A stretch of 64,000 nucleotides of DNA, taken from Candidatus Krumholzibacteriia bacterium (lineage in GTDB: Bacteria; Krumholzibacteriota; Krumholzibacteriia; G020349025). The notes beneath the pieces are model-generated. The model saw only the letters and a program-made list of their open reading frames with translations, was not told the origin of the DNA and ran no database searches. The stretch is taken from NCBI GenBank assembly GCA_035649275.1, contig DASRJW010000024.1, positions 3,759-67,758 of the forward strand. The letters run 5' to 3'. This document shows positions 1 to 64,000 of this stretch, in pieces (position 1 is the stretch's first letter; each line of letters opens with the position of its first letter). The translations under genes and the position numbers were made by a program.

Positions 1-1697
1 AGTCCCACTTCCGAACCGCTGGCGAGGAGCAGTAGCTCCGGGGGGCCGCCGGTGGCATCCGTGAGGACATAGCCGCCGCGCTCCACGCCGCCCTCGCCGG
101 CCGCCGCGGGCAGGGAGGCGAGCTTCTGCCGGGTGAGCACGAGAGCCACCGGGCCGCCGCGACGGCGGATGGCGAAGCTCCACGCGGCTGCCGTTTCCGC
201 CGCGTCGGCCGGCCGCAACACCACCAGGTTCGGGATGCAGCGCAGCGCGGTCAGCGTCTCCACGGGCTGGTGCGTCGGGCCGTCTTCACCGAGACCGATC
301 GAATCGTGGGTGAAGACATAGAGCACGTGCAGTCCCATGAGCGCCGCCAGGCGGATGGAAGGGCGCATGTAATCGGAGAAGATGAGGAAGGTGCCGCCAT
401 AGGGGATCACCCCACCGAAGAGAGCCATGCCGTTCAAGACCGCACCCATGCCGTGCTCGCGCACCCCGAAGCGCAGGTTGCGCTCCGCGGGCGCGCTGCG
501 CGAGAAGTTCCCCGAGAGACGGAGCAGCGTGTTGTTCGACGGCGCCAGATCGGCGGAACCGCCGACGAGCTCGGGCAGACGCGGCGCCAGGGCATTCAGC
601 ACCTTGCCCGAAGCCTCGCGCGTCGCCATGGCGGGCTCGGCAGGACCGAAGCGCGGCAGATCTTCCTCCCAGCCCGGGGGCAGCTGGGCGTGGCGGCGCC
701 GTTCGAGCTCCCGCGCCGCTTCGGGGTGGGCGCGGGCGTAGGCCTGCCAGCGTGCTTCCCATTCCGCCTGGAGCTTGGCGCCCCGTTCCCGGCAATGCAG
801 CCACTCAGCCCGGGCTTCCTCGGGGACGTAGAAGGCCTCCGGCCACGGCCAGCCGAGGGCGGCCTTGGTGAGACGCACCTCCTCGGCGCCGAGCGGGGCG
901 CCGTGGGCTTCCGCCGTGTCCTGTTTGTGCGGGCTGCCGTAGCCGATGTGGGTGCGGACGAGCACCAGGGACGGCCGGCTGGTTTCGGCGATGGCGGCAC
1001 GCGTGGCCCGCTCTAGAGCCTCGAGATCGTTGCCGTCCTCGAGGCGCTGCACCTGCCAGCCGTAGGCCTCGAAGCGTCGGGCGACGTCGTCGCTGTAGGC
1101 GAGGCTGGTGGAGCCGTCGATGGTGATGTGGTTGTCGTCGTAGAAGCCCACCAGCCGGCCGAGCCCGAGGTGTCCGGCGAGGGAAGCGGCCTCGTGCGAG
1201 ATGCCTTCCATGAGATCGCCATCGCTGGCGATGAAGAAGATGCGCTGGTCGCAGACCGTGTGTCCGGGCCGGTCGAAGAGCGCCGCCAGGTGCGTGGAAG
1301 CGAGCGCCATGCCGACGGCGTTGCCCAGTCCCTGACCCAGCGGGCCCGTCGTCGTCTCCACACCGGGGGTGAGGCCGTGTTCTGGATGTCCCGGCGTCCG
1401 GCTCTCCCACTGGCGGAACTGGCGCAGGTCGTCGAGGGAAAGGTCGTAGCCCGACAGGTGCAACAACCCATAGAGAAGCATCGAAGCGTGCCCGCAGGAG
1501 AGGACGAAACGATCTCGCCCGGGCCACGCCGGGTCCGCCGGATTGTGGCGCAGGTGGCGCGACCACAGCAGATAGGCAAGGGGGGCCAAGCCCATGGGGG
1601 TGCCGGGATGGCCTGATTTCGCTTGCTCCACCGCGTCCATGGCGAGCACGCGCAGGCTGTTGATGCAGAGCGCATCGAGAGCAGGGGGTGCGGTCAT
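1..1697 (-). CDS. tkt: Transketolase, C-terminally truncated by the window edge (N-terminus [45 protein letters not shown]...)
   Basis: Manual translation of the minus strand from the ATG at 1697..1695 gives the canonical transketolase N-terminus ([19 protein letters not shown] motifs). It is an uninterrupted frame to position 1 and is absent from the ORF track because it has no stop inside the window. Confidence 0.88.
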
Positions 1698-2716
1698 GGG
1701 GTGGAAGATAGCCCAGGGCGGCGGGCCAGGGCCAGCCCGAAGAGGTGCTCCGGGTCGGTGTACCACTGCATCAGTTCGAAACCAGTCTCAAGCAACAGCT
1801 CCCGCGCCATGTCGGGGTCGTACTTGACGCTGATCTCGGTGCGGATGAACTCCTCGCGCGCCAGAGCCAGGTCGAGTCGCGCCGCCCCGAGGCGCACCTT
1901 CTGCGCCGAGGTGGCCACCAGGCGCATCTCGATCCAGTGGTGCGCGGGATCGTAGAACGCCAGGTGGCGATAGCACTCCGGGCGGAAGTCGCCCTGGGCC
2001 ACGCGGTTCACCACCTGCAGGATGTTGCGGTTGAACGCCGCCGTGATCCCGCTCGCATCGTTGTACGCCGCTTCCAGCCTGCGTGTGTCTTTGATCAAGT
2101 CGACGCCGAGGAGGAAGGCCTCACCCGGGTGGAGCGCGCGTGCCAGGCTGGCGACGAAATCCCGCGCCGCCCGGGGCTCGAGGTTACCGATGGTGCCGCC
2201 GAGGAAGATGACAAGGCGCCGTCCTCCCACCGGCAGGCGGTGGTCGAGGCGGAGGAAGTCGCCGATGACCCCGTGGACGCGGAGACCGGGATAGCTGGCG
2301 ACGAGAGATTCTGCCGCCTGCCGGACGACCTGGCCGTTGACGTCGAAGGGGACGTAGAGATCGCAGCCCTGGTGACGCCGCATGGCTTCGAGGAGAAGGC
2401 GCGTCTTCGCAGAACTGCCCGAGCCCAGCTCCACGAGCACCGAGCCACCGCTCTGCGCGCACACATCGGCGGCGATTTCCGCCAGCAGAGCTCGCTCTGT
2501 GCGTGTCTGGTAATACTCCGGCAGTGCGGTGATCTGCTCGAAGAGCTCGGCGCCGCGGTCGTCGTAGAAGAATCGCGGTGCGATCTCGCGCGGTGTGCGC
2601 AGCAGACCATCGCGGATTCCCTGCACGAGCTGCGACGGGTCTTCGTCGTCGCCCAGGTCGTCGATGACGATCGAGCTCGTGGTCACGCCGCACCTCCGGT
2701 AGGGAAGAGGCAGCAT
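1694..2716 (-). CDS. egtD: L-histidine N-alpha-methyltransferase EgtD (ergothioneine biosynthesis)
   Basis: Matches EgtD along its length ([64 protein letters not shown]). The ATG at 2716 gives MLPLPYRR... about 46 aa before the FYD motif. The stop overlaps the tkt start (ATGA). Confidence 0.85.
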
Positions 2717-2858
2717 ACCAGGGGCGGCGGAGAGACCAGCGGCCGGATGCACGGGATCGCGCCCACGAGGTTCCCGGAAGCCGGCGTGCGGACACTCCAC
2801 ATCGCGCGCAGCCCCGCGCGGAAGCAGGCGCAGCCCGCTTCCCGTCCGTCCCGGAGCT

Positions 2859-2874
2859 TGTGAAAAAAATCACG
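2859..2874. promoter_or_regulatory. CRP/FNR-family-type palindrome TGTGA-aaaaaa-TCACg in the egtD/actA divergent intergenic region
   Basis: Read directly: TGTGA (2859-2863), 6-nt A spacer, TCACG (2870-2874), which is 9 of 10 matches to TGTGA-N6-TCACA. It lies 31 bp upstream of the -10 element of the putative act promoter. Confidence 0.4.
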
Positions 2875-2881
2875 AAGTCCC

Positions 2882-2910
2882 TTGCGGTCTACCCACCCCT
2901 CGGCTATGGT
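2882..2910 (+). promoter_or_regulatory. Sigma70-like promoter TTGCGG-N17-TATGGT upstream of actA
   Basis: -35 TTGCGG (2882-2887), 17-nt spacer, -10 TATGGT (2905-2910), about 36 nt upstream of the actA ATG at 2946. Confidence 0.4.
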
Positions 2911-2945
2911 GAGCCGCGGTTTTCAACGCCAAGGCGCGCGGAAGC

Positions 2946-3596
2946 ATGTCCCAGCTCTTCCACCACAGCACCAACACGCTCGCACGGGTCTCCATTTTCG
3001 GCGCTGTCTTCCTCGTCGCCGGGTTCTTCGGGGTGGTGACGTTGCTCGACCGCTCGACCTATTTCACCCGCCAGACCGAGGTGCTGCGCCAGCCCGTCCC
3101 CTTCAGTCACGATCACCATGTTGGCGCCATCGGCATCGATTGCCGTTATTGCCATACGTCGGTGGAGACCGCCGCCTTCGCCGGCGTACCCCCCACAGCG
3201 ACGTGCATGAACTGCCATTCCCAGATCTGGGCGGACAGCCCGATGCTGCAGCCCGTGCGCGACAGCTTCCGCACCGGCGAGCCGTTGCGCTGGGCCCGGG
3301 TGAACGACTTGCCTGACTTCGTCTACTTCGACCACAGCATCCACATCGCCAAGGGGATCGGCTGCGCCGAGTGCCACGGCCGCATGGATCGCATGCCGCT
3401 CACCCACGCCGCCAGCCCGCTGCAGATGCGCTGGTGTCTCGACTGCCACCGGCATCCTGGCGACCGCGTTCGCCCGCGGGCCGAGGTCTTCAACACCAAG
3501 TGGGAGGCCCCGCCGGGGGCGGCGGCGCTGCGCGCCGATCTGGCCAAGCGATATCAGGTGACCAGTATGACGGATTGCTCCACATGTCATCGCTAG
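2946..3596 (+). CDS. actA: Alternative Complex III subunit ActA, pentaheme cytochrome c
   Basis: Five CxxCH motifs (CRYCH, CMNCH, CAECH, CLDCH, CSTCH), an N-terminal membrane anchor, and first position in an act operon. Confidence 0.85.
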   Translation: MSQLFHHSTNTLARVSIFGAVFLVAGFFGVVTLLDRSTYFTRQTEVLRQPVPFSHDHHVGAIGIDCRYCHTSVETAAFAGVPPTATCMNCHSQIWADSPMLQPVRDSFRTGEPLRWARVNDLPDFVYFDHSIHIAKGIGCAECHGRMDRMPLTHAASPLQMRWCLDCHRHPGDRVRPRAEVFNTKWEAPPGAAALRADLAKRYQVTSMTDCSTCHR

Positions 3597-3606
3597 GGGT
3601 TGCCGC

Positions 3607-6600
3607 GTGAGCGCTGGAGAGACGACGAACATCCTGCGCCACTGGCGCAGTCTCGAAGAGCGGGAGGCCGGCGCCGCCGTCCCGAGCCAACGGCCCGAGT
3701 TCGCGCCGGGGGACGAACTCTTGCCCGACAGTCTCGACCGACGGCGTTTCCTGCAACTCATGGGCGCCTCCTTCGCTCTGGCGGGACTGGGGGCGTGCAC
3801 CCGCCAGCCGGTCGAGTCCATCGTCCCCTACGCGCGTCCGCCCGAGGAGGTCATCCCCGGGAAGCCCCTCTACTTCGCTACCGCTCTCACCCTGGGCGGT
3901 TACGCAACCGGTGTCCTGGTGGAAAGCCACATGGGACGGCCGACCAAGGTCGAGGGCAACCCGGAGCATCCGGCGAGCCTGGGGGCGACGGACCGCTTCT
4001 GCCAGGCGACGCTGCTCGACCTCTACGACCCGGATCGCTCCCGCGCCGCGTTGCACCTGCAACGCATTCGCAGCTGGGAAGCGTGGGTGCAAACTCTGGA
4101 ACCGGCGCTCGAGGCGCAAGTGGCGCTGCAAGGCGCCGGCTTGCGCATCCTGAGCGGCAGCAGCAGCTCGCCGACGCTGGCGGCGCAGATGCAACGCCTC
4201 AAGGCGCGTTTCCCCCAGGCGCGCTGGCACCGCTACGAGCCGGTATCGCGCGACGGCCTGCGCAGCGCCACCCTCGCTGGCTTCGGCAAGTACGTCGAGG
4301 TGCGCTACGACTTCTCCCAAGCCGATGTCGTCGTCGCCCTCGACTCGGACTTCCTGGTGAGCGGCCCGGGCTGCGTGCGCGCCGCCCACGACTTCATGAG
4401 CCGCCGGCGCGTGCGCGACGGCCAGTACGGCATGAACCGCCTCTACGCCGTGGAGAGCACCCCGAGCGCGACGGGAGCCGTCGCCGATCACCGCTTGTCG
4501 CTGGCGCCGGATCTCCTGCTCGGCTTCGCCTTCGGTCTGGGCTTCGAGTGCGGCGTCATCGGCACCGGTCAGGTCGGCCCCTTCGCTTCCGGCGACCTGC
4601 ACCACTGGTTGAACCGGGTCGGCGTGGACCTGCGCGAGCACGCCGGGCGCAGCATCGTGATCGCCGGCGACGAGACCTCGGCGGAGCTGCAGACGCTGGC
4701 GCTCGCCATGAACTACTACCTGGGCAACCTTGGCCGGACGGTGCTTGTGAGCGAGCCGGTCGAGGTGGAGCCGGTGAGCCACGTGGGTTCGCTCCGCGAT
4801 CTGGTGCAAGACATGCGTGCCGGACGCGTGGAGATCCTGCTCATCCTGGGCGGCAACCCGGTGTACGACGCCCCGGCGGACTTCGCCTTCGCCGCCGCGA
4901 TGGAGAAGGTGCCCTTGCGGGCGCACCTGTCCCTGAACGAGGACGAGACCTCGGAGCTGTGTCACTGGCATCTGCCCATGGCCCATGAGCTCGAAACCTG
5001 GGGCGACGCCCGTGCCTTCGATGGCACGGTGACGGTGCAGCAGCCGCTCATCGACCCACTGTACGGCGGCAAATCCGTGCACGAGCTCCTCGCCGTCGTC
5101 ACCGGCGAGAGCGAGCGCAAGGGGATCGACATCGTGCGCCGCACCTGGAAAGAGCGCCTCGGGGCCGTGGACTTCGAACCGGCCTGGAGGCGGATCCTGC
5201 ACGATGGCATCGTCCCCGGCTCGGCATGGCCACCACAGACTTACGTTTTCCAAAGCGATTGGGTGACGCAGTTCTGTCTCGCTCTGGTGCGTGAACTCAT
5301 CCCGCGGTTGGAGCGCAAGGACGCCGGCATCGATCTGGTCTTCCGCGCCGATCCGTCGTTGCACGACGGGCGCTTCGCCAACAACGGCTGGCTGCAGGAG
5401 CTGCCGAAGCCCTGGACACGGCTCACCTGGGACAATGCGGCCATCCTGGGACCCAAGATGGCGGCCGATCTGAGCCTGAAGCCGGAAGACGTGGTGGAGC
5501 TCGAGTTGCGCGACACGATCGTACGCGCCCCGGTCTGGGTGCTGCCCGGGCAGCCGGACGGCGTGGTCACGGTGCACCTGGGTTACGGTCGGCGCCGCGT
5601 GGGCCGGGTGGGCAAAGGCACCGGCTTCGACGCCTACCCGCTGCGCACGAGTGCCGGGCTCGATCGCGCCGGCGGCCTCCGGCTGCGCCGCACCGGCGAG
5701 CGCTGGGAGCTCGCCTCGACGCAGGTGCAGCGCACCATGGAGGGACGGAACCTGGCCCGGCAGGGAACGCTGCTGGAGTTCCGCTCCCACCCGGAGTTCG
5801 CCCGGGAAGCGGCGCACGGGGCGCCGCCGACGGAGTCGCTCTACCCGGGCTACGCCTACACCGGCCACGCCTGGGGCATGGTGGTGGACCTGGGGGCGTG
5901 CATCGGCTGCAACGCCTGCGTCATGGCGTGCAACGCCGAGAACAACATCCCCGTGGTCGGCAAGGCACAGGTGCATAACGGGCGCGAGATGCACTGGATC
6001 CGCATCGACCGCTACTTCGAGGGCGACCCGGAGAACCCCCAGGTGGTGCAGCAACCGGTCCTGTGCATGCATTGCGAGAACGCCCCTTGCGAGCCCGTCT
6101 GCCCGGTGGGCGCGACGATGCACGGCAAGGAAGGCCTGAACGAGATGGTCTACAACCGCTGCGTCGGCACGCGGTACTGCGCCAACAACTGCCCGTACAA
6201 GGTGCGGCGCTTCAACTTCTACCAGTACAACGACCGGGACACCGAAGTCCTGAAGATGCTCCGCAACCCGGACGTCACCGTGCGCACCCGCGGGGTGATG
6301 GAGAAGTGCACCTATTGCGTCCAGCGCATCAACCAGGCGCGGATCCAGGCGAAGAAGGAAGAGCGCTCCCTCAAGGACGGCGAGATCATCACCGCCTGCC
6401 AACAGGTGTGCCCGACGGACGCTCTGATCTTCGGTGACATCAACGACGCTGGCTCCAAGGTGGCGAAGCTGCGGCAGCAGCCGCTGCACTACGGCATCCT
6501 CGAGGAGCTGAACACGCGACCAAGAACCACCTACTTGGCCCGGGTCACGAACCCGAACCCGGAGAGCGGCGCGCCCCCCGAGCCGCGACACGGAGGACCG

Positions 6601-6612
6601 CGTGGCCACTGA
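3607..6612 (+). CDS. actB: Alternative Complex III subunit ActB (fused molybdopterin-oxidoreductase-like B1 plus 4Fe-4S ferredoxin-like B2), with a Tat signal
   Basis: Tat motif RRRFLQLMGASFALAGLGAC. C-terminal FeS cysteine clusters (CIGCNACVMAC, CMHCENAPCEPVCP, CVGTRYCANNCPYKVRRFN, CTYCVQRINQ). 1001 aa. Confidence 0.85.
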   Translation: MSAGETTNILRHWRSLEEREAGAAVPSQRPEFAPGDELLPDSLDRRRFLQLMGASFALAGLGACTRQPVESIVPYARPPEEVIPGKPLYFATALTLGGYATGVLVESHMGRPTKVEGNPEHPASLGATDRFCQATLLDLYDPDRSRAALHLQRIRSWEAWVQTLEPALEAQVALQGAGLRILSGSSSSPTLAAQMQRLKARFPQARWHRYEPVSRDGLRSATLAGFGKYVEVRYDFSQADVVVALDSDFLVSGPGCVRAAHDFMSRRRVRDGQYGMNRLYAVESTPSATGAVADHRLSLAPDLLLGFAFGLGFECGVIGTGQVGPFASGDLHHWLNRVGVDLREHAGRSIVIAGDETSAELQTLALAMNYYLGNLGRTVLVSEPVEVEPVSHVGSLRDLVQDMRAGRVEILLILGGNPVYDAPADFAFAAAMEKVPLRAHLSLNEDETSELCHWHLPMAHELETWGDARAFDGTVTVQQPLIDPLYGGKSVHELLAVVTGESERKGIDIVRRTWKERLGAVDFEPAWRRILHDGIVPGSAWPPQTYVFQSDWVTQFCLALVRELIPRLERKDAGIDLVFRADPSLHDGRFANNGWLQELPKPWTRLTWDNAAILGPKMAADLSLKPEDVVELELRDTIVRAPVWVLPGQPDGVVTVHLGYGRRRVGRVGKGTGFDAYPLRTSAGLDRAGGLRLRRTGERWELASTQVQRTMEGRNLARQGTLLEFRSHPEFAREAAHGAPPTESLYPGYAYTGHAWGMVVDLGACIGCNACVMACNAENNIPVVGKAQVHNGREMHWIRIDRYFEGDPENPQVVQQPVLCMHCENAPCEPVCPVGATMHGKEGLNEMVYNRCVGTRYCANNCPYKVRRFNFYQYNDRDTEVLKMLRNPDVTVRTRGVMEKCTYCVQRINQARIQAKKEERSLKDGEIITACQQVCPTDALIFGDINDAGSKVAKLRQQPLHYGILEELNTRPRTTYLARVTNPNPESGAPPEPRHGGPRGH

Positions 6613-7978
6613 ACCCCTGTCGTCGCGGTCCATGGCGCCGACGGTCATCGCTCCGGGCCACACCGCTGCCACGGTGACCGACAAGATCGCCGCCGTGGTC
6701 CTGCAGCGGACGCCGCTCTGGTTCTATCCGGCGTTCGGAGCGGCCTTCATGCTGCTCATGACCTTGCTCTACGCCATCACCTACCTCTTCGCCAAGGGCG
6801 TCGGCATCTGGGGCGTCAACAACCCGGTGGGCTGGGGCTTCGCCATCATCAACTTCGTCTGGTGGATCGGGATCGGTCACGCCGGCACGCTGATCTCGGC
6901 GATCCTCCTCCTCATGCGCCAGAAGTGGCGCACTTCGATCAATCGCTTCGCCGAGGCCATGACCCTCTTCGCCGTGGCTTGCGCCGGCTTGTTCCCCATC
7001 CTGCACCTGGGGCGCCCTTGGCTCGCCTACTGGCTCTTCCCCTACCCGAACACCATGTGGGTGTGGCCGCAGTTCCGCAGCCCGCTGATCTGGGACGTCT
7101 TCGCCATCTCCACCTACATGCTGGTGTCGCTCATGTTCTGGTACGTCGGGCTGATTCCGGATGTGGCGACGCTGCGCGATCGCACGAAAAACAAGATCGG
7201 CCAGATCGTCTACGGCATGATGGCCATGGGCTGGCGCGGCTCGGCGAAGCACTGGCACCACCACGACACCGCTTGCATCCTGCTGGCGGCGCTGGCCACG
7301 CCGCTGGTGGTGTCGGTGCACTCGGTGGTGAGCTTCGACTTCGCCGCCGGCATCATTCCCGGCTGGCACACCACGCTCTTCCCGCCCTACTTCGTGGCCG
7401 GCGCCATCTTCGCCGGCTTCGCCATGGTGATCACGCTCTGCATTCCGCTGCGCGCCGCTTTCGGCCTGCACGACTTCATCACCGAGTGGCACGTGCGCAA
7501 CATGGCCAAGGTCATGCTGGCCACGGGCCTCATCGTCAACTACGGCTACGGCATCGAGCTCTTCATCGCCTGGTATAGCGGCAGCCCCTACGAGACCTTC
7601 ATGCTCAGCAACAGGATCGGCGGGCCGTACCGCTTCATCTGGTACGCCCTCATCCTCTGCAACGTGGTGGCGACGCAGTTCCTCTGGTCGGCGAAGGTGC
7701 GTTCCTCCGCCGTCGCCCTCTGGGTGGTAGCCATGTTCATCAACGTGGGGATGTGGCTCGAACGTTTCGTCATCGTCGTCACCAGCTTGCACCGGGACTT
7801 CATGCCCTCCGCCTGGGGCATGTATTACCCCACCAAGTTCGACTGGATGACCTTCCTGGGCAGCATCGGTCTGTTCCTCTCCCTCATGTTCCTCTTCGTC
7901 CGGCTCCTGCCGATGATCTCGATCTTCGAGATCCGCGGCATCCTGCCCAAGACACGGGCAGGGGAAAGGAGCGCCTGA
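6602..7978 (+). CDS. actC: Alternative Complex III subunit ActC (NrfD/PsrC-like polytopic membrane quinol-binding subunit)
   Basis: Highly hydrophobic multi-TM protein (WWIGIGHAGTLISAILLLM, LFPYPNTMWVWPQF) in the expected operon position. Confidence 0.8.
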   Translation: MATEPLSSRSMAPTVIAPGHTAATVTDKIAAVVLQRTPLWFYPAFGAAFMLLMTLLYAITYLFAKGVGIWGVNNPVGWGFAIINFVWWIGIGHAGTLISAILLLMRQKWRTSINRFAEAMTLFAVACAGLFPILHLGRPWLAYWLFPYPNTMWVWPQFRSPLIWDVFAISTYMLVSLMFWYVGLIPDVATLRDRTKNKIGQIVYGMMAMGWRGSAKHWHHHDTACILLAALATPLVVSVHSVVSFDFAAGIIPGWHTTLFPPYFVAGAIFAGFAMVITLCIPLRAAFGLHDFITEWHVRNMAKVMLATGLIVNYGYGIELFIAWYSGSPYETFMLSNRIGGPYRFIWYALILCNVVATQFLWSAKVRSSAVALWVVAMFINVGMWLERFVIVVTSLHRDFMPSAWGMYYPTKFDWMTFLGSIGLFLSLMFLFVRLLPMISIFEIRGILPKTRAGERSA

Positions 7979-8523
7979 TGCAAGTGCACCGCCAGCCCCT
8001 GCATGGCGTCATGGCCGAGTTCGATCACTCGGACAGGTTGATCGCCGCGGTGAAGGCGGTGCGGTCCCAGGGCTACACACAGCTGGACGCCTACACCCCC
8101 TATCCCATCGAGGCTCTGCACCATGCCCTCGGCCACCACCATTCGCCGTTGCCGCGCATGGTGCTGGCCGGCGGCATCACCGGCGCTCTCGGTGGCTTCC
8201 TACTGCAGACCTGGACCAGCACCGTGGCCCTGCCGCTCAACGTCGGCGGCAAGCCCTTCTTCAGCTGGCCGGCCTTCATCCCCGTCACCTTCGAGTGCAC
8301 GATTCTCTTGGCGTCGTTAACCGCCGTCTTGGGGATGCTGGCGCTCTCCGGTTTGCCCCGGCCGCACCACCCGGTGTTCAACGTCGAGCGCTTCGCCATG
8401 GCGAGCCGGGACCGCTATTTCCTCTGCATCGAAGCTGGCGATCCTCTCTTCGACGTCGACAAGACGTGCCAGTTCCTCTGGACCCTGGAGCCGACGCATG
8501 TGGCCGAAGTCGCCGAAACCTGA
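7978..8523 (+). CDS. actD: Alternative Complex III subunit ActD
   Basis: The ATG at 7978 overlaps the actC stop (ATGA). About 180-aa protein with two TM helices and operon context. The track ORF 7753..8523 carries a spurious N-terminal extension. Confidence 0.7.
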   Translation: MQVHRQPLHGVMAEFDHSDRLIAAVKAVRSQGYTQLDAYTPYPIEALHHALGHHHSPLPRMVLAGGITGALGGFLLQTWTSTVALPLNVGGKPFFSWPAFIPVTFECTILLASLTAVLGMLALSGLPRPHHPVFNVERFAMASRDRYFLCIEAGDPLFDVDKTCQFLWTLEPTHVAEVAET

Positions 8524-9142
8524 AAGCCGCGCCGCCGCCCTGGTCGTGGCGCTGCTGGCGCTTCCGGGCTGCATCCGGCTCGACATGTACAACCAGCCGC
8601 GCTACGAGCCGCTGGAGGCGAGCCGGTTCTATGCCGACGGGCGCTCCGCCCGGCAGCTTCCTGCCGGCACGGTGGCCCGGGGCACGCTGCTCGAGGATCG
8701 GGCCTACGCCACCGGCACGGTGAACGACTCGACCTTCGCCACCGAGCTGCCGTTCGCGCTGACGCCGGAGCTCCTGCAGCGCGGCCGCGAGCGCTACGGC
8801 ATCTTCTGCTCCGTCTGTCACGACGGCACCGGGTCCGGGCGCGGCATGGTGGTGCGGCGCGGCTACAAGCAGCCGCCGTCCTTCCACATCGAGCGGCTGC
8901 AGCAACAGCCGGCGGGCTATTTCTTCGACGTCATCAGCCGCGGTTTCTCCACCATGCCCAGCTACGCCGCTTCCATCCCCATCGCCGATCGCTGGGCCAT
9001 CGTGGCTTACCTGCGAGCGCTGCAGCTGTCGCAGCAGGTCGCGGTGCGCAACTTGCCGGAGCCGTGGCGGGGCGAGATCGAAGCCGCGGCGAATCAGGCA
9101 GCCGCAGGGAAGAAGGAGCCAGCAGGCCATGAGCATAGGTGA
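8498..9142 (+). CDS. actE: Alternative Complex III subunit ActE, monoheme cytochrome c lipoprotein
   Basis: Lipobox LLALPGC, a single CSVCH heme motif, and operon position. Confidence 0.8.
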   Translation: MWPKSPKPESRAAALVVALLALPGCIRLDMYNQPRYEPLEASRFYADGRSARQLPAGTVARGTLLEDRAYATGTVNDSTFATELPFALTPELLQRGRERYGIFCSVCHDGTGSGRGMVVRRGYKQPPSFHIERLQQQPAGYFFDVISRGFSTMPSYAASIPIADRWAIVAYLRALQLSQQVAVRNLPEPWRGEIEAAANQAAAGKKEPAGHEHR

Positions 9143-10334
9143 CGCGCCTTCGCTGGCGGTGCTGCGCGCCGCGGCCGTGCCGGCCGGCTGGACGCAAGAC
9201 CTGCGCAAGCGGGCCCTGTGGTTCGCCATCCCGGCCGCGGTAGCCTCGGTGGCCGGCGCCATCGTCGCACCCCAGGCCTTCTACCGCGCCTACCTCACCG
9301 GCTTCGTCTTCTGGCTCGGCGTGCCCCTGGGCTGCCTGGGGCTCCTGCTCCTCACCCACATGACCGGCGGCAGCTGGGCTCTGATCATGCGGCGGCTCCT
9401 GGAGGCGGCGACGCGCACCCTGCCCCTTCTGGTGCTCCTCTTCGTCCCCGTGCTGCTCGGCCTGCGAACGCTGTACTCCTGGACCGACGCCGAGAAGGTG
9501 GCGGCGAGCGCCATCCTGCAGCACAAAGCGCCGTACCTGAACTTGCCGTTCTTTCTGCTCCGCACCGCCCTCTACTTCCTGATCTGGGGGCTCTTCGCCT
9601 TCGTGCTCAACCGCTGGTCGCTGGAGCAGGATCGGACCGGGGCCTCGACGCTGCCACGGCGACTGCAGGGTGCCGGCGGTGTCGGCTTGCTCGTCTTCAT
9701 GCTGGCCGGGAGCTTTGCCAGCTTCGACTGGCTCATGTCCCTCGACCCGCTGTGGTTCTCCAGCATCTACGGCATGCACTTCGTCGTCGGCCAAGCGGCC
9801 TCCGGCCTCTGCTTCGCCATCCTGGTGGCTCGCTCGCTCGGGCGCTCGCAGCCCTTGGACCGGGTCTACGCCCCGCGGCACCTGGACGACTACGGCAAGC
9901 TCTTGCTCGCCTTCATCCTCCTCTGGGGCTACATGACCTACTCGCAGTACCTGATCATCTGGTCCGGCAACCTCCCGGAGGAAATCACCTTCTATGTGCG
10001 CCGGCACGCCGGGGGCTACATGGTGCTGAGCTTCGTCATCGCCGCCCTGCACTTCGCCCTCCCTTTCTTCCTGCTCTTGTCCAAGAGCATCCGCAGCAAT
10101 CCCCAGCGCCTGGTGTGGGCGGCGGTTCCCGTCTTCGTCGGCCACTGGCTCGATCTGGTCTGGCAGGTGGCGCCATCGCTGGATCCGGAGGGACCGGCGC
10201 TGCACTGGCTCGATCCGGTGGTGACGCTCGCCATCGGCAGCGTCTGGCTCGTCGCCTTCGCCTGGCAGCTGCCGCGACGCGCACTTCTGCCGCAGAAGGA
10301 CGCACACCTGGAGGAGGCCTTGGCGGATGAGTGA
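9129..10334 (+). CDS. actF: Alternative Complex III subunit ActF (second NrfD-like membrane subunit)
   Basis: Polytopic membrane protein paralogous in character to ActC, in operon position. Confidence 0.75.
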   Translation: MSIGDAPSLAVLRAAAVPAGWTQDLRKRALWFAIPAAVASVAGAIVAPQAFYRAYLTGFVFWLGVPLGCLGLLLLTHMTGGSWALIMRRLLEAATRTLPLLVLLFVPVLLGLRTLYSWTDAEKVAASAILQHKAPYLNLPFFLLRTALYFLIWGLFAFVLNRWSLEQDRTGASTLPRRLQGAGGVGLLVFMLAGSFASFDWLMSLDPLWFSSIYGMHFVVGQAASGLCFAILVARSLGRSQPLDRVYAPRHLDDYGKLLLAFILLWGYMTYSQYLIIWSGNLPEEITFYVRRHAGGYMVLSFVIAALHFALPFFLLLSKSIRSNPQRLVWAAVPVFVGHWLDLVWQVAPSLDPEGPALHWLDPVVTLAIGSVWLVAFAWQLPRRALLPQKDAHLEEALADE

Positions 10335-10806
10335 CCAGCATGCCAAGGGTCCCGGCACCGGGCACGACCACGAGCCGGAAACGTTCGATCGCGAGATCAG
10401 CGTCCGGCCTCTCGTCGCCTTCGCCGTCGGTCTCGTGGTGGTCATCATCGTTTCCGGTGTGGCCATGTGGGGACTCTCGGTGTTGCTCAAGGCGCGCGAG
10501 GAAGCCCAGGACCGGCCGCTCTCGCCGGTGGTGCAGCGCGAGGGCGCGCCCCCGGTGCCGGAGCCGCATCTGCAGACGACGCCGGAGCTGGATCTCAAGG
10601 CGATGCGGGCCCACGAGGATTCGCTCCTGCACTCCTACGCCTGGGTGGACCGGAATGCCGGCGTCGCCCGCATCCCGTTGGAGCGCGCCATGGAGCTTTT
10701 GGTGCAGCAGGGCTTGCCGACGCGAGCCGAGCCTCTGCCCTGGACGCGGCCCGGCACCTGGCGTGATCAGAGCCTGCAACGGCTGGCGCGGGAGGGTGGG
10801 CCGTGA
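10327..10806 (+). CDS. Small single-TM membrane protein in the act operon (possible ActG)
   Basis: 159 aa with one TM helix (LVAFAVGLVVVIIVSGVAMWGLSVLL). It overlaps both actF and sco by 4-8 nt. The name is inferred only from position. Confidence 0.5.
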   Translation: MSDQHAKGPGTGHDHEPETFDREISVRPLVAFAVGLVVVIIVSGVAMWGLSVLLKAREEAQDRPLSPVVQREGAPPVPEPHLQTTPELDLKAMRAHEDSLLHSYAWVDRNAGVARIPLERAMELLVQQGLPTRAEPLPWTRPGTWRDQSLQRLAREGGP

Positions 10807-11696
10807 AGCGCCTCGTTCTCGCTTGCCTCCTCCTTGGTTGGGCCGTCGCGGCGGCGGGCCAGCCCGGCGTCCCGGCGTCCCGGCAACCGGGCGCGGCGGC
10901 ACCGAGCCCGAGCGCCGGCACCTCGGCGTCGAGCCCGAGCGCTGCCGCCGCCAACCAGAGCGGCTTGCCCCGGGCGCTGCGCGAGGTGGGCTTCGACCAG
11001 AAGATAGGGACGATGCTGCCGCTGCAGTTGCGTTTCCGCGATGAAACCGGCGCCACGGTGGAGCTGGGCAGCTTCTTCGGCCAGCGCCCGGTGCTCCTCT
11101 CTCTCGTCTACTACGAGTGCCCCATGCTCTGCTCCATGGCGCTCAACGGCCTGGTCTCGAGCTTGCGGGCCTTGAACATGGAACCCGGGCGTGACTTCGA
11201 GATCGTCACCGTGTCCTTCGATTCCACCGAAGGTCCCGCGCTGGCGGCGGCGAAGAAGGCGAAGTACTTGGAGGAATACCACCGTCCCGGAGCGGCGGCG
11301 TCCTGGCATTTCCTCACCGGCGAGGGGCCGGCGATCCGGGGACTCACCGAGAGCGTGGGCTTCCGCTACACCTGGGACGAGCCGACCAAGCAGTTCGCCC
11401 ATGCGAGCGGCCTCATCGTCACCACGCCGGCGGGTGAGCTGGCGCGCTATTTCTTCGGCATCGAGTACGCACCACGCGACCTGCGGCTGGGTCTGGTGGA
11501 GGCGTCGAAGGGCAAGCTGGGCAACGTCGTCGATCAGGCGCTGCTCTACTGCTTCCGCTATGACCCGGAGTCGGGGACGTACGCCGCGGCGGCGCTCAAC
11601 CTGGTGCGCGCCGGCGGCGTGGTCACGGTGATCTTGATCGCGGTGTTCATCTTGTGGATGCGACGGCAGGAGCGCCGGCGCCTGCTCCCGAGCTGA
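10803..11696 (+). CDS. sco: SCO1/SenC family copper chaperone (thioredoxin-like)
   Basis: CPMLC (CxxxC) copper-binding motif in a thioredoxin-fold context (LVYYECPMLCSMALNGL), a signal/TM N-terminus and a C-terminal TM. It sits between the act and cox genes. Confidence 0.8.
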   Translation: MKRLVLACLLLGWAVAAAGQPGVPASRQPGAAAPSPSAGTSASSPSAAAANQSGLPRALREVGFDQKIGTMLPLQLRFRDETGATVELGSFFGQRPVLLSLVYYECPMLCSMALNGLVSSLRALNMEPGRDFEIVTVSFDSTEGPALAAAKKAKYLEEYHRPGAAASWHFLTGEGPAIRGLTESVGFRYTWDEPTKQFAHASGLIVTTPAGELARYFFGIEYAPRDLRLGLVEASKGKLGNVVDQALLYCFRYDPESGTYAAAALNLVRAGGVVTVILIAVFILWMRRQERRRLLPS

Positions 11697-11716
11697 CGGA
11701 GGACCCGAGCGACACC

Positions 11717-12649
11717 ATGTCGAAAGCACCCTTCATGCCCCCGCAGGGGTCCAGCTTTGCCGGGCAGGTCGATCTCCTCTACCTCTTCCTGGTGGCGATC
11801 AGCCTGTTCTTCTCGCTCCTCATCGCCGGCCTCATCGTCTACCTCGCGGTGCGCTACAAGCGCCGGTCGCCGCGGGACATCGGCGTCCCGATTCATGGCT
11901 CGGGGGTGCTGGAGATCGCCTGGTCGGTGATCCCGCTCGTCATCATGCTGGGTTCCTTCGTCTGGGGCACGATGTTGTTCTTCCACCTCTCCCGGCCGCC
12001 GGCGGACGCGGTGGAGTACTTCGCCGTCGGCAAGCAGTGGATGTGGAAGTTCCAGCATCCCGACGGCACCCGGGAGATCAACACCTTGCACCTGCCCGTG
12101 GGGCAGCCGGTGAAGGTCACATTGACCTCGGAGGACGTGATCCACGACCTCTTCGTCCCGGCCTTCCGGGTCAAGATGGACGTCCTCCCGGCGCGCTACA
12201 GCACCATCTGGTTCCAGCCCGTTCGCGTCGGTACCTACCATCTCTTCTGCGCCGAATACTGCGGCGCCGAGCATTCGCGCATGGGCGGCTGGATCGTGGT
12301 GCAGGAGCCCGAGGACTACGAGCGCTGGCTGGCGGGGGAGCGCGGCCAGGAGAACCGGCTCGCCAGCCCGGAGGACCTCTTCAAGCGCTTCGCCTGCGAG
12401 TCGTGCCACCGCACCGACTCGGTGGCGCGTGCGCCCCAGCTGGCGGGTCTGTTCGGCAAGCAAGTGCGCTTCAAGGACGGCAGTGCCATCGTGGCCGACG
12501 ACAACTACATCCTGGAGTCGATCCTCAAGCCGAACGAGAAGATCGTCGCCGGGTATCAACCGATCATGCCCACGTTCCAGGGCCAGATGAGCCAGGAGGA
12601 AGCGCTCGCTCTCGTGCGCTACGTCCGTGGGCTCGAAGCGGGGAAGTGA
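11717..12649 (+). CDS. coxB: Cytochrome c oxidase subunit II, caa3-type with a fused C-terminal cytochrome c domain
   Basis: CuA motif [15 protein letters not shown] plus the heme c motif CESCH. The start is taken at MSKAPFM; the track ORF starts earlier, at 11654. Confidence 0.85.
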
Positions 12650-14270
12650 GATGCCCTCCACCGAGCGCGCCGTCCTCGAGACCGAGGACTACATCAATGC
12701 CGATTACAACATCAAATCGTGGCTGCTGACCACGGATCACAAGCGCATCGCCGTGCTCTATCTGATCTCGGTGACGCTGTTCTTCCTCATCGGCGGCCTC
12801 TTCGCCGTCCTCATCCGTCTGGAGCTGCTGACGCCGCAGGGCGATCTGATGCAGTCGGACACCTACAACCGCGTCTTCACCATGCACGGCGTGACGATGG
12901 TGTTCTTCTTCCTCATCCCCTCCATCCCCACGGTGCTAGGCAACTTCCTCGTGCCCATGATGGTGGGGGCCCGGGATCTGGCCTTCCCCAAAGTGAACCT
13001 GGCTAGCTGGTACGTGTTCAACCTGGCCGGGGTCTTCACCCTCTACGCTATGTTCGCCGGCGGCGTGGACACGGGCTGGACCTTCTACACGCCCTACAGC
13101 ACCACCTACTCCAACACCCACGTGGTGGCCACCGGGCTCGGCGTCTTCATCGCCGGTTTCTCCTCCATCATGACCGGCCTCAACTTCATCGTCACCATCC
13201 ACCGCATGCGGGCGCCGGGGCTCACCTGGTTCCGCCTGCCCCTCTTCCTCTGGGCGCATTACGCCACCAGCCTAGTGATGATCCTGGGTACACCGGTGAT
13301 CGCGATCACCACCCTGCTGCTGGCAGTGGAGCGGGGTTTCAAGATCGGCATCTTCGACCCCAATCTGGGCGGCGACCCGGTGCTCTTCCAGCACCTGTTC
13401 TGGTTCTACTCGCACCCGGCGGTGTACATCATGGTGCTCCCGGCCATGGGTGTGATCAGCGAGCTCATCGCCGCTTTCGCGCGCAAGCCCGTCTTCGGCT
13501 ACAAGATCGTCGCCGCGTCGAGCATGTCCATCGCCATCCTCGGCTTCCTGGTCTGGGGCCACCACATGTTCGTGAGCGGCCAGTCGGTGTACGCCGCCAC
13601 GGTGTTCTCCGTCCTCAGCATGCTGGTGGCGGTGCCGTCGGCGGTGAAGGTGTTCAACTGGACAGCGACGCTGTACAAGGGCTCGGTCTCTTTCGAAACC
13701 CCCATGCTCTACGCCCTGGGTTTCATCGGCCTCTTCACCGTGGGCGGGTTGACCGGGGTGATGCTGGCGACGCTCGGGCTCGACGTGCACGTGCACGACA
13801 CCTACTTCGTGGTGGCGCATTTCCACTACATCATGGTGGGCGGCACGATCATGGCGTACCTGGGGGGGCTGCACTTCTGGTGGCCGAAGATGTCCGGACG
13901 CCTGTATCCGCAGTTCTGGTCCAGGCTCTCGGCGCTCATCATCTTCGTCGGCTTCAACCTCACCTTCTTCCCCCAATTCCTCCTCGGCTACATGGGGATG
14001 CCACGGCGCTACCACGTCTATCCCGAGGAGTTTCAAGTGCTGCACGTGCTCTCCAGCGCCGGCGCCTCCATCCTGGGGGTGGGCTACATCCTGCCGGTGT
14101 TCTATCTCACCTGGTCGATGCGCTACGGGCCGCGGGCCTCGGCCAATCCCTGGGGGGCCACGGGGCTCGAGTGGCAAACGTCGTCGCCGCCGCCGACGCA
14201 CAACTTCCTGGAGACCCCGGTGGTGACCACGGACGCGTACCACTACAGCGAAGAGGTGACCGTTGGCTAA
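12627..14270 (+). CDS. coxA: Cytochrome c oxidase subunit I
   Basis: Canonical heme-copper oxidase subunit I sequence ([24 protein letters not shown]; [17 protein letters not shown]). 547 aa. Confidence 0.92.
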
Positions 14271-14919
14271 CCCGCAACCCCTGCTGGCAACTCATTTCGA
14301 CACCCTGGATCAGCAGCGGGAATCCGCTTCGCTGGGGATGTGGGTGTTCCTGATCACCGAAGTCATGTTCTTCGGCGGCCTCTTCACCGCCTACATCGTC
14401 TATCGCTCGCGGCTGCACGGTCTCTTCGACTACGGCAGCCACGAGCTGAACGTCACGCTCGGCGCCATCAACACCATCGTGCTCATCTGCAGCAGCCTCA
14501 CCATGGCCATCGCCGTCCGCGCCTCACAGCTGGGCGATCGGCGCACCCTGGTGCGCTTCCTCGTCCTTACCATGCTCCTGGGGTTGACCTTCCTCGGGAT
14601 CAAGGCGGTGGAGTATCAGGAGAAGTTCGTGCACCACCTGGTGCCCGGGCCGCACTTCCAGTGGCACGGCCCGCAGCCCCGGCAGATCGAGATGTTCTTC
14701 TCCTTGTACTTCGCCATGACCGGACTGCACGCGCTGCACATGATCGTGGGGGTAGGGCTCATCCTCTGGCTGCTGCCGCGGTCGGCGAAGGGGTTCTACG
14801 GCCCGGACTACCACCACCCCATCGAGTGCTTCGGCCTCTACTGGCACTTCGTCGACATCGTCTGGATCTTCCTGTTCCCGCTGCTCTATCTGCTCGGGCG
14901 CAGTCACTTCGTGGGCTAA
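14263..14919 (+). CDS. coxC: Cytochrome c oxidase subunit III
   Basis: Subunit III-like polytopic protein ([27 protein letters not shown]). Confidence 0.85.
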
Positions 14920-14931
14920 GGAGACTCGGGA

Positions 14932-15224
14932 TGCACATCAGTCCGTTGCGCGTCTACGCCCTCGTCTTCGCCGCCCTCCTGGTGGGCACGCTCACCACGG
15001 TGGCCGTGGCCTTCCAGCACCTGGGGCCCTTCAACGACATCGTCGCCCTCACCATCGCGGTGACCAAGATGACGTTGGTGGTCCTCTTCTTCATGCACGC
15101 CAAGTACAGCACGCGGCTGACCAAGATCGTCGTCGCCAGCGGCTTCGCCTGGCTCCTCTTCCTGATCGCCTTCACCCTGAGCGATTACTTGACCCGCGGC
15201 TGGCTCGGCGTGCCGGGGAAATAG
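14932..15224 (+). CDS. coxD: Cytochrome c oxidase subunit IV (caa3-type small subunit)
   Basis: 97-aa three-TM protein directly after coxC. The ATG at 14932 is preceded by GGAGAC. The track ORF 14340..15224 is a frame-extension artefact. Confidence 0.65.
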
Positions 15225-15276
15225 CCACGATCGCGGCGGGAAAGTGGAGAGTCCTGCTCCTGTCCGGTGCGCCGTC

Positions 15277-16206
15277 TCACAGCTTCCGGAGGAACTCGAG
15301 GAGCTTCTGCCGCTGATTGGAGTCGAGGGCGAGGAACTTGTCCCGGGCCTGCCGTCCGGCGCCGCCGTGGCGCCGGATGGCGTCCTCGATCGTCTTGCTC
15401 TTGCCGTCGTGCATGAACGTCTGCTGCAGGCGCAAGCCGACGAGGGGCTCCGAACGGAAGTGCACTTCCTTGGCGGAGCCGACGCAGATGTCCTCGACGG
15501 CTTCCAGGTTGTACATGAGCACGTCCGAGTAGATCGGCGGCGGGTGGCACTCGGCGCAACCCACGCTCGCGAAGAGCTTCTTCTCCGTCTCGTACCCTTG
15601 GACCGGCGGGAGGCGGAGATTGCGGACGAACTGCACCGCCGCCTGCAGCTCCTCCCGCGAGAGCTCCTTCGGGACCTCGATGCCTTGCTCTTCGAAGAAG
15701 GCGACCTCCACGAATTCTTCCAGCGACGGCACCTGAGCCTTGCGGCCGAAACGGCCGATGCGGTCGTCCGCCAGGAAGTTGACGAAGCCACCGACGCCGT
15801 TCCCGTCCGGATCCCCCGCCCGGGCGCGGATCTCTTCGTCGGTCAGGGCATCGATCATCCCGGAAGCGAAGAGGTCGTTCGAGCTCCGGCTGGCGGCCGA
15901 GTCGGGCGGCACTTCGGGACGCAAGCCGGGGGCGGCGAAGACCTTGAAGATCCGGAGGCCTGCGCACCCCGCGAGCTCCTCTTGGCGCTCCACTTCGTCG
16001 CCCGGCCCTCCGGCTCCCCCCTCTTCGTGGCACTCGAGGCAGGAAGGGGCATTCCAGCGTGGTCCGAGCCCGGTCTTCAGGTTGAACTTCCGGGAGAAGA
16101 CTTCCTCTCCGTTCGGAGGACCTGGCGGCTTCGGCCCGCCGCAGGCCTGCGGCCCGAGCCCGGCAAGAATGACGAGCGCGAGAAGAGTGGCTCGAGTTCT
16201 CTTCAC
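15277..16206 (-). CDS. Di-heme cytochrome c lipoprotein (cytochrome c peroxidase / MauG-like family)
   Basis: Lipobox LAGLGPQAC; two CxxCH motifs (CLECH, CAECH) spaced about 150 aa apart. Confidence 0.5.
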   Translation of the reverse strand: MKRTRATLLALVILAGLGPQACGGPKPPGPPNGEEVFSRKFNLKTGLGPRWNAPSCLECHEEGGAGGPGDEVERQEELAGCAGLRIFKVFAAPGLRPEVPPDSAASRSSNDLFASGMIDALTDEEIRARAGDPDGNGVGGFVNFLADDRIGRFGRKAQVPSLEEFVEVAFFEEQGIEVPKELSREELQAAVQFVRNLRLPPVQGYETEKKLFASVGCAECHPPPIYSDVLMYNLEAVEDICVGSAKEVHFRSEPLVGLRLQQTFMHDGKSKTIEDAIRRHGGAGRQARDKFLALDSNQRQKLLEFLRKL

Positions 16207-16406
16207 GTCTCGCTCCCGGGTACAGGCACCGCACGCGACACGACGGCGTCACTTCCCGTGTACCTGGGACGAGGGGGAGTTGGCAAGAGTTACTTGGGTT
16301 CGACAGCGTCGTTCGATATGCAGGGTCGGGGATTCTCCGAGGCGTGGCGAGTCGAGGTAGGACGTTCTCTGATCTTGCGTGCAGTCGACGAGCTCGGTGC
16401 TGTGAA

Positions 16407-18145
16407 TCAGCGTCTCGGTGCGTCGGCGCGCCGCGATCCACGGGCTTCGGCTCTTTCATAGAGCCTCGGATCACGAGGTGGCATGCCGCGGAGCAGATGC
16501 AGGCGTAGCTTGCCCGCACCCGCTTCGGGTACGTACCAGAGATCGATGGGACCTTCGCGCAGCGGTAGTAGGTGGAAGGCTGCCTCGGGGGCGCCGCGCT
16601 CGGCCGCCTCGGGGCTCGCCGGTGCCGGAAGCAGCTCCGCGTCGGGGCGCTGGATTTCCCGCAGGGGCCCTTCGTGGAGGAGCCAGTAGACCTCGGGCGA
16701 GACCTCGAAGGTGTCCGCCACCACGGTCGCTTGCTGTTCGCGGTAGTGGAGGAAAGGAGCGGGGCGGTGCGCATCGAATTGCACCACGTCGCGGCCTGGC
16801 GCGAGCACGCATGCGGCGCGGGTCATCGGGCCGCCCAGGACGAGGGTTTCATGCGCCAGGGGCCCGAGACCGTACAGGGCGGCTTGCAGCGGCGCGAAGT
16901 CCGTGTGCCGGGTGCGATCGAAGAAGAAGTCGGTCTTGGCGAAGAGCGCCTCACCGAGCCGTCGCGCTCCCGCCGGCAGACGATCCCACCAGGCATGCAA
17001 GGGGCTCCGGCCAGCCGCAGGTGCGGTGAGGTCCGCCAGTGCCGCGATGCCGAAGGCGGGCTCTGGCCGCGAAGCCGGCGTCGGTAGGAACACGAACAGG
17101 GCCAGGTCGAAGAGGAGCATCGCGACGGCCAGTCGGCGCCGCGCCTGCCACCCATGCTGCCATGCATCGAGAGCGAGCCAGAGACAGAGCGGCGGCCAGA
17201 GCGCGAGTGCATACCCCGTAGCCGGCATGCCGAGCAGCAGAGCGACGAGGCTGGGTGGGAGAATCCAGGTAACGAGAAAGGAAGAAGCGTAGCTCGCAGC
17301 TGCGGGCGCCGGCGGCGGGCTCGGAGCGTGGTGCCGCCGGAGGCGGGTGACGAGGGCCGCGATCCAGCGGGCGCCGCCAAGGCCGAAGAAGAGCGTCGCC
17401 AGGAGGAGGAGCAGTTGCTGCGCGAAGCTCAGCGGACCTTTCCAAAGGGGTGACTTCTCCAGCGCGGCTCGGGCCACCGCCGCGACGATCCGCGCGTAGT
17501 CGTCCAGGCCGCCTGCCAGCTGCGCTTGCGGCACCAGCCAGCACAAGAGACCGAGGAAAGCAGCGAGACCGGCCTCGGCCCAGCTGCGGCGCGAAAGCGC
17601 CAGGCGCCTTCCCGCCCAGACGAGGAGCGGGACGCCGATGACGAGCACCGTCGGCCGTAAGCCGGCGAGCAAGCCGGTCAGGTACGCCGCGGCGCGGAGC
17701 GAGGGCTTGCCGCGCTGGAGCGCGCGCCAAAGCAGCCAGGAGACCGCCACACCGGCCAGCGCCTCGTCGACGTAGGTACCCGTGGTCATGCCGTGGAAGA
17801 TCACGAGGGGGCTGGTGAGGAAGAGCAGCACCGCTGCCCGCGCCGTGGCGCGATCGGCGAGGTGCGCCGCCAGGCGATACAACAAGGCTGCCGTCACCGC
17901 GAGGACGAGGAGAGAGACGCAGCGCAGCGCCAGCAGCGGCCGCCCCGCCAGCACCTGCACGACCTCCGCGAGCCAGACGTGCAGGATGTAGCCCGGCGGT
18001 TGCGGCTGGTGCAGGCGCAGATCCTGGTGTTGCAACGCCAAGAGGAGAGGCACCGAGTCGAGGTGCACGACCTGGCGCGCCCCGGTGGCGGCGCAGACGC
18101 CCACGAAGGCGGCGAGAGCGGCCGGCAGAAAAAGATCCCGGCGCC

Positions 18146-18149
<4 letters not shown>
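16407..18149 (-). CDS. Polytopic membrane protein, putative ArnT/PMT-type (GT39/GT83-like) glycosyltransferase
   Basis: More than 10 predicted TM helices. The GTG start overlaps the upstream cyclase stop (GTGA). The track ORF 16407..18809 is over-extended into the upstream gene in another frame. Confidence 0.4.
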
Positions 18150-22846
<4,697 letters not shown>

Positions 22847-22850
<4 letters not shown>

Positions 22851-23929
22851 GGGTCGCCGCCATCGCCGTATTGCTGCCAGTCGTAGTAATAGCGGTCGCG
22901 GTCCGGGTCCCAGTCATCCCAGGTGGCCACTTGCTGCAACCGGGGCAGGCGCTCTGGCGGGACGACGCCGGGGACGACGAAGGCTTTCTGCCGTCGCAGC
23001 GGATAGGGATTGCGCAGCTCCAGGCCGAGAACACCGAGGACCGCCCGCGCCACGTACCACATGGCTTGCGGGTCCCAGCCGTGGGCCACCTTGATCACGA
23101 TGCCGAGCCCGTGCGGGAACTCCTGGTGCGCGATGGAGAGACCGAGAAGCCCATCGGCACCTTCCTTGGCGATGACGTGTCCTTCGCCCGCTTTCAGGAT
23201 TGTGCTGTCGAGACGATTGAAGCCACCGATCAGGTCGGGATGGCGCACCATCGCTTCCCAGATCCAATCTTCCTCGTGCGTCGAAGCCAGGCCGGCGAAG
23301 AGAATGGCGAGCTCGCTCACGGTGTTGGAGACCGTGGGCAGGCCGCAGCCGTCACGGGCCACCCGGAGGGGCGTCCAGTCGCGGCCGAGGAAACGCCGGA
23401 GTGTCTGCACGTAGGCCTGGAAGAGTGGATGCTGCGGCAGGGTGTAGCCGGCGCGGTTCCAGCCCAAGAGCCGGCAGGCGCGCAGGATGGCGGCGTGCTC
23501 GCCGGAGCAGGTGTTGTACCAGCGGCGCGGCCGCCGCACCTGCCGGCCGAACTGCAACAGCGGCACGTCGAGGGGCGTCTGCATGAGGCCCCACTCGTCC
23601 TCCGGGAGGAGCGACTGTGCAGCGGCCACGTGCTCCGCCGTGCCGTTGTGGCTGCTCACCGCGATCGCCTTCTGCGTCCAGGTGGTGTCCGGCGCCAGCG
23701 CCGCTGCCAGCGCTTTCATGAGCAGCGGTTTCATCATGCTGCGGCCGTAGCAGAGCACGTTGCCGCCGAAGGAATGCACGATCCGCTTGCCGCTCGCCCA
23801 GGCCACGGCGCCATGGATGGTGGTCTCGCTCACCCCGTGGCGCCGGTAGTCGAGGAGCGGCTCCCACTCGACGTCGCGCCCCGTGGGGATCCCGGCATCG
23901 CGCTCGCCGAGAGGCGAGCGCGGGTACAT
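22847..23929 (-). CDS. L-asparaginase II family (PF06089-like) protein
   Basis: Family-like segments (RSMMKPLLMKAL, GFNRLDSTILKAGEGHVIAKEGADGLLG). Start chosen at MYPRSPLG; the track ORF extends to 24097. Confidence 0.55.
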
Positions 23930-24093
23930 GGCCTCCCCCGGCCGGCCGTGACCCGGGAGATGGAGCTGCAGCGAACGGGTCGAGGAATCGCCGTCGATTG
24001 CGGGGCGAGACCGTTTCGTCTTTGCCGCGGACCCACGGTGGGTTCTGCGCTTCCCCGCGGCGCCGCCGCGGGCGCGTCGCTTGCTTGCTGCCT

Positions 24094-25350
24094 TCAATGC
24101 CGTTCTCCCGCGGCTCTGCGGCTCATGGCGTCGCTCACGCGCGGCGCCACGCGTGTCATGAAAGCTTCCATGTTGGCGACGACGCGAGGGCTGTCATGGT
24201 TGAAGAAGTCGAACCACAGCATGAGACGATCCTCGGGGTGGAAGCGGGCGAGGATCTGCTCCACCACGTCGTCGGCATTACCCACCACGGCATTGTCCGC
24301 CGCTACCTCCACCTTCGTCGGATCGAGGGTGCCTTCGAGGGCGGTCCAGTAGGCGGCCAAGGCGGTGCGGGCCTCGGCTCGCGCGGCGGCACGGCGTTCC
24401 TCCGGCGACAGTTGCGGCTGTTCGTTCAAGAAAACCATGAGGGTCCTCGGCATGTACCCGCGCCGCCACGGCCCCCCGTCTGGATGATACGCCTGCCCCA
24501 ACCTCCGGTGGGTGTCCTCGATCACCTCAGGGCGGGTGATGGAGAGGTTGAACACCTGCACCGGCAGGATGCGGTTGACCTCCTCTTGCAGGCGCGGGTC
24601 GTGGGAGCCGATCACCGGAACGCAGAGCTCGCGCCGCCACTCCTGCGGCACGATCTTGAGCGGCTCGAAGACGAAGCGCCGCTGCAGCGGGAGCGATTCC
24701 TTCCGCCCTCCGCCGGGCGCGGCCAGCGACAGCACCTTTTCCCACTCCGCCTCGGAGCGAAAATCGGCGCGGGAGAGCGAGGGCTCGGGCAGGTCGCTGC
24801 TCGAGAGGATGTCCCCGCGCAAGAGGCGCAGGAAGATCGTCGCCGCTTCGGCGAAGATCTTGCCTTTCACCGCGGGCCAGGCTGCGGCCTCGATGGCGTC
24901 ACGCGGCAGGATGCCGTAGGCCCGGTTCATGAAGTCGAAGCGTCCGGCGGCGAAGCCCACGTGGATGCGGCGGCGCTCCGCCGGGTCCAGGCCGTGCAGG
25001 CTGCAGAAGGCGGCGATGCGCTCCGCCGCCGCCACCGGACCGCCGTTGCACAGGATGTTCATCACCGCGCTGCCGGCCTCGATGCGGCGGGTGCGCCGGA
25101 AGATCTGCTGGGCCAGCTGCAGGAAATCGACGTTGAGACCCACCTCGCCGCGCCAGTGCGGGATCACCGGTTCGCGGTGGCGTTTCTGCACTTCGCTGGA
25201 GAGATGCGACTCGGCGATCCAGGCGGTGCCGAAGCCGAGGGCGTCTGCCGCCTCTACCTGGGCGAAGAAATTGCGAAACATCTCCGCCTCGTTGGGGAGG
25301 ACGTCCTCGACCGGGGTCTGGCTGATGGAGAAGAAGATGTCGAAGTCCAT
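24094..25350 (-). CDS. Luciferase-like (flavin-dependent) monooxygenase
   Basis: LLM fold starting at MDFDIFFSISQ. The 689-aa track ORF 24094..26163 fuses this with an upstream out-of-context Arg-rich extension. Confidence 0.65.
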   Translation of the reverse strand: MDFDIFFSISQTPVEDVLPNEAEMFRNFFAQVEAADALGFGTAWIAESHLSSEVQKRHREPVIPHWRGEVGLNVDFLQLAQQIFRRTRRIEAGSAVMNILCNGGPVAAAERIAAFCSLHGLDPAERRRIHVGFAAGRFDFMNRAYGILPRDAIEAAAWPAVKGKIFAEAATIFLRLLRGDILSSSDLPEPSLSRADFRSEAEWEKVLSLAAPGGGRKESLPLQRRFVFEPLKIVPQEWRRELCVPVIGSHDPRLQEEVNRILPVQVFNLSITRPEVIEDTHRRLGQAYHPDGGPWRRGYMPRTLMVFLNEQPQLSPEERRAAARAEARTALAAYWTALEGTLDPTKVEVAADNAVVGNADDVVEQILARFHPEDRLMLWFDFFNHDSPRVVANMEAFMTRVAPRVSDAMSRRAAGERH

Positions 25351-25355
25351 CGGCT

Positions 25356-26156
25356 CTAGATGCTCCGCAGTCGCCCGCCGTCCACGGGCAGGCTCGTACC
25401 GCGTACGAAGGATGCCGCCGGGGAGACGAGGAAGGCAATGGCGGCGGCGATCTCCTCGGGGCGACCCAGACGTTTCTCCGGCGCCATCTCGCGCCACTCC
25501 GCTTCGATCGCCTCGATACTGCGGCCGGTGCGTGCGGCGGTGCTGCGTGCCAGCTCCGCCAGGCGCTCCGTGGCCGTGTATCCCGGCAGCACATTGTTGA
25601 TGGTGACGCCCGGCGGCAGCTCCCGAGAGAGCGACTTGGCCCAGGAAGCCATGGCGGCGCGGATGGTGTTGCTGACGCCGAGGAGATCGATGGGCTCGCG
25701 CACCGAGGTGGAGAGGACGTTGACGATGCGCCCGTAGCCTGCTTCCCGCATCCCTGGCAGCAGGAGCTGCACCAGTCGATGGGCCGAGAGCACGTGGCGC
25801 CGGAAGGCGGCGAGGAGAGCCGCCGTGTCCGCTTCGACGAGCTTGCCCGCCGGCGGTCCGCCCGTGTTGTGCACGAGGATGTGGACGGGAGCGGCTTGCT
25901 GCAGCCAATCGCCGACGACGCGTTCGAAGCCCTCGATGTTTTCCAGATCGGCCACCAGCGAGGTCGCGCTGGCGGCTCCGGCGGCGCGTAGCTCGGGAAG
26001 CAGGGCTTCGAGCTTGGCTCCGTCTCGCGCCAACACGGTAATGCCGGCGCCCAGGCCGGCACATGCCAGTGCCGTGGCCCGGCCGATGCCGGCACTGGCA
26101 CCGCAGACGAGCGCCGAGCGCCCGGCGAGGCTGAAGGCGGGTGCGAGAGAAGGCAT
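25356..26156 (-). CDS. SDR family oxidoreductase
   Basis: Rossmann GxxxGxG (VCGASAGIGRA) and a YxxxK-type motif (NVLPGYTATERL). 266 aa. Confidence 0.8.
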   Translation of the reverse strand: MPSLAPAFSLAGRSALVCGASAGIGRATALACAGLGAGITVLARDGAKLEALLPELRAAGAASATSLVADLENIEGFERVVGDWLQQAAPVHILVHNTGGPPAGKLVEADTAALLAAFRRHVLSAHRLVQLLLPGMREAGYGRIVNVLSTSVREPIDLLGVSNTIRAAMASWAKSLSRELPPGVTINNVLPGYTATERLAELARSTAARTGRSIEAIEAEWREMAPEKRLGRPEEIAAAIAFLVSPAASFVRGTSLPVDGGRLRSI

Positions 26157-26275
26157 TCGACACTTCCTCCGCGGTGATGCTTCCTTCTAAAGGATGGTGC
26201 TGGCCCGGTCAACCGTTTCTAGCGGCTCCGGAGGCGATCTGCAATACTCGGACCTCCACCGTTCCAGGAGAGCCC

Positions 26276-27382
26276 ATGCCCCCTCCCGTGCTACCGACCT
26301 ACTGGGACTATCTCAAGCTCGAGCACTTGCTCTCCTTGCAGAGCGGTTTCGAAAGCGAAGAGGGGCGGCTGGCGCCGGACGAGCTGCACTTCATCATCGT
26401 GCATCAGGTGTACGAGCTCTGGTTCAAGCTCGCATTGCGCGAGCTGCGCCAGGCCCGGGACTGGCTGGCGGCGCCGCGGGTCGCGGAGGAAACCGTCCCG
26501 CAAGTGGTGCACCACCTGCGGCGGGTGAACGAGATCTTGCGCCTGGCGGCGGAGCAATTCCGCCTCATGGAGACGTTGACGCCGCAGGACTTTCTCGGCT
26601 TCCGTGACAAGCTCGTGCCGTCGAGTGGGTTCCAATCCTTCCAGCTGCGCGAGCTGGAGCTGTTGCTCGGACTGGAGGACGAGCAGCGCGTCCGCATCGG
26701 CGGCACCGATCCTCTGGACCACATCCGAACCGCCGCCGCCCACTCGCCCACGGGAACCATGGCGTGGGGACGCTTGGAAGCAGCGCGGGGAGAGAAGACG
26801 CTGCGCGCCGCCTTGCACGACTGGCTGCACCGCACCCCCATCCAGGGCTCCTCCCCCGACGATGCCGGCGATGCCGCGGTGGTGGAAGGATTCCTCCGCG
26901 CCTACCTCGAGGCCTACGCCACTTTGCAGAAAGAGCAGACCGACGCTTTGATGCGAAATGGTGCCGGTGACGCTGCGGCACTGCGCCGGCGTGCCGCGGC
27001 CGATCTACAGCGGGCGGCGGCCTTCGTCCTCGCCGAAGAGGCGAGTCCCGAGGCACGGGCCCGGGTGCAGCGCATCCGCGCCGGCATCCTCTTCATCGAG
27101 TCCTACCGCGACTTGCCTCTCCTCGCCTGGCCGCGCCTGCTGGTGGATACCGTCGTCGAGCTGGAAGAGCTGCTGGTGCTCTGGCGCACGCGGCACGTCC
27201 GCATGGTGGAGCGCATCATCGGCCGCCGGCAGGGGACGGGCGGATCACCGGGGGTCGAATACCTCGACCAGACGCTGCAGTACCGCATCTTCACCGATCT
27301 CTGGTCGGCGCGCACCGTGCTCCTGCCACGGCAAGCGCTGCCGCCTCTGGGCGACCCCAGCTTCTACGGCTTCGCGGTCTAG
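26276..27382 (+). CDS. kynA: Tryptophan 2,3-dioxygenase
   Basis: TDO-like N-terminus (LTYWDYLKLEHLLSLQSG...HFIIVHQVYELWFKL). SD AGGAG 7 nt upstream. The track ORF starts earlier, at 26141. Confidence 0.8.
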   Translation: MPPPVLPTYWDYLKLEHLLSLQSGFESEEGRLAPDELHFIIVHQVYELWFKLALRELRQARDWLAAPRVAEETVPQVVHHLRRVNEILRLAAEQFRLMETLTPQDFLGFRDKLVPSSGFQSFQLRELELLLGLEDEQRVRIGGTDPLDHIRTAAAHSPTGTMAWGRLEAARGEKTLRAALHDWLHRTPIQGSSPDDAGDAAVVEGFLRAYLEAYATLQKEQTDALMRNGAGDAAALRRRAAADLQRAAAFVLAEEASPEARARVQRIRAGILFIESYRDLPLLAWPRLLVDTVVELEELLVLWRTRHVRMVERIIGRRQGTGGSPGVEYLDQTLQYRIFTDLWSARTVLLPRQALPPLGDPSFYGFAV

Positions 27383-27387
27383 ACGGC

Positions 27388-28650
27388 ATGGAGTACGAGC
27401 GCGACGAGAAGCGCATCCTGGGCGTCACCGGCCTGGCGCACTTCCTCACCCATCTGTATGAGCTCTCTTTCCCGGCGCTCGCCCTCACCGTGCGCGACGA
27501 TCTCGGTTTGTCGCTGGCCGAAGTGCTGCGGCTGTCGTTCCTGATGTATCTCTTCTTCGGTCTCGGAGCCTTGCCCATGGGACTCCTCGCCGACCACTGG
27601 AAGGCGAAATCGGTGCTTCTCGTCACGCTCCTCGGCGCTGGCCTGGGTTGCCTGCTCGTCTCCCGCGCCGGCACGCCGGGCCAGTTCGCCGCGGCGCTGG
27701 CACTCGTCGGCGTCTGCATCAGCGGCTATCACCCGGCGGGGATGGCGTTGCTCTCCCGCGGCGTCCGCCAGCGCGGCCGCGCCCTCGGCGTGAACGGCGT
27801 CTACGGCAACTTGGGCAGCGCCATGGCCCCCTTCATCGCCGGCCTCCTCGGCTACGCGGTCGGCTGGCGCGGCGCCTATCTCTGCCTCGGTCTCCTTGGC
27901 CTCGCCGGCGGATTGATCACCCTCGCCATCCCCATCGAGGAGCACCGAGCAGGCGGCGGGCCAGCACGGCGTGCGGTGAACGCCCCGGCACACTCGAGCA
28001 GCGGCGAGAGCCCGCTCGGCTCCTTCGCGGTTCTCTGCGTCGCCATGCTGCTCGCAGGCTTCGCTTACCGCGGTGTCGCCTTGGTGTTGCCGGCCACATT
28101 CCAGGAAGAAACCACCTTCCTCTCCAACTTCCTGCAACGCGTGCACTGGACGCACCTGCAGGGCTCGGCCAACCTGGCGGCGACACTCATCGCCTCCGCG
28201 GTGTACGCCGTCGGCATCGCCGGCCAGCTCCTGGGCGGTCACCTGGCGGACCGGCACGACCTGCGCAAGCTCTATCTCTGTTTCCACGCCGCGAGCCTGC
28301 CCTTCGTCTTCGCCATGGGTTTCCTCTCCGAGTGGGGCCTGGTGCTGGCGGCAGGCACCTACATCTTCTTCGCCCTGGGAATGCAGCCGATCGAGAACAG
28401 TCTGGTGGCGCGCTTCACACCGGAGCGCTGGCGCAGCACCAGCTACGGCATCAAGTTCGCCCTCAACTTCGGCGTCGGCTCGATGGCGGTGTACGGCGTA
28501 GCGGCGCTGCATGGGGAGAAGGGCTTCCTGCCGGTGTATGTCGCAGTGTCCTGCGTCGTCTTCCTCGTCTGCACGACCGCAGCACTGCTCTTGCTCCGCA
28601 CCCGCGGTGCCGCGGTACGCAACGAGGCTGCCGCAGCCTTGCTCTCCTGA
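27388..28650 (+). CDS. MFS transporter
   Basis: 12-TM MFS architecture; immediately downstream of kynA (5-nt gap). Confidence 0.8.
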   Translation: MEYERDEKRILGVTGLAHFLTHLYELSFPALALTVRDDLGLSLAEVLRLSFLMYLFFGLGALPMGLLADHWKAKSVLLVTLLGAGLGCLLVSRAGTPGQFAAALALVGVCISGYHPAGMALLSRGVRQRGRALGVNGVYGNLGSAMAPFIAGLLGYAVGWRGAYLCLGLLGLAGGLITLAIPIEEHRAGGGPARRAVNAPAHSSSGESPLGSFAVLCVAMLLAGFAYRGVALVLPATFQEETTFLSNFLQRVHWTHLQGSANLAATLIASAVYAVGIAGQLLGGHLADRHDLRKLYLCFHAASLPFVFAMGFLSEWGLVLAAGTYIFFALGMQPIENSLVARFTPERWRSTSYGIKFALNFGVGSMAVYGVAALHGEKGFLPVYVAVSCVVFLVCTTAALLLLRTRGAAVRNEAAAALLS

Positions 28651-28696
28651 GCGCCGCACCAGGAGGATCTACGTTCGCGCAGGCGGGAGCGAACCG

Positions 28697-29197
28697 ATGA
28701 CGACGCCGGACGAGGCAAGCGCCAAGGCAGCCTTCGCCTACAACGCCGCGGCGGATTCGTACGACGATGCGGTGAATTCGTTCTGGGATCGTTTTGGCCG
28801 TCGCACGGTGGAGAGGCTCGACCTGCAGCCTGGCGCGCGAGTGCTGGACGTTTGCTGTGGGACGGGAGCCTCGGCGATACCCGCGGCGGAGCAGGTGGGT
28901 CCGGAAGGATTCGTGCTCGGCGTCGCCGCAACCGATGCAGAAAGGCTGGACGTCGTCGCTGAAGAAGGCTCGCATGCTCTCCGCTCCGCGGAGGACTGGT
29001 GGCCCATGGTTCTCGGGACGGGATACCGTGGCACGATCGAGCAGCTGGATGCCGAGGCTCGCGCGAAGGTTCGAGGGGACACGATCGCGTTCATCCGTGC
29101 CGCCGGAAACCAGGCTGTCGAGGCGAATGTCGTCTATGCAGTGGCTACGAAGTCTCAGGAAGTGGCCACGGATCGCGAGTGGAGACGGCGAGCATGA
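28697..29197 (+). pseudogene. Short (166-aa) class I SAM-methyltransferase-like ORF, probably truncated or degenerate
   Basis: Motif I VLDVCCGTGAS is present, but the protein is about 80 aa shorter than typical MTases and lacks clear post-I/II motifs. Local GC is lower. The stop overlaps the next start (ATGA). Confidence 0.4.
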
Positions 29198-29796
29198 GTC
29201 CCCATGGAGGCATCTGCAATGTCATCGTCCTGATGGCGATCCTGGGGTGCGAGCCGGCGGCGAAGCAGCCGTCACCCGCAATCTTGGCCGAGGCTCGCAG
29301 GGAGCTCGAGGCTCGGGGCCGAGCGGATCAGGCCGTGCGCGAGGGTTTCGGCGTGGGAGGGTCGGTGGACACGATCCAGGCGCGGGCGATGATGCATACC
29401 GATTCCATGAATACCGCCTGGCTCAAGAATTACGTGGCCCGCTGGGGGTGGCCGACCTCGGCACAGGTGGGGCGGGAGGCGGTCGAGGCTGCCTTCCTGA
29501 TCGTCCAGCATGCAGTGCAGGACACGGCGTTCATGCGTTCGATGCTTCCGGCCATCGAAGAAGCGTACCGCCGGGGTGATCTCGAAGGCGCCGCTGTGGC
29601 GATGCTCACCGATCGAGTCGCCGTGAAGACCGGGCATCCCCAGATTTACGGTACCCAGCTCTCCCTCAGGGAAGGACGCTGGGTGCTGGACTCGATCGCC
29701 GACTCGGCGCACGTGGACGAGCGGCGTCGCCAGATGGGGTTGCCGCCCTTGGCCGAATACCTACGGTTGGTGGATTCCTTGACCACGGGACATTAG
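29194..29796 (+). CDS. Hypothetical lipoprotein
   Basis: Lipobox MAILGC after a short signal peptide. 200 aa, translationally coupled to the upstream ORF, in a lower-GC islet. Confidence 0.5.
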   Translation: MSPHGGICNVIVLMAILGCEPAAKQPSPAILAEARRELEARGRADQAVREGFGVGGSVDTIQARAMMHTDSMNTAWLKNYVARWGWPTSAQVGREAVEAAFLIVQHAVQDTAFMRSMLPAIEEAYRRGDLEGAAVAMLTDRVAVKTGHPQIYGTQLSLREGRWVLDSIADSAHVDERRRQMGLPPLAEYLRLVDSLTTGH

Positions 29797-29856
29797 GCGG
29801 CATCGGAGCCAGTCTCCCATGGAGACCAGCATGGGAAGGAGCGGTGAGGAGAGCTC

Positions 29857-30270
29857 GTGGCGAAATACGAAGTGAAGGCGATCGGGCGGGTCGAGTCGCC
29901 GCTCACGGACCTCGAATCGGCCCCGCGGCAAGCCGACGAAGGCGCGCCTGCGGCCTGGCTCGTCTTCGAGGCGGAAGTGCTGGCTGGGCTACGCAATCTC
30001 CGGCCCGGCGACGAGGTCCTCGTCTTCACCTGGCTCGATCGCGCGCGTCGTGACGTGTTGAGCGTCCGCCCGCGTGGGGACACGTCGAGGGAGGAGGAGG
30101 GCGTCTTCAGCACCCGGTCGCCGCAGCGGCCGAATCCCATCGGTTTGCACCGAGTGGAGATCACCGCCATCGAGGGGCGGCGAGTGCGGGTGCGCCATCT
30201 CGAGGCGCTCGATGGGACGCCGATCCTCGACCTCAAGCCGATTCTGAGCGAAGACATCGGCCAGCGCTGA
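29857..30270 (+). CDS. TsaA/YaeB-like (TrmO N-terminal domain family) protein
   Basis: Family-like segments (KAIGRVESP, RPNPIGLHRVEI, LDGTPILDLKP). 137 aa, standalone domain. Confidence 0.6.
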   Translation: MAKYEVKAIGRVESPLTDLESAPRQADEGAPAAWLVFEAEVLAGLRNLRPGDEVLVFTWLDRARRDVLSVRPRGDTSREEEGVFSTRSPQRPNPIGLHRVEITAIEGRRVRVRHLEALDGTPILDLKPILSEDIGQR

Positions 30271-30321
30271 GTCGGCGCGGGGTTTCTTGGGAACCCCGCA
30301 CCCTTCGTCGGCAGACCTGCA

Positions 30322-33096
30322 TCACTGTCCGATCACGCAGACCTTGCGGGATTGGCTCCTGGCGCCCTGGCTGAGCTTGACCAGGTAAACGCCAGAAGGA
30401 AGCTTCGCTTCTCGTCCGAGTCGCACGGTGTGCTGTCCGGGGCCGAAGGCGGACAGCGGGCGACTCCACACCCGGCGTCCTGCGGTGTCGAGAATCTCGA
30501 TCGCCCCCTGCACCTGGTCGGGAAGCGAAAACGACAGAGACATCTCGCGCACCACGGGGTTGGGGTGCACGGCGTCGAGCCTGAACGCAAGCGGGTAGGC
30601 GCTCATGTCGGTGGCACCGGGGATGTCCACCCACGTGACCTCGGAGTAGCGCTCCGTGCTGCCCGCCATCACGCTGGCGCGATAGGCGTACCGCAGCCCG
30701 GCCTGCACGTTGTGATCCTCGTACTGTGCCTGGCCGTCGGAACCCAGGGAAGCGCTGCCCGCCCATGCCCACGCGCTGCCATCCAAGGAGCGGTAGACGT
30801 TGGCGTGCAGGAACGCGCCTCCGAACAGGCTCCAGGTCAAGCGCACCTCACCGAGCAAGACTTCTACGTTGGTCAGCGCCGGCACCGCCGTCTCCGGATG
30901 GGACCAGGTGAGCGCCCAGGTCTCGTCCAGGCCGGGGCCGAGCCCGCCGTGCATCACCATTCGATCGCGCTCGCGGTCGTAGACGGCTGCGTGTCCCCAA
31001 CGATAGATCGGCGTCGGACCGTCGGGGGTCAGCTGTCGCCACTGCGGCTGGCCGCGCAGCGTCAACTCCCAGAGGTCCTGACTGCCGTAGAAGTACAGAT
31101 TGTCGTAGCCGCCGAAGATGACCAATCGCTCCCGCACTGGGTCGTAGATCGCCGATTGCTCCTCCCGAGGCGAGGGTGGGGTGCCGAAGGGTGCCAGTTG
31201 GACCCAAGTGAGATCGTCCAGCGACAGTGCCCAGACTTCGTTGAGGAACGTGTACGCGCTTCCGCCGAAGACCAGCATGCGGTGGCGGTCGCTGTCATAG
31301 ACCAACGAATGGCTGCCCCGGGGGCTCGGCGGCGTGCCGACCGGCGCGAGTTGCTCCCATTCGGGAACCGCCGGGTCGAGGTTGAGCGCCCACAGATCAT
31401 TGCGGCGGTAATTCTCCGAAACGCCGTCCCAACCGGCGAACAGGATCATGCGGTGGCCGCGCGGATCGTAGATCACACCGTGCCCCGCTCGGGCGGCGGG
31501 AGGGCCACCGGTGGTGACGAGCACGCTCCAGGTCGGCGGGTTGGTTGCGAAAGAGAGCTGCCAGAGATCGCCAAAGAGCCGATCGTCCCAGCCTCCGAAG
31601 ACGATTATCCGATCGCCCTCGGGATCGTAGATTCCCTCCACCAGGCGCCGGGGGGCCGGCGGGGTGCCGGCGGTCGTGAGCTGGCTCCACACCGGGTGAT
31701 CGTCGAGCGTGATGGTCCAGGAGCTGTTGAGATAGGATGCCACGTTGCTGCCGCCGAACAGCACCATACGGTGCCGGTGTGAATCGTAGGCGGAAGCGAA
31801 GGTGTGACGCACCGGTCCGGGACCGGGACCGACGAGAGGATGGCTCCAGGATGGGGGACCGCTCAAGCTGAGGACGAATGTACCGGTAGGCAGGCGGTAG
31901 TTCGTGCCGCCGCCGAACAGGATGGCTCGAGCCCCATCGTCATCGTAGACGGCGGTGTGTCCCCAGCGCGGACCGGGTCCAAAGCCGGTCGGCTCGAGCT
32001 CGGTCCAAAGCGGCGGGTTGGCCAGCAACAGCGTCCACGTGTCGCCGTACAAGAACGTGGCGTCGTAGCCACCGTAGATGATCAGTCGATCGTTCCCGGC
32101 GTCGTAGATCATCGAGTGCTCTTCGCGCGCTGCCGGCAACAACCCGGCCGCGGCGATCGGGGTCCACTCCGGGATTCCGCCGAGCGAAAGGGCCCAGACG
32201 TCGTTCCGAAAGTCCGTATCGGTACCGCCGAAGACCACCATGGCCTGGCGCAAATCGTCGTAGACCGCCTCATGGCTGGAGCGTGCGGTCGGACCATCCA
32301 CTGCCGGCGTGAGCTCGGTCCACTCGGGATTCCCGCCGAGGGAGAGAGACCAGACGTCCTTGCGGCGCTCCGTCGGGCCGGAAAGGCCGTCGTAGCCAGC
32401 GAAGACGATCATCCGATCTCGATCGGAGTCGTAGATCGCCGTGTGGCCGGCGCGCGCCACCGGAGTCGATCCGGCGGGTTGGAGCTGGCTCCACGTGGGC
32501 GGCGCGGTGGTGAAATCGAGTTCCCACACGTCACTCAGCAAGTCCCAGCTGTAGCCGGCGTACACGACCATGCGATCGCTGTTGGCGTCGTACACGGCGG
32601 TGTGGAACGCGCGGCTCAACGGCGGAGTGCCCTGGGTGGTGAGTGGCTCCCAAGCTGCCTGGGGAACGGTCAGGTCGAGAACCCAGGTGTCGTTGGTGAA
32701 ACCGCCGAAGATCACCATGCGATCCCGATTCGGATCGTAGATCGCGCTGTGTCCGATGCGTGCCGGACCGGCCGCGCCGCCCTGGCCCGAACCGGCGAGC
32801 AGAGACCACTCGCCATCGATCGGGTTGCTGGTGAGCGGAGGGGACGCTAAGGGCCCGGAGGCGATACGGGCACTCCTCAGGTTCGACAACGGGTGAAGCA
32901 TTCCGCCGTGGGGAATGCGAGTGAGCGCCGTGCGCTCGAAGCGGACATTGCCGGCCCAAGGGCGAGCGGCACGTGCCTCGACGTCGGGAAGAAGGGTGGC
33001 GGTCGATCTTTCCGCGGCGGTAGTCAGGGAAGAGTAGTGGAGCGCGAGCAAAATGACGGTCGCGACTCCCAGCCTAGAAACCAGGTTCGCGCGCAT
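30322..33096 (-). CDS. Secreted multi-propeller Kelch-repeat protein with a C-terminal T9SS/FlgD-Ig-like sorting domain
   Basis: N-terminal signal peptide. About 16 tandem Kelch motifs (...YDxxxDRMxxFGG...NDxWxL). The C-terminal segment SGVYLVKLSQG...KVCVIGQ resembles Por/T9SS C-terminal domains. 924 aa. Confidence 0.7.
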   Translation of the reverse strand: MRANLVSRLGVATVILLALHYSSLTTAAERSTATLLPDVEARAARPWAGNVRFERTALTRIPHGGMLHPLSNLRSARIASGPLASPPLTSNPIDGEWSLLAGSGQGGAAGPARIGHSAIYDPNRDRMVIFGGFTNDTWVLDLTVPQAAWEPLTTQGTPPLSRAFHTAVYDANSDRMVVYAGYSWDLLSDVWELDFTTAPPTWSQLQPAGSTPVARAGHTAIYDSDRDRMIVFAGYDGLSGPTERRKDVWSLSLGGNPEWTELTPAVDGPTARSSHEAVYDDLRQAMVVFGGTDTDFRNDVWALSLGGIPEWTPIAAAGLLPAAREEHSMIYDAGNDRLIIYGGYDATFLYGDTWTLLLANPPLWTELEPTGFGPGPRWGHTAVYDDDGARAILFGGGTNYRLPTGTFVLSLSGPPSWSHPLVGPGPGPVRHTFASAYDSHRHRMVLFGGSNVASYLNSSWTITLDDHPVWSQLTTAGTPPAPRRLVEGIYDPEGDRIIVFGGWDDRLFGDLWQLSFATNPPTWSVLVTTGGPPAARAGHGVIYDPRGHRMILFAGWDGVSENYRRNDLWALNLDPAVPEWEQLAPVGTPPSPRGSHSLVYDSDRHRMLVFGGSAYTFLNEVWALSLDDLTWVQLAPFGTPPSPREEQSAIYDPVRERLVIFGGYDNLYFYGSQDLWELTLRGQPQWRQLTPDGPTPIYRWGHAAVYDRERDRMVMHGGLGPGLDETWALTWSHPETAVPALTNVEVLLGEVRLTWSLFGGAFLHANVYRSLDGSAWAWAGSASLGSDGQAQYEDHNVQAGLRYAYRASVMAGSTERYSEVTWVDIPGATDMSAYPLAFRLDAVHPNPVVREMSLSFSLPDQVQGAIEILDTAGRRVWSRPLSAFGPGQHTVRLGREAKLPSGVYLVKLSQGARSQSRKVCVIGQ

Positions 33097-33416
33097 CGAT
33101 GGCCCCTTCCTGCAGGATCAGGGGATTGTGAGCGACAACAATACGTCCAATGCTTCGCATCGTCAAGAATTGCTTCCGACAGCTCGAACGCGGCTCGAGG
33201 CAACGGCCTGCGTCGCATCAGCTCAGACGGCCACCTGGAGCCACCAACCTTTCGCTCCCCAGTCGGTACTTGTGTTGACGGGGAGTCGCTGAGGGCCCTG
33301 GGCAAGCTGGGCCTCAAGGTGCGACATGGGCTCGGGGGCTGGATGGACTGACCCCGACTCCGTGAGTACCAGCCCAAAGGCGTTTAGAGCCCTCCGCGCG
33401 CAATGGGAGGAACGCC

Positions 33417-33947
33417 ATGAAATCTTGCCTACGACTGTCCATTCTCTGCGTCCTGCTTCTCGCTACCGGATGGGCCCATGCAGGGCCAGCGGACGACACT
33501 CGAGCCGTCTTCAAGACGCTGCTCACATCTGTTCCCGTGCCTCCGGAATGGGAGGGAATTTGGGTAACAGTAGACTCGACCGACAACTGCTTTTATCCTG
33601 ACGGCGCCAGCGCTTTGTCATCCGAGTACTGGATCTGCGCGGGCCGGGATTTCTATCCTGACGTAACCTGCACAGGGACAGCGACGGCAACGACTCTCCA
33701 TCTCCACTGCGGCTCCATGGATTGCGGCGACGAATGCTGTAGTGGCTACAGCGTGACGTTCGACGTTACACGAAATGGAGATTCGTTCGACTCCGTGGAG
33801 GTATACGAGGCCTTTTGGGGTTGTGGTTATGAGCTGTGCACGACCTTACGCGCCCATGGCACACGCACCGGGCCCGTCCCCAAGGATTACTGTGTCACTC
33901 CGGTTTTGCCTACGACCTGGGGTGGCGTGAAAGCCATGTATCGTTGA
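33417..33947 (+). CDS. Small secreted cysteine-rich protein (10 Cys in the mature part)
   Basis: Signal peptide MKSCLRLSILCVLLLATGWAHA. No recognisable family. Sits in a low-GC islet. Confidence 0.5.
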   Translation: MKSCLRLSILCVLLLATGWAHAGPADDTRAVFKTLLTSVPVPPEWEGIWVTVDSTDNCFYPDGASALSSEYWICAGRDFYPDVTCTGTATATTLHLHCGSMDCGDECCSGYSVTFDVTRNGDSFDSVEVYEAFWGCGYELCTTLRAHGTRTGPVPKDYCVTPVLPTTWGGVKAMYR

Positions 33948-35591
33948 TCAGTCCGCTTTGGGCAGGTTGCTCTTCTGGTAGGAGAAGCGGCCGAGGAGGA
34001 GACCCACCGTGGTGCGCCGGGCCACTGGCTCGACGGTGCCGCCGCAGCGCTCGGGGAGCGGCACCGGGCCGCCCGGGAAGGTGACGCCGTAGAGCGAGGA
34101 GACGCCCTCGGCGGCCAGGAAGGTCTGCAACGCCGGCATGAGGGTTTCGCGCCGCGGCGATCCTTGCAGATCCGAGGCCAGGCTGGAATCGCTGGTGAAG
34201 GCGGCGCCCTGGGGCAGGGAGACATCGAAACCCTGGGCCGCGAGCTCGTGCTCGGGATCGCGCACCAGCCAGAGAAGCGCGATGGGACGCTCTTGCCAGA
34301 GGGCGACGACGGCGCGCTCCCCGTGGCGCATCCGCGCCAGCGCCGCGATCAGCATGTCCGACTTCACGCCCTCCTGGCGCACCATGGCCTTGATCTGCGA
34401 ATAGCGCGCCCACTGCACGCGGAATTCCGAGGGCACCGGGGGCAAGGGCTGCGCCCGCCAGAGGAACCGGTGCGTGCGTCCCCAGCGCGCGCGGCGCTGG
34501 CGTGCCTTCGCCGCCGCTGTGGTCTCGCCGGGCGGGCCCGGACGCACGACCTCGTGGGCCCGGGGCTGCACGATCTCCAGCGACACGTTCTCGCGCTTGA
34601 CGTTGGCGAAGCGCTCCTTGTGCGCCGTCTGCCCCAGGGCGAAGTCGAACTCCCGCGCGTCGGCGGCGAGGGCGTCCTCGAGCAGCCGCTTCAGCATCAC
34701 CTCGCCCGGCGAATAGCGGGCGTAGTCGACGTTGAAGCTCGGCATGTACCAGGTGAAGACGCGGTCGTAGAGGAAGCCGAAGTGGAAAGCGAGGAGCTCA
34801 TCGCGCCAGCGCAGGGCCGAGAAGCGCAGCCATCCCGATTCGAGGAGTGTCTGGGAGACGCGCTCGAAGAAGCGCCGGTTGCGCATGTCGTCGAAGAGGC
34901 TGCGGTCGCCCGCCATGAAGCGCCGGTCCCGGTGCTGCTCGAAGAAGTGGGGTAGCAGGTCGGCGACCTCGTCGCTGTCGAGCACGTGCGAGAAGGCCAG
35001 GGGGGCCAAGTGCTCGAAGTAGCGGGTGTGGCGTACCAGGCTGCGCTTGCGGGCGCAGGTTTCGGCGAAGGTACGGCTCTTTTCCAAGGACAGCGCCGGG
35101 CAGGCGCCGGCGCTCTGCTTGCGCACCACCCAGCCTTCCGGTTGCGCTTGTTGCTCCAGGAGCGGCATGGTGGCGCTCGCCGACGGGATGTTCTGCAGCC
35201 GCAGGACGTCCCAGCGATCGCGGCGGCGCACGAGCGCCTCGAAGATCGTGGCGATCACCCAGGGTTTGTTTTCGGCGGCGGCGATGACGTCGGCGTAATC
35301 CGACAAGCCGGTGCCGAGGAACTCCACCACCCGGAGGCCGTCGTCACGGCGGAGCTGCAGAGGCGCGATCCCCACCAGTTCATCGTTGCGCAGCACGGCG
35401 AACGTGTACAACTCGGCGTCGGCGCCATAGCACTCCCACCAGGTGGAGAGCCAATCCCAGGTGAGGAAGATGCTGCGCGTCTCGCTCTGCTTGTGCAGAC
35501 GGCTCCACGACGCCCGCCCCAGCGGCAGGTCGTGCAGGTTCTGGCACAAGCGCGTCTGATGTTCCGTCGCCGAAACGAGAAGCTCCGACAT
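33948..35591 (-). CDS. CelD/FemAB-like (BioF2-type GNAT, PF13480-like) acyltransferase with an extra roughly 170-aa C-terminal domain
   Basis: N-terminal 380 aa are CelD-like (WLSTWWECYG, FHFGFLYDRVFTWYMPSFN, GEVMLKRLLEDA). Start taken at MSELLVS (ATG 35591). Abuts the stop of the Cys-rich gene. Confidence 0.55.
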   Translation of the reverse strand: MSELLVSATEHQTRLCQNLHDLPLGRASWSRLHKQSETRSIFLTWDWLSTWWECYGADAELYTFAVLRNDELVGIAPLQLRRDDGLRVVEFLGTGLSDYADVIAAAENKPWVIATIFEALVRRRDRWDVLRLQNIPSASATMPLLEQQAQPEGWVVRKQSAGACPALSLEKSRTFAETCARKRSLVRHTRYFEHLAPLAFSHVLDSDEVADLLPHFFEQHRDRRFMAGDRSLFDDMRNRRFFERVSQTLLESGWLRFSALRWRDELLAFHFGFLYDRVFTWYMPSFNVDYARYSPGEVMLKRLLEDALAADAREFDFALGQTAHKERFANVKRENVSLEIVQPRAHEVVRPGPPGETTAAAKARQRRARWGRTHRFLWRAQPLPPVPSEFRVQWARYSQIKAMVRQEGVKSDMLIAALARMRHGERAVVALWQERPIALLWLVRDPEHELAAQGFDVSLPQGAAFTSDSSLASDLQGSPRRETLMPALQTFLAAEGVSSLYGVTFPGGPVPLPERCGGTVEPVARRTTVGLLLGRFSYQKSNLPKAD

Positions 35592-35770
35592 CAGCCACCT
35601 TCCGTCGCACCCGTTGGTCCGCGCCGAGGGCATCCAGTTCCGTGCCAAGCGCCGGCGTCGGGAGTCCTGACCCGGTACTTGCCCCGGGTGCCGTGGTGCA
35701 CTAGGATTCGGCCTGCAGGTTGGAGCCGCGGCAGGGTGCGTAGCGGCACCACGCGCAGGAGAGGGGAACG

Positions 35771-36325
35771 ATGCTCTTCGATCGGCGTCCGTATTACCTG
35801 GCCGGGCTCGTGGTCGGACTGGCCGTCGCGGCGTTGATTTGGTTCGGACCGAAGACGACTCCAGCAGAACGCGTCGCCAAGGACGTGGCGGTGCTCGCCC
35901 AGGAACCCTGGGATTCCGTGCGCGTCGTCGACCTCGTCTTCGAGGGACCGGCGCAACATCCGACGGATGTCATCGTCAAGGGCGTGCGTCCCAATGGCAC
36001 TCCCGTGGTCGTGCACTTCGCAGCGGACAGTCCGTACACGGCGCGGTCGGCGATGGAACGCCTGCAAGCGCAGGATCCGGATCGCCTGGCGGAGATCCTC
36101 ATGGTGCCCCGCTCCCTCGTGCAGCCCGAGTTCCGCTCGCGCTTCCACCGCGACGCCACCCATGCCGGGATCGCCTATTTCGCCGGCACCCTCCCGGAGG
36201 CGGCGACGTCCCCGGCGCCGGGAGCGCCACCGGGTTCGCAGCAGTCCTCGTCGTTGCCGGCGGATTCTGGCGCGGGATCCGCCGCGCCCGCGGAGACCGC
36301 CCAGCCCGCTGCCAACGCGCACTGA
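35771..36325 (+). CDS. Hypothetical membrane-anchored protein
   Basis: N-terminal TM helix (YYLAGLVVGLAVAALIWF) and a low-complexity Ala/Pro tail. 184 aa. Confidence 0.45.
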   Translation: MLFDRRPYYLAGLVVGLAVAALIWFGPKTTPAERVAKDVAVLAQEPWDSVRVVDLVFEGPAQHPTDVIVKGVRPNGTPVVVHFAADSPYTARSAMERLQAQDPDRLAEILMVPRSLVQPEFRSRFHRDATHAGIAYFAGTLPEAATSPAPGAPPGSQQSSSLPADSGAGSAAPAETAQPAANAH

Positions 36326-36371
36326 GCCGCCTTCCCTCCGCGCTGCTGGGTCCCGTCTGCTCCAGTCGGAG

Positions 36372-37406
36372 GTGTTCCTGGAGGCTCGACTCGAACGGGC
36401 GTTGCGCGACCGTCTCGAACGCCTGCCGGCTGGGCTCCGGCCGCGCTTGCCTCGGGACGAGCGCATCGTCTTCATCGACAACCCGAGGTCCGGTGGCGGC
36501 ACGTACGCGGCGTACGCCGAGTGGGCGCGGCAGCTCTACAACTTCTTGGGTTACGACGTGCGGCTGCTGAGCACCGAACGTCCGGGCCACGCCGCGGAGC
36601 TGGCGCAGCGCGCTGCCGCAGAAGGCGCCACTCTCATCGTCGTCTGCTCCGGGGACGGCGGCGTCCGGGACAGCGTCGCCGGCCTCCTCGCACTCCCCGA
36701 GGAAAAACGGCCCAAGCTTTCGGTGCTGCCGAAGGGCACCGCCAACGTGCTCGCCAAGACCTTCGGTCTGCAAGTAGGACCGTTCCCCGACTTCCTGCAT
36801 GCCTGTTTCCGCCAGCTGTACTGGGCGCGTGAGCGTCCGCTCGATGTGGGTTTCCTCGACGACACGGCCTTCGCCTGCTTCGCCGGCTTCGGCTTCGATG
36901 CCGATCTCATCGAGAACGTTCCCGAACGCGACAAGCGCTTGCTCAAAGAATGGGCTTACGTGTTCTCCGGGTTGCGTACCCTCTTCGGTTGGAACCCGGC
37001 GGAGCGGCGCTTCCGGCCCTACGAATTGCCGCGGATGCGTGTGCGCGGCACCGATCCCGAGGGGCGCCGGTTGGAGTTGTACGGCTACTTCGTCGCCGTG
37101 GGCAACGTGCGCGATTACGGCTCCCGCCTCTTCCCCTTCATGCGGAACGCCCGGCCCGACGACGGCCTCCTGGACGTGGTCGTGGTGGACACGCGGGATC
37201 TGCTCGAGCTGCTGCGCATCGGCCAGCAGGTGCTGGCGCGGACGCACCTGCGCCACCCCCTCGTCCATTCCTTCCAGAGCCGCGAACCCTTGGAAGTGGA
37301 ATCCCTCGAGCATCCCGTGCCGATGCACGTGGACTGCGAGCTGCTGGCGCGAGAGAGCCGCTGCACGCTCCGCCTGGTCCCGTCGGCGCTCCGTATCCTC
37401 GCCTGA
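36372..37406 (+). CDS. Diacylglycerol kinase catalytic-domain (YegS/BmrU-type) lipid kinase
   Basis: DAGK_cat motifs (IVFIDNPRSGGG, VVCSGDGGV). GTG start inferred; the track ORF is over-extended upstream from 35967. Confidence 0.65.
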   Translation: MFLEARLERALRDRLERLPAGLRPRLPRDERIVFIDNPRSGGGTYAAYAEWARQLYNFLGYDVRLLSTERPGHAAELAQRAAAEGATLIVVCSGDGGVRDSVAGLLALPEEKRPKLSVLPKGTANVLAKTFGLQVGPFPDFLHACFRQLYWARERPLDVGFLDDTAFACFAGFGFDADLIENVPERDKRLLKEWAYVFSGLRTLFGWNPAERRFRPYELPRMRVRGTDPEGRRLELYGYFVAVGNVRDYGSRLFPFMRNARPDDGLLDVVVVDTRDLLELLRIGQQVLARTHLRHPLVHSFQSREPLEVESLEHPVPMHVDCELLARESRCTLRLVPSALRILA

Positions 37407-37454
37407 AGACTCCAGGCGCCCGGCGAGTGGACGGAGGCCGCGCGGGCACGGGGC

Positions 37455-38234
37455 ATGCACGGAAGCGCCGGCATGCAGCAACAGACATTCCAAGGAGCGT
37501 GGGGCGCGCTAGGCGCTGCCCTGCGGGGCGTGATCGCCGCGCTCGGCATCAGCCTCGGTACCGCCCCGGTGTGCCACGCCCAGGCGGTGGATCGCGTGGC
37601 GCTCTTCACCGAGTGGGTGAGTGACGCCGACAGTCCGCCAGGCCGCCGGGCCGATTATGTCGACCCGATCGTGTTCGCCGCGCGAGGACCGATGTACACC
37701 GTCCTCGATGTGGGCACCTTCGCGCGCGGTCTCGAAGTGGGGGGTACCTGGCGCGATCGGCGGCGCGCGAGCTACACACCCTTCGTCCGCCGGCGTCAGG
37801 GCGGCGCCGTGGACGACACGGCCTTCGAGTTCGCCACCGCGCAGCCACTGCGACGCGTCGTCGGCACCGCGGCGCTGCGCTTGCAGTGGCCCGACCACCC
37901 CGAGGATGCCAACGTGCTCTTCATCCCCTCGGTCGGCGCCGAGATGTACACGAGCGACTACTCCTTCGCCGCTTTCCGCGCCATCCTCGATCCCCGGCCC
38001 GGGGCAGGGGTCGCCTTCATGCTCTCGCACCGGTTCGCCCGCCGGGACGCCTTCTTCGAAACCATGCTTCTGCCGCGCACCGACGGCGTTCTCAACTGGA
38101 GCGTGCGCGGCCGCTGGCGCTGGTTCCATGCCGGTTACACCCGCGACCAGGATTTCGACTACTCCCGCATCGATCGCTCGGTGTGGGTCTTCGGCCTGCA
38201 GCTCGACCTCCACCAGGACGATTTGGGCTCCTAA
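37455..38234 (+). CDS. Hypothetical secreted protein
   Basis: Signal peptide ending ...APVCHAQA. 259 aa, no family call. Confidence 0.45.
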   Translation: MHGSAGMQQQTFQGAWGALGAALRGVIAALGISLGTAPVCHAQAVDRVALFTEWVSDADSPPGRRADYVDPIVFAARGPMYTVLDVGTFARGLEVGGTWRDRRRASYTPFVRRRQGGAVDDTAFEFATAQPLRRVVGTAALRLQWPDHPEDANVLFIPSVGAEMYTSDYSFAAFRAILDPRPGAGVAFMLSHRFARRDAFFETMLLPRTDGVLNWSVRGRWRWFHAGYTRDQDFDYSRIDRSVWVFGLQLDLHQDDLGS

Positions 38235-38423
38235 AGGCTCCGCACCCATTCCGCTCTCCCGACTCGACCTGCCGCCGGGGTCGTCTTGACGAAGCGTGCC
38301 GGCCGGCGGACACTGCTCTCTCTTTCTGCTTGCCGCGAGGAGCCCGTGCGCGGTGACTCCACGGGGATCTGCACCGAGAAGACCAGGGACGAGGTGCCGG
38401 ATGGCCAGACGTGCGAGGGCCGC

Positions 38424-39449
38424 GTGCCGCGGCTGAAAGTCTACGGGGCGCTGGTCCTGGTCCAGATCATCTTCGGCGTGCACTACTTCGCCTCCAAGCT
38501 CGTGCTCGAGATGATGCCGCCGCGGGCTTGGGCCGCGATCCGCATTCTCGGAGGCGCCGGCCTCCTTGCCCTCTACAATCTGCTCTTCCTGCGCCGTCTG
38601 CCGAACAGCCGGGGCGACGTGGGTCGTCTCGCCCTCTACGCCGTGCTCGGCGTGGTGCTCAATCAGGTACTGTTCGTGGAAGGCCTGTCGCGCACCTCGC
38701 CCTCGCACTCGGCCATCATCAACAGCGTCATCCCGGTCGCCACCCTCGCCTTCGCCATCCTCCTCGGCCGGGAGCGCCGCACCGCTCGGCGGCTGGCCGC
38801 CATCGTCGTGGCCTGTGCCAGCGTTCTACTGCTGCTCCGGATCGAGAACTTCCGCTTCGAAGAGACCTGGGTCCGGGGCGATCTGCTCACCCTGGGCAAC
38901 GCTTGTTCCTTCTCCGTGTTCCTGGTGCTGTCGCGGAACTTGCTGCGGCGCACCCATCCGCTCGCCGCCACTTCCTGGCTCCTCGGCTTCGGGGCGGTGG
39001 GGATCACGATGATCGGGGCGCAGCCGCTCGCGCAGGTGAGTTTCGCGGCGCTGCCCGGGAGCTTCTGGTGGCTCGCGGCTTATATCATCGTCTGCGCCAC
39101 GGCTCTCGCCTACTTCCTCAACTACTACGCGTTGCAGTACGTGGAGTCGTCGATGGTGGCGCTGTTCATCTACCTGCAGGCGCCCATCGCCGCGACGCTG
39201 TCGTTCCTCCACAAGGGTGAGGCGCCGACGCTGCGCTTTCTCCTGGCCGGAGCCGGGATTTTTGCCGGCATCTATCTCGCGGTATCGGGCGGTGGTGAGG
39301 ACAGGCTGGGGAAGAGTGCGGCCCGACGGGTTGCGAGCAGGCGGGCTGACGCTGCCGCGGCAGCTCCGGCCGGAGCGCCGTCAGCGGACCGAACGGCGCC
39401 GAGCGCTGACGGCTCGGCGGCGAAGGCGGCAGGAAGAGAACGGCCATGA
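38424..39449 (+). CDS. EamA/DMT-family transporter
   Basis: Two EamA-like halves and 10 TM helices. Start chosen at the GTG at 38424; the track ORF starts at 38286. Confidence 0.7.
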   Translation: MPRLKVYGALVLVQIIFGVHYFASKLVLEMMPPRAWAAIRILGGAGLLALYNLLFLRRLPNSRGDVGRLALYAVLGVVLNQVLFVEGLSRTSPSHSAIINSVIPVATLAFAILLGRERRTARRLAAIVVACASVLLLLRIENFRFEETWVRGDLLTLGNACSFSVFLVLSRNLLRRTHPLAATSWLLGFGAVGITMIGAQPLAQVSFAALPGSFWWLAAYIIVCATALAYFLNYYALQYVESSMVALFIYLQAPIAATLSFLHKGEAPTLRFLLAGAGIFAGIYLAVSGGGEDRLGKSAARRVASRRADAAAAAPAGAPSADRTAPSADGSAAKAAGRERP

Positions 39450-40828
39450 CGCTTCCGGAGCAGGCAGAGGTCGTCATCTGTGGTGCCGGGATCGCCGGCG
39501 TAGCCGTGGCGCACCAGCTCACTGTCCACGCCGGCGTGCGTGATGTTCTCCTCGTCGACGATAGGCCGCCACTCACCCTCACCAGTGACAAGTCCACCGA
39601 GGCTTATCGCAACTTCTGGCCCGGCCCCGACGGGGCGATGATCGCCCTCATGAATCGCAGCCTCGACTTGATGGAAGAGCTCGCCCGGGGGACCGACAAC
39701 GTCTTCAGGTTGAACCGGCGCGGTTATCTCTACGCCACCGCCGTACCGGCGCGGGCCGCAGCGCTGGAGCGCGCCGCCACGGCTGCCGCCGCCCAGGGTG
39801 CTGGTCCGCTCCGCGTGCACGACCATGCCGATTCCGGCGGCTACGCACCTTCGCCGCCCGAGGTCTTCGAACATCAGCCTCTGGGTGCCGACCTCATCGT
39901 GCAGCGTGCGCTGCTGCGCCGGCACTTCCCGTATCTCACCGAGCGCGCCGTGGCTGCCCTACATGTGCGACGCTGCGGCTGGTTCAGCGGCCAACAGCTC
40001 GGCATGCTGCTCTTGGAACGGGCGCGTACTCGCGGTGCTGTGCTCGCGGCGGCACGTCTCGAAGCCGTGGAGGTCGCCGGCGGACGTGTGCACGGGGTCG
40101 TGCTCCGGGAAGGGGGGCGCACGCAGCACCTGCGCACCAGCTGTTTCGTCGACGCGGCAGGACCGCACTTGGTGTCGGTGGCAGCCCTGCTCGGTATCGA
40201 GTTGCCGGTGTTCTGCGAGCTCCACCTGAAGGCATCGTTCCGGGATACGCGAGGTGCCGTTCCCCGCGCCGCGCCGCTCCTCATCTGGGACGACCCGCAA
40301 GAGTTGGAATGGTCCGACGAAGAGCGAGAGCTGCTCGCAGCCCAGGAAGAGAGTCGCGGTTTCCTGGGTCTTCTCCCCGCCGGTGTCCACGCCCGACCGG
40401 AGGGAACCATGGAAGGCGAACAGGTCCTCGTGCTCTGGCCGTACCATGCGCAGCCGGTGGAGCCGCACTTCCCGCTCCCCGAGGAGCCTCAGTTCGCCGA
40501 GATCGCCTTGCGCGGCATGGCCACCATGCTGCCCGGGCTGCGGGCCTATCTCGATGCCGTGCCACGCACCTTCGTCGATGGCGGTTACTACGTGAAGACG
40601 CGAGAGAACCGTTGTCTCGTCGGGCCTCTACCGGTCGGTGGCGCTTACGTGCTGGGTGCGCTCTCCGGCTACGGCTTGATGGTGGCCTGCGGGGCGGCGG
40701 AGTTGCTCGGAGCCCACATCACCGGCGCACTGCTGCCTGAATACGCCGGCGCCTTCACGCTCTCGCGCTACGACGACCCCGCCTATCGGCGGCTCCTCGA
40801 GGACTGGGGGCCGACGGGGGAACTCTAG
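39446..40828 (+). CDS. FAD-dependent oxidoreductase (DAO / glycine-oxidase-like)
   Basis: N-terminal dinucleotide-binding motif VVICGAGIAGVAVA. 460 aa. Start overlaps the EamA stop (ATGA). Confidence 0.75.
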   Translation: MTLPEQAEVVICGAGIAGVAVAHQLTVHAGVRDVLLVDDRPPLTLTSDKSTEAYRNFWPGPDGAMIALMNRSLDLMEELARGTDNVFRLNRRGYLYATAVPARAAALERAATAAAAQGAGPLRVHDHADSGGYAPSPPEVFEHQPLGADLIVQRALLRRHFPYLTERAVAALHVRRCGWFSGQQLGMLLLERARTRGAVLAAARLEAVEVAGGRVHGVVLREGGRTQHLRTSCFVDAAGPHLVSVAALLGIELPVFCELHLKASFRDTRGAVPRAAPLLIWDDPQELEWSDEERELLAAQEESRGFLGLLPAGVHARPEGTMEGEQVLVLWPYHAQPVEPHFPLPEEPQFAEIALRGMATMLPGLRAYLDAVPRTFVDGGYYVKTRENRCLVGPLPVGGAYVLGALSGYGLMVACGAAELLGAHITGALLPEYAGAFTLSRYDDPAYRRLLEDWGPTGEL

Positions 40829-40834
40829 GTCGCC

Positions 40835-41254
40835 TCAGGGATGGAAGGGCACGTGGCGAACGGAGCGGACGCGGTACACGTCCGCGGCCTGCAGCTTGAA
40901 GATGCCGGACATCCCCGTGGACGAGGCGATGGCCTCGATGTGGATGTCCATGGCCTCGAAGATCGGCCCCGCTTTCTCGGAACGCTCGAACTCGAGAGCC
41001 AGGACCCAGTTCGCGGCGGCGGCGACGTCGGCCAGCATCACCGCGGCGCGCGGATTCTCGCGCACGTTGCGGATGGTCTTGTTGAAGAACTGGAAGGAAA
41101 GTGCGACGTGCGACTCGTCCACGTAGTAGACCTGCGAGATGATGGTCGCGTTCGGGACGCCAGCGGTGGAGCAGGTGACGATCACGGCCGGGATGCCATT
41201 GTCGAGGACGGGCCGGAGCGCAGCGGGCAGCTTCGCGGTTTCCACGTCGGTCAC
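40835..41254 (-). CDS. Pyridoxamine 5'-phosphate oxidase-like (split-barrel FMN-binding) family protein
   Basis: 139-aa split-barrel-like sequence. 4-nt overlap with the upstream gene. Confidence 0.5.
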   Translation of the reverse strand: MTDVETAKLPAALRPVLDNGIPAVIVTCSTAGVPNATIISQVYYVDESHVALSFQFFNKTIRNVRENPRAAVMLADVAAAANWVLALEFERSEKAGPIFEAMDIHIEAIASSTGMSGIFKLQAADVYRVRSVRHVPFHP

Positions 41255-41742
41255 GCCCCTCCTGCCCCTACCGGCGGGACGAGGCGCGTACCGGCGCCGG
41301 GTCCCGGCGTTTGCAGGAAGATTTCCTCCACCTGAATCTCCACTGCCAGCGCGGGCTCCAGCATGTAGTCGCGGAGGAGCTGCTCCGGAAGTTCCGGGAA
41401 CATGGTGCGCACACCCTTCTGAAAACGAGCGACGATGCGCGCGTGAGCGGCGTGGTCCTGCGGCTCGGGATCCCGGTGGCGGAGGTAGCGGCCCTTGAAC
41501 TGATAGGTCTCGTGCGAGGGAAACTCCTCGATGGTGACCGAGTACTGCCCGTTGTCCGTGAGGTTGTCGACGAGCTGATCGGTGAACTGGGCGGGCACCA
41601 GGCAGATCAGCGAATCCCGATCCGCTCCGATCCGCCAGCCGATGACGCGATGCCCGTAGGGGACGAGATCCCGGTCGCGGCTTCCCGAGGTGGCAACGTT
41701 GGCGTATTCCTCGAGGAATCTCTGGATCTTGCCCGGAATCAT
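41251..41742 (-). CDS. Pyridoxamine 5'-phosphate oxidase-like family protein
   Basis: Start at MIPGKIQRFLEEYANVATSG (ATG 41742). The track ORF 41251..42114 carries an Arg/Ser-rich junk extension. Confidence 0.5.
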   Translation of the reverse strand: MIPGKIQRFLEEYANVATSGSRDRDLVPYGHRVIGWRIGADRDSLICLVPAQFTDQLVDNLTDNGQYSVTIEEFPSHETYQFKGRYLRHRDPEPQDHAAHARIVARFQKGVRTMFPELPEQLLRDYMLEPALAVEIQVEEIFLQTPGPGAGTRLVPPVGAGGA

Positions 41743-41764
41743 CGTCCCCCCGTGACTCTCGCGC

Positions 41765-42064
41765 CTAGCTCCACTTCTTCCCGAGTCCGTCGAGACCGGC
41801 TTCCTTGAGGTCTTCGGGACGCATTGCGATTCTGAACTCGCAGTCTGCGTCGAAGCTGAGGAACCACGGTTCGGCGAAGGACGGAACTTGCGAAGGGTTC
41901 TCGATGTGAATGACGAGAATCGCTCCCCGCGTTCCGTTCTGTTCGGTGAAGTAGACAGCTTCGGGCTTGGTGGCCTCGAGAATCTTGTTGATCGTCGCGC
42001 CGGCGCTTCCGTCTCTGACCTTGGAGTTGAACGGTTCGTGCGGAATACGAACCGTGAGCAGCAT
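41765..42064 (-). CDS. Small hypothetical protein (99 aa) in a low-GC segment
   Basis: MLLTVRIPHEPFNSKVRDGSAGATINKILEATKPEAVYFTEQNG...; local GC is clearly lower than the flanks. Confidence 0.45.
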   Translation of the reverse strand: MLLTVRIPHEPFNSKVRDGSAGATINKILEATKPEAVYFTEQNGTRGAILVIHIENPSQVPSFAEPWFLSFDADCEFRIAMRPEDLKEAGLDGLGKKWS

Positions 42065-42155
42065 ACGCACGGTCCACTCCTTCGTTTTCGGGATACTAGT
42101 GAGGGCGACCGCACGCACAGTACAATGTCGGGCCGCGAGAGTCAACGACGGGCGC

Positions 42156-42509
42156 TCAGACGACGCCGAGCTTGCCGAGCGGCCGGCGGCCGGAGAAGCC
42201 GGTGCTGTAGTCGTGGAAGAACTCGATGGTGGCTTCCGGGTGGTGCCAGCAGTAGTAGATGCCGTCGCCGCTGTCGAAATCCACCAGCCACATGCCTTTC
42301 ACCTCGACTCCCAGCTCCATGATCGCCGCCCCCCAGGCGCGCAGGATGCGATCGTATTGCTCTTCGAGCCCGCGTCGGGCGTCGCCTTCCGGCTTGGCTT
42401 CGAGCTGCCGGACCACCGCCTCGGCTTCCTTCACCGCCGCAGCGGTGATGGCCTGCACCCGGGGCAGCGTCTCCCGGGATTCCTTCAAGGTGAAGATGCG
42501 TTTGCTCAT
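42156..42509 (-). CDS. DUF2203-like small protein
   Basis: 117-aa ORF starting MSKRIFTLKESRETLPRVQ. The 588-aa track ORF 42156..43922 is an artefactual extension antisense to pepP. Confidence 0.5.
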   Translation of the reverse strand: MSKRIFTLKESRETLPRVQAITAAAVKEAEAVVRQLEAKPEGDARRGLEEQYDRILRAWGAAIMELGVEVKGMWLVDFDSGDGIYYCWHHPEATIEFFHDYSTGFSGRRPLGKLGVV

Positions 42510-42568
42510 CGTCCCATCACCGTCTTCCACCGGCTTTCTCCAATCATTCGCGCCGCGGGGGGCCCCCG

Positions 42569-43975
42569 TCAAGCGCTCGCCAGAGCACCGGCACGCAGGG
42601 CCTCCAGGGCCTCGATCTCCTTGGGAACCGCTGCGGTCAGCACCTCGTGCCCACCTTGGGTGACGAGCACGTCGTCCTCGATGCGCACGCCGATGCCGCG
42701 GAAACCCGGCGGCACCCCTTCGAGGTCGGCGGCGACGTAGAGACCGGGCTCCACGGTGAGAACCATCCCCGGGGCGAAGCTGCGGGCGCCGCCTTCGACG
42801 GCGTAGAGACCCACATCGTGGACGTCCAGTCCCAGCCAATGGCTGGTGCGGTGCATGTAGAACTTGCGGTAGTCGCTCGATTCCCGCACCCGCTCCGCCG
42901 GGCCCTCGGCGAGGCCCAACTCCACCAGCCCCGCGCAGAGCACCTGAACGGCGCGCTCGTGGGGAGCTTCGAAGGAACCGCCCGGGCGCACCGTATCGAT
43001 GGCCTGCTTCTGCGCTTCCAGGACCACGGCGTAGAGGGCGCGTTGCTCGCTGCTGAACGAGGCTCCCACCGGGAAGGTGCGGGTGATGTCGGCGGCGTAG
43101 AGATCGGCCTCGGCGCCGGCGTCCACCAACAGGAGATCGCCTTCGCGAAGCACGGAGTTGTTGTCGCGGTAGTGCAAGATGTTGGCGTTGTCGCCACCGC
43201 CCACGATGGTGCCGTAGGCGGGACCGCGGGCGCCGCGCCGGCGGAACTCGTACTCGATCAGGGCTTCCACCTCGTACTCCCGCATGCCTGGGCGGGTCTC
43301 GCGCATGGCGCGGAGGTGGCCCGCCGCCGTGGCGGCCACCGCGGCACGCATGCGTTCGAGCTCGTAGGCGTCCTTCACCAAGCGCATCTCGTGCAGCACC
43401 GTGCCCGGGTCCTGCAGCTGCACGATGCCGTGCCCGCGTCGCGCCCGGGTGCGACGGTGGTCGTCGACGAGGCGCTGGACGAGCCGGTCCAGGACGGCGT
43501 CGCGTCCCCAGGCGTAATACAGCGTGTCGACGTCGCTGAGCAGCTCCGGAAGGCGCGCTTCCAGCTCCTCCACGGAGTAGGCGGCGTCGGCGCCATAAAG
43601 ACGTTGGGCGTTGTCCACCCCCACACGGCGGCCGTTCCAGATCTCGGCGTCGCGGTTCTTCGGGCGAACGAAAAGAACGTAGCGCGCGGCCGTTCGCCCG
43701 GGGAGCAGGAGGCAGACGGCGTCGGGCTCCTCGAAACCGGTGAGGTAGTAGAAGTCGCTGTCCTGCCGGAAGGTGTATTCCGAGTCGGCGCTGCGCAGCC
43801 GCAACCGCGCGGCGGGAACGAGGATGGCGCCGCTCTGCAGCGCCTCCATCAGTCGGAGGCGGCGCTCTGCAGTCCGACTGAGGAGGTCCTGGGGTTCCGC
43901 CAACGTTTCCCTCCGCGCGCATGCAGGACGAAGGGAGGCAGTATAACGGAGACGCGCTCCTGGCGGGCGCCGCAC
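42569..43975 (-). CDS. pepP: Xaa-Pro aminopeptidase (aminopeptidase P, M24B)
   Basis: Collinear with E. coli PepP (SADSEYTFRQDSDFYYLTG, HEMRLVKD, DITRTFPV, HRTSHWLGLDVHD, GIGVRIEDD). The true start may be an internal TTG near LAEPQDLL. Confidence 0.85.
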   Translation of the reverse strand: MRRPPGARLRYTASLRPACARRETLAEPQDLLSRTAERRLRLMEALQSGAILVPAARLRLRSADSEYTFRQDSDFYYLTGFEEPDAVCLLLPGRTAARYVLFVRPKNRDAEIWNGRRVGVDNAQRLYGADAAYSVEELEARLPELLSDVDTLYYAWGRDAVLDRLVQRLVDDHRRTRARRGHGIVQLQDPGTVLHEMRLVKDAYELERMRAAVAATAAGHLRAMRETRPGMREYEVEALIEYEFRRRGARGPAYGTIVGGGDNANILHYRDNNSVLREGDLLLVDAGAEADLYAADITRTFPVGASFSSEQRALYAVVLEAQKQAIDTVRPGGSFEAPHERAVQVLCAGLVELGLAEGPAERVRESSDYRKFYMHRTSHWLGLDVHDVGLYAVEGGARSFAPGMVLTVEPGLYVAADLEGVPPGFRGIGVRIEDDVLVTQGGHEVLTAAVPKEIEALEALRAGALASA

Positions 43976-43987
43976 GGGCGCCGCTCT

Positions 43988-46693
43988 CTAAGGTTTGCGT
44001 GTCGTATCCGGCGGGGTGGGTGCCGGTGCGGGCGGAGGCGGCAGGATCCCCTTCACCGCCTCCTGGAGTGAGCGTCCGAGCTTCTTCTTCGCTTCCTCGG
44101 TCGCCACGTTGCCGAGGAGCCGCTGGATCTGCTGCGCCCCCAACGCCTGCAGACCGGTGCGCCGCGCCGTGGCCTGCAGATCCGGTCGCACCTTCGGAGC
44201 GCGGAGCGTGCCATCGATGTCGAAGTCGAGCACGAGGCGGCCGGCGCTATCGGTGAACAGCGAGCCCAGGCCTCGCGTCGCGGGCGCCCGCAACGCCTGC
44301 TGGGTGAGGGCCGAGGAGAGCTGCACGCCGAGGGCGAGATCGAGCCCGCCATCGAGGCCGATCTTCCCCTCGACTGTCGCATCGGCATCGTTGCCCTGCA
44401 GCTTCAGTGAAGGCAGCTTGACCTGTCCCGACTCGACGGCGAAGGAGAAGCCGACCTGGCGGTAACTCAAGTTGGACAGGCTCGGCAAGCCGAGGACGGC
44501 GCCGAGCTGTTTGAGGATCGGAAGTTCCTTGAAGCGGCCGTTCACCGCCAGGCCTTGCCCCTTGCCGGTCAACTGTTGGCGCATCGCTGCCGCACCAGCG
44601 CCAGTGACATTCCAGGACGAAGTGCCGTCCAAGGTTCCTTCCACCAGGCTGCCAGCGCGGAAAAAGTCTTCGAGCAGTCCACCGAGCTGCACCTTGTCCA
44701 TCTCGACGACGAGCTCCTGCCGCGGTGCTGCGGGGGTGGCGAGATCCACCTTCATGCTGCCGCCGAGTTTGCCGTCGTACGTCTGGGCGGTGAGATTCGG
44801 CAGCTCCAGCGTCGTGCCATCGAGGTGCAGATCGCTCTGCAGTGCAGCAGCACGGATCTTGTTGAGCCGGCCGCTCTTCGCCTGCAAGTGGCCGCGGGCC
44901 CGTGCCGGCGTGCCGGCGAGCTCGGCCTGGCAATCTTCGAGGAGGAAATTGTCGCGCTCGAGCCGGGCGGCGCGGAGTGTGAGGTGGAAATCTTGAGCTT
45001 CGCTCTTCCATTGCAGGCGGGCGTCGCGGAGGGCAGTGCGTTGCGCCTGCACCACGCCGGCTTCGAGGTCGAGCTCGAGATCGAGAGGTGGCAGCGGCGG
45101 AAGCAGCGTCTTGGCGCTTCCCGTCCCCTTGCCGCGGGTGGCGGCGGCCGTGTCGGTGCCAGTGGCCGTTGCAGGGAGCAGAGCATCCAAGTCGAGCGCC
45201 GCGGCTCGACCGCGCAAGGCGATCCGCGGCCGCTTGGGCGGCAGCGCCGGCTGTACCGTGCCGGAGCCGGCGAGGCGCGCCTCGCCGCAGGCGAGGTTCA
45301 GTTTTTCCACCTGGATCGTGGCGCCCGCGCCCACGAGCCGCGCTTGGAGCTCGAGCGGCTGCCGAAGCTGGGGCGTTTGGATCCGCACGCCTTCGAGCGC
45401 TAGCGGGCCGTGGAGGGAGGGCAGGGACTTGCCGGCCAGCCTACCTTCGAGGCGCGCGTCGGCTTGCAGCGTCCCCTCGAGGCGGTATGGCGGCGGCTTG
45501 GGCGCGAAGGTCGCGGCCACTGCGGCGAGCGTTGCGAGATCGAGCCGGGTACGCAGTTGTACGGAGTACGCGGCGTTCTCTGGGGCGAAGAGCGAGACGA
45601 TTTCACCCTGAAGACTTAGGGGCGCCTCGCCGATCCGGGCTTCGAGATGTTGGATCTGCAGCGAATCGCCGTGCAGCTTCGCTGTGAGCTCCAGGTCGCT
45701 GATGGAGGCCGGCCACTCTCGCGACTGCAGCCGGCCGCCGGCGAGGGCGAGATCACCCTCGAGGTGTGGCTTGCCCGTTCCCGGAGCATCGAGACGGAGG
45801 TCGATCCGGGCGCGACCTGATGCCTCCACCCCGGCCAGGCGCGGCAGCCGTTCCTTGGGCAAGAGCTCGAGGATCTCGGCCAGCTCGAACTCCTGGGAAC
45901 GCGTGCGCAAGTGCAGCTCTGGTTTGCGATCGTGGAGCGCCGCTTCACCTTCCAGCTGCAAGACGAAGTCCTGGAGGCGAAGGCGCAAGCTGTCGATGTG
46001 GGCGCTCGAAGCCCCGAGGTCGGCGCGCAGCACCGGTTCAAGCCGCACGGTGAGCGCGGGGAACTCACCGAGGGGACCGCGGGCCCGGAGTGCCGGGCTC
46101 TCGATCCAGCCCTGGAGACGGAGGTCGTGAAGGTTGCGGTCCAGGCCCATGGCGAGCTCAGCGGCGAGCGGCCCCTGTAACTCGAAGCCACTTTGCGCGC
46201 TCCGCAGCTCCAGGGCACCGTCTCGCAACAAGAGCTTGCGGATCTGCAACGCCATCGGCGTCCCCGCCTTGGCCGGTGCTGCCGGTGCGCTCGGCGTGCC
46301 GGGGGCACGATCGGTGGCGAAGTTCCACTGCCCCTGCTCATCCTGTTCCAAGAAGAGACGCAGTCCGTCGAGCACGAGGGACCTCACCTCGAGCTGGCGG
46401 CGGAGGAGCGCCAGGAAGCCGAGCTCGAGCTGCATGGCGTCGAGCTCGACCACATGCGGCGAGGCGAAACCGGGTCGCGCCCCGATGCGCACGGCCTCGA
46501 GGCGGGCAGCGAGCGGCATCAGGTCGAGCCGGGCACTGCCGATCTCCACCGGCCGTCCCAGTGCTGCTTCGAGACGAGGCTCGGCGAGGGCGAGCAGGCG
46601 CTCCGGAGGGAAGGCCGCGCGCAACCCGAGGAAGAGGGCGACGAGCGCGAGCACGAGGACGGCAGGGATGATGAGGAGGCGCTTCCTTCTCAT
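43988..46693 (-). CDS. asmA: AsmA-family outer-membrane biogenesis protein
   Basis: N-terminal membrane anchor MRRKRLLIIPAVLVLALVALFL, then a long repetitive beta-rich region. 901 aa. Confidence 0.65.
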   Translation of the reverse strand: MRRKRLLIIPAVLVLALVALFLGLRAAFPPERLLALAEPRLEAALGRPVEIGSARLDLMPLAARLEAVRIGARPGFASPHVVELDAMQLELGFLALLRRQLEVRSLVLDGLRLFLEQDEQGQWNFATDRAPGTPSAPAAPAKAGTPMALQIRKLLLRDGALELRSAQSGFELQGPLAAELAMGLDRNLHDLRLQGWIESPALRARGPLGEFPALTVRLEPVLRADLGASSAHIDSLRLRLQDFVLQLEGEAALHDRKPELHLRTRSQEFELAEILELLPKERLPRLAGVEASGRARIDLRLDAPGTGKPHLEGDLALAGGRLQSREWPASISDLELTAKLHGDSLQIQHLEARIGEAPLSLQGEIVSLFAPENAAYSVQLRTRLDLATLAAVAATFAPKPPPYRLEGTLQADARLEGRLAGKSLPSLHGPLALEGVRIQTPQLRQPLELQARLVGAGATIQVEKLNLACGEARLAGSGTVQPALPPKRPRIALRGRAAALDLDALLPATATGTDTAAATRGKGTGSAKTLLPPLPPLDLELDLEAGVVQAQRTALRDARLQWKSEAQDFHLTLRAARLERDNFLLEDCQAELAGTPARARGHLQAKSGRLNKIRAAALQSDLHLDGTTLELPNLTAQTYDGKLGGSMKVDLATPAAPRQELVVEMDKVQLGGLLEDFFRAGSLVEGTLDGTSSWNVTGAGAAAMRQQLTGKGQGLAVNGRFKELPILKQLGAVLGLPSLSNLSYRQVGFSFAVESGQVKLPSLKLQGNDADATVEGKIGLDGGLDLALGVQLSSALTQQALRAPATRGLGSLFTDSAGRLVLDFDIDGTLRAPKVRPDLQATARRTGLQALGAQQIQRLLGNVATEEAKKKLGRSLQEAVKGILPPPPAPAPTPPDTTRKP

Positions 46694-47184
46694 GGTGTGG
46701 GCCTCACCTGCGCCAGAGCCAGTCGCACCGCAGCCGCGGGCTCGCTGGCTTCGAGGATCGTGGCGGCCTCGCCGTCGGCCCGTCCGGCCTTCCAGGTCCC
46801 GAGGCCGACGACCGGGCGTCCGAGCTTCAAGGCCATACCGATCTCCGAGAGTGTTCCGGCGCCGCCGCCGATGGCGATGACGGCTTCGGCCCCGGCCACG
46901 ACGAGAACATTGCGGGCTTGGCCGAGCCCGGTCGGCAGCGGAATGGCGATCCAGGCGTTGGCGCTCTCGGGGTCATAGTCGGGAAGGAAGCCGAGGGTGA
47001 GGCCGCCGGCCGCGCTGGCGCCGTGGGCCGCCGCTTCCATCACGCCTCCGAGGCCGCCGCAAAGCAGGATGGCGTCGGAGCGCGCGATCTCCGCCCCCAC
47101 ACGGCGGGCTAGATCGAGCTCGGTCTCCGTGGCGAGCGCGGCGCCGATGACGGCGAGGCGCCGCCGGCGGAGCGTCGTGCCCAT
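46690..47184 (-). CDS. TIGR00725/LOG-like Rossmann-fold family protein
   Basis: Family-like segments (AVIGAA, LLCGGLGGVMEAAAHGA, AIGGGAGTLSEIGMALKLGRPVV). 164 aa. Confidence 0.55.
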   Translation of the reverse strand: MGTTLRRRRLAVIGAALATETELDLARRVGAEIARSDAILLCGGLGGVMEAAAHGASAAGGLTLGFLPDYDPESANAWIAIPLPTGLGQARNVLVVAGAEAVIAIGGGAGTLSEIGMALKLGRPVVGLGTWKAGRADGEAATILEASEPAAAVRLALAQVRPTP

Positions 47185-47253
47185 CGCATCACCTCCCGAG
47201 GCAGACGAGTCATCGCGTCCTCATCCACCTCTCGCCTTGCCGGCGGGAGAGTG

Positions 47254-47259
47254 TACAAT
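47254..47259 (+). promoter_or_regulatory. Candidate -10 element (TACAAT) with a downstream AGGAGG RBS for the CBS gene
   Basis: TACAAT at 47254-47259. The AGGAGG SD lies 5 nt before the ATG at 47303. The -35 match is poor. Confidence 0.2.
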
Positions 47260-47302
47260 GACGGGTATGGGGTAGCCTCCACAATCCTCGCCAGGAGGAA
47301 CC

Positions 47303-47767
47303 ATGAAGACCGTGGGTGAAATCATTCGTGATCGGGGAATGCTGTACGTGCGCTCGCAGAGCAGCGTGGCCGAAGCGGCGGAGTTCATGGCCAAGCACCG
47401 CATCGGCGCCGCTCCCGTGCTCGAGGGGGAACGCCTGGTCGGCGTCTTCTCCGAGCGCGACCTGATGACGCGCGTGGTGGTGCCGGGACTCGAGCCGCGG
47501 CAGACGCGCATCGGCGACGTCATGACCCGCGACCTGGTCGTGGCCGCACCGGACGATACCTACGAGCAGGCCGTCGCCAAGATGCTGCAGCGGGGTTGCC
47601 GGCATCTCCCCGTCGTCGCCAGCGAACGCCTGCTCGGCTTCCTGTCGCTGCGCGATCTCTTGCAGGCGGAAATCCAGGAGCAGGCCGACAGCCTGGCCAT
47701 GATGACCCATTACGTGCAGTACTTTCCGCCAGAGGTCGAAGAGCGCTTCCGTAATTCCGTCGCATGA
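47303..47767 (+). CDS. CBS-domain protein
   Basis: Tandem CBS-like repeats (GVFSERDLMTRVV, GFLSLRDLLQAEI). 154 aa. Confidence 0.75.
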   Translation: MKTVGEIIRDRGMLYVRSQSSVAEAAEFMAKHRIGAAPVLEGERLVGVFSERDLMTRVVVPGLEPRQTRIGDVMTRDLVVAAPDDTYEQAVAKMLQRGCRHLPVVASERLLGFLSLRDLLQAEIQEQADSLAMMTHYVQYFPPEVEERFRNSVA

Positions 47768-48981
47768 GGGAGCCGTCGGCCTGGCGCAGCTTTGCCGTCG
47801 ACCTCGGCTGCACGCGCTGCGACCGCTCGTGGCCGCTGTCCCGACCACACAACCTCTGCGAGTGTGGGGCCCCGCTTTCCACCCGCTACGATCTGGCCGC
47901 CGCCGGAGCCTCGCTCGACCGCGAGACTCTCGCCGCTCGTCCCGCCGATCTCTGGCGTTATCGCGAGTTCTTGCCGGTGCAGAGCGTGGCGCATCAGGTG
48001 ACGCTCGGAGAAGGTGGCACGCCGCTCCTCGAGCTGCCGCGTCTGGCGGCGCGGCTCGAGACCGGGGCTCCGAGCCCGCCGCAACTCTTGCTCAAGGACG
48101 AGAGTTTCAATCCCACCAACAGCTTCAAGGCGCGCGGCATGGCGGTGGCGGTGTCCCGGGCCCGCGAGCTCGGCCTCGAGCACCTGGCCGTGCCTTCGGC
48201 GGGGAACGCCGGATCGGCGCTGGCGGCGTACGCAGCCCGGGCGGGACTGCGAGCCACGATCTTCATGCCCCGCGACACCGAACTCCTGTTCGTGGAGGAG
48301 TGTCGCGCCCACGGCGCGCAGGTAGAGCTGGTGGATGGACTCATCCACGATTGCGGCGCCAAGGTCGCGGCGGGGAAGAAGAGCGCGGGTTGGTTCGACG
48401 TCTCCACGCTCAAGGAGCCCTATCGGTTGGAAGGCAAGAAGACGCTGGGCTACGAGCTCGCCGAGCAACTCGACTGGCAGCTGCCGGATCTCATCGTGTA
48501 TCCCACTGGTGGCGGCACCGGTCTCATCGGGATGTGGAAGGCCTTCGCAGAGCTGCGCGAGCTGGGTTGGATCGAGCCACCCCTGCCGCGCCTCTGCAGC
48601 GTGCAAGCTGCCGGCTGCGCCCCCATCGTGCGCGCCTTCCACGCCGGCGCTTTGCGTGCCGAGCCGTGGGAGAATGCACACACCTTCGCTCTCGGCTTGC
48701 GTGTACCCGTGGCGGTGGCGGATTTCCTCATGCTGCGCGCGCTGCGTGAGAGCGCGGGCACGGCGGTGGCGGTGAGCGAGGCCGAAATCGCCGCCGCTGG
48801 ACGCGAGCTCGCCCTGACCGAAGGTGTCTTCGCCTCTCCCGAGGGCGCCGCCACTTGGGCGGCCCTGCGGCAGCTGGCGGCGGCCGGGGCGCTCCGCGAG
48901 CGGCGCCGCATCGTTCTCTTCAACACCGGCGGCTGGACGCGCTACGCCGAAGGCTGGCGTCGCGCCCTGGGTCTCGCCTGA
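47764..48981 (+). CDS. thrC: Threonine synthase
   Basis: PLP-lysine motif KDESFNPTNSFKARG and a Gly-rich loop YPTGGGTGLIGMWKAF. 405 aa. Confidence 0.85.
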   Translation: MREPSAWRSFAVDLGCTRCDRSWPLSRPHNLCECGAPLSTRYDLAAAGASLDRETLAARPADLWRYREFLPVQSVAHQVTLGEGGTPLLELPRLAARLETGAPSPPQLLLKDESFNPTNSFKARGMAVAVSRARELGLEHLAVPSAGNAGSALAAYAARAGLRATIFMPRDTELLFVEECRAHGAQVELVDGLIHDCGAKVAAGKKSAGWFDVSTLKEPYRLEGKKTLGYELAEQLDWQLPDLIVYPTGGGTGLIGMWKAFAELRELGWIEPPLPRLCSVQAAGCAPIVRAFHAGALRAEPWENAHTFALGLRVPVAVADFLMLRALRESAGTAVAVSEAEIAAAGRELALTEGVFASPEGAATWAALRQLAAAGALRERRRIVLFNTGGWTRYAEGWRRALGLA

Positions 48982-48999
48982 GGCGGCCCGGCGGCGTGA

Positions 49000-49983
49000 T
49001 CAGGTGCGGGTGGGGGCACCGGCCAGGGAGGCGCTCAAGACTTGCGCCAGCGCCGGCTCGGTGTGCCCTTTGGCATGCAGATGACGCAGCGTGTCGTGCA
49101 CCAGGGACTCGTCGCACCAGAAGCCCTGGTCCAGCATCCACAAGCTCGCCACCAAGGCTTCGTCCAGGTCGTGCTCGTACTCCGCATGCACCAGGAGACC
49201 GGCATACCAAACGCCGAGCAGCGCCATGGAGAGCAACAAGTGCCAGCCGGCGATCATCCCGGTCGGCGACGCCAGCGCCACGTTGCCCAGCGTACGATGC
49301 TGCAGATAGCTCTCGAGCAGCTGCCGTTCGGCGCGGGAGAGCTGCGGGAAGCTCCAGGCGCGATTCGACCCCGCAGTCCGCGCCAGATCGGCCATCCACT
49401 CGGCGAAGGCAGGCGAACCGGTGCGGGTCACCAAGTGGTTGGTGAGCTGCAAGGCATAGTCCGGTGCCGACGGCAGGTGCTCGCCCTCCAAACCGAGATC
49501 GTCGATCGCCTTCTTGCTCTCCCAGGCTTCGCAGAGAACCTGGAGCTCGCAGGGCGAGCGGCCGCGCCAGCTGCGCAGCGTCTCCTCCACCACGGCCAGG
49601 CGATGCCGGCCCTGGGCGAGGCCGGCGCCGGGATTGTCCCCCGCGGCCGCGAGATCATCCTGCAGGCCGTCGGCGATCCAGTAGAAGTGCCCCCAGGGCA
49701 GTGCCAGATCCGGTGCCAGGCGCACCTCGTGCACATCTTGCAGCGGCACGTGGCGGAGCGGTGCGGTGTCGCCATCCACTTCGACGCTGATCTCGAAGGG
49801 CTGCGTCTGCAACAGTGCTCGCAAGGCTTCACGGCTCGACGGCATGGCTTGCAGGTAAATGCGACGCGGCGTGCGCAGCGCGAACACCGGTTCCAGAGGC
49901 GACAGATCCAGCAGACTGCTGGGGATCCAGCGCACGTGCTGCGCTTCCATCGGCCCGTCGTCCAGGCGCTCGTCCTCTAGCAT
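49000..49983 (-). CDS. Hypothetical protein (327 aa)
   Basis: Clean ORF convergent with thrC (18-nt gap). No family recognised. Confidence 0.45.
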   Translation of the reverse strand: MLEDERLDDGPMEAQHVRWIPSSLLDLSPLEPVFALRTPRRIYLQAMPSSREALRALLQTQPFEISVEVDGDTAPLRHVPLQDVHEVRLAPDLALPWGHFYWIADGLQDDLAAAGDNPGAGLAQGRHRLAVVEETLRSWRGRSPCELQVLCEAWESKKAIDDLGLEGEHLPSAPDYALQLTNHLVTRTGSPAFAEWMADLARTAGSNRAWSFPQLSRAERQLLESYLQHRTLGNVALASPTGMIAGWHLLLSMALLGVWYAGLLVHAEYEHDLDEALVASLWMLDQGFWCDESLVHDTLRHLHAKGHTEPALAQVLSASLAGAPTRT

Positions 49984-50249
49984 CGTTCCGCCTCCGTGGC
50001 TCGAGTCTCGGGCGCGCAGAGCCGCCGCGAAGAGTTCGACTCATGCAAGGCTGGTTCCAGGACGAGGGGTTTCGAGGCCGGGTGAGGCCAGCGAGTCGGT
50101 TCCACCAGCGGGCGCGCTGCGCTAGCCTGGTCCGGACGGCGCGCCGCGAGCGAGCCCGGTCCGGACGCCGCCAGGTCGCGCTGTTGCAGCCGCCACGATC
50201 GCGCGCCGCGGCGTGGCCCCGGGGCGTGGATACCTCGAAACGGAGCGAA

Positions 50250-51578
50250 GTGCCAGAGCCTTCCTCGCGCCTTCGAATTGAGGGCGACGCCTGGATCATC
50301 CGCGGCGCCGCCGGCGTGCGTGGATTCCTGGCGCCGCCGGCGGACAAGTCGCTGGCGCATCGCGCCCTGCTGCTCGCAGCGCTGGCGGATTCGCCGAGCA
50401 CGGTGCGCCACCTCTCCGGTGCGGAAGACGTCGTGCGCACTTTGGAAGCGCTGCACCAGCTCGGAGTCCGCAGCGAGGCCGGGCCGGACGGACTGCGCCT
50501 GCGCGGCGTGGGACTGCGCGGGCTGCGTGCACCGCAAGCGCCGATCGACTGCGGCAACTCGGGGACGACGATGCGACTCCTGTGCGGCCTCCTCGCGGCC
50601 CAGCCGTTTGCCTCGCAACTCTTCGGCGATGCTTCGCTTTCCCGGCGTCCCATGCAGCGTCTGGCCGCGCCGCTCCGCGCCATGGGGGCGAGGGTCCATT
50701 GCCTGGGCGAAGAGGGGCGCCCGCCGCTCCAGATCGAAGCGGCGCCAGAGCTCCGCGGTGGTGTCCACACCATCGCGGTGGACAGCGCCCAGGTGCGGAG
50801 CGCCCTGCTCCTCGCCGGCCTTTACGCCCGTGGTCCGACGCGGCTGCGTCCCGCGGGGCAGGCGCGGGATCACCTGGAACGCATGCTTCGGGCCCTGGGG
50901 GTTCGCCTCGAGGCCGAAGCCGATGGCCTCGTCCTCGAACCAGGGGGCGCATCGTGGTCGGGCTTCGTTTTCGAAGTGCCCGGGGATCTCTCGGCGGCGG
51001 CGTTCTTCGTCGCTGGGGCCATGTCGCCCCGGAGCGGCGAACTGCAGGTCGAGCCTGTAGGGCTCAATCCGGGACGACAGCGCTATCTCGAACTCTTGCA
51101 GGGCGCCGGCGCCCGCCTCGAAACTCGCCCCGGGCCTTCGCGCCTGGGGGAGCCGACCGGAGCCTTCACGGTGCGCGGCCCCTTGCGTTCCGGCATGGAA
51201 TTGGGCGGCGCCGACGTGGTGCGCTGCATCGACGAGATCCCGGCCCTCGTCGCTGCTTGCGCCGCCGCCGGCGTGAGCGCCACCGTGCACGACGCCGGCG
51301 AGCTGCGCCGCAAAGAAAGCGACCGCATCGCCGGCCTGGTGCAGCTGCTGCGCGCCTTCGGTGTCGCCGCCGTCGAACGCCCCGACGGCTTCCACCTCGA
51401 GGCCGGTGCTCGTCTACGCCCGGCGCGGGTTTCTTCCCAGAACGACCATCGCCTCGCCATGGCGGCCGCCATCCTGGCGCTCTCCGCCGACGGCGAGAGT
51501 CGCATCGACACCGTCGACTGCGTGCGCACCTCCTACCCAGATTTCGCCACCGATTTCGCCCGTCTCGCCGACGCCTGA
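50250..51578 (+). CDS. aroA: 3-phosphoshikimate 1-carboxyvinyltransferase (EPSP synthase)
   Basis: EPSP synthase motifs (KSLAHRALLLAALA, CGNSGTTMRLL, SSQNDHRLAMAAAILAL). GTG start chosen near VPEPSSRLRIEG; the upstream 145 in-frame codons of the track ORF are Arg-rich and judged non-coding. Confidence 0.8.
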   Translation: MPEPSSRLRIEGDAWIIRGAAGVRGFLAPPADKSLAHRALLLAALADSPSTVRHLSGAEDVVRTLEALHQLGVRSEAGPDGLRLRGVGLRGLRAPQAPIDCGNSGTTMRLLCGLLAAQPFASQLFGDASLSRRPMQRLAAPLRAMGARVHCLGEEGRPPLQIEAAPELRGGVHTIAVDSAQVRSALLLAGLYARGPTRLRPAGQARDHLERMLRALGVRLEAEADGLVLEPGGASWSGFVFEVPGDLSAAAFFVAGAMSPRSGELQVEPVGLNPGRQRYLELLQGAGARLETRPGPSRLGEPTGAFTVRGPLRSGMELGGADVVRCIDEIPALVAACAAAGVSATVHDAGELRRKESDRIAGLVQLLRAFGVAAVERPDGFHLEAGARLRPARVSSQNDHRLAMAAAILALSADGESRIDTVDCVRTSYPDFATDFARLADA

Positions 51579-51664
51579 CCCCGCCTGTGCGGAAGCCTCC
51601 CCTCCGGGCATGTGCGTTGCTTCCTCATGTCGGCGAATCCTTGCGCGAGAGGTGGAAGGCAGAG

Positions 51665-52576
51665 ATGGAGCGCCGGCACGGCCAGGATGAGCCTCGGGTC
51701 TTCGAGGATCACCGTGACAATCTCACCGTGGACGTGCAGAACGTGCTCATGCAGGAACGCGCTTCGCAGTTGCGCAGCGAAGACAGCCAGGTGGCACTGC
51801 TCTGGAACGTCTTCCGCTCGCTGCAGAACCTCGATCCGCGCCTTTGGCTGCCCCGTCTCGTTCTCCAGGCGCTGGGAGCCAAGAAAAGCAACCCACGCCT
51901 GCGCGGACTGCTGGCACCGAGTCAGCTCGTCGAACCTGTCTTCCATTGGTGGCAGCGGTACGACCTGCCCCCGAGCCGGCACGAGTGGCTCCGCGACCAG
52001 ACGACCCACGGCAACCTCGACCTCGGCCACTATCCCGCCTGCTACGTGCCGGAAAAGAAGGCCGAGGCGTCGCGGCTGCTGCAGGAAGGTCTGTTCCTGG
52101 AAGAACGGGTCGAGGTCCCCCTGGTCATCGAAACTTCGTCTTTCTGGCTCGGGATCCTGGCCGTCTACAAAGGCAACCTGCGCCAGCACAGCCGCTTCGA
52201 TGCCAAGCGCGACGATCTCCTGCGCTTGCTGGACGCTGGGACTCATCAGGCCACGTTGGCAGGGAAGAGATTCCTCGGGCTCGTCCTCTACACCGATGCC
52301 CGCACCTACAACACCGAGACCAAGCGTCTCTTGGATCTCTACCGCAGCCACGGCGACATGCTGGTGTCGCGCTTGCCGCACCGCCAGGACTCCGCGGTGA
52401 TCACCGAAGCGGCCCGGCTCCTCGGCGAATTGCGCTGGCGCGACCTGGGCGGTGTCCTCCTGGACACGAAGGAAGAAGAGCGCATCGGCCTCTTCGATCT
52501 CGCGGTCCTGGACGAGCTGATCAAGTACCTGGCGCGCAAGGACGTCGGCTTCAATCTGCTGCGCCGTCTCAAGTGA
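51665..52576 (+). CDS. Hypothetical protein (304 aa), possibly PD-(D/E)xK-like
   Basis: ATG at 51665 (MERRHGQDEPRVFEDH). Segment VEVPLVIETSSFWLGILAVYKG is a weak nuclease-core resemblance. Confidence 0.45.
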   Translation: MERRHGQDEPRVFEDHRDNLTVDVQNVLMQERASQLRSEDSQVALLWNVFRSLQNLDPRLWLPRLVLQALGAKKSNPRLRGLLAPSQLVEPVFHWWQRYDLPPSRHEWLRDQTTHGNLDLGHYPACYVPEKKAEASRLLQEGLFLEERVEVPLVIETSSFWLGILAVYKGNLRQHSRFDAKRDDLLRLLDAGTHQATLAGKRFLGLVLYTDARTYNTETKRLLDLYRSHGDMLVSRLPHRQDSAVITEAARLLGELRWRDLGGVLLDTKEEERIGLFDLAVLDELIKYLARKDVGFNLLRRLK

Positions 52577-52593
52577 AAACCGCCCCGACTGTC

Positions 52594-52663
52594 GCTGCCG
52601 TTGAGTTCAGCTGCCGTGGATCCTTCCCCGTCGACCGCTGCCGTGGACCCCTGCTGCCGTTGA
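52594..52663. repeat. Four direct copies of GCTGCCGT(T/G)GA at 52594, 52610, 52637 and 52653, flanked by a 9-10 bp inverted repeat (52576-52586 / 52713-52721)
   Basis: Read directly from the 143-bp intergenic region upstream of the FG-GAP gene. The pattern is TTGA/TGGA/TGGA/TTGA with spacings 16/27/16. Confidence 0.6.
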
Positions 52664-52719
52664 CCCCTGGGCGCATCCCTGACTAGACTCGAAAGTCTGC
52701 CTTTCCCGGGGAGGGCGGT

Positions 52720-53469
52720 TTGTTCTGGCGTCGACTGGTTTGGCTCGTCCTGCTGGGGTGCCTCACGCCCACGGCGCTCTATGGCGATTTCCTGACGCCC
52801 CGCGCCGCGGACTTCGCGTCCAAGTACCCGCCGTTGACGATGGTGAACGGCCCGCAACGGCGGCTCCTGTTCGGCAGCTACCGCGGTACGTTGCAACTGT
52901 TCGAGAGCCGCAACGGCAAGCTCGTCGAGGTGAAAACCCGGGAGCTGTGGTCGCCGGTGGTGCGCATCTACGCCGCCGACCTGGACGGCGACGGCCAAGA
53001 TGAAGTGGTGGGATACACGCAGAACGCCCGACTCTTCGTCCTGCGTGGTTCCGATCTGCAGGACATCTGGAACACACCGGAAAAGCGGTTCAACAGCATC
53101 TCTGCCCTCACTCTGGGTGACGTCGACGACGACGGCCAGCTGGAGATCGTCTTCATCGCCGACAACCTCCTGCGCTTCTACACGGCGCTGCAGGACGTGG
53201 AGGAATGGAAGAGCACGATCACCTTCACCAACGCCACCGAGATCGCCATCGGCGATGTGGACGGCGACGGTGGCCTGGACATTGTGCTCAACTCCGGCAT
53301 CGTGCTCGGCGCCGTCTTCCGCGACGTGAAGTGGACGTACACCACCGGGTTCGGCTCTCGCATCGACCTCTACGACATCGATTCCGACGGCAAGCTGGAG
53401 ATCGTGGGCTACGGTGGTGACGGGTTGATGCGAGTCTTCGACGTCGACGAGCGTCGGTTGAAATGGTGA
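52720..53469 (+). CDS. FG-GAP/VCBS-type repeat protein (secreted or membrane-anchored)
   Basis: Four DxDxDG-type repeats (DLDGDGQDEVV, DVDDDGQLEIV, DVDGDGGLDIV, DIDSDGKLEIV). N-terminal hydrophobic segment. TTG start with GGAGGG SD. Confidence 0.65.
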   Translation: MFWRRLVWLVLLGCLTPTALYGDFLTPRAADFASKYPPLTMVNGPQRRLLFGSYRGTLQLFESRNGKLVEVKTRELWSPVVRIYAADLDGDGQDEVVGYTQNARLFVLRGSDLQDIWNTPEKRFNSISALTLGDVDDDGQLEIVFIADNLLRFYTALQDVEEWKSTITFTNATEIAIGDVDGDGGLDIVLNSGIVLGAVFRDVKWTYTTGFGSRIDLYDIDSDGKLEIVGYGGDGLMRVFDVDERRLKW

Positions 53470-53792
53470 GTACGCCCTCCCCTGGGTGAGGGGGGTGCCA
53501 CGGGACGGGATTCGCCGCCGCAAGAGACTTCCGCCGGGACCGTCAGCGCCACCCGCCGCCCCCGCACCCGCTTGTCGGCGCCCCCACCTACCACGCCGTC
53601 GGCGCCTCCCCCGACGCACCACCTGTCGGCGTCGGCCCCCAACCCACCACCGACCGAGCGCTCGTGACGACCGGGGAAATTCCAGCAATTGGTTCCGCTG
53701 CTTGCACCGGTCTTGCGGAGAAGGTGCCATGGTATCCCGCAGCGGAGCCGGGGCTGGTCCGCAACCGGTTGTAGAAACGCGCGTTGCGTTGA

Positions 53793-53801
53793 TGGTATAC
53801 T
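53793..53801 (+). promoter_or_regulatory. Extended -10 promoter element TGgTATACT upstream of the large outer-membrane protein gene
   Basis: TGGTATACT at 53793-53801, about 58 nt upstream of the TTG start at 53860 (SD GGAGGA at 53850). Confidence 0.3.
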
Positions 53802-53859
53802 GAACCGGGTGTCCTTCGTGTCGTGACGCGCCCACCCGGGCGCCTCCACGGAGGACCGC

Positions 53860-56800
53860 TTGCGTTTCCCTCGACACCTCGGGTTCTTGCTCCTCGGCCT
53901 CGTCGCGGTACCGGCGCAGGCGCAGCTGCAGTACTTCGGCAAGAACAAGGTCGAGTACGAGGAGCAGGACTGGCGTGTCCTGCAGACCCGGCACTTCGAC
54001 GTGCACTTCTACGCCGGTGAAGCGGCCATGGTGCACGACGCGGCGCGCTTGGCGGAACGGGCCTACACCGAGCTCGCCGCCGTCCTCGGTCACGAGTTGC
54101 CGCGGCGCATTCCCCTCGTCCTCTACGCCTCGCACTCCGACTTCCAGCAGACTCACATCACGCCGTCCATGATCGACGTCGGCACCGGGGGCATCACCGA
54201 TCTGGCGCGGCGGCGCGTCTTCCTGCCCTTCAACGGTTCCTGGGGCGACTTCCAGCACGTGCTCACCCACGAGCTCGTGCATGCCTTCGAGATCGACATT
54301 CTTTTCGATTCCACCCAGGGCGATCCGCTGAATCCCTTCGCCTTCGCGCCGCCGCTCTGGGTGATGGAGGGCCTGGCCGAGTACCTGTCGCGGCCCCAGC
54401 AGGACAGCTACACCGCCATGTGGCTGCGCGATGCGGCCCTCTCGGGACGGCTCCTGTCGCTGCCGCAGCTGGAGCAAGTCCAGGACATCCGTATTTACCG
54501 CTTCGGCCAGAGCGTCTTCTCCTACTTCGCCGAGCGTTACGGCAGCCGCCGCATCGGCGACCTGCTGCGTGCGCTCGCCACCAGTCGCAGCCTGGAGCGG
54601 GCGTTCGAGGATGTCGCCGGCGTCTCGTTGCAGCAGTTCTCCGAGGCGTGGACCACGGCCGTGCGCCGGCGGCACCTGCCCGAGCTCGGGCAGCACCAGC
54701 TGAACCGCGAGTACGCCACCCCGGTGGTCACCCGAGAGAGCGAGAACGCCGGCATGCTCCTCGTGCCGAGCATCTCGCCGGACGGCCGCTACCTGGCCTA
54801 CGTGAGCGACGCCGGGCTCACCCGCGACCTCTATGTCCGCGATATGGAGGAAGGGCGCTCGCGCCGGGTCGTGCACGGCGAGCAGAGCGGAGACTTCGAA
54901 TCGCTGCGTTTCTTCAACGCCAGCGCCGCCTGGGCGCCCGACGGCAAGACCCTCGCCTTCGTCTCGCAGTCGCGCGGCGAGGACGCCCTCAATCTCCTCG
55001 ACGTGCAGCGCCGACGTGTCGTCGCCAAATATCGCTTTGGTCTCGACGAGCTGCAGACTCCGACCTTCTCGCCGGACGGCGGCGAGCTGGTTTTCGTCGG
55101 TCTCGAGGGTGGGCAGAGCGATCTCTATCGCGTCCGCAGGGATGGCACCGATCTGCGCCGGCTCACCGCCGACCGCGCCGGCGAGCGGGATCCGCAGTGG
55201 TCACCGGACGGCCGGAAACTGGTCTACGTCACCGATGACGGTGAGGACGCGGACTTCGAGGCACTGCGCTTCGGCACTTGGAAGATCGCTCTTCTGGAGC
55301 TGGAGAGCGGCAGACGCGAATTGCTACGCCCCTTCAGAACAGGTGCCGCTGCCAGCCCTGTCTGGTCCGGAGACGGCGGCTCGATCGCCTTCATCGCCGA
55401 CCCGGACGGCATCCCGAACATCTATGTGCTGCACCTCGCGACGTCGAACGTCTTCCGCCTCACCGACACGGTGACCGGTGTGGGTGGCGTCTTGCCGGAG
55501 AGTCCGGCCCTGTCCTGGGCCCGGGGGAGCGATCGCCTGGTGTTCTCGGCCTTCGGTAACAGCGGCTGGGACATCTTCCGTATCGACCGCCCGGCCAGCG
55601 TCATGCGTCCCCTGGAAGGCGCCATCGCCAACCTCGTCACGAAACACGGTGCGACGGAGGCGGCAGGCCTTGTCGCTCCCGACTCCATGAGCGCGGTCAG
55701 CACAGTGGCGGACTCCGTCGCTCGCGACTCCCTCGCGATGAAGACCGTGTCGGTCGACTCCATCGCGCCGTCCTCGGTTGCTCGAGACACCATGGCGCCG
55801 TCCTCGCTTGCGTGGGACGGTATCGCGCCAGCCTCGGCTGCTCGCGACTCCAGCGCGGCCGCTGGCGCAGCATCGGCGGCCCTTCACCCCGGCGCCGGCA
55901 TGACCTCGCCGGCGGCGGCCACGACGCCGCCAGGCGTGCTGCTGCCGGCGCCCGAAGCGATGGATTTCGTCGAGCGCCCGTACCATGCGCACCTCGCCCC
56001 CGATGTCTCGCAGGTAGCAGGGGTCGTGGGAAGCCAGGGCGGTTTCGGCGGTGCCTCGCTCATCCACTTCAGTGACCTCCTCGGCGATCATTTGCTCAGT
56101 GTGGGCTTCGGCATCTATGGCTCGCTCAAGGATTCCGATCTTTCCCTCGAGTATCTGAACCGTTCGGGACGAACGAACTACCAGTTCGGCGTTTTCCAGC
56201 ACCAGCGGCGTTACGGGTTCCTGGCCTCCGCGGTAGCCGGAGTCGAGAAGCAGACGTATCTCGGCGTGCGCGCCGCCGCGATCCGTCCCTTCGACAAGTT
56301 CTCTCGTGTCGAAATGTCGATGCAGCTCGCCGCTGTTCGCGGCCGCTTCTTCTTGGGTGAGACCTTGGGGGATGGGAGCGTGCAGGAGCTACGCAGCTTC
56401 GCGGGCCCCGGGCTCGCCTACGTGGTGGACACGGCGCTCTTCGGTTCCACCGGCCCGATCATGGGGCGTCGCCTGCGCCTCGGCCTCGAGTCCGGTTTCG
56501 GCGAGCTCGACTTCCGCACCCTCGAACTCGACTGGCGGCAGTACTGGAGCTTCGGGGCCAGTTTCACGCTGGCCGCCCGTGGCTACCTCGCCGGGAGCTG
56601 GGGGGCGACGCCGCAGAGTTTCTTCCTGGGTGGAGCGAACACGCTGCGCGGTTACGCCTACGGCGCGCTCGCGGGAACTCACGCTGGTCTCGCAGGACTG
56701 GAGTTCCGCTTCCCACTCCTGCGCTACCTCGCCCTCGGCTGGCCCTTGCCGCTCGAGCTCGGCAACGTGCGCGGCGTTCTCTTCGCCGAATCCGGCTCGG

Positions 56801-57000
56801 CTTGGGACAGCGTGTGGCTTCGCACCAGCCGCGCGGCCGCGGGGATGGACGTGGATCTGGGGCCGCAGGTGGCCTACGGCTTCGGCACGCGCATCGATTT
56901 CGGCGCCTACATTCTTCGCCTCGATTGGGCGCAACTCTACGATCCGCGCACGGGCCACACGCGGCGCGGCTCGAGTGTCGCTGTCGGCGCGGACTTCTAG
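53860..57000 (+). CDS. Multidomain outer-membrane protein: N-terminal HEXXH zinc-peptidase-like domain, PD40/TolB-like beta-propeller, and C-terminal Omp85/surface-antigen-like beta-barrel
   Basis: Signal peptide LLLGLVAVPAQA. HEXXH motif as HELVH within VLTHELVHAFE. PD40 repeats (SPDGRYLAYVSD, WAPDGKTLAFVSQ, FSPDGGELVFV, WSPDGRKLVYVTDDG, WSGDGGSIAFIADPDG). C-terminal alternating hydrophobic beta-strands ending in an aromatic residue (AVGADF). Confidence 0.6.
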   Translation: MRFPRHLGFLLLGLVAVPAQAQLQYFGKNKVEYEEQDWRVLQTRHFDVHFYAGEAAMVHDAARLAERAYTELAAVLGHELPRRIPLVLYASHSDFQQTHITPSMIDVGTGGITDLARRRVFLPFNGSWGDFQHVLTHELVHAFEIDILFDSTQGDPLNPFAFAPPLWVMEGLAEYLSRPQQDSYTAMWLRDAALSGRLLSLPQLEQVQDIRIYRFGQSVFSYFAERYGSRRIGDLLRALATSRSLERAFEDVAGVSLQQFSEAWTTAVRRRHLPELGQHQLNREYATPVVTRESENAGMLLVPSISPDGRYLAYVSDAGLTRDLYVRDMEEGRSRRVVHGEQSGDFESLRFFNASAAWAPDGKTLAFVSQSRGEDALNLLDVQRRRVVAKYRFGLDELQTPTFSPDGGELVFVGLEGGQSDLYRVRRDGTDLRRLTADRAGERDPQWSPDGRKLVYVTDDGEDADFEALRFGTWKIALLELESGRRELLRPFRTGAAASPVWSGDGGSIAFIADPDGIPNIYVLHLATSNVFRLTDTVTGVGGVLPESPALSWARGSDRLVFSAFGNSGWDIFRIDRPASVMRPLEGAIANLVTKHGATEAAGLVAPDSMSAVSTVADSVARDSLAMKTVSVDSIAPSSVARDTMAPSSLAWDGIAPASAARDSSAAAGAASAALHPGAGMTSPAAATTPPGVLLPAPEAMDFVERPYHAHLAPDVSQVAGVVGSQGGFGGASLIHFSDLLGDHLLSVGFGIYGSLKDSDLSLEYLNRSGRTNYQFGVFQHQRRYGFLASAVAGVEKQTYLGVRAAAIRPFDKFSRVEMSMQLAAVRGRFFLGETLGDGSVQELRSFAGPGLAYVVDTALFGSTGPIMGRRLRLGLESGFGELDFRTLELDWRQYWSFGASFTLAARGYLAGSWGATPQSFFLGGANTLRGYAYGALAGTHAGLAGLEFRFPLLRYLALGWPLPLELGNVRGVLFAESGSAWDSVWLRTSRAAAGMDVDLGPQVAYGFGTRIDFGAYILRLDWAQLYDPRTGHTRRGSSVAVGADF

Positions 57001-57037
57001 CTCTCCCCGAGATCCACGCCAGGCATCCGCACTTCGC

Positions 57038-57679
57038 CTACTCCCGGTACAGTCGCTTCACCACGTCCCAGTGCGTCGACTGGACGGCGACCGTCGTCGT
57101 ACCCGTCGTGAAACGCCAGACCGGACCCGAGACCTTGCCACAATCCTGGTCGGGGCTCGCTACGACTCGCCAGTAATAGGTGGTTTCCGGCTCCAGGAGT
57201 CCGGGAGTGAAAGGCTGGCAATCCTCCAGCGCGAGGCACACCAGCGGCGGGTCCGGGGTGGTCCCGAAGTACACATTGACGTACGCCGTGCCGATACCGC
57301 AGCAGTAAGATGGCCCCGTCGATCCCCAGGTCAACTGCGGTTCACGGGTTACGTTGACCGCCGCATCCAGCGGAAGTGGATCCGAAGGCACCGGGAGCAG
57401 CGGACCCGGTGAGGTCGAGCCACCCTGGACCGAGACCGCGGTGAACAACGGCGAGTTGCAGCGGTGGACGACAGGACCATCGATCGCCGGATTGCTCGGC
57501 GTGTGGTGGCCGGTGACCTGCAAGGCATAGACCGGCGACTGCCCCGGGGGAGCGAGAATCGTCACCGTGTAAAGCAGGACGGCGCCGTAGGCGGTGCCCG
57601 GGCAATCGCTGAAGCTCATGGCGCACCAATCTCCGAACGGGTCACCGATGGCGATCGCCGCAGGGTTAGGCGTCACCAC
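57038..57679 (-). CDS. Hypothetical protein with an FN3-like segment; possible N-terminal truncation or frameshift
   Basis: GTG start; ETTYYWRVVA...GPVWRFTT is FN3-like. A roughly 45-codon ORF with an AAGGAG SD lies just upstream in another frame. Confidence 0.4.
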   Translation of the reverse strand: MVTPNPAAIAIGDPFGDWCAMSFSDCPGTAYGAVLLYTVTILAPPGQSPVYALQVTGHHTPSNPAIDGPVVHRCNSPLFTAVSVQGGSTSPGPLLPVPSDPLPLDAAVNVTREPQLTWGSTGPSYCCGIGTAYVNVYFGTTPDPPLVCLALEDCQPFTPGLLEPETTYYWRVVASPDQDCGKVSGPVWRFTTGTTTVAVQSTHWDVVKRLYRE

Positions 57680-58242
57680 CGGCCGTGGCTCCGGGTGGCA
57701 AGCCGGTCACGGAGAATTCCGCCCCCGCGATCGACGGTAGGGTACCCAGTTCGGCAACGATGTAGTTCGTACCCGGGTTGCTGGTATCCAGATAGCAAGT
57801 CCCAGTAGAGATCTCCTTTACTACGCTAATGCGTCGAGGGCTGGCTGGTGGCGCGTACAGGAGCTACACCCGCCTCAGGGGCGGCCCCATCAGGGTTGCC
57901 CCGACAGGCGGCGGAACCCCGCTCGAATTGCACCCCCGAACCCGCCTCGAATTCGAAACCCCCGATGACTTCGGCAAGCGCTCGTTCACTTGCTCACGAG
58001 CAGCTGGGCATGGCTCCTCGTTCCCAAGCCAACATCCACTCGTCTCATTTCATTGACCGGCACGGATCTTTCTAGTCGAAACCGCGACAGCACTCGAGGA
58101 GCGCGGTGGCGGCGTGTCGGGGAGCCCCTGGCGCATAGGTGCACTGATTGAGTGCAGGCTCCCGAGACAGTGCCCGAAACGAGTGCAGGAATTGTCGGCT
58201 ACTCGGGCCGGCAACCTCTCACTGTTTTCCATCTGCGGAGGC

Positions 58243-58358
58243 GCGTGCCAGAGTTCTCGGCGTTTTCCGCTGGCTGGTGTCGAGGAGGGAAGGAGACCGC
58301 TCACCATTCTCCATGCCCGAGGGTGAGGGCGTGCCTGAGTTCTCGGCGTTTTCCGCTG
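58243..58358. repeat. Two 30-bp near-identical direct repeats (GCGTGCC[A/T]GAGTTCTCGGCGTTTTCCGCTG) 86 bp apart in a low-GC 770-bp intergenic region
   Basis: Copies at 58243-58272 and 58329-58358 (1 mismatch), each preceded by a similar G-rich stretch. Confidence 0.6.
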
Positions 58359-58453
58359 CCGGGGGACTCCGAGATAAGCCCATCGTGGCGAGGGGAATTG
58401 AACTTGCGGCCGTGACGTGAGGAGCGCTGCTTCGAGAGCAGCCGTCCCGACGC

Positions 58454-60052
58454 TCAGCGCTGCTCCTGCAGCCATTTCCTGGGTGGCACGCTGCTGCGCG
58501 CGCTCTCCGGCACCAGCGCCTGCCACCAGGAGCGCCCCTGGGCCTCGGTCCACGGCTCCACGCCGCAACGGCGGAGCGAGTCGAGGAGGTCGTCGGCGCT
58601 CTGAGGTCGGCGCGCCGGTTCCTTCTCCAGGCAGGAGAGGATCAAGCTGTCGAGGGCCGAGGGGATGGGGAGCTCGGTGCGCTGCGAGGGCGGAGTGGGT
58701 GGTGTGCGCGCGTGCTGGGCGATCACGTCGACTGCGCTCGCGCCGTCGAACACGAGCTGACCGGTGAGGAGCCAGTAGGCGAGGCAGCCGACTGCGTAGA
58801 GATCGGTGCGGGCGTCCACGGGCTGCATCCCGAGCACTTGCTCGGGGGCCATGAAGCCCGGCGTACCGCCGATGGCATCGGTAGCGCTCGTGATGCCGTC
58901 GGCGGGGCGAGCCGGCTTGACCAGACCGAAATCGAGCACCTTCACCACGTCGAAGGTCCGGCCGTAATGGCAGGCGAAGACGTTGGCAGGCTTGATGTCG
59001 CGATGGATGAGCTCGTTCTCGTGCGCTTCGGCCAGGGAGTCGCACACCTGGGTGAGGAAGTGCACGGCCCGGGCCGCGGGCACCGGACCGAATCGCCGCA
59101 CGAAGGTATCCAGGTCGAACCCATCCAAGAGTTCCATGACATAGTAGAAGGTGCCGTCGTCGGCGATGCCGTAGTCGTAGACGGCGATGGTGTGCGCCGA
59201 GCGCAGGCGTGCCGTAGCCTGCGCCTCCCGCTCGAAGCGCCGCAGCACCTGCTGGCGCTCTGCGAGCGGCACGCCGAGGAGCTCGGGCCGGACGAGCTTG
59301 ATGGCCGCGGGACGCGCGAGCAGGCGGTGTTCCGCGCGGTACACCTCCCCCATACCGCCCTTGCGCAGGAGCTCGCCGAGCTTGTAGCTGCCCAGCTCGC
59401 GAGCCGCCGTGACCTCTCGACTGAGCCGCGCCACGACCTTGGCGGGAAGCATGGCCAGGAAGGCGCAAATGAAGTTGGGCAAGTACGTCCACAGGATCAC
59501 CTCCCCCGGTGGGAGGGGTACGCCTCGGGCGCCGGTGATTGCCAGGCCGACGAGGTCCATGGCGGCTGCCAAAAGAGATGCGACCACGGTGCGGAGCACG
59601 GTGTTCGGGACGAGCAGCGGATGCACGAGAAGAAGGGCGCAGATCCAGGAGAGCCCTGCGGTGTTCGGTGTCCATTGGTTCACCAGACCGATGGCGAAGG
59701 CGAGCACCACCTCGTAAACGAGAGCGAGATCGAGGAGGCGAGCCAGCGACAGCGACGCCCGCCGGGTCGCGAAAATCACCGCCACCGAGACGAGGATGCA
59801 ACCCAGGGCGGCCGGATTGCCCGGCCAGGGCCAGGCATCGTCCAGGGGGCGTTCCGGCGACAGCCACGGCCCGACGATGTTGTTCATCACCAGCCCCAGA
59901 CTCCAGAGACCGATCCACACCCACGCCGCCGTGGCCAGGCGCCGGCCGGCGTCGCGTTGGATCTCGCTCGGCAGACTGGCGAGACCGGAACGGCGGTTCA
60001 GGGTGTTGACGTCGGCGAGTGAGCCTTGGCGGAGACGCAACTTCCCTCGCAT
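58454..60052 (-). CDS. Serine/threonine protein kinase with an N-terminal polytopic membrane domain
   Basis: C-terminal Hanks kinase motifs (GGMGEVYRA, AIKLV, HRDIKPANV, DFGLVK, GTPGFMAPE); about 6 TM helices precede it. The track ORF 58050..60071 is an overlapping artefact. Confidence 0.75.
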   Translation of the reverse strand: MRGKLRLRQGSLADVNTLNRRSGLASLPSEIQRDAGRRLATAAWVWIGLWSLGLVMNNIVGPWLSPERPLDDAWPWPGNPAALGCILVSVAVIFATRRASLSLARLLDLALVYEVVLAFAIGLVNQWTPNTAGLSWICALLLVHPLLVPNTVLRTVVASLLAAAMDLVGLAITGARGVPLPPGEVILWTYLPNFICAFLAMLPAKVVARLSREVTAARELGSYKLGELLRKGGMGEVYRAEHRLLARPAAIKLVRPELLGVPLAERQQVLRRFEREAQATARLRSAHTIAVYDYGIADDGTFYYVMELLDGFDLDTFVRRFGPVPAARAVHFLTQVCDSLAEAHENELIHRDIKPANVFACHYGRTFDVVKVLDFGLVKPARPADGITSATDAIGGTPGFMAPEQVLGMQPVDARTDLYAVGCLAYWLLTGQLVFDGASAVDVIAQHARTPPTPPSQRTELPIPSALDSLILSCLEKEPARRPQSADDLLDSLRRCGVEPWTEAQGRSWWQALVPESARSSVPPRKWLQEQR

Positions 60053-60182
60053 TTCGGTGTTGCAACTTCACCCCGAGGACAAGGCGGTGAAAGCCAGTGT
60101 GATCATAGCGGCCTGGGCGTGGCTCTTCCAGGCTGGGGGGCGCGATGACCCCGCGAGTCGATGGCAGCCACAGCGTCGACCT

Positions 60183-60779
60183 TCATCCCTTCAGGTGATC
60201 ACGCAGCGCGAAGAACGTGTGCACGCAGAGATCCGCCTGCGCCGCATACTCGCCTTCGCCGCCGATGTCGAAATACACCGTGAAGGTTCCGGCCTCGCGT
60301 CCGGCCTGCAGGTCGTAGAGGAAGTCGCCCACCATCACCGCCTGCTCGGGACGGGCGTCCCAGGCTTGCAGGAGCTTGCGAATGCCGTCGCCGCTCGGTT
60401 TCGGAGCGCAAGCTTCGCGGCCGAGTACGAAGGGCGCGGGGAAGAAGGAAGACAGCCCGCATTGCGCCAGGGTCTCCATGGCGTTGGCGTGGCTGTTGCG
60501 CGTCAGGATGCCGAGCCGGGCGCCGCTTGCATGCAGGAGGCTCAAGAGCTCCAGCGCCCCTGGCTGTGTCCTCGAGCTGCGGGCGATGGCGAGCTCGATC
60601 GCGTCGAGTCGCTGGAACCGCGCCTCCCGTTCTCGCTCAGGGAGAGCGGCCATCTGCTCCAGGATCGGCCGTTGTGGGTCGAGCCCCAGGCTGCGCTTGA
60701 TGGCGGGAAAGTCGTGGGCCGCGACCGTCAGGGTTCCGTCCATGTCGAAGATCCAATACCTGCGTGCCGAGAGGCTCAT
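60183..60779 (-). CDS. HAD-superfamily hydrolase
   Basis: Motif I FDMDGTLT directly after the start MSLSARRYWIFDMDGTLT. The track ORF 60183..61127 is over-extended. Confidence 0.7.
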   Translation of the reverse strand: MSLSARRYWIFDMDGTLTVAAHDFPAIKRSLGLDPQRPILEQMAALPEREREARFQRLDAIELAIARSSRTQPGALELLSLLHASGARLGILTRNSHANAMETLAQCGLSSFFPAPFVLGREACAPKPSGDGIRKLLQAWDARPEQAVMVGDFLYDLQAGREAGTFTVYFDIGGEGEYAAQADLCVHTFFALRDHLKG

Positions 60780-62011
60780 GGGTATGGCGCAGCCTCGCGC
60801 TGTTGCCGCAGCGCCTGCAGTCTGAGTTCGCTCTCGGCGCTCCGCCCGGCGGCCGCGGCCTGCGCCTGATAACGCCGCACCACCGCGAGGTCGCCGTAGA
60901 GGATGCCTACCAGAACGAGCGCCAGCAGGACCCGGCCCGCGGTGCCCACCCGGTGCCAGAGCCGGTGGAAGCCGAGAGCGACGGCGCCGCAGAGGAACGC
61001 GGCGGGCAAGCAGGTCTCGCCGAGGTCGAGTCGCGCCTGCGTGAGCGGATGCAAGCTCAGCGGTACGAGGAAGGCGAGATACGACGACAAGAGCCAGCGC
61101 ACTGCACCGCCGCCCTTGACGAACCACAGCGCCCCGGCCCCGAGGAAGAGCAGTCCCGAAATCGGCCGGGTCTGCTCGACGAGGGTGAGCACTCGCGGCA
61201 GCAGTGCCTCCGAAGCTGATTCGACGGGTTGCACCGCGAGGGGCAGCAACATCTGGGAGAGGAGTCGCAGCACCCGCACCGGAAGCGACAACCAGGTCGA
61301 GGCGCTCAACAGGAGTTCATCGGCGCCCTGGCCGCGCAGCAGCTGCAGGATCACGGCGCCGCTGCCGAGGATGACGAGGAACGCCATCTTGCGCAGCACC
61401 GAGGATAGACTGCGGCGGTGGGGCCACATGAGGCCCCCCAGCATCACCAGCGCCATGGCGCCGGCCTCGTGGCAGAAAAGCGCCAAAAGGAAAAGCTCGG
61501 CGGTGAGGAGTGTCGCCAGCAAACGGCGACGCGGGGTGCGCTCGAGCTGGGCCCGGAGCGCCACGATGCCCGTGCCGAGGACGAAGGTGGTGGCGAGGAG
61601 GATCGACAGGTGCGCCGGCCGCCAGACGCTCTCACCATAGAAACCGAGGGCCAGGGCGAAGAGGATCGCGGCGCCTGCCGCCACGGCCGATCCGAGGGGG
61701 CCCCGGAAGAGCGCGAAGAGCAGCGTGGCGTTCGCGGCATGCAGCACCATGTGGGTGACCACATAGCGCGGTGCGCGCAATCCCCAGAGCGAGACCTCGC
61801 CGGCGAAGGCGAGCTGGGAAAGGGGGCGCTCGAACGGCGGGATCCAGGGCGGCGTGATGGCATCGGCCGCGCTGCGCACCCGCAGAGCGGGCTCGAGGAC
61901 GGCGAAGTCCGCGCCAGAGAAACCGGTGTCGAGGCTGGAGGAGAAGGCGAAGAAGGCGCAGAAGAGCGAAGCCAGCGCCACCCCTATGTGGGCCACGAGA
62001 CGCAGGTTCAT
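60776..62011 (-). CDS. Polytopic integral membrane protein (hypothetical)
   Basis: 411 aa with 10 or more TM helices. Stop overlaps the HAD start. Confidence 0.5.
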   Translation of the reverse strand: MNLRLVAHIGVALASLFCAFFAFSSSLDTGFSGADFAVLEPALRVRSAADAITPPWIPPFERPLSQLAFAGEVSLWGLRAPRYVVTHMVLHAANATLLFALFRGPLGSAVAAGAAILFALALGFYGESVWRPAHLSILLATTFVLGTGIVALRAQLERTPRRRLLATLLTAELFLLALFCHEAGAMALVMLGGLMWPHRRSLSSVLRKMAFLVILGSGAVILQLLRGQGADELLLSASTWLSLPVRVLRLLSQMLLPLAVQPVESASEALLPRVLTLVEQTRPISGLLFLGAGALWFVKGGGAVRWLLSSYLAFLVPLSLHPLTQARLDLGETCLPAAFLCGAVALGFHRLWHRVGTAGRVLLALVLVGILYGDLAVVRRYQAQAAAAGRSAESELRLQALRQQREAAPYP

Positions 62012-62091
62012 GAAGGCTCGACCCGGGGCGACACGATGACCTCCCGGGCCACGGTAGAGACGGCTCGTTGCGGCTGCAAGGGGATTCCGCC

Positions 62092-63792
62092 TCAGGAGGC
62101 GCGGCCGACGCGCTCCGAGCGCGGCTGCGCGCCGCGGGGCCGGCGGCGCTTCTCCACCGGGATGCAGAAGGAAAAGGTGGCGCCCTTCCCGAGGCTGCTC
62201 TCCACCTGCACCTGACCGCCGTGCAGCTCCACCAGGTGCCGCACCAGGTCGAGGCCCAGGCCGACGCCCCCATGGCGCCGCGTGGTCGAGCCGTCGAGCT
62301 GCACGAACTTCTCGAAGATGAGCCCGTGGTGTTCCGGGGCGATGCCGATGCCGGCGTCGGTGATCGCCGCCCAGACCACGCCCTCTTCGCTCCAGGTGCG
62401 GACCCGCACTTCCGCTTCGGGGGGCGAGAACTTGATCGCGTTGGTGAGCAGGTTCCAGACGATCTGTTGCGAGCGCAGTTCATCCAGGTAGACGAGGGGC
62501 AGCTCCGGGTCGAGATCGAGGTGGATGGAGATGCGGTTCTTGTCGGCTGTGGGCCGCACCGTGACCACGGCAGCCTGAATCACCTGATTCAACGAGCCGA
62601 GCTGTAGCTTGAGCTCCGTGGCCAGGGAGTCGAGCTTGGCGATGTCCAGGAGACCGGCGATGAGCTTCTGCAGCTTCTGCCCTTGTTCGGCGATGACGCG
62701 CAGGAACTGCTCGCGCTTCTCCTCTTCGGGCCGTGTGAGCAGCAACGCCTCGGTGTAGGCGATGATGGCGGTGAGCGGGGTGCGCAACTCGTGGGAGACG
62801 TTGCTCAAGAATTCGTTCTTGAGCATGTCCACTTCCTTCAAACGCTCCGCCGCCTCGGAGAGCTCTTGGTTGCGGCGCAGCAGCGCCTTTTCCATCGCGC
62901 GCATGGTCGACAGGTCGCGCAGCACGCAGAGCAGTTCGCCCTCGCTCCCGAGGGAGACGAGCGTGAGGTGCACGTCGGTGGCGCCGTTGCGTCCCTGCAC
63001 CTGCGCCTCCAGCTCCGCCCGGCCGGAGCGGCGGGCGCTGGCGAGGATCTGGCGCACTCGGGGGCGAGGCAGCGCCAGAACGCCCGGTTCTCCTGGGCGA
63101 CTTTCCAGCGGCCGGCCGATCCAATGGTCGGCCCCGGACAGCAGCGTGCTACCACCGCGGCTCTCGCGCACCACGCCATCCCGTGACAGCACGAGGACGC
63201 ACCAGTCCGGCAAGTGCTGCAAGAGCGCTTCATAACGCTCGGCCTCCTGCAGCGCTTGCCAGCGGCGGAGCGTGTGTCCGAGCACCGGCCCCGCCTGGGC
63301 GAGGAAGAAGTGCAGCGCCTCCAAGCGCGTGCTGCGCGGCGCCAGCAAGCGCAGCGTCGCCAGACGCTCGTCGCCATCGCGCAGCGGCAAGACCAGGCGT
63401 TGCGGCGGCGCGCTGCCGCTGCTTCGACCGCTGCCAGGCGCAGCGACGCGCCGCACGGCGTGGGTCGCCGGTAGCGCGTGCAGGTGCAGTTCCACTTCGC
63501 GGGCCCGGGTGTGGCGTGCGGCGCCGGCCACGATGGCATCGAGCAGCGCCGGGAGGTCCTTCGCATGCAGCAGGAAAGCGAGAGCCGCCAGGGCGTCCGC
63601 CGTTTCGTCGCGTCGGCGCCGGCGCTCCAGGCGCCGCGTGGCGTTGCCGTCCAGGCGCGTCGGCGCCCGACGCCGCCGCGCGCCGCGAGGCGTGCCGGTG
63701 GGCGTAACACCCAGAAGGTGGCGAGTGGAGCGGTCCTGACTTCGCGGCATGGAAATTCTCCGGTGCACTCCCGTCAGCACGAGACATGCCAC
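62092..63792 (-). CDS. Cytoplasmic sensor histidine kinase (GAF/PAS - HisKA - HATPase_c)
   Basis: H-box HELRTPLTAI, N/G boxes (NLLTNAIKFS, GLGLDLVRHLVELHGG), and no TM segments. The exact start is uncertain (internal Met at about 63750 is possible). Confidence 0.75.
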   Translation of the reverse strand: MACLVLTGVHRRISMPRSQDRSTRHLLGVTPTGTPRGARRRRAPTRLDGNATRRLERRRRRDETADALAALAFLLHAKDLPALLDAIVAGAARHTRAREVELHLHALPATHAVRRVAAPGSGRSSGSAPPQRLVLPLRDGDERLATLRLLAPRSTRLEALHFFLAQAGPVLGHTLRRWQALQEAERYEALLQHLPDWCVLVLSRDGVVRESRGGSTLLSGADHWIGRPLESRPGEPGVLALPRPRVRQILASARRSGRAELEAQVQGRNGATDVHLTLVSLGSEGELLCVLRDLSTMRAMEKALLRRNQELSEAAERLKEVDMLKNEFLSNVSHELRTPLTAIIAYTEALLLTRPEEEKREQFLRVIAEQGQKLQKLIAGLLDIAKLDSLATELKLQLGSLNQVIQAAVVTVRPTADKNRISIHLDLDPELPLVYLDELRSQQIVWNLLTNAIKFSPPEAEVRVRTWSEEGVVWAAITDAGIGIAPEHHGLIFEKFVQLDGSTTRRHGGVGLGLDLVRHLVELHGGQVQVESSLGKGATFSFCIPVEKRRRPRGAQPRSERVGRAS

Positions 63793-64000
63793 GGAATCTG
63801 TTGACCTGGACGCGCTTGGCCGCCTTTACTCGCTGTGTTCCATCGTTGCGGAAAGTCGGCGGGGGTGCGGATGGTGCGGCGGCGCGGTCGAGAGCTCGAA
63901 CTCTTGCCTCGAGCCATACAAGCGCTGGTGCAACGTCACGCCGACTCGCCGGCGGCGCTCTGGGGTTGGATCGAGCGGCTCCAAGACGCGCGTGAGCTGC

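Follow-up and report, generated by a model that had tools for sequence, protein, structure and literature searches.

A conserved Rex-operator-like palindrome at the promoter of the ACIII-caa3 operon in Candidatus Krumholzibacteria and its counterparts upstream of other actA genes

Results

The ACIII-caa3 locus and its promoter

The window, i.e. the whole stretch of 64,000 nucleotides (64 kb) that was analysed, belongs to a Candidatus Krumholzibacteria MAG, which stems from soil or rhizosphere metagenomes. It contains the ACIII-caa3 operon, which extends from actA to coxC, and the divergently oriented gene egtD (Table 1). A transketolase gene was found with Pfam beside egtD, also on the minus strand, and leftward of egtD the contig contained only this gene and a gene for a C25 peptidase.

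Two further regions of the window attracted attention. The region from 18146 to 27382 contains genes that resemble a cluster for kynurenine/tryptophan degradation, i.e. genes for a cyclase/kynurenine-formamidase-like protein (18146-18805), a LigB-type dioxygenase fused to a RidA domain (18790-21792), an aldehyde dehydrogenase (21378-22913) and a tryptophan 2,3-dioxygenase (26135-27382), and also for an MFS transporter. On the minus strand (30322-33117) a large Kelch-repeat protein is encoded, which has a sub-threshold match to a type IX secretion C-terminal sorting domain. Such a sorting domain is compatible with the affiliation of the Krumholzibacteria with the FCB group.

Table 1. Features of the actA upstream region and of the adjacent genes in the window.
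Feature	Position	Strand	Basis or remark
Very probable palindromic operator, 18 bp, Rex-operator-like, TTGTGAAAAAAATCACGA (TTGTGAA-AAAA-ATCACGA), includes the 16-mer at 2859-2874	2858-2875	.	Consensus match and orthologous boxes
Linker AGTCCC between operator and -35	2876-2881	+	AAGTCC(C) kept in the window, L087, L088, L175, L023, L074 and L096
-35 hexamer TTGCGG	2882-2887	+	CTTGCG invariant in five lineages (ActA identity 63-100%); consensus matched at 3 of 6 positions
-10 hexamer TATGGT	2905-2910	+	TA.G.T invariant
Predicted transcription start (+/-2 nt)	2917	+	Inferred from the position of the -10; operator centre would then be at about -50.5
Short 5' leader; GCGG (2916-2919) and AGG (2932-2934) conserved	2911-2945	+	Invariant alignment columns
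Putatively regulated operon actA to coxC, about 12 kb, genes abutting or overlapping	2946-14919	+	Pfam and ORF coordinates
actA	2946-3596	+	Pfam/ORF
actB	3607-6612	+	Pfam/ORF
actC	6602-7978	+	Pfam/ORF
actD	end 8523	+	Pfam/ORF
actE	8498-9142	+	Pfam/ORF
actF-like	9129-10334	+	Pfam/ORF
Gene without assigned name between actF-like and SCO1	10327-10806	+	ORF
SCO1	10803-11696	+	Pfam/ORF
coxB	end 12649	+	Pfam/ORF
coxA	12627-14270	+	Pfam/ORF
coxC	14260-14919	+	Pfam/ORF
egtD, histidine N-alpha-methyltransferase (Methyltransf_33), divergent from actA	1694-2686	-	Pfam and exact protein match
Candidate egtD -10 TATGCT, some 25 nt before the start of egtD	2712-2717	-	Conserved at the equivalent place in L087, L089 and L088

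A sequence-only reading of the locus had proposed that actA is preceded by the sigma70-like promoter TTGCGG-N17-TATGGT. The two hexamers match the consensus at 7 of 12 positions, and a sigma-70 promoter scan was negative. Both hexamers and their 17-nt spacing were conserved in relatives, and the spacer (2888-2904) retained its length while its sequence varied. Conservation in relatives whose ActA is 63-83% identical was confined to the palindrome (in the following termed box), the -35 and the -10, and therefore the proposed promoter was supported. The start codon of actA, ATG at 2946, follows 36 nt after the end of the TATGGT. The AGG at 2932-2934 is probably the ribosome-binding site.

The palindrome and its similarity to the Rex operator

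The palindrome was verified by direct reading of the sequence. TGTGAAAAAAATCACG is located at 2859-2874 and consists of TGTGA (2859-2863), AAAAAA (2864-2869) and TCACG (2870-2874). It had been described as TGTGA-N6-TCACg, with 9 of 10 matches to the CRP-family consensus, 31 bp upstream of the -10. Both values agreed with the sequence, in which the distance from the end of the motif to the start of the -10 is 31 positions. The search for further TGTGA-N6-TCACA sites, which had been suggested as a check, was performed in the 64-kb window and did not bring additional sites to light. With at most one mismatch a single match was found, compared to 0.94 expected, and 52 of 100 shuffles contained a match as well. 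As a CRP 10-mer the palindrome is at chance level in the window.

The 18-bp inverted repeat at 2858-2875 agrees at 12 of 14 positions with the Rex operator consensus TTGTGAANNNNTTCACAA (TTGTGAA-N4-TTCACAA), in the form in which it is quoted in PMC5355995 and PMC5317091. This pattern, which is literature-defined but was picked after the site had been seen, yielded one match in the window at two or fewer mismatches, compared to 0.01 expected. The 18-mer was the sole match even when up to three mismatches were allowed. For Rex its right arm, ATCACGA, is less typical than the left one and carries a CRP-like inner A; the right arm TTCACGA is present in a footprinted Streptomyces Rex site (PMC5355995).

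Conservation of the box upstream of actA

At least 159 distinct actA upstream regions from genomes and metagenomes were compared, with ActA identities of 53-83%. The labelled loci were mostly from Acidobacteriota; close ActA relatives were under-sampled, and closer ones were added singly. Six loci of the same species (L001-L006) had 100% identical intergenic regions and were thus uninformative. The compared relatives were L087-L092 (83% ActA identity), L088 (74%), L175 (69%) and L098 (63%). The upstream DNA of diverged relatives could not be aligned, with the exception of three blocks, which represent a phylogenetic footprint: CTTGTGA-N6-TCAC(G/A)AAGTCC, the -35 with the sequence TTGCG(G/C), and the -10 with the sequence TA(T/A)G(G/T)T. 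The orthologous boxes of these relatives had zero to two mismatches to the Rex consensus as quoted, and the L088 box, TTGTGAAGAGTTTCACAA, matched this quoted form perfectly.

The 18-mer was present with at most two mismatches in 19 of the 159 upstream regions, among the matches listed, while about 0.1 would be expected; it was found in 2 of 3180 shuffles and in none of the coding controls. Among the matches listed, this corresponds to an about 190-fold enrichment before actA. The neutral core GTGA-N6-TCAC occurred in 29 of the 159 regions, again among the matches listed, versus none of the controls and 14 of 3180 shuffles. In the 853 kb of loci listed, all but one of the 22 good matches lay within 320 nt upstream of actA. 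When the sequences were anchored at the box, pairwise identity was 0.85 at the 14 specified positions, compared to 0.27-0.31 in the flanks; the median ActA identity among box-bearing loci was 60%. GTGA and TCAC were invariant in 22 of 22 sites, and the central bases varied (e.g. GAGT in L088 and TTGA in L175). This conservation across lineages shows that the palindrome and the promoter hexamers are both under selection, and it is very probable that the palindrome serves the ACIII-caa3 promoter as a genuine and conserved operator.

The box was absent from about 80-88% of the actA loci, among the matches listed. One of the loci without a box is L174, with an ActA identity of 70%, and therefore ACIII operons do not universally have the box. 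In L174 actA follows a second, ACIII-like cluster, which lies directly upstream (2463-9765) and encodes a molybdopterin oxidoreductase, an NrfD/ActD fusion and cytochromes; the intergenic region is filled with hairpin-like repeats.

Five loci labelled Terriglobales or Acidobacteriaceae (L037, L054, L061, L078 and L161) contained a variant palindrome, (T)CGTGA(C/G)-N4-GTCACA(G). A perfect TATAAT precedes it by about 10 nt, and the intervening cacaagtttt is conserved. For this variant two readings are conceivable, a diverged operator located where the transcript begins and a hairpin in the 5' leader.

Half-site pattern of the box

CRP/FNR sites follow the pattern TGTGAT...ATCACA or TTGAT...ATCAA, with an inner T on the left and an inner A on the right. 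Sites of the type TGTGA-N6-TCACA are also used by Fnr of B. subtilis, ArcR, GlxR and the mycobacterial CRP. The core is common to the sites of CRP/FNR proteins and of Rex, and the 9 of 10 matches at 2859-2874 do not discriminate between them. Therefore, the flanking positions are of importance. In the sites selected by the core alone, GTGA was followed by A in 16 of 28 cases and by T in 2, TCAC was preceded by T in 17 of 27 cases and by A in 3, and the outer bases were mostly TT and AA. The extended consensus of 22 independent sites was TTGTGAA-N4-TTCACAA, with inner A/T and outer TT/AA; the position counts are partly biased by the Rex-consensus screen. The inner T/A preference of CRP/FNR proteins was not found across the sites, and only the right half of the window site fits to it. 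The sequence-only reading had assigned the site to the CRP/FNR family; the core on which this assignment was built is indeed common to both families, but the extended consensus is the Rex pattern.

Position of the box relative to promoters

In the window the box ends 6 nt before the -35, in L087, L175 and L098 the distance is 5 nt. Its centre in the window lineage is at -50.5 or -49.5 relative to the predicted transcription start, which fits neither to CRP/FNR class II sites (-41.5) nor to class I sites (-61.5/-71.5). In 14 of the 21 box-bearing loci the box lies within or just downstream of a predicted promoter. It fills the spacer of TTGACA-N17/18-CAnnAT promoters (9-11/12 matches) in nine loci, with the centre at about -18.5, and an independent promoter scanner confirmed such promoters with the box in the spacer for L083 and L081. 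In five further loci (L017, L023, L074, L096 and L132) the box centre is +8.5 to +12.5 past the predicted start of an upstream promoter. The overlap with, or the location behind, a promoter in most lineages indicates a repressor geometry. In contrast, the window lineage, in which the box abuts the -35, does not show this placement, which is typical of Rex sites, relative to the predicted start. The CRP/FNR reading was weakened by the position in the window and by the overlap with or location behind strong promoters in most other lineages.

Footprinted Rex sites at rex, nuoA1, atpI and cydA1 overlap or follow promoters, like the box in most lineages, and Rex footprints have lengths of 23-29 bp (PMC5355995). 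A footprint of this length on the window box would abut the -35.

Eight loci with the box in a TTGACA promoter (L133, L103, L122, L160, L081, L150, L027 and L083) have predicted leaders of 59-159 nt, which contain a conserved TAAGCT or TAGGCT nearer to actA. This motif may be part of a second, proximal promoter comparable to the TATGGT of the window. In L023 (2860-2990) TTGCAC-N17-TAGGAT is located upstream of the box and TTGAAC-N17-TATCGT downstream of it, so that this locus looks like an intermediate between the two promoter architectures.

The box and the divergent egtD gene

It had also been considered possible that the palindrome controls egtD. The TATGCT at 2712-2717 is likely to be the -10 element of egtD. 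The distance between the box and the -10 at the egtD side varies from 48 to about 140 nt (about 140 nt in the window, 48 nt in L087), whereas the box keeps a constant distance from the actA promoter. Among the box-bearing loci egtD was present only in Krumholzibacteria relatives, and it was absent from 15 of 21. In L175 genes for an OpuA-like ABC transporter (7508-9816) are inserted between egtD and actA as the divergent neighbour, and the box and the promoter stay with actA. Because of the variable spacing and the absence of egtD from most box-bearing loci, the idea that the box controls egtD was rejected. The box goes with actA and not with egtD, and egtD is probably free of box control.

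Search for the regulator gene

Searches for rex, using phmmer with six-frame ORFs and Pfam, yielded no such gene in the 64-kb window or in the about 170 actA loci listed. The phmmer query was B. subtilis Rex, which was validated against PDB 2VT2; the Rex domains are the winged-helix domain PF06971 and the Rossmann domain PF02629. A Rex profile search in a large protein database retrieved only Bacillus and Streptococcus clusters, a result that says nothing about Krumholzibacteria or Acidobacteriota. A search for a Crp/Fnr gene had been suggested in the sequence-only reading; in the 64-kb window it did not reveal any CRP/FNR gene (six-frame ORF search and Pfam). The sole CRP/FNR-family ORF near any actA listed is located at 424-1125 on the minus strand of L007, a locus of a Thermoanaerobaculia MAG, 1.9 kb upstream of actA (E about 1e-12 to CRP and FNR of E. 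coli). The palindrome is absent from this locus.

Discussion

Rex-type control as the most likely reading

Because the extended box and the consensus of its counterparts have the sequence of the Rex operator, Rex-type, NADH-responsive control of the ACIII-caa3 operon seems to be the most likely explanation, and we hold it with moderate confidence. The earlier suggestion that a redox-type regulator acts on this operon is plausible, and the palindrome on which it was based is a conserved, real cis-regulatory site. Rex as the binding protein is what we infer from the motif, its geometry and the nature of the target, and NADH would then be the signal.

The same 18-bp palindrome, TTGTGAA-N4-TTCACAA, characterizes the Rex regulons of Streptomyces coelicolor/avermitilis, Bacillus subtilis, Staphylococcus aureus, Thermus and Desulfovibrio, and the S. 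aureus consensus TTGTGAAWWWWTTCACAA has an A/T-rich centre, as has the box described here. A respiratory-chain operon as the target is a further similarity: According to Pfam the ACIII-caa3 operon belongs to energy/redox metabolism. Calditrichaeota and Krumholzibacteria are both members of the FCB group. Rex and a Rex box occur in Caldithrix (PMC5317091), cyd, nuo, atp and ndh, all of them respiratory operons, are among the classic targets of Rex (PMC5355995), and the Rex regulon of Desulfovibrio is predicted to include qrcABCD, which encodes a relative of ACIII (PMC4045070). The situation differs from the known Rex systems in three respects. In the window lineage the box is located upstream of the -35, from -59 to -42; a cognate rex gene is absent from the 64-kb window and the actA loci listed; and the target, ACIII-caa3, and the phyla, Krumholzibacteriota and Acidobacteriota, are ones for which no literature report was found.

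In the proposed mechanism, a dimeric DNA-binding regulator bound to 2858-2875 would control the single promoter TTGCGG-N17-TATGGT of the ACIII-caa3 operon of about 12 kb. A Rex dimer at about -50.5, abutting the -35, would repress by hindering contacts of sigma region 4 or of the alpha-CTD. A build-up of NADH would cause Rex to leave the operator, the operon would be expressed more strongly, and the added respiratory capacity would re-oxidise NADH. For the window lineage with its weak promoter, activation instead of repression is conceivable.

Other explanations for the palindrome

Alternatively, a CRP/FNR-family regulator that responds to cNMP, O2, NO or redox state, of the type of B. subtilis Fnr, HcpR or ArcR, could activate or dually regulate the ACIII-caa3 promoter. 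The sites of E. coli CRP and the predicted HcpR sites of Desulfovibrio (PMC545781) have the identical 5+5 core and half-site spacing, regulators of this family often govern respiration, and they repress or activate depending on their position (PMC545781). In the window and its relatives the promoter that follows the site is weak (7/12), as would be expected for activation, the right half ATCAC has the CRP-like inner A, and the L007 actA locus has its CRP/FNR-family neighbour. However, this neighbour is found at a locus without the box, and no such gene is present in the window. In addition, the box differs from CRP/FNR sites in its flanks, which follow the Rex pattern with inner A/T instead of T/A across lineages, in its centre at -50.5/-49.5 and not at -41.5 or -61.5, and in its overlap with or location behind strong consensus promoters at 14 of 21 sites. 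A CRP/FNR-family regulator is regarded as the second most likely explanation, with less weight than Rex. Quite unlikely, in our view, is that another or uncharacterised regulator family binds the palindrome, or that in the window lineage the alpha subunit of the RNA polymerase contacts the A-rich box (-59 to -42), which would in part function like an UP element. Such an explanation would accommodate the absence of a regulator gene tied to the site, the conserved AGTCCC linker, which is otherwise without explanation, and the A tracts in the boxes of the window (AAAAAAA) and of L087 (AACAAAA), which are at the position of an UP element. Yet GTGA and TCAC are invariant while the centre varies, which argues for sequence-specific binding of a dimer and not for an A tract, and the match to the well-defined Rex consensus, in its quoted form, is very good.

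At the level of the RNA, a hairpin in the 5' leader with an UGUGA/UCACA stem might act on mRNA stability or translation, and in the Terriglobia-type loci, L023, L074 and L096 the palindrome would indeed be transcribed, starting from the promoter upstream of it. In the window, however, it lies upstream of the sole conserved promoter, and in nine loci it is in the spacer between -35 and -10, which is not transcribed. Furthermore, the sequence itself is conserved and not merely the pairing, and an Rfam scan of 2600-3050 yielded no family matches. The hairpin was rejected due to the position of the palindrome, and it is hardly credible. A chance palindrome without function has next to no probability: in 64 kb one would expect about one such 10-mer if a single mismatch is allowed, but the conservation amid flanks that cannot be aligned, the about 190-fold enrichment and the exclusive tie to actA upstream regions speak against it. 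Even taken together, an RNA hairpin and chance are highly unlikely.

A precedent from Desulfovibrio

Confusion between the two operator types has occurred before. TTGTGA-N6-TCACAA sites upstream of sat and apsAB of Desulfovibrio were attributed to the CRP/FNR protein HcpR (Rodionov 2004, PMC545781), and in a later paper sat and apsAB appear as predicted Rex targets (PMC4045070). These "HcpR" sites have the palindrome TTGTGAnnnnnnTCACAA over the -10 of energy-metabolism operons and were first read as CRP/FNR sites. They serve as a warning precedent and are not a homologous system. This reassignment makes the CRP/FNR assignment in the sequence-only reading understandable, as a historically repeated one. 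The present case also serves as a practical warning that TGTGA-N6-TCACA alone cannot distinguish CRP/FNR sites from Rex sites.

Biological implications

No reports were found in the literature that link Rex or another regulator to ACIII operons in Acidobacteriota or Krumholzibacteriota, and the control of ACIII-caa3 in Acidobacteriota and in candidate phyla like Krumholzibacteriota appears to be unstudied so far. We regard the box as an operator of a known type, with a target that is new and in phyla that have been little studied; it represents a standard transcription factor site and no new mechanism. It is tempting to speculate that the regulator of the Rex box is a widespread, unrecognised switch of ACIII-caa3, the main aerobic respiratory chain, in Acidobacteriota and Krumholzibacteriota, and that in Krumholzibacteria the operator was shifted to a place at about -50 and before a weak promoter, where the protein perhaps acts as an activator or anti-activator and not simply as a repressor, but this is unlikely. 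If true, Rex would act in a non-canonical mode, or a CRP/FNR-type protein would have converged on the Rex box. The box motif can be used for the genome-wide reconstruction of regulons in uncultured lineages. The Acidobacteriota and other such phyla are among the most abundant bacteria in soil, and the conserved operator offers a handle on how they match respiration to the redox state.

Follow-up and report, generated by a model that had tools for sequence, protein, structure and literature searches.

A predicted exported tandem-propeller Kelch protein with a sorting-type C-terminal domain in a Krumholzibacteriia bacterium

[quoted passage not shown] In RgpB, the Lbeta3beta4 loop, FDMNGRR, carries a Gly that is required for secretion, a basic residue lies in the last strand, and contact between the Ig domain and the C-terminal domain (CTD) is needed for secretion (PMC11285876). 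Outside Bacteroidota, several other FCB phyla are reported or suspected to have T9SSs (PMC11285876). A second point of reference is FlgD, the flagellar hook-capping protein, in which a similar Ig domain is internal. For Kelch propellers, the best structural matches are LZTR1 and KLHDC2, which are intracellular eukaryotic ubiquitin-ligase adaptors acting as substrate receptors.

We analyzed 64 kb of DNA (64,000 nucleotides; the window) from a Candidatus Krumholzibacteriia bacterium. An ORF of 924 aa with an ATG start occupies 30322..33096 on the minus strand; the first-pass annotation had given these coordinates exactly, and the strand, which it did not state, is added here. The ORF is a real gene. 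Its codon-position GC (0.65/0.53/0.81) is typical for real genes in a window of 68% GC, and the ORF call places the stop codon at 30322..30324 (minus strand). NCBI already annotates the product as a 'kelch repeat-containing protein', in a gene model that begins at residue 70. A Shine-Dalgarno-like GGAAGGGG, read from the sequence at 33103..33110 (minus strand), precedes the ATG by 6 nt, and for this reason we favor the 924-aa start over that of NCBI. The public gene model is corrected as a result, since its start at residue 70 drops the signal peptide. The gene lies between a convergent TrmO-like gene and a divergent gene for a small secreted protein, and is apparently transcribed on its own. 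A sibling from the same 90% cluster led to a syntenic 44-kb contig that holds no further genes of interest. As a separate observation, unrelated small secreted proteins, including the divergent neighbor, carry a short C-terminal tag, [ST]WGx[IV]KxxYR, that is represented by 8 examples and apparently undescribed.

The NCBI protein HZM14709.1, labelled Candidatus Krumholzibacteria, is identical to the Kelch protein at 854 of 855 positions. The protein is an ordinary member of a very large Eisenbacteria/Krumholzibacteria soil-bacterial family with at least 1,418 homologs, most of them in Candidatus Eisenbacteria MAGs and with many paralogs per genome. A Gemmatimonadota- or Bacteroidota-like lineage had been proposed from the sequence. 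The phyla named were not the right ones, the host being Krumholzibacteria and the family mainly Eisenbacteria. The broader FCB-like inference holds, because both of these soil candidate phyla are usually placed with the FCB superphylum.

Most of the protein consists of Kelch repeats (Pfam PF24681, E 5.7e-110; PF13415, E 1.6e-65), with six further Kelch models matching beside PF24681. The repeats are in tandem, and the structure model gives each blade about four strands. A count of the blade motif places 12 blades, starting at aa 113, 162, 215, 272, 324, 377, 430, 483, 536, 593, 644 and 699 (repeat period 49-57 aa). These form two six-bladed propellers, both modelled at pLDDT >90 and supported by Foldseek, where the first-pass annotation had estimated about 16 blades in two or three propellers. 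Propeller 1 (31810..32814, minus strand) comprises blades 1-6 (aa 113-429) and an N-terminal strand, aa 96-101, that probably closes its ring. Propeller 2 (30892..31809, minus strand) comprises blades 7-12 (aa 430-735). In Foldseek, LZTR1 and KLHDC2 provide six-bladed Kelch domains that align with each propeller half over ~320 residues, at rmsd 2.2-2.9 A, 21-26% identity and a target TM-score of 0.8-0.84. The two halves are 47% identical to each other. Blade i matches blade i+6 at a mean of 48% identity, which exceeds the 38-43% found at offsets 1-5 and suggests that the tandem propellers arose by duplication of a six-blade unit. No catalytic domain was recognised in the protein by Pfam and NCBIfam.

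The N-terminus, MRANLVSR-LGVATVILLALHY-SSLTTAA, reads as a signal peptide (aa 1-~27; 33016..33096, minus strand). It has a basic n-region, the hydrophobic core LGVATVILLALHY, small residues at TTA|A and no lipobox Cys; residues 10-24 are modelled as a helix, and the hydrophobic N-terminus is kept in the family consensus. Together with the Kelch matches and the two propellers, it bears out the earlier description of a secreted multi-propeller Kelch protein. The signal peptide is followed by a low-complexity, predicted disordered linker of ~65 aa (aa ~28-94; 32815..33015, minus strand; pLDDT <50 for residues 20-92). Between the propellers and the CTD lies a seven-stranded beta-sandwich that is FN3-like (aa ~736-828; 30613..30891, minus strand; C-terminal model with mean pLDDT 90.6). 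Both linker and sandwich had escaped the earlier reading. The FN3-like domain has no Pfam match; the family profile matches PDB 3mpc, an 'Fn3-like protein', at E 2e-4, and a Foldseek search with the C-terminal model returned only generic tandem Ig/FN3 pairs.

The last 82 aa (843-924; 30325..30570, minus strand) form the CTD, a compact seven-stranded (3+4) Ig-like beta-sandwich of sorting type, supported by TIGR04183, the structure model and PDB matches. It ends the protein at residue 924, so that the whole has the layout of T9SS cargo, with a signal-peptide-like N-terminus and the CTD at the extreme C-terminus. Against TIGR04183 (T9SS type A sorting domain) it scores 29.2 bits in the whole protein and 35.2 bits in the last 92 aa, above the cutoff of 23, while against PF18962 it reaches 25 bits, just under the cutoff of 27. 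One of the two HMM checks proposed for the C-terminus was thus positive and the other narrowly missed. The few PDB sequence matches of the CTD include the CTDs of mirolase and RgpB. The loop LDTAGRR (D870, G873, R874), the G902-x-Y904 motif and K918 in the last strand, within SRKVCVIGQ, are its characteristic features. Among 34 homologs, D870, G873, R874, G887 and G902 are invariant and Y904 is nearly so; D870, G873 and R874 are also invariant in 24 C-terminal sequences, and the family consensus at K918 is K/R. The CTD therefore has both the essential Gly of the Lbeta3beta4 loop and the basic last-strand residue by which such domains are defined (PMC11285876). With the CTD as its only query, a word-index homolog search gave no matches, because the domain is too short and too divergent for the index.

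The distribution of the domain was followed in 79 related loci, gathered with an 8-sequence alignment and amounting to ~1.1 Mb of Eisenbacteria-type MAG sequence, or ~0.3 genome-equivalents. There, the CTD is present on 101 of the 534 credible ORFs that are 200 aa or longer, and in essentially all of ~125 ORFs it stands at the extreme C-terminus. The FN3-like domain and the CTD travel together and end exactly at the C-terminus of host proteins of 177 to ~4,000 aa, whose passenger domains are unrelated (FG-GAP, Kelch, DUF5122, PliI, phytase, PKD, hydrolase). Judged from these sequences, the pair is a reusable cassette placed on many unrelated passenger domains. Since it is strictly C-terminal on ~100 unrelated passengers, the CTD behaves like a sorting signal rather than a functional module.

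The reading that we prefer, with a probability of roughly 60%, is that the Kelch protein is an exported binding protein, cell-surface or released, that uses the FN3-like + CTD cassette for type-IX-like export. The precursor would cross the inner membrane through Sec and then fold in the periplasm. The cassette, acting as an address label, would then direct the protein across the outer membrane in the manner of type IX secretion. A translocon would recognise the CTD, and the next step would be either CTD cleavage with attachment of the passenger to the cell surface, or release of the protein. The propellers would be ligand-binding platforms, a role that we infer purely by analogy of fold with LZTR1 and KLHDC2. 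Because each genome has many paralogs, binding specificities may have diversified, for example for adhesion or the capture of polymers or prey in soil.

An alternative that we consider unlikely, but a serious contender, is that the CTD belongs to the FlgD-type Ig domains and serves for structure or anchoring, for example by binding the cell envelope or a matrix polymer, and not as a T9SS signal. The protein would then be periplasmic, or exported via T2SS, vesicles or an undescribed system. The profile comparisons speak for both readings. The family profile matches CTD chains of RgpB (E 0.0017-0.015) as well as Ig domains of FlgD (E 0.0013-0.0021), and on this measure the CTD resembles the two about equally, so that the label 'T9SS/FlgD-Ig-like' of the first-pass annotation was apt. 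The PF18962 score under cutoff and the many family members that match PF13860 (FlgD_ig) favor the FlgD-type reading, as does the best FlgD Ig value (0.0013, against 0.0017 for the RgpB CTD); however, the target protein itself has no PF13860 match at E <= 1, and it passes TIGR04183. The strictly C-terminal position on unrelated passengers also argues against it, as does the conservation of the Gly/Arg loop that is critical for secretion and of the basic residue in the last strand.

The FlgD-type reading draws further support from the search for T9SS machinery. HMMs for PorV (7 sequences), SprA (2) and PorU (3, without the CTD), made from sequences in the PeerJ supplement of PMC7323717 and hence from distant phyla, found none of these proteins in the 64-kb window, and HMMs from the same source found none in the 79 related loci. 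NCBIfam recognised no T9SS family among ten barrel-like or giant non-cargo ORFs of those loci. Neither translocon, shuttle or sortase genes nor GldKLMN/PorKLMN were seen in any of the sampled DNA (the window and the ~1.1 Mb of related loci), and no report of a T9SS in Eisenbacteria or Krumholzibacteriota was found in the literature searched. Nevertheless, a sample of ~0.3 genome-equivalents is far too small for this null to count as absence. The first-pass annotation had taken the CTD to imply a type IX-like system and had proposed a search for porU, porV and sprA. The HMM match upholds the domain assignment, and the type IX-like system itself stays a prediction, the machinery having been found neither in the window nor in the ~1.1 Mb. 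The interpretation of that annotation was to be given up only if machinery and HMM match both failed; the match exists, and thus it is not refuted.

Two candidates for the machinery were rejected. P0253, a cassette protein with a Peptidase_C25 match, is unconvincing as PorU because it is a fragment without the catalytic His and Cys. Metagenomes were also probed with GC-biased DNA for the SprA motif EAGNV...LFG[IV]K, which retrieved 45 true SprA genes, all Rhodothermota-like or Bacteroidota-like. The FN3-like + CTD cassette was linked to 0 of these 45 genes, and the most promising SprA locus (L100) proved to be from Flavobacteriales, so that the probe is uninformative on the lineage studied here.

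A broader version of the export reading, which we regard as doubtful, is that these phyla have massively expanded the FN3-like + CTD cassette (dozens of passengers per genome) and handle it by non-canonical machinery, either a very divergent T9SS or another outer-membrane route, with [ST]WGx[IV]KxxYR-COOH as a second tag. If this were true, the Kelch protein would be a marker of a new protein-sorting variant in a poorly known soil phylum. If complete genomes of these phyla truly have no SprA, PorV or PorU, something new would be needed to read the CTD.

We also consider it improbable that the protein handles carbohydrates, as a mutarotase- or lectin-like Kelch protein that acts on extracellular glycans, its propellers binding sugars and not proteins. 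Some cassette passengers elsewhere are carbohydrate- or cell-wall-related modules (PliI, PKD, Big_3_5, phytase), and the fold list includes, at lower rank, Kelch-fold specifier proteins with small molecules as substrates. However, peptide-binding Kelch domains head that list, and no sequence or profile match links the protein to carbohydrate-active families. Such a protein is compatible with the export route that we prefer and would differ in the ligand only. An enzyme of the galactose-oxidase or glyoxal-oxidase type is highly improbable: a few homologs are named 'galactose oxidase-like protein' (JGI) and Pfam describes Kelch_3 and Kelch_4 as 'Galactose oxidase, central domain', but these names only mirror the Kelch repeat models, no catalytic family is found in Pfam or NCBIfam, and the propellers are six-bladed, with LZTR1 and KLHDC2, whose Kelch domains bind peptides or proteins, as the best fold matches, where galactose oxidase has a seven-bladed copper domain.

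Taken alone, the Kelch gene adds one further member to the CTD-tagged surface proteins, and its modest value includes pointing to the apparently undescribed C-terminal tag next door. The wider significance is that, in uncultured Krumholzibacteria and Eisenbacteria, a single FN3-like + CTD cassette accounts for much of the secretome. These phyla therefore lend themselves to the question of how widely the T9SS, or something related to it, occurs outside Bacteroidota.

Compared with known systems, the likeness to LZTR1 and KLHDC2 is at the level of the fold only and says nothing firm on the ligand. Those proteins are intracellular, whereas the Kelch protein is exported on the reading that we prefer, and it has two propellers fused in tandem without BTB/BACK or any other partner domain. 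With the FlgD Ig domain (PF13860; PDB 7eh9, 7bhq), the family profile shares the core L-x-D-x-x-G-R-x-V ... G-x-H ... G-x-Y at E ~1e-3; in contrast to FlgD, the domain is terminal here and common to unrelated secreted proteins. The protein differs from RgpB and mirolase in that its host is not a member of Bacteroidota, its Pfam score falls just under threshold, and its tail is invariably joined to one specific FN3-like domain, the two making up the cassette. In common with T9SS type A cargo, it has an N-terminal signal peptide, a passenger followed by an Ig/FN3-like domain and a C-terminal beta-sandwich of ~80 aa and seven strands, a D-x-x-G-R(R) loop joining strand 3 to strand 4, a basic residue in the last strand, and a tail that serves many unrelated passengers. 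The pairing of the FN3-like domain with the CTD parallels the packing of the Ig domain against the CTD in RgpB.

The most probable reading of the 924-aa Kelch protein, which we put at about 0.6, is that it would be exported by Sec, fold in the periplasm and cross the outer membrane through a T9SS-type pathway directed by its C-terminal sorting-type domain (CTD). Its tandem Kelch binding platform, with a protein or glycan as putative ligand, would then be displayed on the surface or released. The gene is a single ORF with an ATG start (30322..33096, minus strand), and its codon-position GC of 0.65/0.53/0.81 is typical of genuine genes of the window (~68% GC). A Shine-Dalgarno-like GGAAGGGG lies 6 nt 5' of the ATG. 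The N-terminus, MRANLVSR/LGVATVILLALHY/SSLTTAA, is read as a Sec signal peptide, with no lipobox, on account of its sequence and the hydrophobic N-terminus conserved among homologs; the structure model has a helix at residues 10-24. The NCBI entry in its 90%-identity cluster, HZM14709.1 ('kelch repeat-containing protein [Candidatus Krumholzibacteria bacterium]', 117.6-kb contig), is the same at 854 of its 855 residues. That gene model uses a non-ATG start codon at residue 70, misses residues 1-69 and therefore has no signal peptide. The upstream ATG with its SD-like site and the conserved hydrophobic N-terminus speak against this start. Gene order is the same on a sibling contig. The neighbours (TrmO-like, DUF6624, MFS transporter, tryptophan dioxygenase, GNAT-family protein and lipid kinase) are unrelated in function, and since the gene is convergent or divergent with its neighbors, it is apparently a unit of its own.

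The first-pass annotation had called the tail 'T9SS/FlgD-Ig-like' and looked to TIGR04183 or PF18962 for recognition. The NCBIfam type A sorting domain TIGR04183 exceeds its cutoff of 23 (29.2 bits for the whole protein, 35.2 for the last 92 aa), whereas PF18962 (Por_Secre_tail, aa 843-921) falls short with 25 bits against 27. Modeled on its own, the stretch aa 736-924 (mean pLDDT 90.6) consists of two β-sandwiches of seven strands each, the first FN3-like and the second the CTD. The family profile matches the 'Fn3-like protein' 3mpc over the first sandwich (E 2e-4), and Foldseek with the tail model returned FN3-FN3 and Fab-like tandems. The only match of a single-sequence PDB search was the mirolase T9SS CTD (8qb1, E 0.12). 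By E-value, the family profile matches RgpB CTD chains (5hfs 0.0017, 7pq4 0.0028, 5ag8/5ag9 0.015) and FlgD Ig domains (7eh9 0.0013, 7bhq 0.0021) about equally, so the label is accurate at the superfamily level. The main rival explanation, which we regard as unlikely, is that the FlgD-like Ig tail anchors the protein or has a structural role, or that some system other than T9SS reads it. The Pfam scan gave no match to the FlgD Ig family model PF13860 on the protein itself.

The pairing of FN3-like domain and CTD, here called the cassette, behaves as a protein-sorting signal, because it is strictly terminal and common to unrelated passengers, the domains that precede it. The CTD HMM matches only the Kelch protein in the window and roughly 125 ORFs in ~1.1 Mb of related loci, nearly always up to the last residue of the ORF and frequently in tandem arrays. 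In a sample biased toward cargo by its 79 seed genes, 534 ORFs of 200 aa or more are compositionally credible, and 101 of these bear a CTD. Arrays of 3-6 CTD genes per 20 kb occur in Eisenbacteria MAGs (loci L011, L020, L030, L038, L053 and L056), where some of the proteins are giants of 2,200-3,200 aa. At E <= 1e-3 the FN3-like + CTD profile matches 354,294 cluster representatives, of which 2,750 reach E <= 1e-30. Among the best matches, many cover all 182 positions of the profile in a single alignment that ends at the exact C-terminus, and proteins ending in the full profile are 177 to about 4,000 aa long. Passengers in 68 cassette proteins include FG-GAP (9), Kelch (8), DUF5122 propeller (6), PliI (4), phytase, PKD, hydrolase and others; PF18962 matched 24 of the 68 and PF13860 four.

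So large a CTD-cassette secretome raises the question of whether canonical T9SS machinery exists in these phyla to serve it. Several FCB phyla other than Bacteroidota are listed as possible holders of a T9SS (PMC11285876, introduction); none of the papers searched mentions one in Eisenbacteria or Krumholzibacteria. No T9SS component was found in the 64-kb window. HMMs for PorV, SprA and PorU, built from published sequences (supplement of PMC7323717), gave no match in the window and 79 related loci, a weak negative because the DNA sampled amounts to ~0.3 genome-equivalents and the HMMs come from distant phyla. An NCBIfam scan of ten barrel-like or giant ORFs gave no T9SS family. P0253, the only cassette protein bearing Peptidase_C25, was rejected as the PorU sortase: its catalytic His and Cys are replaced, and this C25-like fragment fused to a cassette is possibly an inactive homolog of C25. 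Metagenomes probed with a GC-restricted DNA query for a conserved SprA motif yielded 45 genuine SprA genes, which all looked Rhodothermota- or Bacteroidota-like; none (0/45) had the cassette. The most promising of them turned out to belong to Flavobacteriales.

That the protein has Kelch repeats and that NCBIfam models its tail was already on public record, and its ORF, Kelch nature and T9SS-like tail are all real, as codon-position GC and the Pfam and NCBIfam matches attest. PF24681 matches with E 5.7e-110, together with six other Kelch models. There are exactly 12 copies of the blade motif R-x3-x(2,3)-[IVAL]-Y-D, spaced at a period of 49-57 aa, rather than the approximately 16 blades first supposed. 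With 34 homologs as input, AlphaFold2 gave a model of mean pLDDT 82 that rises above 90 throughout aa ~110-735, and residues 20-92 are predicted to be disordered. Each half of the Kelch region superposes by Foldseek on solved six-bladed Kelch domains, that of LZTR1 (target TM-score 0.83-0.84, rmsd 2.2 A, ~325 columns, 26% identity) and, similarly, that of KLHDC2. Because of the 12 blades and these superpositions, the region is taken to form two six-bladed propellers; of the 'two or three' proposed earlier, two stand and a third does not. Six blades per propeller and the lack of any detected catalytic family make an oxidase function very unlikely. The halves are 47% identical. Identity between blades i and i+6 averages 48%, against 38-43% at offsets 1-5; an insertion is also common to blades 3 and 9. 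Together these observations modestly support duplication of a six-blade unit.

Homologs at E < 1e-5 number 1,418 or more, the nearest non-self ones at 53-54% identity. The 79 loci, to which single MAGs contribute up to seven paralogs and which were returned from one-genome-per-species GTDB contigs, are labeled Candidatus Eisenbacteria (56), 'uncultured bacterium' (11), Candidatus Krumholzibacteriia (1) or otherwise (11), and some of the last group are probably mis-binned. Kelch relatives lie on contigs labeled Saccharimonadales, Patescibacteria, Saccharibacteria or Roizmanbacteria (L024, L040, L057, L060) and at L043, L044, L052 and L072; MAG labels over these eight loci are CPR, Verrucomicrobiia or Actinomycetota. 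The high-GC CTD-bearing contigs among them are probably mis-binned Eisenbacteria.

Eight small secreted proteins (168-275 aa) end in C-x-[TV]-P-[VA]-x3-4-[ST]-W-G-x-[IV]-K-x-x-Y-R(-D/E)-COOH. Two are in the window, at 33417..33947 (plus strand; the divergent neighbor of the Kelch gene) and 57038..57679 (minus), and neither is recognized by Pfam or NCBIfam. The others are at L011 21662-22426 (minus), L023 1782-2405 (plus), L028 8459-9388 (plus), L032 12024-12977 (minus), L033 1390-2160 (plus) and L055 8649-9314 (plus). They are alike only over the last 15-23 residues, their bodies are unrelated, and no transmembrane helix follows the motif in any of the eight. In 1.87 million six-frame residues the motif stands at an ORF end in 9 of 12 occurrences (chance expectation about 0.06), and Bacteroidota/Rhodothermota control loci (467,000 residues) have none. 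Neither Pfam nor NCBIfam has a model for it. The motif looks like an undescribed C-terminal tag, possibly a sorting tag of Eisenbacteria/Krumholzibacteria.

The large envelope proteins of the window are an Omp85/PD40/peptidase-MA fusion and an AsmA/TamB-like protein. The former (1,046 aa, 53860..57000, plus strand) unusually joins a peptidase-MA-like N-terminus, PD40/TolB-like beta-propeller repeats and a C-terminal Omp85-family barrel. The latter (AsmA/YhdP/TamB-like, 901 aa, 43988..46693, minus strand) has a weak GspN-like match at its C-terminus. By eye, in translations from 2946..14919 (plus strand), cytochrome c oxidase subunits come after an alternative complex III-like gene set, which indicates that this Krumholzibacteria MAG would respire aerobically.

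The CTD of the Kelch protein shares several features with characterized sorting domains. D870, G873, R874, G887 and G902 are invariant among 34 full-length homologs and Y904 nearly so. Its 'LDTAGRR' is the counterpart of 'FDMNGRR' in the Lβ3β4 loop of RgpB, a loop whose Gly is essential to secretion in P. gingivalis (PMC11285876). Characterized CTDs have a conserved basic residue in the last strand, as does this one (PMC11285876). Export also requires that the CTD be in contact with the Ig-like domain before it (PMC11285876), and this contact parallels the fixed pairing of FN3-like domain and CTD in the family described here.

What the first reader, a model, noticed from the sequence alone, without database searches (positions are those of the whole stretch)
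33097..33947. Low-GC divergent promoter region plus a 176-aa cysteine-rich secreted protein of unknown family
The 320-bp region between the Kelch gene and this ORF, and the ORF itself, are markedly AT-richer than the surroundings. The mature protein has 10 Cys (five potential disulfides) and no recognisable family. It is bracketed by a giant secreted Kelch protein and a FemAB/CelD-like acyltransferase. These features together suggest a secreted effector, bacteriocin-like protein or adhesin cassette.
Basis: seen in the sequence. Interest (0 to 1): 0.6.

Follow-up and report, generated by a model that had tools for sequence, protein, structure and literature searches.

The report
Secreted cysteine-rich protein with C-terminal tag
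The 176-residue gene is real and encodes an exported, disulfide-rich protein of an unnamed family, and its last 18-20 residues are a short end-tag shared by hundreds of unrelated exported proteins in Krumholzibacteria, Eisenbacteria and allied uncultured phyla, which looks like an undescribed protein-sorting signal.

Summary
ORF 33417..33947 (+) is a real gene with a strong ribosome-binding site, a signal peptide and 10 cysteines in the mature part. It has no Pfam, NCBIfam, PHROG or PDB relative. It is the lowest-GC stretch of the window (57.4% against 67.8%; GC3 0.63 against 0.81-0.91).

It belongs to a metagenome-only family of about 172 clusters of ~185-aa proteins. Members share an 8-cysteine framework and a confidently predicted seven-strand all-beta core with no solved structural relative.

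The window comes from a Candidatus Krumholzibacteria genome that also carries a paralog.

The proposed three-gene cassette with the Kelch and CelD-like neighbours is not conserved.

The main new result concerns the last ~18 residues, P-[VT]-P-[TV]-[ER]-x-x-[TS]-W-G-x-[IVL]-K-[AS]-L-Y-R-COOH. This is a portable tag at the extreme C-terminus. It sits on many unrelated signal-peptide proteins of Eisenbacteria, Krumholzibacteria, Latescibacteria, Fibrobacter relatives and others. These are the same kinds of cargo that carry PEP-CTERM or T9SS signals elsewhere.

No database model or paper describing the tag was found. The most likely reading is a Sec-exported surface or envelope protein routed by a new, transmembrane-less C-terminal sorting or anchoring signal. 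The function of the core is unknown.

The parts
33097..33416 (.). Divergent intergenic region between the Kelch gene (-) and the ORF (+)
   Evidence: GC is 0.628, the 7th percentile. One sigma-70-like match lies on the minus strand at 33166-33138. No Rfam match.
33373..33416 (+). Conserved upstream block CCCAAAGGCGTTTAGAGCCCTC...GGGAGGAACGCC, including the Shine-Dalgarno GGGAGGA at 33405-33411
   Evidence: Nearly invariant in orthologs L136 and L137 and in the paralog L001, although the rest of the upstream DNA does not align. No unusual RNA stability (z +0.5).
33417..33482 (+). Signal peptide, residues 1-22 (MKSCLRLSILCVLLLATGWAHA); cleavage inferred after A-H-A
   Evidence: Read from the sequence. 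An N-terminal hydrophobic leader is present across the family. No lipobox.
33483..33539 (+). N-terminal linker with a short helix, residues 23-41
   Evidence: AF2 full-length model: helix at 28-35, pLDDT about 60.
33540..33872 (+). Core domain, residues 42-152: seven long antiparallel strands with the cysteine framework. It opens with P-P-E-W-x-G-I-W and contains C-T-G-T-A-T-A-T, D-x-T-R-x-G-D and H-G-T-R-T-G.
   Evidence: Alignments A2 and A3. AF2 core model pLDDT 91.7, pTM 0.80. No PDB or BFVD match at E<=1e-3. No PDB sequence relative.
33885..33944 (+). C-terminal tag, residues 157-176 (DYCVTPVLPTTWGGVKAMYR), directly followed by the stop codon at 33945-33947
   Evidence: In unrelated proteins, family HMM positions 170-189 are the only part that matches. 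Logos from GTDB and metagenome scans. The motif is strictly C-terminal: 103 of 130 unbiased matches. Predicted amphipathic helix at 168-175, pLDDT about 72.
30322..33096 (-). Neighbour: 924-aa Kelch-repeat protein with a signal peptide and a T9SS type A C-terminal domain. Not functionally linked by any evidence.
   Evidence: Pfam and NCBIfam. Not conserved next to family members.
33948..35648 (-). Neighbour: Acetyltransf_6 (CelD/FemAB-like) gene, convergent. Its stop codon abuts the ORF's stop with 0 nt between them.
   Evidence: Present only in the near-identical contig L011.
57038..57679 (-). A second, unrelated ORF of the window ending in a variant of the same tag (...VAVQSTHWDVVKRLYRE)
   Evidence: Homologous to a tagged protein in L103.

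Best explanation
The ORF is a genuine stand-alone gene of a Candidatus Krumholzibacteria genome. Its product is exported through Sec, and the signal peptide is probably cut after A-H-A at residue 22. In the periplasm it folds into a compact seven-strand all-beta domain stapled by four conserved disulfides, plus one extra pair in this protein. Its last 18-20 residues are not part of that fold. They are a portable C-terminal tag, P-[VT]-P-[TV]-[ER]-x-x-[TS]-W-G-x-[IVL]-K-[AS]-L-Y-R-COOH, often tied to the domain by a cysteine just upstream. Krumholzibacteria, Eisenbacteria, Latescibacteria, Fibrobacter relatives and allied lineages append this tag to many unrelated exported proteins. The tag most likely acts after Sec export as a sorting or anchoring signal. 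It would be read through its invariant W/G/K/Y/R positions and its free carboxyl end by a lineage-specific receptor or processing enzyme, and would decide the protein's final place (cell surface, outer membrane or secretion). The core is probably a surface-exposed binding module, because its loops and strands change fast while the scaffold, leader and tag stay fixed. Shown: the gene is real; the family and its cysteine framework; the predicted fold; the modular, strictly C-terminal, lineage-restricted and signal-peptide-linked nature of the tag; the lack of conserved synteny. Inferred: the cleavage site, the disulfide pairing, the sorting role of the tag, and the binding role of the core.
For: Gene and family. 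phmmer against 1.84 billion representatives gave 172 clusters at E<=1e-3, almost all 165-210 aa and matching end to end. Eight near-invariant cysteines are intact in 124 of 128 members, with paired losses of C58+C141 and of C74+C159. The AF2 model has pLDDT 85.6 full length and 91.7 for the core.

Tag is modular. The ORFs are 170-1337 aa and match the family HMM only at positions 170-189, scoring 12-21 bits. Positions not fixed by the pattern are conserved: P at -17, V/T at -16, P at -15, T/V at -14, E/R at -13, A/S at -4, L at -3, and Cys at -18 to -20.

Cargo is diverse. It includes Beta_helix, LTD, NosD, NHL, CHRD, CBMs and plastocyanin, though most proteins have no Pfam hit. It also includes NCBIfam families that elsewhere carry PEP-CTERM, GlyGly-CTERM, MYXO-CTERM or 'choice-of-anchor' labels: ScyF, ExeM-GG, M36 peptidases, choice_anch_V and DNRLRE.

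Strictly C-terminal. In a scan without a stop codon in the pattern, 103 of 130 matches are followed at once by a stop and 13 more by a stop within 4 codons. The chance expectation is 4.7% (p 2e-110).

Exported. By a crude rule, 75 of 122 tagged ORFs have signal-peptide-like N-termini, against 107 of 2288 untagged ORFs of the same loci.

Lineage. Record titles give about 40 Eisenbacteria, 7 Krumholzibacteria, 8 Fibrobacter-type, 4 Latescibacteria, 2 Poribacteria, 2 Gemmatimonadota and 1 Zixibacteria.

Window origin. The MFS protein is identical to HZM14705.1, Ca. Krumholzibacteria.

Tag is outside the fold. pLDDT is about 72 for residues 161-176 against 90 or more for the core.

Fast core evolution. 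dN/dS is 0.53, 0.97 and 0.48 overall, and 1.1-1.35 in residues 99-146.
Against: No receptor, sorting enzyme or conserved neighbour of tagged genes was found. Recurrent neighbours are only kinases, an ABC ATPase, T9SS-CTD proteins and a few C25 peptidases. The tag has no transmembrane helix and no folded domain, unlike every established C-terminal sorting signal, so it could act by itself as a membrane-binding helix. There is no experimental or proteomic evidence on location or cleavage. W, G, K, Y and R were fixed by my search patterns, so their invariance outside the family is by construction; only the other positions are independent evidence. Signal peptides were called by a crude rule, not by SignalP. 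The elevated dN/dS rests on a few short sequences and is not significantly above 1. It may reflect relaxed constraint rather than adaptive change.
Confidence: 0.6

Rival explanations
1. The tag is a self-sufficient in-plane anchor. The 10-residue amphipathic helix T-W-G-x-[IVL]-K-x-L-Y-R, with aromatic and basic residues, lies flat on a membrane or on lipopolysaccharide and tethers exported proteins. No dedicated machinery is needed, as with the C-terminal helix of E. coli PBP5 or the MinD membrane-targeting sequence.
For: AF2 predicts a helix at residues 168-175. The hydrophobic moment is 0.41-0.49 with near-zero mean hydrophobicity, and W, V/I, L and Y fall on one face. No dedicated neighbour gene was found.
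Against: Known in-plane anchors conserve amphipathicity, not sequence (own knowledge). Here the unforced flanking positions and the exact end of the protein are conserved across unrelated proteins and several phyla. The helix is very short and is preceded by a conserved Pro-rich stretch that has no role in lipid binding.
Confidence: 0.2
2. The tag is a recognition peptide for something other than sorting: a C-terminal docking ligand for a PDZ, TPR or propeller partner, a protease-controlled stability signal, or an assembly handle that joins many different proteins to one surface scaffold.
For: The free C-terminus is invariant and a stop follows at once, as expected for readers of the carboxyl end. 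These genomes are rich in PD40/Tricorn and C25 peptidase proteins near tagged genes.
Against: Nothing separates this from sorting. The cargo spectrum matches that of known sorting signals. No partner has been identified.
Confidence: 0.12
3. One reading: the Kelch protein, the cysteine-rich protein and the CelD-like acyltransferase form one effector, bacteriocin or adhesin cassette.
For: The three genes are adjacent, and the same ORF/CelD-like pair recurs in a near-identical strain. The core evolves fast, as many antagonistic or adhesive proteins do.
Against: No other family member has a Kelch or CelD-like neighbour. The three genes lie on alternating strands, so they are not an operon. The paralog in the same genome sits in another context. 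There is no hit to any bacteriocin, toxin, immunity or phage family.
Confidence: 0.05
4. The gene is a recent foreign acquisition (a small genomic islet) from a lower-GC donor, and its properties reflect the donor rather than the host.
For: It has the lowest GC of the window, with GC3 0.63 against 0.81-0.91. The same low GC3 (0.61-0.67) is seen in its paralog and close orthologs, whose flanking genes are at 0.71-0.88.
Against: The gene carries the host lineage's own C-terminal tag and a conserved upstream block shared with its paralog. There are no mobile-element genes, tRNA genes or repeats at its borders in the ORF lists. More distant family members have near-normal GC3. This rival concerns origin only and is compatible with the main explanation.
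Confidence: 0.25

Closest known systems
C-terminal sorting signals read by dedicated enzymes: PEP-CTERM/exosortase, GlyGly-CTERM/rhombosortase, MYXO-CTERM, LPXTG/sortase
   Same: Located at the extreme C-terminus of signal-peptide proteins. Portable between unrelated cargo domains. Many paralogous cargo proteins per genome, often in tandem. Restricted to certain lineages. Cargo overlaps with families that NCBIfam names after such signals. A short Pro-containing motif (P-x-P-x-E) precedes the terminal segment.
   Different: There is no hydrophobic transmembrane helix and no terminal basic cluster, so the tripartite architecture that defines these signals is absent. The terminal segment is a 10-residue amphipathic helix ending in an invariant Y-R-COOH. 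No sortase-like partner has been identified.
Type IX secretion C-terminal domains (type A TIGR04183/PF18962; FlgD_ig-like)
   Same: A C-terminal address on exported proteins of FCB-group bacteria. Present in the same genomes, including the neighbouring Kelch protein.
   Different: T9SS CTDs are folded 70-100-residue beta-sandwiches. The tag is about 18 residues and unfolded or helical, and it gives no hit to either model. The two signals coexist and are therefore not replacements for one another.
C-terminal amphipathic membrane anchors (E. coli PBP5/PBP6 C-terminal helix, MinD membrane-targeting sequence)
   Same: A short amphipathic helix at the very end of the protein, with aromatic and basic residues.
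   Different: Those anchors are conserved in character, not in sequence (own knowledge). The tag is conserved residue by residue across unrelated proteins and phyla.
Small up-and-down beta proteins (lipocalin/calycin-like barrels, GFP-like barrels, M. tuberculosis PknI sensor domain 5xlm)
   Same: A meander of long antiparallel strands. These are the top Foldseek matches.
   Different: All matches are insignificant: E>=0.014, TM 0.2-0.41, rmsd above 10 A. There is no sequence relationship. The core has seven strands with a four-disulfide framework not seen in those folds.

Membership tests
T9SS type A cargo (Por_Secre_tail, TIGR04183/PF18962) | C-terminal 70-100-residue beta-sandwich domain that matches the model | tested here: not met
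   The ORF gives no hit at E<=0.1, whereas the neighbouring Kelch protein hits both models.
PEP-CTERM / exosortase-type sorting signal | Motif, then a hydrophobic transmembrane helix, then a basic cluster at the C-terminus | tested here: not met
   The last 20 residues, DYCVTPVLPTTWGGVKAMYR, contain no hydrophobic stretch long enough to span a membrane. No PEP-CTERM model hit the ORF, and none was among the families reported for the 110 tagged proteins.
Bacterial lipoprotein | Lipobox [LVI][ASTVI][GAS]C at the end of the signal peptide | tested here: not met
   Residues 8-11 are S-I-L-C, which is not a lipobox. C11 is not conserved in the family (S in P0002). The leader ends in A-H-A.
Sec/SPase I-exported protein | N-terminal basic region, hydrophobic core, A-x-A cleavage motif | tested here: met
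   MKSCLR / LSILCVLLLATGW / AHA, read from the sequence. The leader is conserved in the family. No dedicated predictor was available.
The 8-Cys, ~185-aa family defined here (alignment A2) | P-x-x-W-x-G-I-W start, eight framework cysteines, C-T-G-T and G-T-R motifs, terminal tag | tested here: met
   All invariant and near-invariant columns are present in the ORF. It has two additional cysteines, C103 and C108.
Proposed C-terminal tag class | P-[VT]-P-[TV]-x-x-x-[TS]-W-G-x-[IVL]-K-x-x-Y-R directly followed by the stop codon, on a protein with a signal peptide | tested here: met
   The ORF ends in T-P-V-L-P-T-T-W-G-G-V-K-A-M-Y-R followed by a stop. Its P-V-L-P spacing departs slightly from the P-V-P-T consensus.
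Proposed C-terminal tag class | Dependence on a dedicated receptor or sorting enzyme | not testable with these tools
   This needs whole-genome phylogenetic profiling or experiment. Neighbour analysis found no candidate.
Known bacteriocin, toxin or phage protein families | A match to any curated model | tested here: not met
   Pfam, NCBIfam and PHROGs give no hit. The PDB sequence profile gives no hit at E<=1.
Lipocalin/calycin fold | Eight-strand closed barrel with significant structural similarity | tested here: inconclusive

The most novel reading that the evidence does not exclude
The 18-residue tag that ends this protein marks an undescribed protein-sorting pathway of Krumholzibacteria, Eisenbacteria, Latescibacteria, Fibrobacterota and allied phyla. 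It would be a C-terminal signal with no transmembrane helix and no folded domain, read at the free carboxyl end by an unknown receptor or enzyme, and running in parallel with type IX secretion in the same cells. The 8-Cys protein would be one small, fast-evolving cargo of it.
Probability: 0.45. Interest if true: 0.8.

Novelty: new variant of a known kind. Interest (0 to 1): 0.62.

Why it matters
C-terminal sorting signals such as LPXTG, PEP-CTERM, GlyGly-CTERM and T9SS CTDs have each led to a secretion or anchoring machine and to a way of predicting a cell's surface proteome. Here a very short, sharply conserved end-tag labels a large and varied set of exported proteins: beta-helix enzymes, lectin-like domains, propellers and many small cysteine-rich proteins. 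The lineages involved are common in soils and sediments and are almost wholly uncultured. If the tag is a sorting signal, it gives a one-line rule for listing the surface or secreted proteins of these phyla. It also gives a handle (phylogenetic profiling against the tag) for finding the machine that reads it. Fibrobacter-type genomes carry the tag, so an experimental test in a cultivable relative may be possible. For the gene itself, the result replaces a speculative 'effector cassette' with a defined family, fold, framework and address label.

Tried and rejected
1. Pfam, NCBIfam and PHROGs on the ORF gave nothing.

2. The PDB sequence profile gave nothing.

4. The search for related loci in GTDB failed with A2 and A3, which were too diverse. 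With A1 it found no family member. The taxonomy of the family therefore rests on one exact-protein match to an NCBI Krumholzibacteria MAG.

5. A word-indexed profile search added only 17 proteins, all unnamed.

6. Rfam and RNA folding of the upstream region showed no RNA element. The promoter and terminator scan gave one weak minus-strand promoter-like site and no terminator.

7. I searched for conserved neighbours of tagged genes that might be the machinery. Only kinases, an ABC ATPase, T9SS-CTD proteins and C25 peptidases recurred in a few loci, so this was rejected as evidence.

8. The Peptidase_MA-PD40-Omp85 fusion next to the second tagged ORF was considered as a receptor. No homolog was found beside other tagged genes, only PD40-level similarity to cargo, so it was dropped.

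9. Eight literature searches, using motif strings, Eisenbacteria/Fibrobacter with sorting or T9SS, and choice-of-anchor, found no description of the tag.

10. My first exact-sequence look-ups of minus-strand genes used wrong ends. They were repeated correctly.

Full report
OBSERVATION. The ORF at 33417..33947 (+) exists as described. It has an ATG start preceded by GGGAGGA at 33405-33411. It encodes 176 codons and stops at 33945-33947. The product begins MKSCLRLSILCVLLLATGWAHA|GP, a typical Sec leader with an A-H-A cleavage motif and no lipobox. The remaining 154 residues hold ten cysteines.

Pfam and NCBIfam give no hit at E<=0.1. The neighbours are a 924-aa Kelch-repeat protein with a signal peptide and a type IX secretion tail (minus strand, 30322..33096) and an Acetyltransf_6 (CelD/FemAB-like) gene (minus strand, 33948..35648).

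The ORF is the lowest-GC 531-bp stretch of the whole window: 0.574 against a mean of 0.678 (sd 0.028). Its third-position GC is 0.627 against 0.81-0.91 in surrounding genes. The 320-bp intergenic region is only mildly low at 0.628, the 7th percentile. Only the 100 bp next to the Kelch start are clearly low.

IS IT A GENE, AND WHOSE? An exhaustive phmmer search of 1.84 billion representatives found 172 clusters at E<=1e-3. Nearly all are 165-210 aa and match from end to end. In an alignment of 128 members, G47, C85, C98, C107 and W168 are invariant. P42, W45, W49, C58, C74, G87, C136, C141, R150, C159, G169, K172 and Y175 are at least 90% conserved. All eight framework cysteines are intact in 124 of 128 members. 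The rare losses include C58 with C141 and C74 with C159, which suggests these are disulfide partners.

All members come from metagenomes and none carries a name. The window's MFS transporter (27388..28650) is identical to NCBI HZM14705.1 from a Candidatus Krumholzibacteria MAG. A paralog, P0005 (53% identical), lies next to a histidine ammonia-lyase identical to HZM14901.1. That accession series and organism name are the same, so the paralog appears to belong to the same MAG. The genome therefore carries at least two copies.

STRUCTURE. AlphaFold2 with the family alignment gives a confident model: pLDDT 85.6 full length, and 91.7 with pTM 0.80 for the core alone. It shows seven long antiparallel strands in a meander (residues 47-152). 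The terminal 16 residues are less confident (pLDDT about 72) and end in a short helix at 168-175.

THE CASSETTE IDEA. I examined seven contexts of family members. A near-identical contig (L011) repeats the CelD-like and DAGK genes. All the others differ. The neighbours are a helicase fragment and BNR/FlgD_ig proteins (L001); a methyltransferase and a beta-lactamase (L005); radical SAM and a copper ATPase (L132, L133); and an endonuclease/phosphatase-family protein and SnoaL/DinB (L134).

The gene is usually a lone plus-strand unit between minus-strand genes. In the window the three genes alternate in strand, so they cannot be one operon. The cassette reading is not supported.

THE C-TERMINAL TAG. 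Every family member ends in [TS]-W-G-x-[IVL]-K-x-x-Y-R. I searched GTDB genomes for this motif plus a stop codon as a degenerate DNA pattern.

By record title, the hits are about 40 Eisenbacteria, 7 Krumholzibacteria, 8 Fibrobacter-type, 4 Latescibacteria, 2 Poribacteria, 2 Gemmatimonadota and 1 Zixibacteria. About 50 are unnamed MAGs, and a handful are likely chance or mis-binned hits.

The ORFs that end at these matches are 170-1337 aa and are unrelated to the 8-Cys family. The family HMM matches them only at its last ~20 positions, at 12-21 bits.

Positions that the pattern did not fix are nevertheless conserved: P at -17, V/T at -16, P at -15, T/V at -14, E/R at -13, S/T at -11, A/S at -4, L at -3. 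A cysteine is present in about half of the proteins at -18 to -20.

A second, independent scan of metagenome contigs used a pattern without the stop codon and gave 130 matches. Of these, 103 are followed immediately by a stop and 13 more by a stop within four codons. Chance would give 4.7% (binomial p 2e-110). Most of the 14 exceptions lack the flanking motif or lie in very short ORFs. The logo was reproduced. Only one of the 103 proteins belongs to the 8-Cys family.

By a crude rule, signal-peptide-like N-termini occur in 75 of 122 tagged ORFs against 107 of 2288 untagged ORFs of the same loci.

Cargo domains are varied: right-handed beta-helix, lamin-tail domain, NosD, NHL, SGL, CHRD, CBMs, MAM and plastocyanin. 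Most have no Pfam family.

NCBIfam has no model for the tag itself. However, the cargo hits families that NCBI names after other C-terminal anchors or as 'choice-of-anchor': ScyF PEP-CTERM protein, ExeM-GG, rhombosortase- and myxosortase-dependent M36 peptidases, choice_anch_V, DNRLRE and NxxGxxAF repeats. From my own knowledge of those family descriptions, they denote domains found with different sorting signals in different lineages.

T9SS-type C-terminal domains are frequent on neighbouring genes in the same loci, so the two signals coexist. The window itself holds a second tagged ORF, 57038..57679 (-), ending ...THWDVVKRLYRE. It is related to a tagged protein in L103.

MECHANISM. What is shown: the tag is a portable module of 18-20 residues. 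It is strictly terminal, restricted to certain lineages, and attached to exported proteins of many folds.

What I infer: the tag is a post-Sec address or anchor. Its last ten residues form an amphipathic helix, with W, I/V, L and Y on one face and K and R flanking (hydrophobic moment 0.41-0.49). The residue-level conservation and the fixed free end argue for a protein reader rather than plain lipid binding. The membrane-anchor alternative cannot be excluded.

No reader was found. Recurrent neighbours are only Ser/Thr kinases, an ABC ATPase, T9SS-CTD proteins and C25 peptidases in a few loci.

Eight full-text searches found no description of the motif. That library is limited to open-access papers and preprints.

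THE CORE AND ITS EVOLUTION. Within the close subclade, Nei-Gojobori dN/dS is 0.53 (window against L136), 0.97 (against L137) and 0.48 (against the paralog). Values are 1.1-1.35 in residues 99-146 and 0.76-1.25 in residues 55-84. In most comparisons they are lower in the leader and N-terminal part (0.18-0.28, but 0.83 against L137) and in the C-terminal part (0.24-0.92). Counts are small and nothing is significantly above 1.

The pattern of a fixed scaffold, leader and tag with a changeable surface fits an exposed interaction protein better than a housekeeping one. What it binds is unknown.

SIDE OBSERVATIONS. This subclade (window, L011, L001, L002, L136, L137) has GC3 of 0.61-0.67, while flanking genes are at 0.71-0.91. 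More distant members are close to their genomes' norm.

A 44-nt block just upstream of the start (33373-33416) is nearly invariant in orthologs and in the paralog, although the rest of the intergenic DNA does not align. It has no Rfam match and no unusual folding energy.

VERDICT. The gene is a new member of an unnamed secreted 8-Cys family. Its real interest lies in the terminal tag. The tag resembles known C-terminal sorting signals in every contextual respect but not in architecture, and I could find it in no database or paper.

Noticed in passing
window 57038-57679 (-): A second ORF ending in a variant of the same tag (...VAVQSTHWDVVKRLYRE). It is 33% identical over 140 aa to a tagged protein in L103. 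No signal peptide is visible upstream, so the start may be mis-placed or the gene damaged.
   Followed up: partly
window 53860-57000 (+): A 1046-aa fusion of a Peptidase_MA_2 domain, a PD40 beta-propeller and a C-terminal Omp85 barrel, convergent with the second tagged ORF. This is an unusual architecture. No link to the tag was found.
   Followed up: partly
window 33373-33416 (+): A 44-nt block upstream of the start codon is nearly invariant between orthologs and a paralog whose coding dS is about 0.7. It could be a promoter or leader element. There is no Rfam hit and no unusual stability.
   Followed up: partly
window 33945-33950: The stop codons of the ORF (+) and of the convergent Acetyltransf_6 gene (-) abut with no base between them, and no terminator-like site lies nearby.
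   Followed up: no
L001 7992-8537; L136 438-983; L137 118-636; L002 753-1298: The paralog and close orthologs share the low third-position GC (0.61-0.67), while their flanking genes are at 0.71-0.88. More distant family members do not. The cause is unknown.
   Followed up: partly
window 12471-13212 and 41491-42332: These are the only other stretches of the window where 531-bp windows fall below 0.61 GC (minima 0.605 and 0.599).
   Followed up: no
L014 1225-6424 (-); also L047, L077, L108, L118, L124: Tagged genes often lie in tandem: three in a row in L014 and pairs in several other loci.
   Followed up: no
L097 2509-6591 (+) and three other GTDB loci: Large Peptidase_C25 proteins with a FlgD_ig (T9SS-type) tail recur beside tagged genes in 4 of 120 loci. 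This may be coincidence in genomes rich in such paralogs.
   Followed up: partly
L021, L030, L051, L066, L092 (tagged ORFs of 169-195 aa): Several other small cysteine-rich secreted proteins (6-10 Cys) of similar size carry the tag but are unrelated in sequence to the 8-Cys family. Small disulfide-rich cargo seems to be a recurrent class.
   Followed up: partly
window 43988-46693 (-): A 901-aa AsmA/YhdP-like protein, of a family associated with the outer-membrane lipid-transport proteins AsmA and YhdP. It is ordinary and is noted only as envelope context.
   Followed up: no

Follow-up and report, generated by a model that had tools for sequence, protein, structure and literature searches.

Tandem direct repeats abutting the −35 element are known from promoters controlled by ToxR (ctxAB), OmpR (ompF/ompC) and PhoB. 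There, same-orientation sites (TTTTGAT heptads for ToxR, F1–F3 and C1–C3 for OmpR, pho boxes for PhoB) lie directly upstream of the −35 or overlap it, follow a regular helical phasing (7, 10–11 or 20–22 bp), stand in for a poor −35 in most cases, are found at further promoters and have a known regulator. In Neisseria and Haemophilus, repeats of another kind make promoters phase-variable, such as TAAA upstream of nadA and the poly-G or TA tracts that separate −35 from −10. Bacteria also carry minisatellite-like tandem arrays in their intergenic regions. For the Krumholzibacteria, a literature search found nothing on promoters, promoter architecture or regulation.

Here we analyse a repeat array in a 64,000-nt stretch of DNA (the window) from a Candidatus Krumholzibacteriia bacterium, located in the intergenic region between two genes on the + strand. 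The upstream gene (51665–52576, TGA stop at 52574–52576; call transferred from L001, with translation) encodes a 303-aa conserved hypothetical protein and is syntenic in all orthologous loci. The downstream gene (52720–53469), with a TTG start at 52720 and a Shine–Dalgarno sequence GGAGG read from the sequence at 52710–52714 on the + strand, encodes a 249-aa FG-GAP repeat protein with a Sec-type signal peptide (Pfam FG-GAP_3, E = 3.2 × 10−16). A lipoprotein assignment based on its 'LLGC' motif was ruled out, as the Cys is not conserved.

The motif GCTGCCGTKGA, that is GCTGCCGT(T/G)GA, has four exact matches, all on the + strand and 16, 27 and 16 nt apart from start to start: R1 (GCTGCCGTTGA, ending in TTGA, 52594–52604), R2 (GCTGCCGTGGA, TGGA, 52610–52620), R3 (GCTGCCGTGGA, TGGA, 52637–52647) and R4 (GCTGCCGTTGA, TTGA, 52653–52663). 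No further match occurs in the window, where 0.14 would be expected, and 0 of 100 shuffles reach four; with one mismatch allowed in the 10-mer, 15 matches are found compared to 11.8 expected, so nothing rises above chance outside the array. In scans of genome and metagenome contig collections for paired 11-mers, the at least 120 matches listed in each came mostly from unrelated taxa; among those listed, only L198, which is the L009 contig, is related to the window, and one match inspected by eye (L063) is a coding repeat. An initial sequence-only reading had listed these four copies, which we confirm, but the '27-nt gap' between R2 and R3 holds a fifth, degenerate copy that it overlooked (ttccCCGTCGAcc; TTCCCCGTCGA at 52624–52634, + strand, with the heptamer CCGTCGA at 52628–52634). 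Thus the heptamer CCGTNGA, whose background rate is 4.8 × 10−4 per nt per strand, occurs five times in 66 nt, at 52598, 52614, 52628, 52641 and 52657, with spacings of 16, 14, 13 and 16 nt. The array had also been described as internally symmetric. The 16/27/16 spacing of the exact copies is real, but these are direct repeats throughout: as every copy has the same orientation, the T-G-(C)-G-T order is a mirror pattern and not a dyad.

As a whole, the array (52583–52666, + strand) can be divided into two 43-nt units (52583–52623 and 52626–52666, 73% identical) or into five to six units of 13–16 nt in the register CCGTNGA. Tandem Repeats Finder reports periods of 13 and 16 at this position, and R3 and R4 together form a 16-nt tandem duplication with a 94% match. 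The 43-nt direct repeat, the 16-nt tandem, the 13-nt period and the fifth, degenerate copy support an origin by duplication, and the locus has the marks of a short tandem duplication array: units run head to tail, some copies are decayed and there is turnover between alleles.

The last copy has a second identity. R4 joins a 7-nt flank to the opening TTGA of the −35 hexamer TTGACC (52660–52665), which is followed after an 18-nt spacer by the −10 hexamer TAGACT (52684–52689), and together they make up a predicted sigma-70-type promoter (52660–52689, + strand) 30 nt ahead of the FG-GAP start codon. This resembles the canonical promoter (TTGACA/TATAAT), with 9 of 12 matches; it is the sole promoter-like match in 52300–53000 (0.0 expected in shuffles) and the single occurrence of TTGAnn-N16-19-TAnAnT in the 64-kb window. 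Unlike the canonical form, it is preceded by three to four further copies of the −35 together with the seven nucleotides before it. The promoter scan found no alternative promoters built on R1–R3, and since no −10 pairs with any of the extra copies, these would not act as promoters themselves. Judging from the position of the hexamers, transcription would start near 52696 and give a leader of about 24 nt.

Comparison with relatives separates this last copy from the others. TTGACC-N16-18-TA(G/C)ACT is present in 10/10 distinct orthologous loci (L009, a near-identical copy of the window, is not counted among the ten), 29–43 nt before the start codon and at protein identities down to 63%, with TTGACC and TA(G/C)ACT invariant throughout. 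The remaining intergenic region cannot be aligned, and the spacer from the upstream stop codon to the −35 ranges from 14 to 83 nt among those loci. R4 is the only copy kept in relatives: we looked for extra copies in L005, L006, L007, L010, L011, L252, L253 and L254 and found none, with matches at up to three mismatches at background level, and in L004 the extra copies are decayed. The multi-copy array is absent from every orthologous locus outside the window's own population. The sequence-only reading had placed a transcription-control element here. It was right about the location, and the last copy is the −35 of a conserved predicted promoter that it had not noticed, but the multi-site operator it suggested is doubtful, since the array is missing from relatives, a result that it had itself named as speaking against an operator. 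Its suggestion to look for the array upstream of FG-GAP orthologues thus returned the proximal copy only.

Because only the copy that serves as −35 is kept in relatives, the repeats look like ordinary repeat growth beside a promoter and not like a conserved operator or RNA leader. On balance, the array probably arose when an 'extended −35 module' (GCTGCCG + TTGA..) of the conserved sigma-70-type promoter of the FG-GAP gene was reiterated in tandem within this lineage. TTGACC of R4, paired with TAGACT 18 nt downstream, would drive the FG-GAP gene, and R1–R3 and the degenerate middle copy would have arisen by nested short tandem duplications with units of 16 and 43 nt. These would have fallen in the unconstrained spacer between the stop codon of the upstream gene and the promoter, and such duplications appear to be common in this genome: the window holds 13 short tandem arrays, including one in the intergenic region that follows. 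The extra copies would serve no conserved function and would be evolving nearly neutrally; the most they might do is give the factor that recognizes the extended −35, be it sigma region 4 or a regulator, additional places to bind, and so modulate one promoter in one population.

In its head-to-tail units of 13–16 nt nested in 43 nt, its one degenerate copy, its fast allelic turnover and the many similar arrays in the window, the locus resembles the minisatellite-like intergenic arrays of bacteria; it differs in that the seed unit is a promoter element and in the unusually good preservation of its four 11-mer cores compared with the tails. The outcome is mainly a clean-up, in which a 'symmetric operator enclosed by inverted repeat' becomes repeat growth seeded on a −35 box, but it also provides a phylogenetically footprinted, predicted sigma-70-type promoter, TTGACC-N16-18-TA(G/C)ACT, for an uncultured high-GC Krumholzibacteriia/Latescibacterota-like lineage, and suggests how a promoter element can gain extra copies through short tandem duplication. 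Several other assignments were set aside. One was that the R2-to-R4 unit derives from the entire promoter by A-to-B unequal exchange and has since decayed; compared base by base, however, the two are no more alike than by chance once past the first 16 nt. On sequence grounds we also dropped a DnaA box, a CsrA (GGA) site, an uptake sequence, a REP/MITE and a small coding ORF, given a motif unique to this spot, a period of 16 that is not a multiple of 3 and weak resemblances.

How fast the array changes can be seen within the species. Locus L004 belongs to the same species (flanks 0–1% diverged) and carries a divergent FG-GAP cassette of roughly 1 kb, a local island of divergence. Between L004 and the window, positions 52577–52652 align with 32 matches, 19 substitutions and 26 gap columns, whereas third codon positions of the FG-GAP gene differ by 25% and the stretch from R4 to the start codon at 5/67 positions. 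The array stretch thus diverges at or above the synonymous rate, and the promoter and leader are constrained. R1 is missing from L004 (a 20-nt gap), the R2 site reads CGCGCCGTGGA (three mismatches) and R3 is decayed with a 5-nt deletion, such that the two alleles are one unit and small indels apart. At closer range, among ten contigs with at least 99.7% identity from several independent samples, segregating sites amount to 3 in 84 nt of the array (3.6%), compared to 1.6% at third codon positions and 0/60 in promoter and leader. Two of the three array variants lie inside 11-mer cores and one is an indel that alters spacing; they include a deletion of the last A of R1 (52604) in L009 and L255, and G>A at 52640 in R3, a common allele carried by 4/9 contigs that reach the position.

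Tandem units directly upstream of a promoter, in two same-species alleles that differ by about one unit and within a cassette that is a divergence island, are also what could be expected of a contingency locus, in which frequent slippage would alter the number of 16-nt units and switch or tune FG-GAP expression within populations. As in Neisseria and Haemophilus, the repeats lie in or next to the promoter of a gene whose product is exported. Here, however, copy number is equal in 10/10 near-identical contigs, slippage is disfavoured by long units that are imperfect and unequal in length, and the −35/−10 spacing is unaffected by copy number. We therefore consider phase variation very unlikely.

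The reading with more in its favour is a multi-site operator, in which a DNA-binding regulator would recognize GCTGCCGT(K)GA. The ancestral site would abut and overlap the −35 (R4) and might pair with a second box 43 bp, or four helical turns, downstream near +1; the window's population would have gained three upstream sites, and cooperative binding would repress the FG-GAP promoter, in competition with sigma region 4, or activate it. The motif is locally over-represented, and its immediate flank is kept beyond the population: GCTGCCG+TTGACC is identical in L004 and L011, and L010 has GCTGTCG. L010 and L011 (roughly 76–78% protein identity) keep these seven nucleotides while their −35/−10 spacer is unrelated, which indicates that positions −42 to −36 are under some constraint. 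Within the array, the 11-mer cores are far better conserved than the 5-nt tails (0/20 mismatches in cores compared to 6/10 in tails for R1 and R2, with boundaries set post hoc), with an invariant run of eight (P = 0.04 after phase correction). This is what protein-binding sites would be expected to show, and tandem duplication followed by neutral decay does not readily account for it. The ToxR, OmpR and PhoB arrays would offer precedents by analogy, as they share with this one their same-orientation repeats directly upstream of or overlapping the −35 and a copy number that varies between alleles.

The second box is a weak lead. A sequence 7/11 identical to the core, TCTGCCTTTCC (52696–52706, + strand), begins in the leader exactly 43 nt downstream of where R4 begins, and as R2 and R4 are also 43 nt apart, two equal steps of 43 nt lead from R2 through R4 to the +1 box. 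Although promoter spacer length differs by 1 nt, L004, L010 and L011 also have a core-like box at this offset (in L010 with 8/11 matches to that locus's own flank, in L011 with 6/11), and in L010 the same C>T change appears in both boxes. The box is not significant alone, because 63 offsets would be expected to yield about 1.4 matches of at least 7/11.

Several observations weigh against an operator. In no relative, the same-species allele included, are the extra sites intact: they are either missing or decayed. Of the three population variants, two fall in cores, one of them a common allele. Whereas the described arrays are regularly phased, spacing here is irregular once the fifth copy is included (16/14/13/16); neighbouring exact copies, being 16 or 27 bp apart, sit on opposite faces of the helix, and only the 43-nt sub-lattice (R1–R3, R2–R4) is in phase. 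The −35 of this promoter is near-consensus, the promoter needs no activator, and the 64-kb window contains no second motif locus. Nor does a regulator gene adjoin the array: the neighbouring 303-aa protein was considered for this role and rejected, as it has no HTH, no family match (no Pfam, NCBIfam or PDB sequence match) and no significant fold match (best E = 0.076; top matches McrC, Cap4 and nicking-endonuclease-type nucleases). Its AF2 model (pLDDT 81) has weak similarity to PD-(D/E)xK-type nucleases.

Taken with these points, an operator is possible but doubtful; in its favour count the retention, in a sub-clade, of the seven nucleotides flanking the proximal copy and the better conservation of the four cores compared with the tails. 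More speculative is a specific form of it, which we hold to be unlikely: GCTGCCGT(K)GA may be the box of an undescribed regulator that brackets the core promoter at −42 and +1, 43 bp apart, and one population may recently have built a five-box operator by duplicating the box that overlaps the −35. If true, the gene for a secreted FG-GAP beta-propeller, which forms a divergent, recombining cassette of its own within the species, would have come under new control. In general, if a regulator does read the extended −35, reiteration of the module would offer a ready route to new multi-site operators.

The array had further been proposed to be bounded by an inverted repeat and to form a structured 5′ leader occluding the ribosome-binding site. 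A 9-nt pair does exist, AAACCGCCC at 52577–52585 and GGGCGGTTT at 52713–52721, the latter overlapping the Shine–Dalgarno sequence and the TTG start, but a perfect 9-nt inverted repeat occurs in 18/397 equal-sized segments of the window (4.5%), close to chance, and both arms are altered in L004 without compensation (the 3′ arm reads GGGCCATGT); we thus reject it as a genuine element. An RNA element, in which AAACCGCCC and GGGCGGTTT would close a four-repeat domain and sequester the Shine–Dalgarno sequence and start codon, or in which the repeats would bind an RNA-binding protein on a transcript reading through from the 303-aa gene, agrees with a minimum-energy fold in which the inverted repeat forms and its 3′ arm covers both signals. 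Read-through transcripts are also possible, as no terminator-like site separates the promoter from the upstream stop codon. Folding energy, however, is no better than that of shuffles: −54.2 kcal/mol for 52570–52735 compared to −55.75 ± 3.8 (z = +0.41), with 130/200 shuffles at least as stable, and the leader alone (52695–52760) is not unusual (z = −0.45). Rfam gives no match, either for the whole window at gathering thresholds or for 52400–52900 at E ≤ 1, and orthologues have spacers down to 14 nt. If the predicted start is right, the array, lying upstream of the −10 element, is outside the transcript of the proximal promoter, and the main transcript would lack it. An RNA leader is thus largely refuted and, in either form, extremely improbable. 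Within the predicted leader, a local hairpin is predicted at 52697–52718 on the + strand, with its 3′ arm over the Shine–Dalgarno sequence.

The 143-nt intergenic region between the stop codon (TGA, 52574-52576) of a 303-aa conserved hypothetical gene (51665-52576, forward strand) and the TTG start (52720) of the 249-aa FG-GAP gene on the same strand carries four exact matches to GCTGCCGTKGA. All are on the forward strand: R1 at 52594 and R4 at 52653 end in TTGA, and R2 at 52610 and R3 at 52637 in TGGA. Only 0.14 matches are expected in the 64-kb window, none of 100 shuffles reaches four, the window holds no further copy outside the array and a one-mismatch search elsewhere in it gave no excess over chance; chance thus does not account for the repeat, which is real. 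The four repeats of the sequence-only reading are thus confirmed, but a degenerate fifth copy, ttccCCGTCGAcc (heptamer CCGTCGA at 52628-52634, forward strand, with the palindrome GTCGAC), occupies the middle of the supposed 27-nt gap, so that the array consists of five CCGTNGA units at 52598, 52614, 52628, 52641 and 52657, spaced by 16, 14, 13 and 16 nt (background rate 4.8 × 10−4 per nt per strand). As all copies share one orientation, the internal symmetry first described, T-G-(C)-G-T, is a mirror pattern without dyad meaning. Tandem Repeats Finder reports periods of 13 and 16 nt, with R3 and R4 forming a 16-nt tandem (94% matches), and the array can also be read as a direct duplication of 43 nt (52583-52623 and 52626-52666, 73% identical). 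This genome is rich in short tandem duplications: the 64 kb hold 13 arrays, one of them in the next intergenic region.

A consensus scan of 52300-53000 returned a single sigma-70-like site, TTGACC-18-TAGACT, with its -35 hexamer at 52660-52665 and its -10 hexamer 18 nt further on at 52684-52689, both on the forward strand. The first four bases of the -35 are the TTGA of R4, the last repeat being part of the predicted promoter element, and transcription would start at about 52696. The site is the sole match to TTGAnn-N16-19-TAnAnT in the whole window. Homologues of the FG-GAP protein come from Candidatus Krumholzibacteriia and Latescibacterota-type MAGs, and we compared ten distinct orthologous loci, with FG-GAP protein identities from 99% down to 63%. 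All contigs that are long enough share the order EPSP synthase, 303-aa gene, FG-GAP and a protein of roughly 1,000 aa with peptidase-MA, PD40, Tricorn and Omp85 parts. Each of the ten intergenic regions contains TTGACC-N16-18-TA(G/C)ACT, 29-43 nt upstream of the start codon, with 14 to 83 nt separating the upstream stop codon from the -35. Because this footprint is kept in all ten loci while the remaining intergenic sequence is unalignable, we regard the promoter prediction as strong. Elsewhere in the window (68% GC), consensus-like sigma-70 promoters are rare; the reverse strand has one other near match at 26212, TTGACC-17-TAGAAG, directly before a GGAGG.

The best-supported explanation, which we consider somewhat probable, is that the array is a lineage-specific tandem reiteration of an extended -35 module of this conserved sigma-70-type promoter, of which the proximal copy alone would be functional and conserved. 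Among known kinds, it stands nearest to ordinary sigma-70 promoters and short tandem duplications. The array is not conserved upstream of FG-GAP orthologues: a search of the orthologous spacers that allowed three mismatches to the 11-mer found the proximal copy alone, with matches at background expectation, save for a three-mismatch remnant of R2 in L004, a contig of GCA_044870345.1 from the same species as the window. There, flanks that are 0-1% diverged enclose an island of about 1 kb (roughly 52500-53540 in the window, 1480-2500 in L004) that is 7-14% diverged and takes in the entire FG-GAP gene together with the promoter and the array. Third codon positions differ by 25% in FG-GAP compared to 3.9% in the 303-aa gene, and L004 therefore carries a divergent cassette allele; within this one species, the allele of the secreted-protein cassette would seem to have been recombined or imported. 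From R4 to the start codon the two differ at 5 of 67 positions, whereas 52577-52652 has 32 matches alongside 19 substitutions and 26 gap columns: L004 lacks R1, shows CGCGCCGTGGA at R2 and has a 5-nt deletion in R3. This contrast indicates constraint on promoter and leader, whereas the divergence of R1-R3 equals or exceeds the synonymous rate.

A view of recent variation came from ten contigs out of several independent metagenomes, all matching the window at ≥99.7% identity. Copy number is the same in all ten and we found no sign of phase variation among them, making a phase-variable array most improbable. Three sites segregate within the 84-nt array: loss of an A at 52604 (R1), a C>T at 52622, directly past R2 and outside its core, and a G>A at 52640 (R3), found in four contigs. 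As two of the three fall inside the 11-mer cores, the cores give no indication of being under purifying selection in these contigs. In the array, 3.6% of positions vary, compared to 1.6% of third codon positions and none of the 60 nt in promoter and leader.

The proposal of a multi-site operator, read by a hypothetical regulator, is possible but rather doubtful. What stands of it is that the four 11-mers are far better kept than the 5-nt tails that follow them (invariant run of 8, P = 0.04, phase-corrected), R1 and R2 together having 0 of 20 core mismatches compared to 6 of 10 in tails, with boundaries chosen post hoc; such preservation is typical of binding sites. Moreover, the orthologous locus L011 shares the 7-nt flank GCTGCCG unchanged, and L010, with an unrelated promoter spacer, differs from it at one base. 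A core-like box, TCTGCCTTTCC (52696-52706, forward strand), lies exactly 43 nt past the start of R4, near the predicted transcription start. The same offset recurs in L010, whose box matches its own GCTGTCGTTGA at 8 of 11 positions with a C>T common to both, and in L011 (6 of 11), despite a -35/-10 spacer of 17 rather than 18 nt. This box is only a lead, because chance would give about 1.4 matches of at least 7/11 in 63 offsets; with R4 it could form a pair bracketing the promoter, or be due to chance. ToxR, OmpR and PhoB are regulators with direct-repeat sites abutting a -35, which the array merely resembles: its extra copies are unconserved and its spacing is irregular, so that both the conservation and the regular phasing of such sites, when tested, were absent. 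No regulator candidate adjoins the array.

The inverted repeat said to enclose the array does exist, as 9-nt arms at 52577-52585 and 52713-52721, the latter overlapping the Shine-Dalgarno sequence (GGAGG, 52710-52714) and the start codon, but it is at chance level, with perfect 9-nt inverted repeats in 18 of 397 equal-sized segments of the window, and both arms are changed in L004 without compensation. The RNA fold of 52570-52735 reaches -54.2 kcal/mol, while shuffles reach -55.75 ± 3.8 (z = +0.41); for the short leader z is -0.45, and Rfam returned no match even at E ≤ 1. Thus, a structured leader occluding the ribosome-binding site is unsupported, and we judge it highly unlikely.

Krumholzibacteriia and Latescibacterota-type MAGs conserve the 303-aa protein and its synteny; it has no sequence match in Pfam, NCBIfam or PDB. 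Its AF2 model, although confident (pLDDT 81), has no significant fold match (best E = 0.076), the weak top matches being PD-(D/E)xK-type nucleases (McrC, VC1899, Cap4 and Nt.BspD6I). We rejected a lipoprotein assignment for the FG-GAP protein from the lipobox-like 'LLGC' in its signal peptide: the cysteine (codon 14, 52760) is a tyrosine in the 99% identical homologue P0001 from L009 and absent in other orthologues, and the protein is therefore an ordinary Sec-exported one. The 1046-aa gene (53860-57000), always downstream of a small FG-GAP beta-propeller gene, encodes an unusual fusion of an N-terminal peptidase-MA-like part, PD40/Tricorn/TolB-like beta-propellers and a C-terminal Omp85-type barrel. 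About 60 nt upstream of its TTG start (53860) is a promoter-like site whose -10 is extended (TAGAAA-18-TGgTATACT, 53772-53801), and the two genes are thus probably separately promoted. The region between them has its own C-rich tandem array (53573-53651, period 24-28, about three copies) and, among near-identical contigs, three single-base indel polymorphisms (53490, 53750 and 53759). Within the 1046-aa gene, an indel of about 120 nt between the window and L004 (55650-55950) coincides with a 30-nt tandem repeat at 55756-55812.

Follow-up and report, generated by a model that had tools for sequence, protein, structure and literature searches.

A stretch of 64,000 nucleotides from a Candidatus Krumholzibacteriia bacterium (GCA_035649275.1 DASRJW010000024.1:3759-67758), hereafter the window, encodes a 1046-aa protein in which a signal peptide is followed by a gluzincin peptidase domain, then by a TolB-like PD40 propeller, a disordered linker and an Omp85 barrel devoid of POTRA domains. 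It is an ordinary representative of its class, which is known but experimentally unstudied. On sequence grounds it very likely belongs to the WD40-like Omp85 subfamily, because full-length homologues at 33-38% identity are found in many Gemmatimonadota MAGs. Structural models and analogies with characterised proteins make it moderately probable that this POTRA-less WD40-like/peptidase Omp85 protein is a zinc protease anchored in the outer membrane by a flexible tether and facing the periplasm, the FG-GAP gene upstream being a lineage-specific neighbour.

A sequence-only reading had placed two genes on the forward strand at 52720-57000, and both open reading frames (ORFs) were recovered exactly there:

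52720..53469, + strand, FG-GAP/VCBS-type repeat protein gene (ORF, 249 aa, TTG start)
53860..57000, + strand, three-part outer-membrane protein gene (ORF, 1046 aa, TTG start)

ORF length is poor evidence in this region because DNA of about 68% GC yields long spurious ORFs, such as an antisense one of 845 aa across 52339..54876. Both genes are real coding genes, as third-position GC indicates (0.86 for the 249-aa gene and 0.84 for the 1046-aa gene). For the 1046-aa protein, this is further established by thousands of homologues and by the NCBI entry P0001 from a Candidatus Krumholzibacteria MAG, which is of equal length and 100% identical.

The 1046-aa protein is arranged as follows:

53860..53922, + strand, predicted signal peptide, residues 1-21 (MRFPRHLGFLLLGLVAVPAQA, then Q22; AXA site placed by eye)
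53932..54714, + strand, gluzincin (clan MA(E)) peptidase domain, M9/M1-like, residues 25-285 (HMM, alignment, Foldseek)
54268..54369, + strand, catalytic core H137-E138-L-V-H141 with E170 inside W167-x-x-E-G-x-A-E-Y175
54718..55629, + strand, PD40 (TolB-like) beta-propeller of about six blades, residues 287-590 (HMM, phmmer, AF2, Foldseek)
55645..55944, + strand, disordered Ala/Ser/Pro/Asp-rich linker, residues 596-695 (pLDDT <50)
55756-55812, + strand, 30-bp unit repeated 1.9 times, inside the linker
55969..57000, + strand, Omp85-type 16-stranded beta-barrel, residues 704-1046 plus the stop codon (PF01103, AF2/DSSP, Foldseek)
56644-56655, + strand, L6 loop LRGY, residues 929-932, corresponding to the loop 6 (V/I/L)RG(Y/F) motif between strands 11 and 12

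The presence of a peptidase-like domain, a PD40 propeller and a C-terminal barrel in one polypeptide, as initially proposed, is borne out by domain HMMs, the AF2 model and Foldseek; the barrel prediction held, and the HEXXH region did not align with a non-catalytic family. Pfam scores are 84.8 bits for PD40, 37.5 bits for PF01103 (residues 860-1025, cut-off 24) and 28.5 bits for Peptidase_MA_2 (PF13485, residues 65-268), the last one lying just below its cut-off of 32.4; PF13485 also appears in the precomputed matches of numerous close homologues, the identical P0001 being one of them. A Sec signal peptide is predicted at the N-terminus, where residues 1-24 are modelled with pLDDT <50. Across the family, conservation is highest in the peptidase (column identity of 0.68), compared with 0.56 for the barrel and 0.15 for the linker. 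No convincing barrel-less copies were found among the family members, the short hits looking truncated or frameshifted.

The peptidase domain starts with an invariant FGxNKV motif (residues 26-31) and carries HELVH at residues 137-141. In an alignment of 117 homologues of 36-87% identity, H137, E138, H141, W167, E170, G171 and E174 are invariant in all 117, so that the HEXXH motif, first read as part of a metallopeptidase-like domain, belongs to a complete, non-degenerate gluzincin site. A third zinc ligand had been expected 18-25 residues downstream; E170 of WVMEGLAEY is indeed present, but 29 residues after H141. This spacing would resemble that of M9 collagenases, in which HExxH and Glu are about 28 residues apart. 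The domain combines the HExxH motif, the downstream Glu and the thermolysin-like fold of clan MA(E) gluzincins, with an active-site helix (128-148) and a Glu helix (166-177) in the AF2 model, and its fold matches the catalytic domains of M1 aminopeptidases and M9 collagenases (Foldseek), which share this pair of helices. Among solved structures, M9 collagenases are nearest to the family profile (E=7e-4): the HExxH, WxxEGxAEY and RxYRxG blocks of the Vibrio and Grimontia enzymes align with it, the invariant Y213 and R214 falling on RIYRWG of the M9 enzymes. Assignment to peptidase family M9 itself was rejected, as PF01752 scores below its gathering threshold (20.6 vs 26 bits) and the M9 domain set is absent, a search of the 1046-aa protein for activator and collagen-binding/PKD domains having found none. 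Unlike M1 enzymes, the protein shows no recognisable GXMEN motif and no M1 N- and C-terminal domains. The window protein is below the Pfam cut-offs for both Peptidase_MA_2 and Peptidase_M9, an observation that counts against a periplasmic protease.

The propeller is most similar to TolB in both structure and sequence (E=1.5e-12 with Foldseek, 4e-18 with phmmer), its structural matches extending over 235-243 columns at 2.2-2.9 A rmsd, and it also matches S9 peptidases and DPP-IV. TolB identity was discarded, as TIGR02800 reaches 122 vs 343 bits and is matched in its propeller part only; the protein differs from TolB in lacking the N-terminal alpha/beta domain and in being encoded outside any tol-pal operon. 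Only the propeller accounts for its JGI label, 'Tol biopolymer transport system component'. Propeller and peptidase are predicted to be contiguous, the AF2 model placing them so at high confidence. The linker that follows is always present in the family and never conserved, its length ranging from 49 to 221 aa.

The C-terminal surface-antigen barrel that had been announced proved to be a genuine Omp85 barrel ending in ...GADF, with 16 long strands counted by DSSP in the AF2 model and Foldseek matches to Sam50, BamA, TamA and Toc75 (E ~1e-9). Within the L6 motif, which sits in the long loop 914-941, R930 is found in 104/104 sequences and G931 in 102/104, while G924/G925 are invariant. The barrel closes with a beta-signal of the Omp85 type (...VAVGADF, aromatic end), and the eight commonest C-termini of the family, which account for 76 of the 104 sequences, all end with [D/E]F. 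No POTRA domain of the 1046-aa protein was matched in Pfam or NCBIfam, and in the AF2 model the stretch between the disordered linker and strand 1 has no more than about 17 ordered residues; the lack of POTRA is in fact a trait of the WD40-like and noNterm Omp85 subfamilies. BamA and TamA/TamL proper were rejected (TIGR03303, 15.9 vs 297 bits; NF052279, 17.5 vs 400 bits), and Omp85_fam NF047779 gives 29.8 vs 200 bits. Judged from these scores, the deposited NCBI name 'BamA/TamA family' is valid only at the superfamily level.

The architecture had been thought uncommon, which is not the case: it defines a named Omp85 subfamily with more than 2,700 homologues among 8,000 candidates scored, and relatives occur in at least 569 species-representative genomes, the retained loci all belonging to FCB-group phyla. 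Taken by itself, the peptidase domain gathers 3,939 cluster representatives. It is a large family, frequently found in Gemmatimonadota, Bacteroidota and phyla related to them. The WD40-like Omp85 subfamily was catalogued by computer analysis by Heinz & Lithgow (2014, Front Microbiol 5:370; PMC4104836) as a cluster with PF07676/PF00930 propeller repeats, a PF01103 barrel and no POTRA (Table S2). About 100 members are listed in Table S3 with a BamA/TamA barrel, a TolB propeller and aminopeptidase/collagenase matches, 3qnf among them, the 'best aminopeptidase hit' column giving 1z5h, 4kxd, 4ar1 and 4ar9 at about 99% (PMC4104836). These members come from Gemmatimonas, Rhodothermus, Salinibacter, Caldithrix, Cytophaga, Ignavibacterium, Myxococcales, Vibrio and Geobacter, with several paralogues per genome in Rhodothermus, Salinibacter and Caldithrix (PMC4104836). 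The 1046-aa protein shares this tripartite build, with PF07676, PF00930 and PF01103 all present and a peptidase-like extreme N-terminus recognised by profile and Foldseek. The 2014 survey did not sample Krumholzibacteria, included no analysis of catalytic-site conservation and reported no function (PMC4104836); a literature search found no experimental work on any family member.

In the main text of that survey, the family is presented as a fusion of the BamA-BamB kind, the peptidase being mentioned only in the supplement (PMC4104836). According to this suggestion, the protein would be a non-proteolytic assembly factor whose propeller scaffolds BAM partners while the barrel inserts OMPs. The Omp85 hallmarks kept by the barrel (16 strands, L6 RG motif, similarity to BamA/TamA/Sam50) are consistent with it, as is the fact that BamB is a propeller (PMC4104836). 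We hold it to be very unlikely, as the zinc site is invariant in the most conserved module of the protein, the scores for the BamA and TamL models fall far under their cut-offs, and the propeller is of the TolB/PD40 type vs the prototypical eight-bladed BamB (PMC11358297). Besides, the protein lacks the POTRA domain that every characterised Omp85 insertase/translocase has (PMC11116518).

For the favoured outer-membrane protease, orientation is the key issue. In the AF2 model, every turn on the barrel face bearing the N- and C-termini is of at most 8 residues (DSSP), whereas the long loops 828-845, 914-941 (with LRGY) and 982-1003 are all found on the other face, the arrangement known from BamA. 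Once inserted into the outer membrane by BAM, the barrel would start its strand 1 on the short-turn, periplasmic face, with the long L4, L6 and L7 opposite as in BamA. The peptidase-propeller unit would hang in the periplasm on the flexible linker, since strand 1 would start on that face. Among functional analogies, PlpD (patatin-like Omp85, PL-Omp85) is the best one for the re-use of an Omp85 scaffold as an enzyme anchor, with its enzyme domain N-terminal to a 16-strand Omp85 barrel; it forms homodimers and differs by having a POTRA and a lipase, whereas the 1046-aa protein has a peptidase, a propeller and a 100-aa disordered linker. Its enzyme domain resides in the periplasm and is not secreted (PMC11116518). 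From this precedent and the barrel topology, we infer a periplasm-facing protease; of the two locations first put forward, 'periplasmic or surface', the former is thus favoured, by inference only.

The peptidase-propeller unit could also be exported through or alongside its own barrel in a type-V-like manner, with the linker spanning the barrel or the LPS, and digest extracellular proteins for nutrition. M9-type collagenases are typically extracellular enzymes; the secreted M9 collagenases are the closest relatives of the peptidase, and peptidases often contain PD40 propellers, a point illustrated by the S9 and DPP-IV matches. The multiple paralogues per genome in Rhodothermus, Salinibacter and Caldithrix also agree with surface display, and the long, flexible Pro/Ala/Ser-rich linker could serve as a stalk. 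We know of no Omp85 protein that exports a covalently attached N-terminal folded enzyme, and the sole proposed case, PlpD as 'type Vd', was shown to be periplasmic (PMC11116518). The passenger, of about 570 residues in helical and propeller domains that fold fast, would have to cross without ATP, POTRA is absent, and in the model the long L4, L6 and L7 suggest a capped lumen as in BamA. Gene neighbourhoods are of the housekeeping type instead of nutrient-uptake loci. A surface-displayed protease is therefore considered unlikely, while retaining some plausibility. As a separate observation, M9-type collagenases and multiple paralogues also suit a nutritional, surface-exposed role, which counts against a periplasmic protease.

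In the periplasm-facing arrangement, the peptidase would act as a membrane-anchored zinc endo- or oligopeptidase. Propellers restrict or recruit substrates in tricorn, DPP-IV and S9 peptidases, and the present one may do so for unfolded polypeptides or peptides. The gene context in other phyla is housekeeping (RsfS, rplI, rpsF, SMC), and this context together with wide conservation suggests a core envelope function. The most likely job would be a housekeeping one in the envelope, for instance clearing envelope proteins that are misfolded or have failed to assemble close to the outer membrane, in a BepA-like function. BepA is a periplasmic HExxH zinc protease in OMP quality control at the outer membrane/BAM (PMC8423444, PMC13478230). 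It is likely a functional analogue of the 1046-aa protein, as both would combine an HExxH zinc protease with a repeat-type protein-binding domain. BepA differs in belonging to family M48 with TPR, whereas the 1046-aa protein is an M9/M1-like gluzincin with a propeller, and in being soluble and binding BAM non-covalently, whereas the 1046-aa protein carries its own barrel. Both the substrate and the peptidase activity are putative.

The 249-aa protein matches FG-GAP_3 (3.2e-16); it contains four DxDxDG repeats, and its N-terminal segment resembles a signal peptide but has no conserved lipobox because Cys14 is not conserved. The earlier suggestion that it may be a partner has weakened, although the adjacency on which it was built stands. 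Indeed, the FG-GAP gene directly precedes the Omp85 gene, with both on one strand, not only in the window but also in three Krumholzibacteria relatives, despite an identity of only 54-86% for the Omp85 protein (in the 86%-identity relative, the FG-GAP gene call is of 92 aa only), and the FG-GAP protein itself is well conserved, at 63-74% identity in two relatives. Its export signal would place it in the compartment of the peptidase, as expected from a two-gene system in which it would be a dedicated partner, either substrate adaptor or regulator. Against such a system, the adjacency was met only within Krumholzibacteria in the orthologue neighbourhood check, where the whole PALP-aroA-hyp-FG-GAP-Omp85 block is syntenic across the class and may reflect inherited gene order. 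An FG-GAP homologue within 10 kb was found at 0/80 orthologue loci of other phyla, which showed no recurrent non-housekeeping neighbour. The gap between both genes varies from 135 to 390 bp across the window and the two relatives in which the FG-GAP call is intact, and in the window both genes have promoter-like sites of their own. A dedicated partnership is thus quite improbable, and the FG-GAP gene is probably a lineage-specific neighbour only.

The 390-bp region upstream of the 1046-aa gene, in which an extended -10 element had been noticed, is real and contains these features:

53772..53801, + strand, sigma-70-like promoter match, TAGAAA-18-nt-TG-n-TATACT, extended -10 (pattern search)
53808..53855, + strand, conserved 5' leader (alignment with relatives)
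53808-53820, + strand, leader element GGTGTCCTTCGTG
53828-53843, + strand, small hairpin GCGCCC-ACCC-GGGCGC in the leader
53850-53855, + strand, Shine-Dalgarno GGAGGA of the 1046-aa gene

Two promoter-like sites were found in the 5-kb region vs 0.2 expected from shuffles, and the one at 53772-53801, with its TG, is kept in two relatives, L081 and L082, as TTGTAGAAA...TGaTATACT. An Rfam search of the 5' leader gave no match. Within the leader, GGTGTCCTTC is the same in 4/4 aligned sequences, and the hairpin is kept in L082 despite a C-to-T change, which is G-U compatible.

The 1046-aa protein encoded by the Omp85 gene is a member, from Krumholzibacteria, of an Omp85 subfamily already known and catalogued by bioinformatics. 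This gene and its upstream neighbour both lie where the sequence-only reading had placed them:

52720..53469 (+), FG-GAP gene, 249 aa
53860..57000 (+), Omp85 gene, 1046 aa, TTG start

As the window has a GC content of about 68%, long ORFs are expected by chance. These two are considered genuine genes because of their third-position GC (0.86 and 0.84, respectively), the full-length 100% identity of the 1046-aa product with P0001, an NCBI entry named 'BamA/TamA family outer membrane protein' that derives from a Candidatus Krumholzibacteria MAG, and its 2,711 matches at E≤1e-5 out of 8,000 scored candidates. An antisense ORF of 845 aa at 52339..54876 (-) overlaps the FG-GAP gene, the gap and the beginning of the Omp85 gene; its product is Arg/Gly/Pro/Ala-rich, and we regard it as an artefact of high GC rather than a gene. 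Directly 3' of the Omp85 gene, a convergent ORF of 213 aa at 57038-57679 (-) encodes a Cys- and Pro-rich product ending ...TTYYWRV...GPVWRFTT, with zero matches in Pfam and NCBIfam. A 294-aa gene occupies this position in the relative whose Omp85 protein is 86% identical, and is absent there in the 69% and 54% relatives.

The proposed three-module anatomy, i.e., a peptidase-like domain, a PD40 propeller and a C-terminal barrel, is borne out by HMM scans, by an AlphaFold2 model and by Foldseek. The model, computed from a 104-sequence alignment, is confident (mean pLDDT 82.5, pTM 0.84).

Modules of the 1046-aa protein, in residues
weak match to Peptidase_M9 (HMM scan)
65-268, Peptidase_MA_2, 28.5 bits against a cut-off of 32.4 (HMM scan)
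about 290-600, strong matches to PD40 and DPPIV_N (HMM scan)
860-1025, Omp85 PF01103, 37.5 bits against a cut-off of 24 (HMM scan)
38-285, helical domain with a small sheet (AlphaFold2 model)
287-590, propeller of about six blades by our own count (AlphaFold2 model)
596-695, disordered stretch, the linker (AlphaFold2 model)
713-1043, barrel of 16 long strands by our own count (AlphaFold2 model)

In Foldseek comparisons with the PDB, the propeller matches TolB (E=1.5e-12; 235-243 columns, 2.2-2.9 Å) and the barrel matches Sam50, BamA, TamA and Toc75 (E about 1e-9). Judged by eye, the protein begins with a Sec signal peptide (…VPAQA followed by Q22) and ends with a typical OMP beta-signal (…VAVGADF); [D/E]-F terminates all eight of the commonest C-termini in the family, which account for 76 of 104 sequences. 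The longest barrel loops of the model (828-845, 914-941, carrying LRGY at 929-932, and 982-1003) all stand on the same face, and on the face with the N- and C-termini every turn has at most eight residues. The BamA barrel has long L4, L6 and L7 loops, a pattern shared by this barrel. No POTRA domain gave a signal in HMM scans of the protein, and the model leaves no space for one. The linker is never missing across the family, where it is rich in Ala, Pro, Glu and Ser and varies from 49 to 221 aa (median 110). Within its coding region, a 30-bp unit is repeated 1.9 times with 85% match (55756-55812) and encodes a repeated ...APSS(V/L)A(R/W)D..., which suggests that linker length changes through tandem duplication. 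Directly after the predicted signal-peptide cleavage site, the motif F26-G27-x-N29-K30-V31 (53932-53952, residues 25-31) is invariant in 104/104 homologues and might provide a strand on which a partner, or the barrel, docks. Residues 21-30, which overlap this motif, are modelled with low confidence (pLDDT about 56).

The peptidase domain carries a complete metal site. H137, E138 and H141 are invariant in all 117 full-length homologues (36-87% identity), as are W167, E170, G171 and E174 of WxxEGxAEY. A third zinc ligand had been anticipated 18-25 residues downstream of the HEXXH; the ligand is indeed present, as E170, but it stands 29 residues after H141, outside that range. The corresponding HExxH-to-Glu spacing of M9 collagenases is about 28, which this spacing resembles. 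When the profile of the isolated domain was compared with PDB sequences, the sole meaningful relatives were microbial M9 collagenases (7wss, E=7e-4; 7esi, E=0.026), with an alignment matching the HExxH, W-x-EG-AEY-S and R-(V/I)-Y-R-(F/W)-G blocks. The invariant Y213 and R214 fall in the last of these, which corresponds to the Tyr that stabilises the transition state in Grimontia collagenase. When residues 25-290 were modelled on their own with AlphaFold2 (pLDDT 83), the model matched M1 aminopeptidase catalytic domains (IRAP, 5e-5; Deinococcus M1), and its top query-normalised TM-scores are those of M9 collagenases (7wss, 0.62; 4ar8, 0.59). Mean column identity is highest in the peptidase (0.68), followed by the propeller (0.61), the barrel (0.56) and the linker (0.15). 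Because of this invariant site, the M9-aligned blocks, the M1/M9-like fold and the highest conservation of all modules, the domain looks like an active clan-MA(E) gluzincin, as judged from sequence and model. It is filed in neither M9 nor Peptidase_MA_2, since the window sequence scores below both cut-offs. The earlier concern that the HEXXH might align to a non-catalytic family is answered by the complete invariant site and by the M9 and M1 relatives. That the active site is invariant and POTRA is lacking also speaks against a non-proteolytic, BamA-BamB-like assembly factor, a reading that is very improbable.

The propeller, modelled contiguous with the peptidase at high confidence, also matches the Pfam models Tricorn_N and Tricorn_2nd. 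By analogy with the propeller-gated peptidases tricorn, DPP-IV and S9, it would probably select unfolded chains or peptides. In the model, the N-terminus of the barrel would lie on the short-turn, periplasmic face, from which we infer that peptidase and propeller together form an enzyme that sits in the periplasm on an outer-membrane tether. For such tethering through an Omp85 barrel, PlpD offers the best precedent, a patatin-Omp85 fusion long classed as a 'type Vd' self-exporting protein. PMC11116518 shows by experiment that its enzyme domain remains periplasmic, and the authors argue there that, without an energy source, folded N-terminal domains cannot pass through a folded Omp85 barrel. 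Surface display of the peptidase-propeller for extracellular proteolysis is a rather unlikely alternative. The tethered periplasmic enzyme could plausibly help to turn over envelope proteins, or to control their quality, close to the outer membrane, and it would then resemble in function BepA, a BAM-associated zinc protease with M48 and TPR parts. More speculatively, the barrel would not be passive: its BamA-like seam would allow sideways docking to BAM or, through a hybrid barrel, to OMPs that have stalled half-folded, and the tethered propeller-peptidase would degrade those substrates. This version is unlikely; if true, it would make the protein a self-contained OMP quality-control machine of FCB-group phyla, roughly BepA and BamA in one polypeptide.

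The architecture had been called uncommon, which is incorrect: it has thousands of homologues, is present in at least 569 species genomes and belongs to a subfamily catalogued in 2014. When each GTDB species, represented by one genome, was scanned for motifs with alignment-based patterns, at least 569 relatives were confirmed among the 600 stretches listed. The 80 loci kept come from Eisenbacteria, Latescibacterota, Gemmatimonadota, Zixibacteria, Calditrichota, Ignavibacteria, Bacteroidota and Marinimicrobia. With only the peptidase domain as query, exhaustive HMMER searching returned 3,939 representatives of clusters at 50% identity, of which 729 reach E≤1e-30; from a reading of the top 150 matches, about 70% have at least 900 aa, with the domain at about residues 20-290. 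Matches of 585-660 aa were considered as soluble, barrel-less peptidase-propellers and rejected: their ends fall within the linker or in sequence that looks frameshifted, and one keeps the barrel C-terminus, so that they give no evidence for barrel-less forms. Among the ten Omp85/TpsB subfamilies of Heinz & Lithgow 2014 (PMC4104836), the 'WD40-Omp85/WD40-like' one has a propeller closest to TolB and is devoid of POTRA. Table S2 of that study lists Pfam combinations identical to those of the 1046-aa protein, and Table S3 gives, for about 100 members, BamA/TamA barrel matches, TolB matches and a 'best aminopeptidase hit' (1z5h, 4kxd, 3qnf, 4ar1, 4ar9) at about 99% Phyre2 confidence. No experimental or functional study of any family member was found in the literature. 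With its exact protein in NCBI and its architecture catalogued, the locus itself contributes little; what is added to the 2014 catalogue is that the zinc site is invariant, that the peptidase is the most conserved module and that the linker is constant in presence, never in sequence. The family is apparently a catalytically competent outer-membrane protease. Being large and kept across whole phyla, it deserves attention, as its function would reveal how POTRA-less Omp85 scaffolds are re-used and how envelope proteolysis proceeds in Bacteroidota, Gemmatimonadota and related candidate phyla.

The 249-aa FG-GAP protein, which contains the DxDxDG repeat four times and has an export signal at its N-terminus, had been suggested as a partner. 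Within the class, the two genes do lie side by side: three Krumholzibacteria relatives keep the order PALP / 327-aa gene / aroA / 300-aa gene / FG-GAP / Omp85-fusion, and the genes downstream of the fusion differ. Adjacency is here inseparable from general synteny, however, and tblastn found no FG-GAP homologue in the 80 orthologue loci of other phyla, whose flanks extend to at most 10 kb. A dedicated partnership with the Omp85-peptidase, which is independent of the other alternatives, is accordingly quite unlikely. In the 86% relative (L081), on a contig of about 4x coverage, the FG-GAP call at 7371-7649 has just 92 aa, which could reflect a frameshift or assembly error, or real gene decay; if real, decay would argue against an obligatory partnership. 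A BamB-like lipoprotein was also considered, given the LLGC motif of the window copy, and rejected: Cys14 is missing in both relatives compared. Across phyla, no conserved operon partner emerged, the recurrent neighbours (RsfS, L9, S6, SMC and a SPOR protein) being housekeeping only. The conserved hypothetical proteins on either side of aroA, at 49000-49983 (-, 327 aa) and about 51665-52576 (+, about 300 aa), have zero Pfam matches and are syntenic in 3/3 relatives. The other flanking genes (aroA, Ser/Thr kinase, HAD hydrolase, histidine kinase) carry no functional hint. Two of the Krumholzibacteria relatives have envelope-biogenesis genes near the orthologue: L083 has an AsmA/YhdP-like gene upstream of it (1-2016), and L082 has genes for LptC, an ABC ATPase and, likewise downstream of it, RpoN (16575-19039); they neither adjoin the Omp85 gene nor hold a conserved position.

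The length of the gap between the two genes varies, from 390 bp in the window to 215 and 135 bp in the two relatives whose FG-GAP call is intact. The extended -10 element noticed there was recovered as a promoter-like site at 53772-53801 with a TG extended -10, kept in two relatives; in the window, such a site precedes each of the two genes. An RNA element was considered for the gap, where Rfam gave no match at E up to 1 and the features detected were limited to a promoter, a short hairpin and a ribosome-binding site. The promoter-like site is followed by a conserved leader made of GGTGTCCTTCGTG, a 6-bp hairpin and a GGAGGA Shine-Dalgarno. The first ten bases of the leader element (53808-53843), GGTGTCCTTC, are identical in 4/4 Krumholzibacteria sequences, among them that of the 54% relative. 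The element may control translation, or it may just be the 5' end of the transcript. The GC hairpin (GCGCCC-ACCC-GGGCGC) lies just 5' of the Shine-Dalgarno, and a G-U-compatible change in L082 preserves its pairing.
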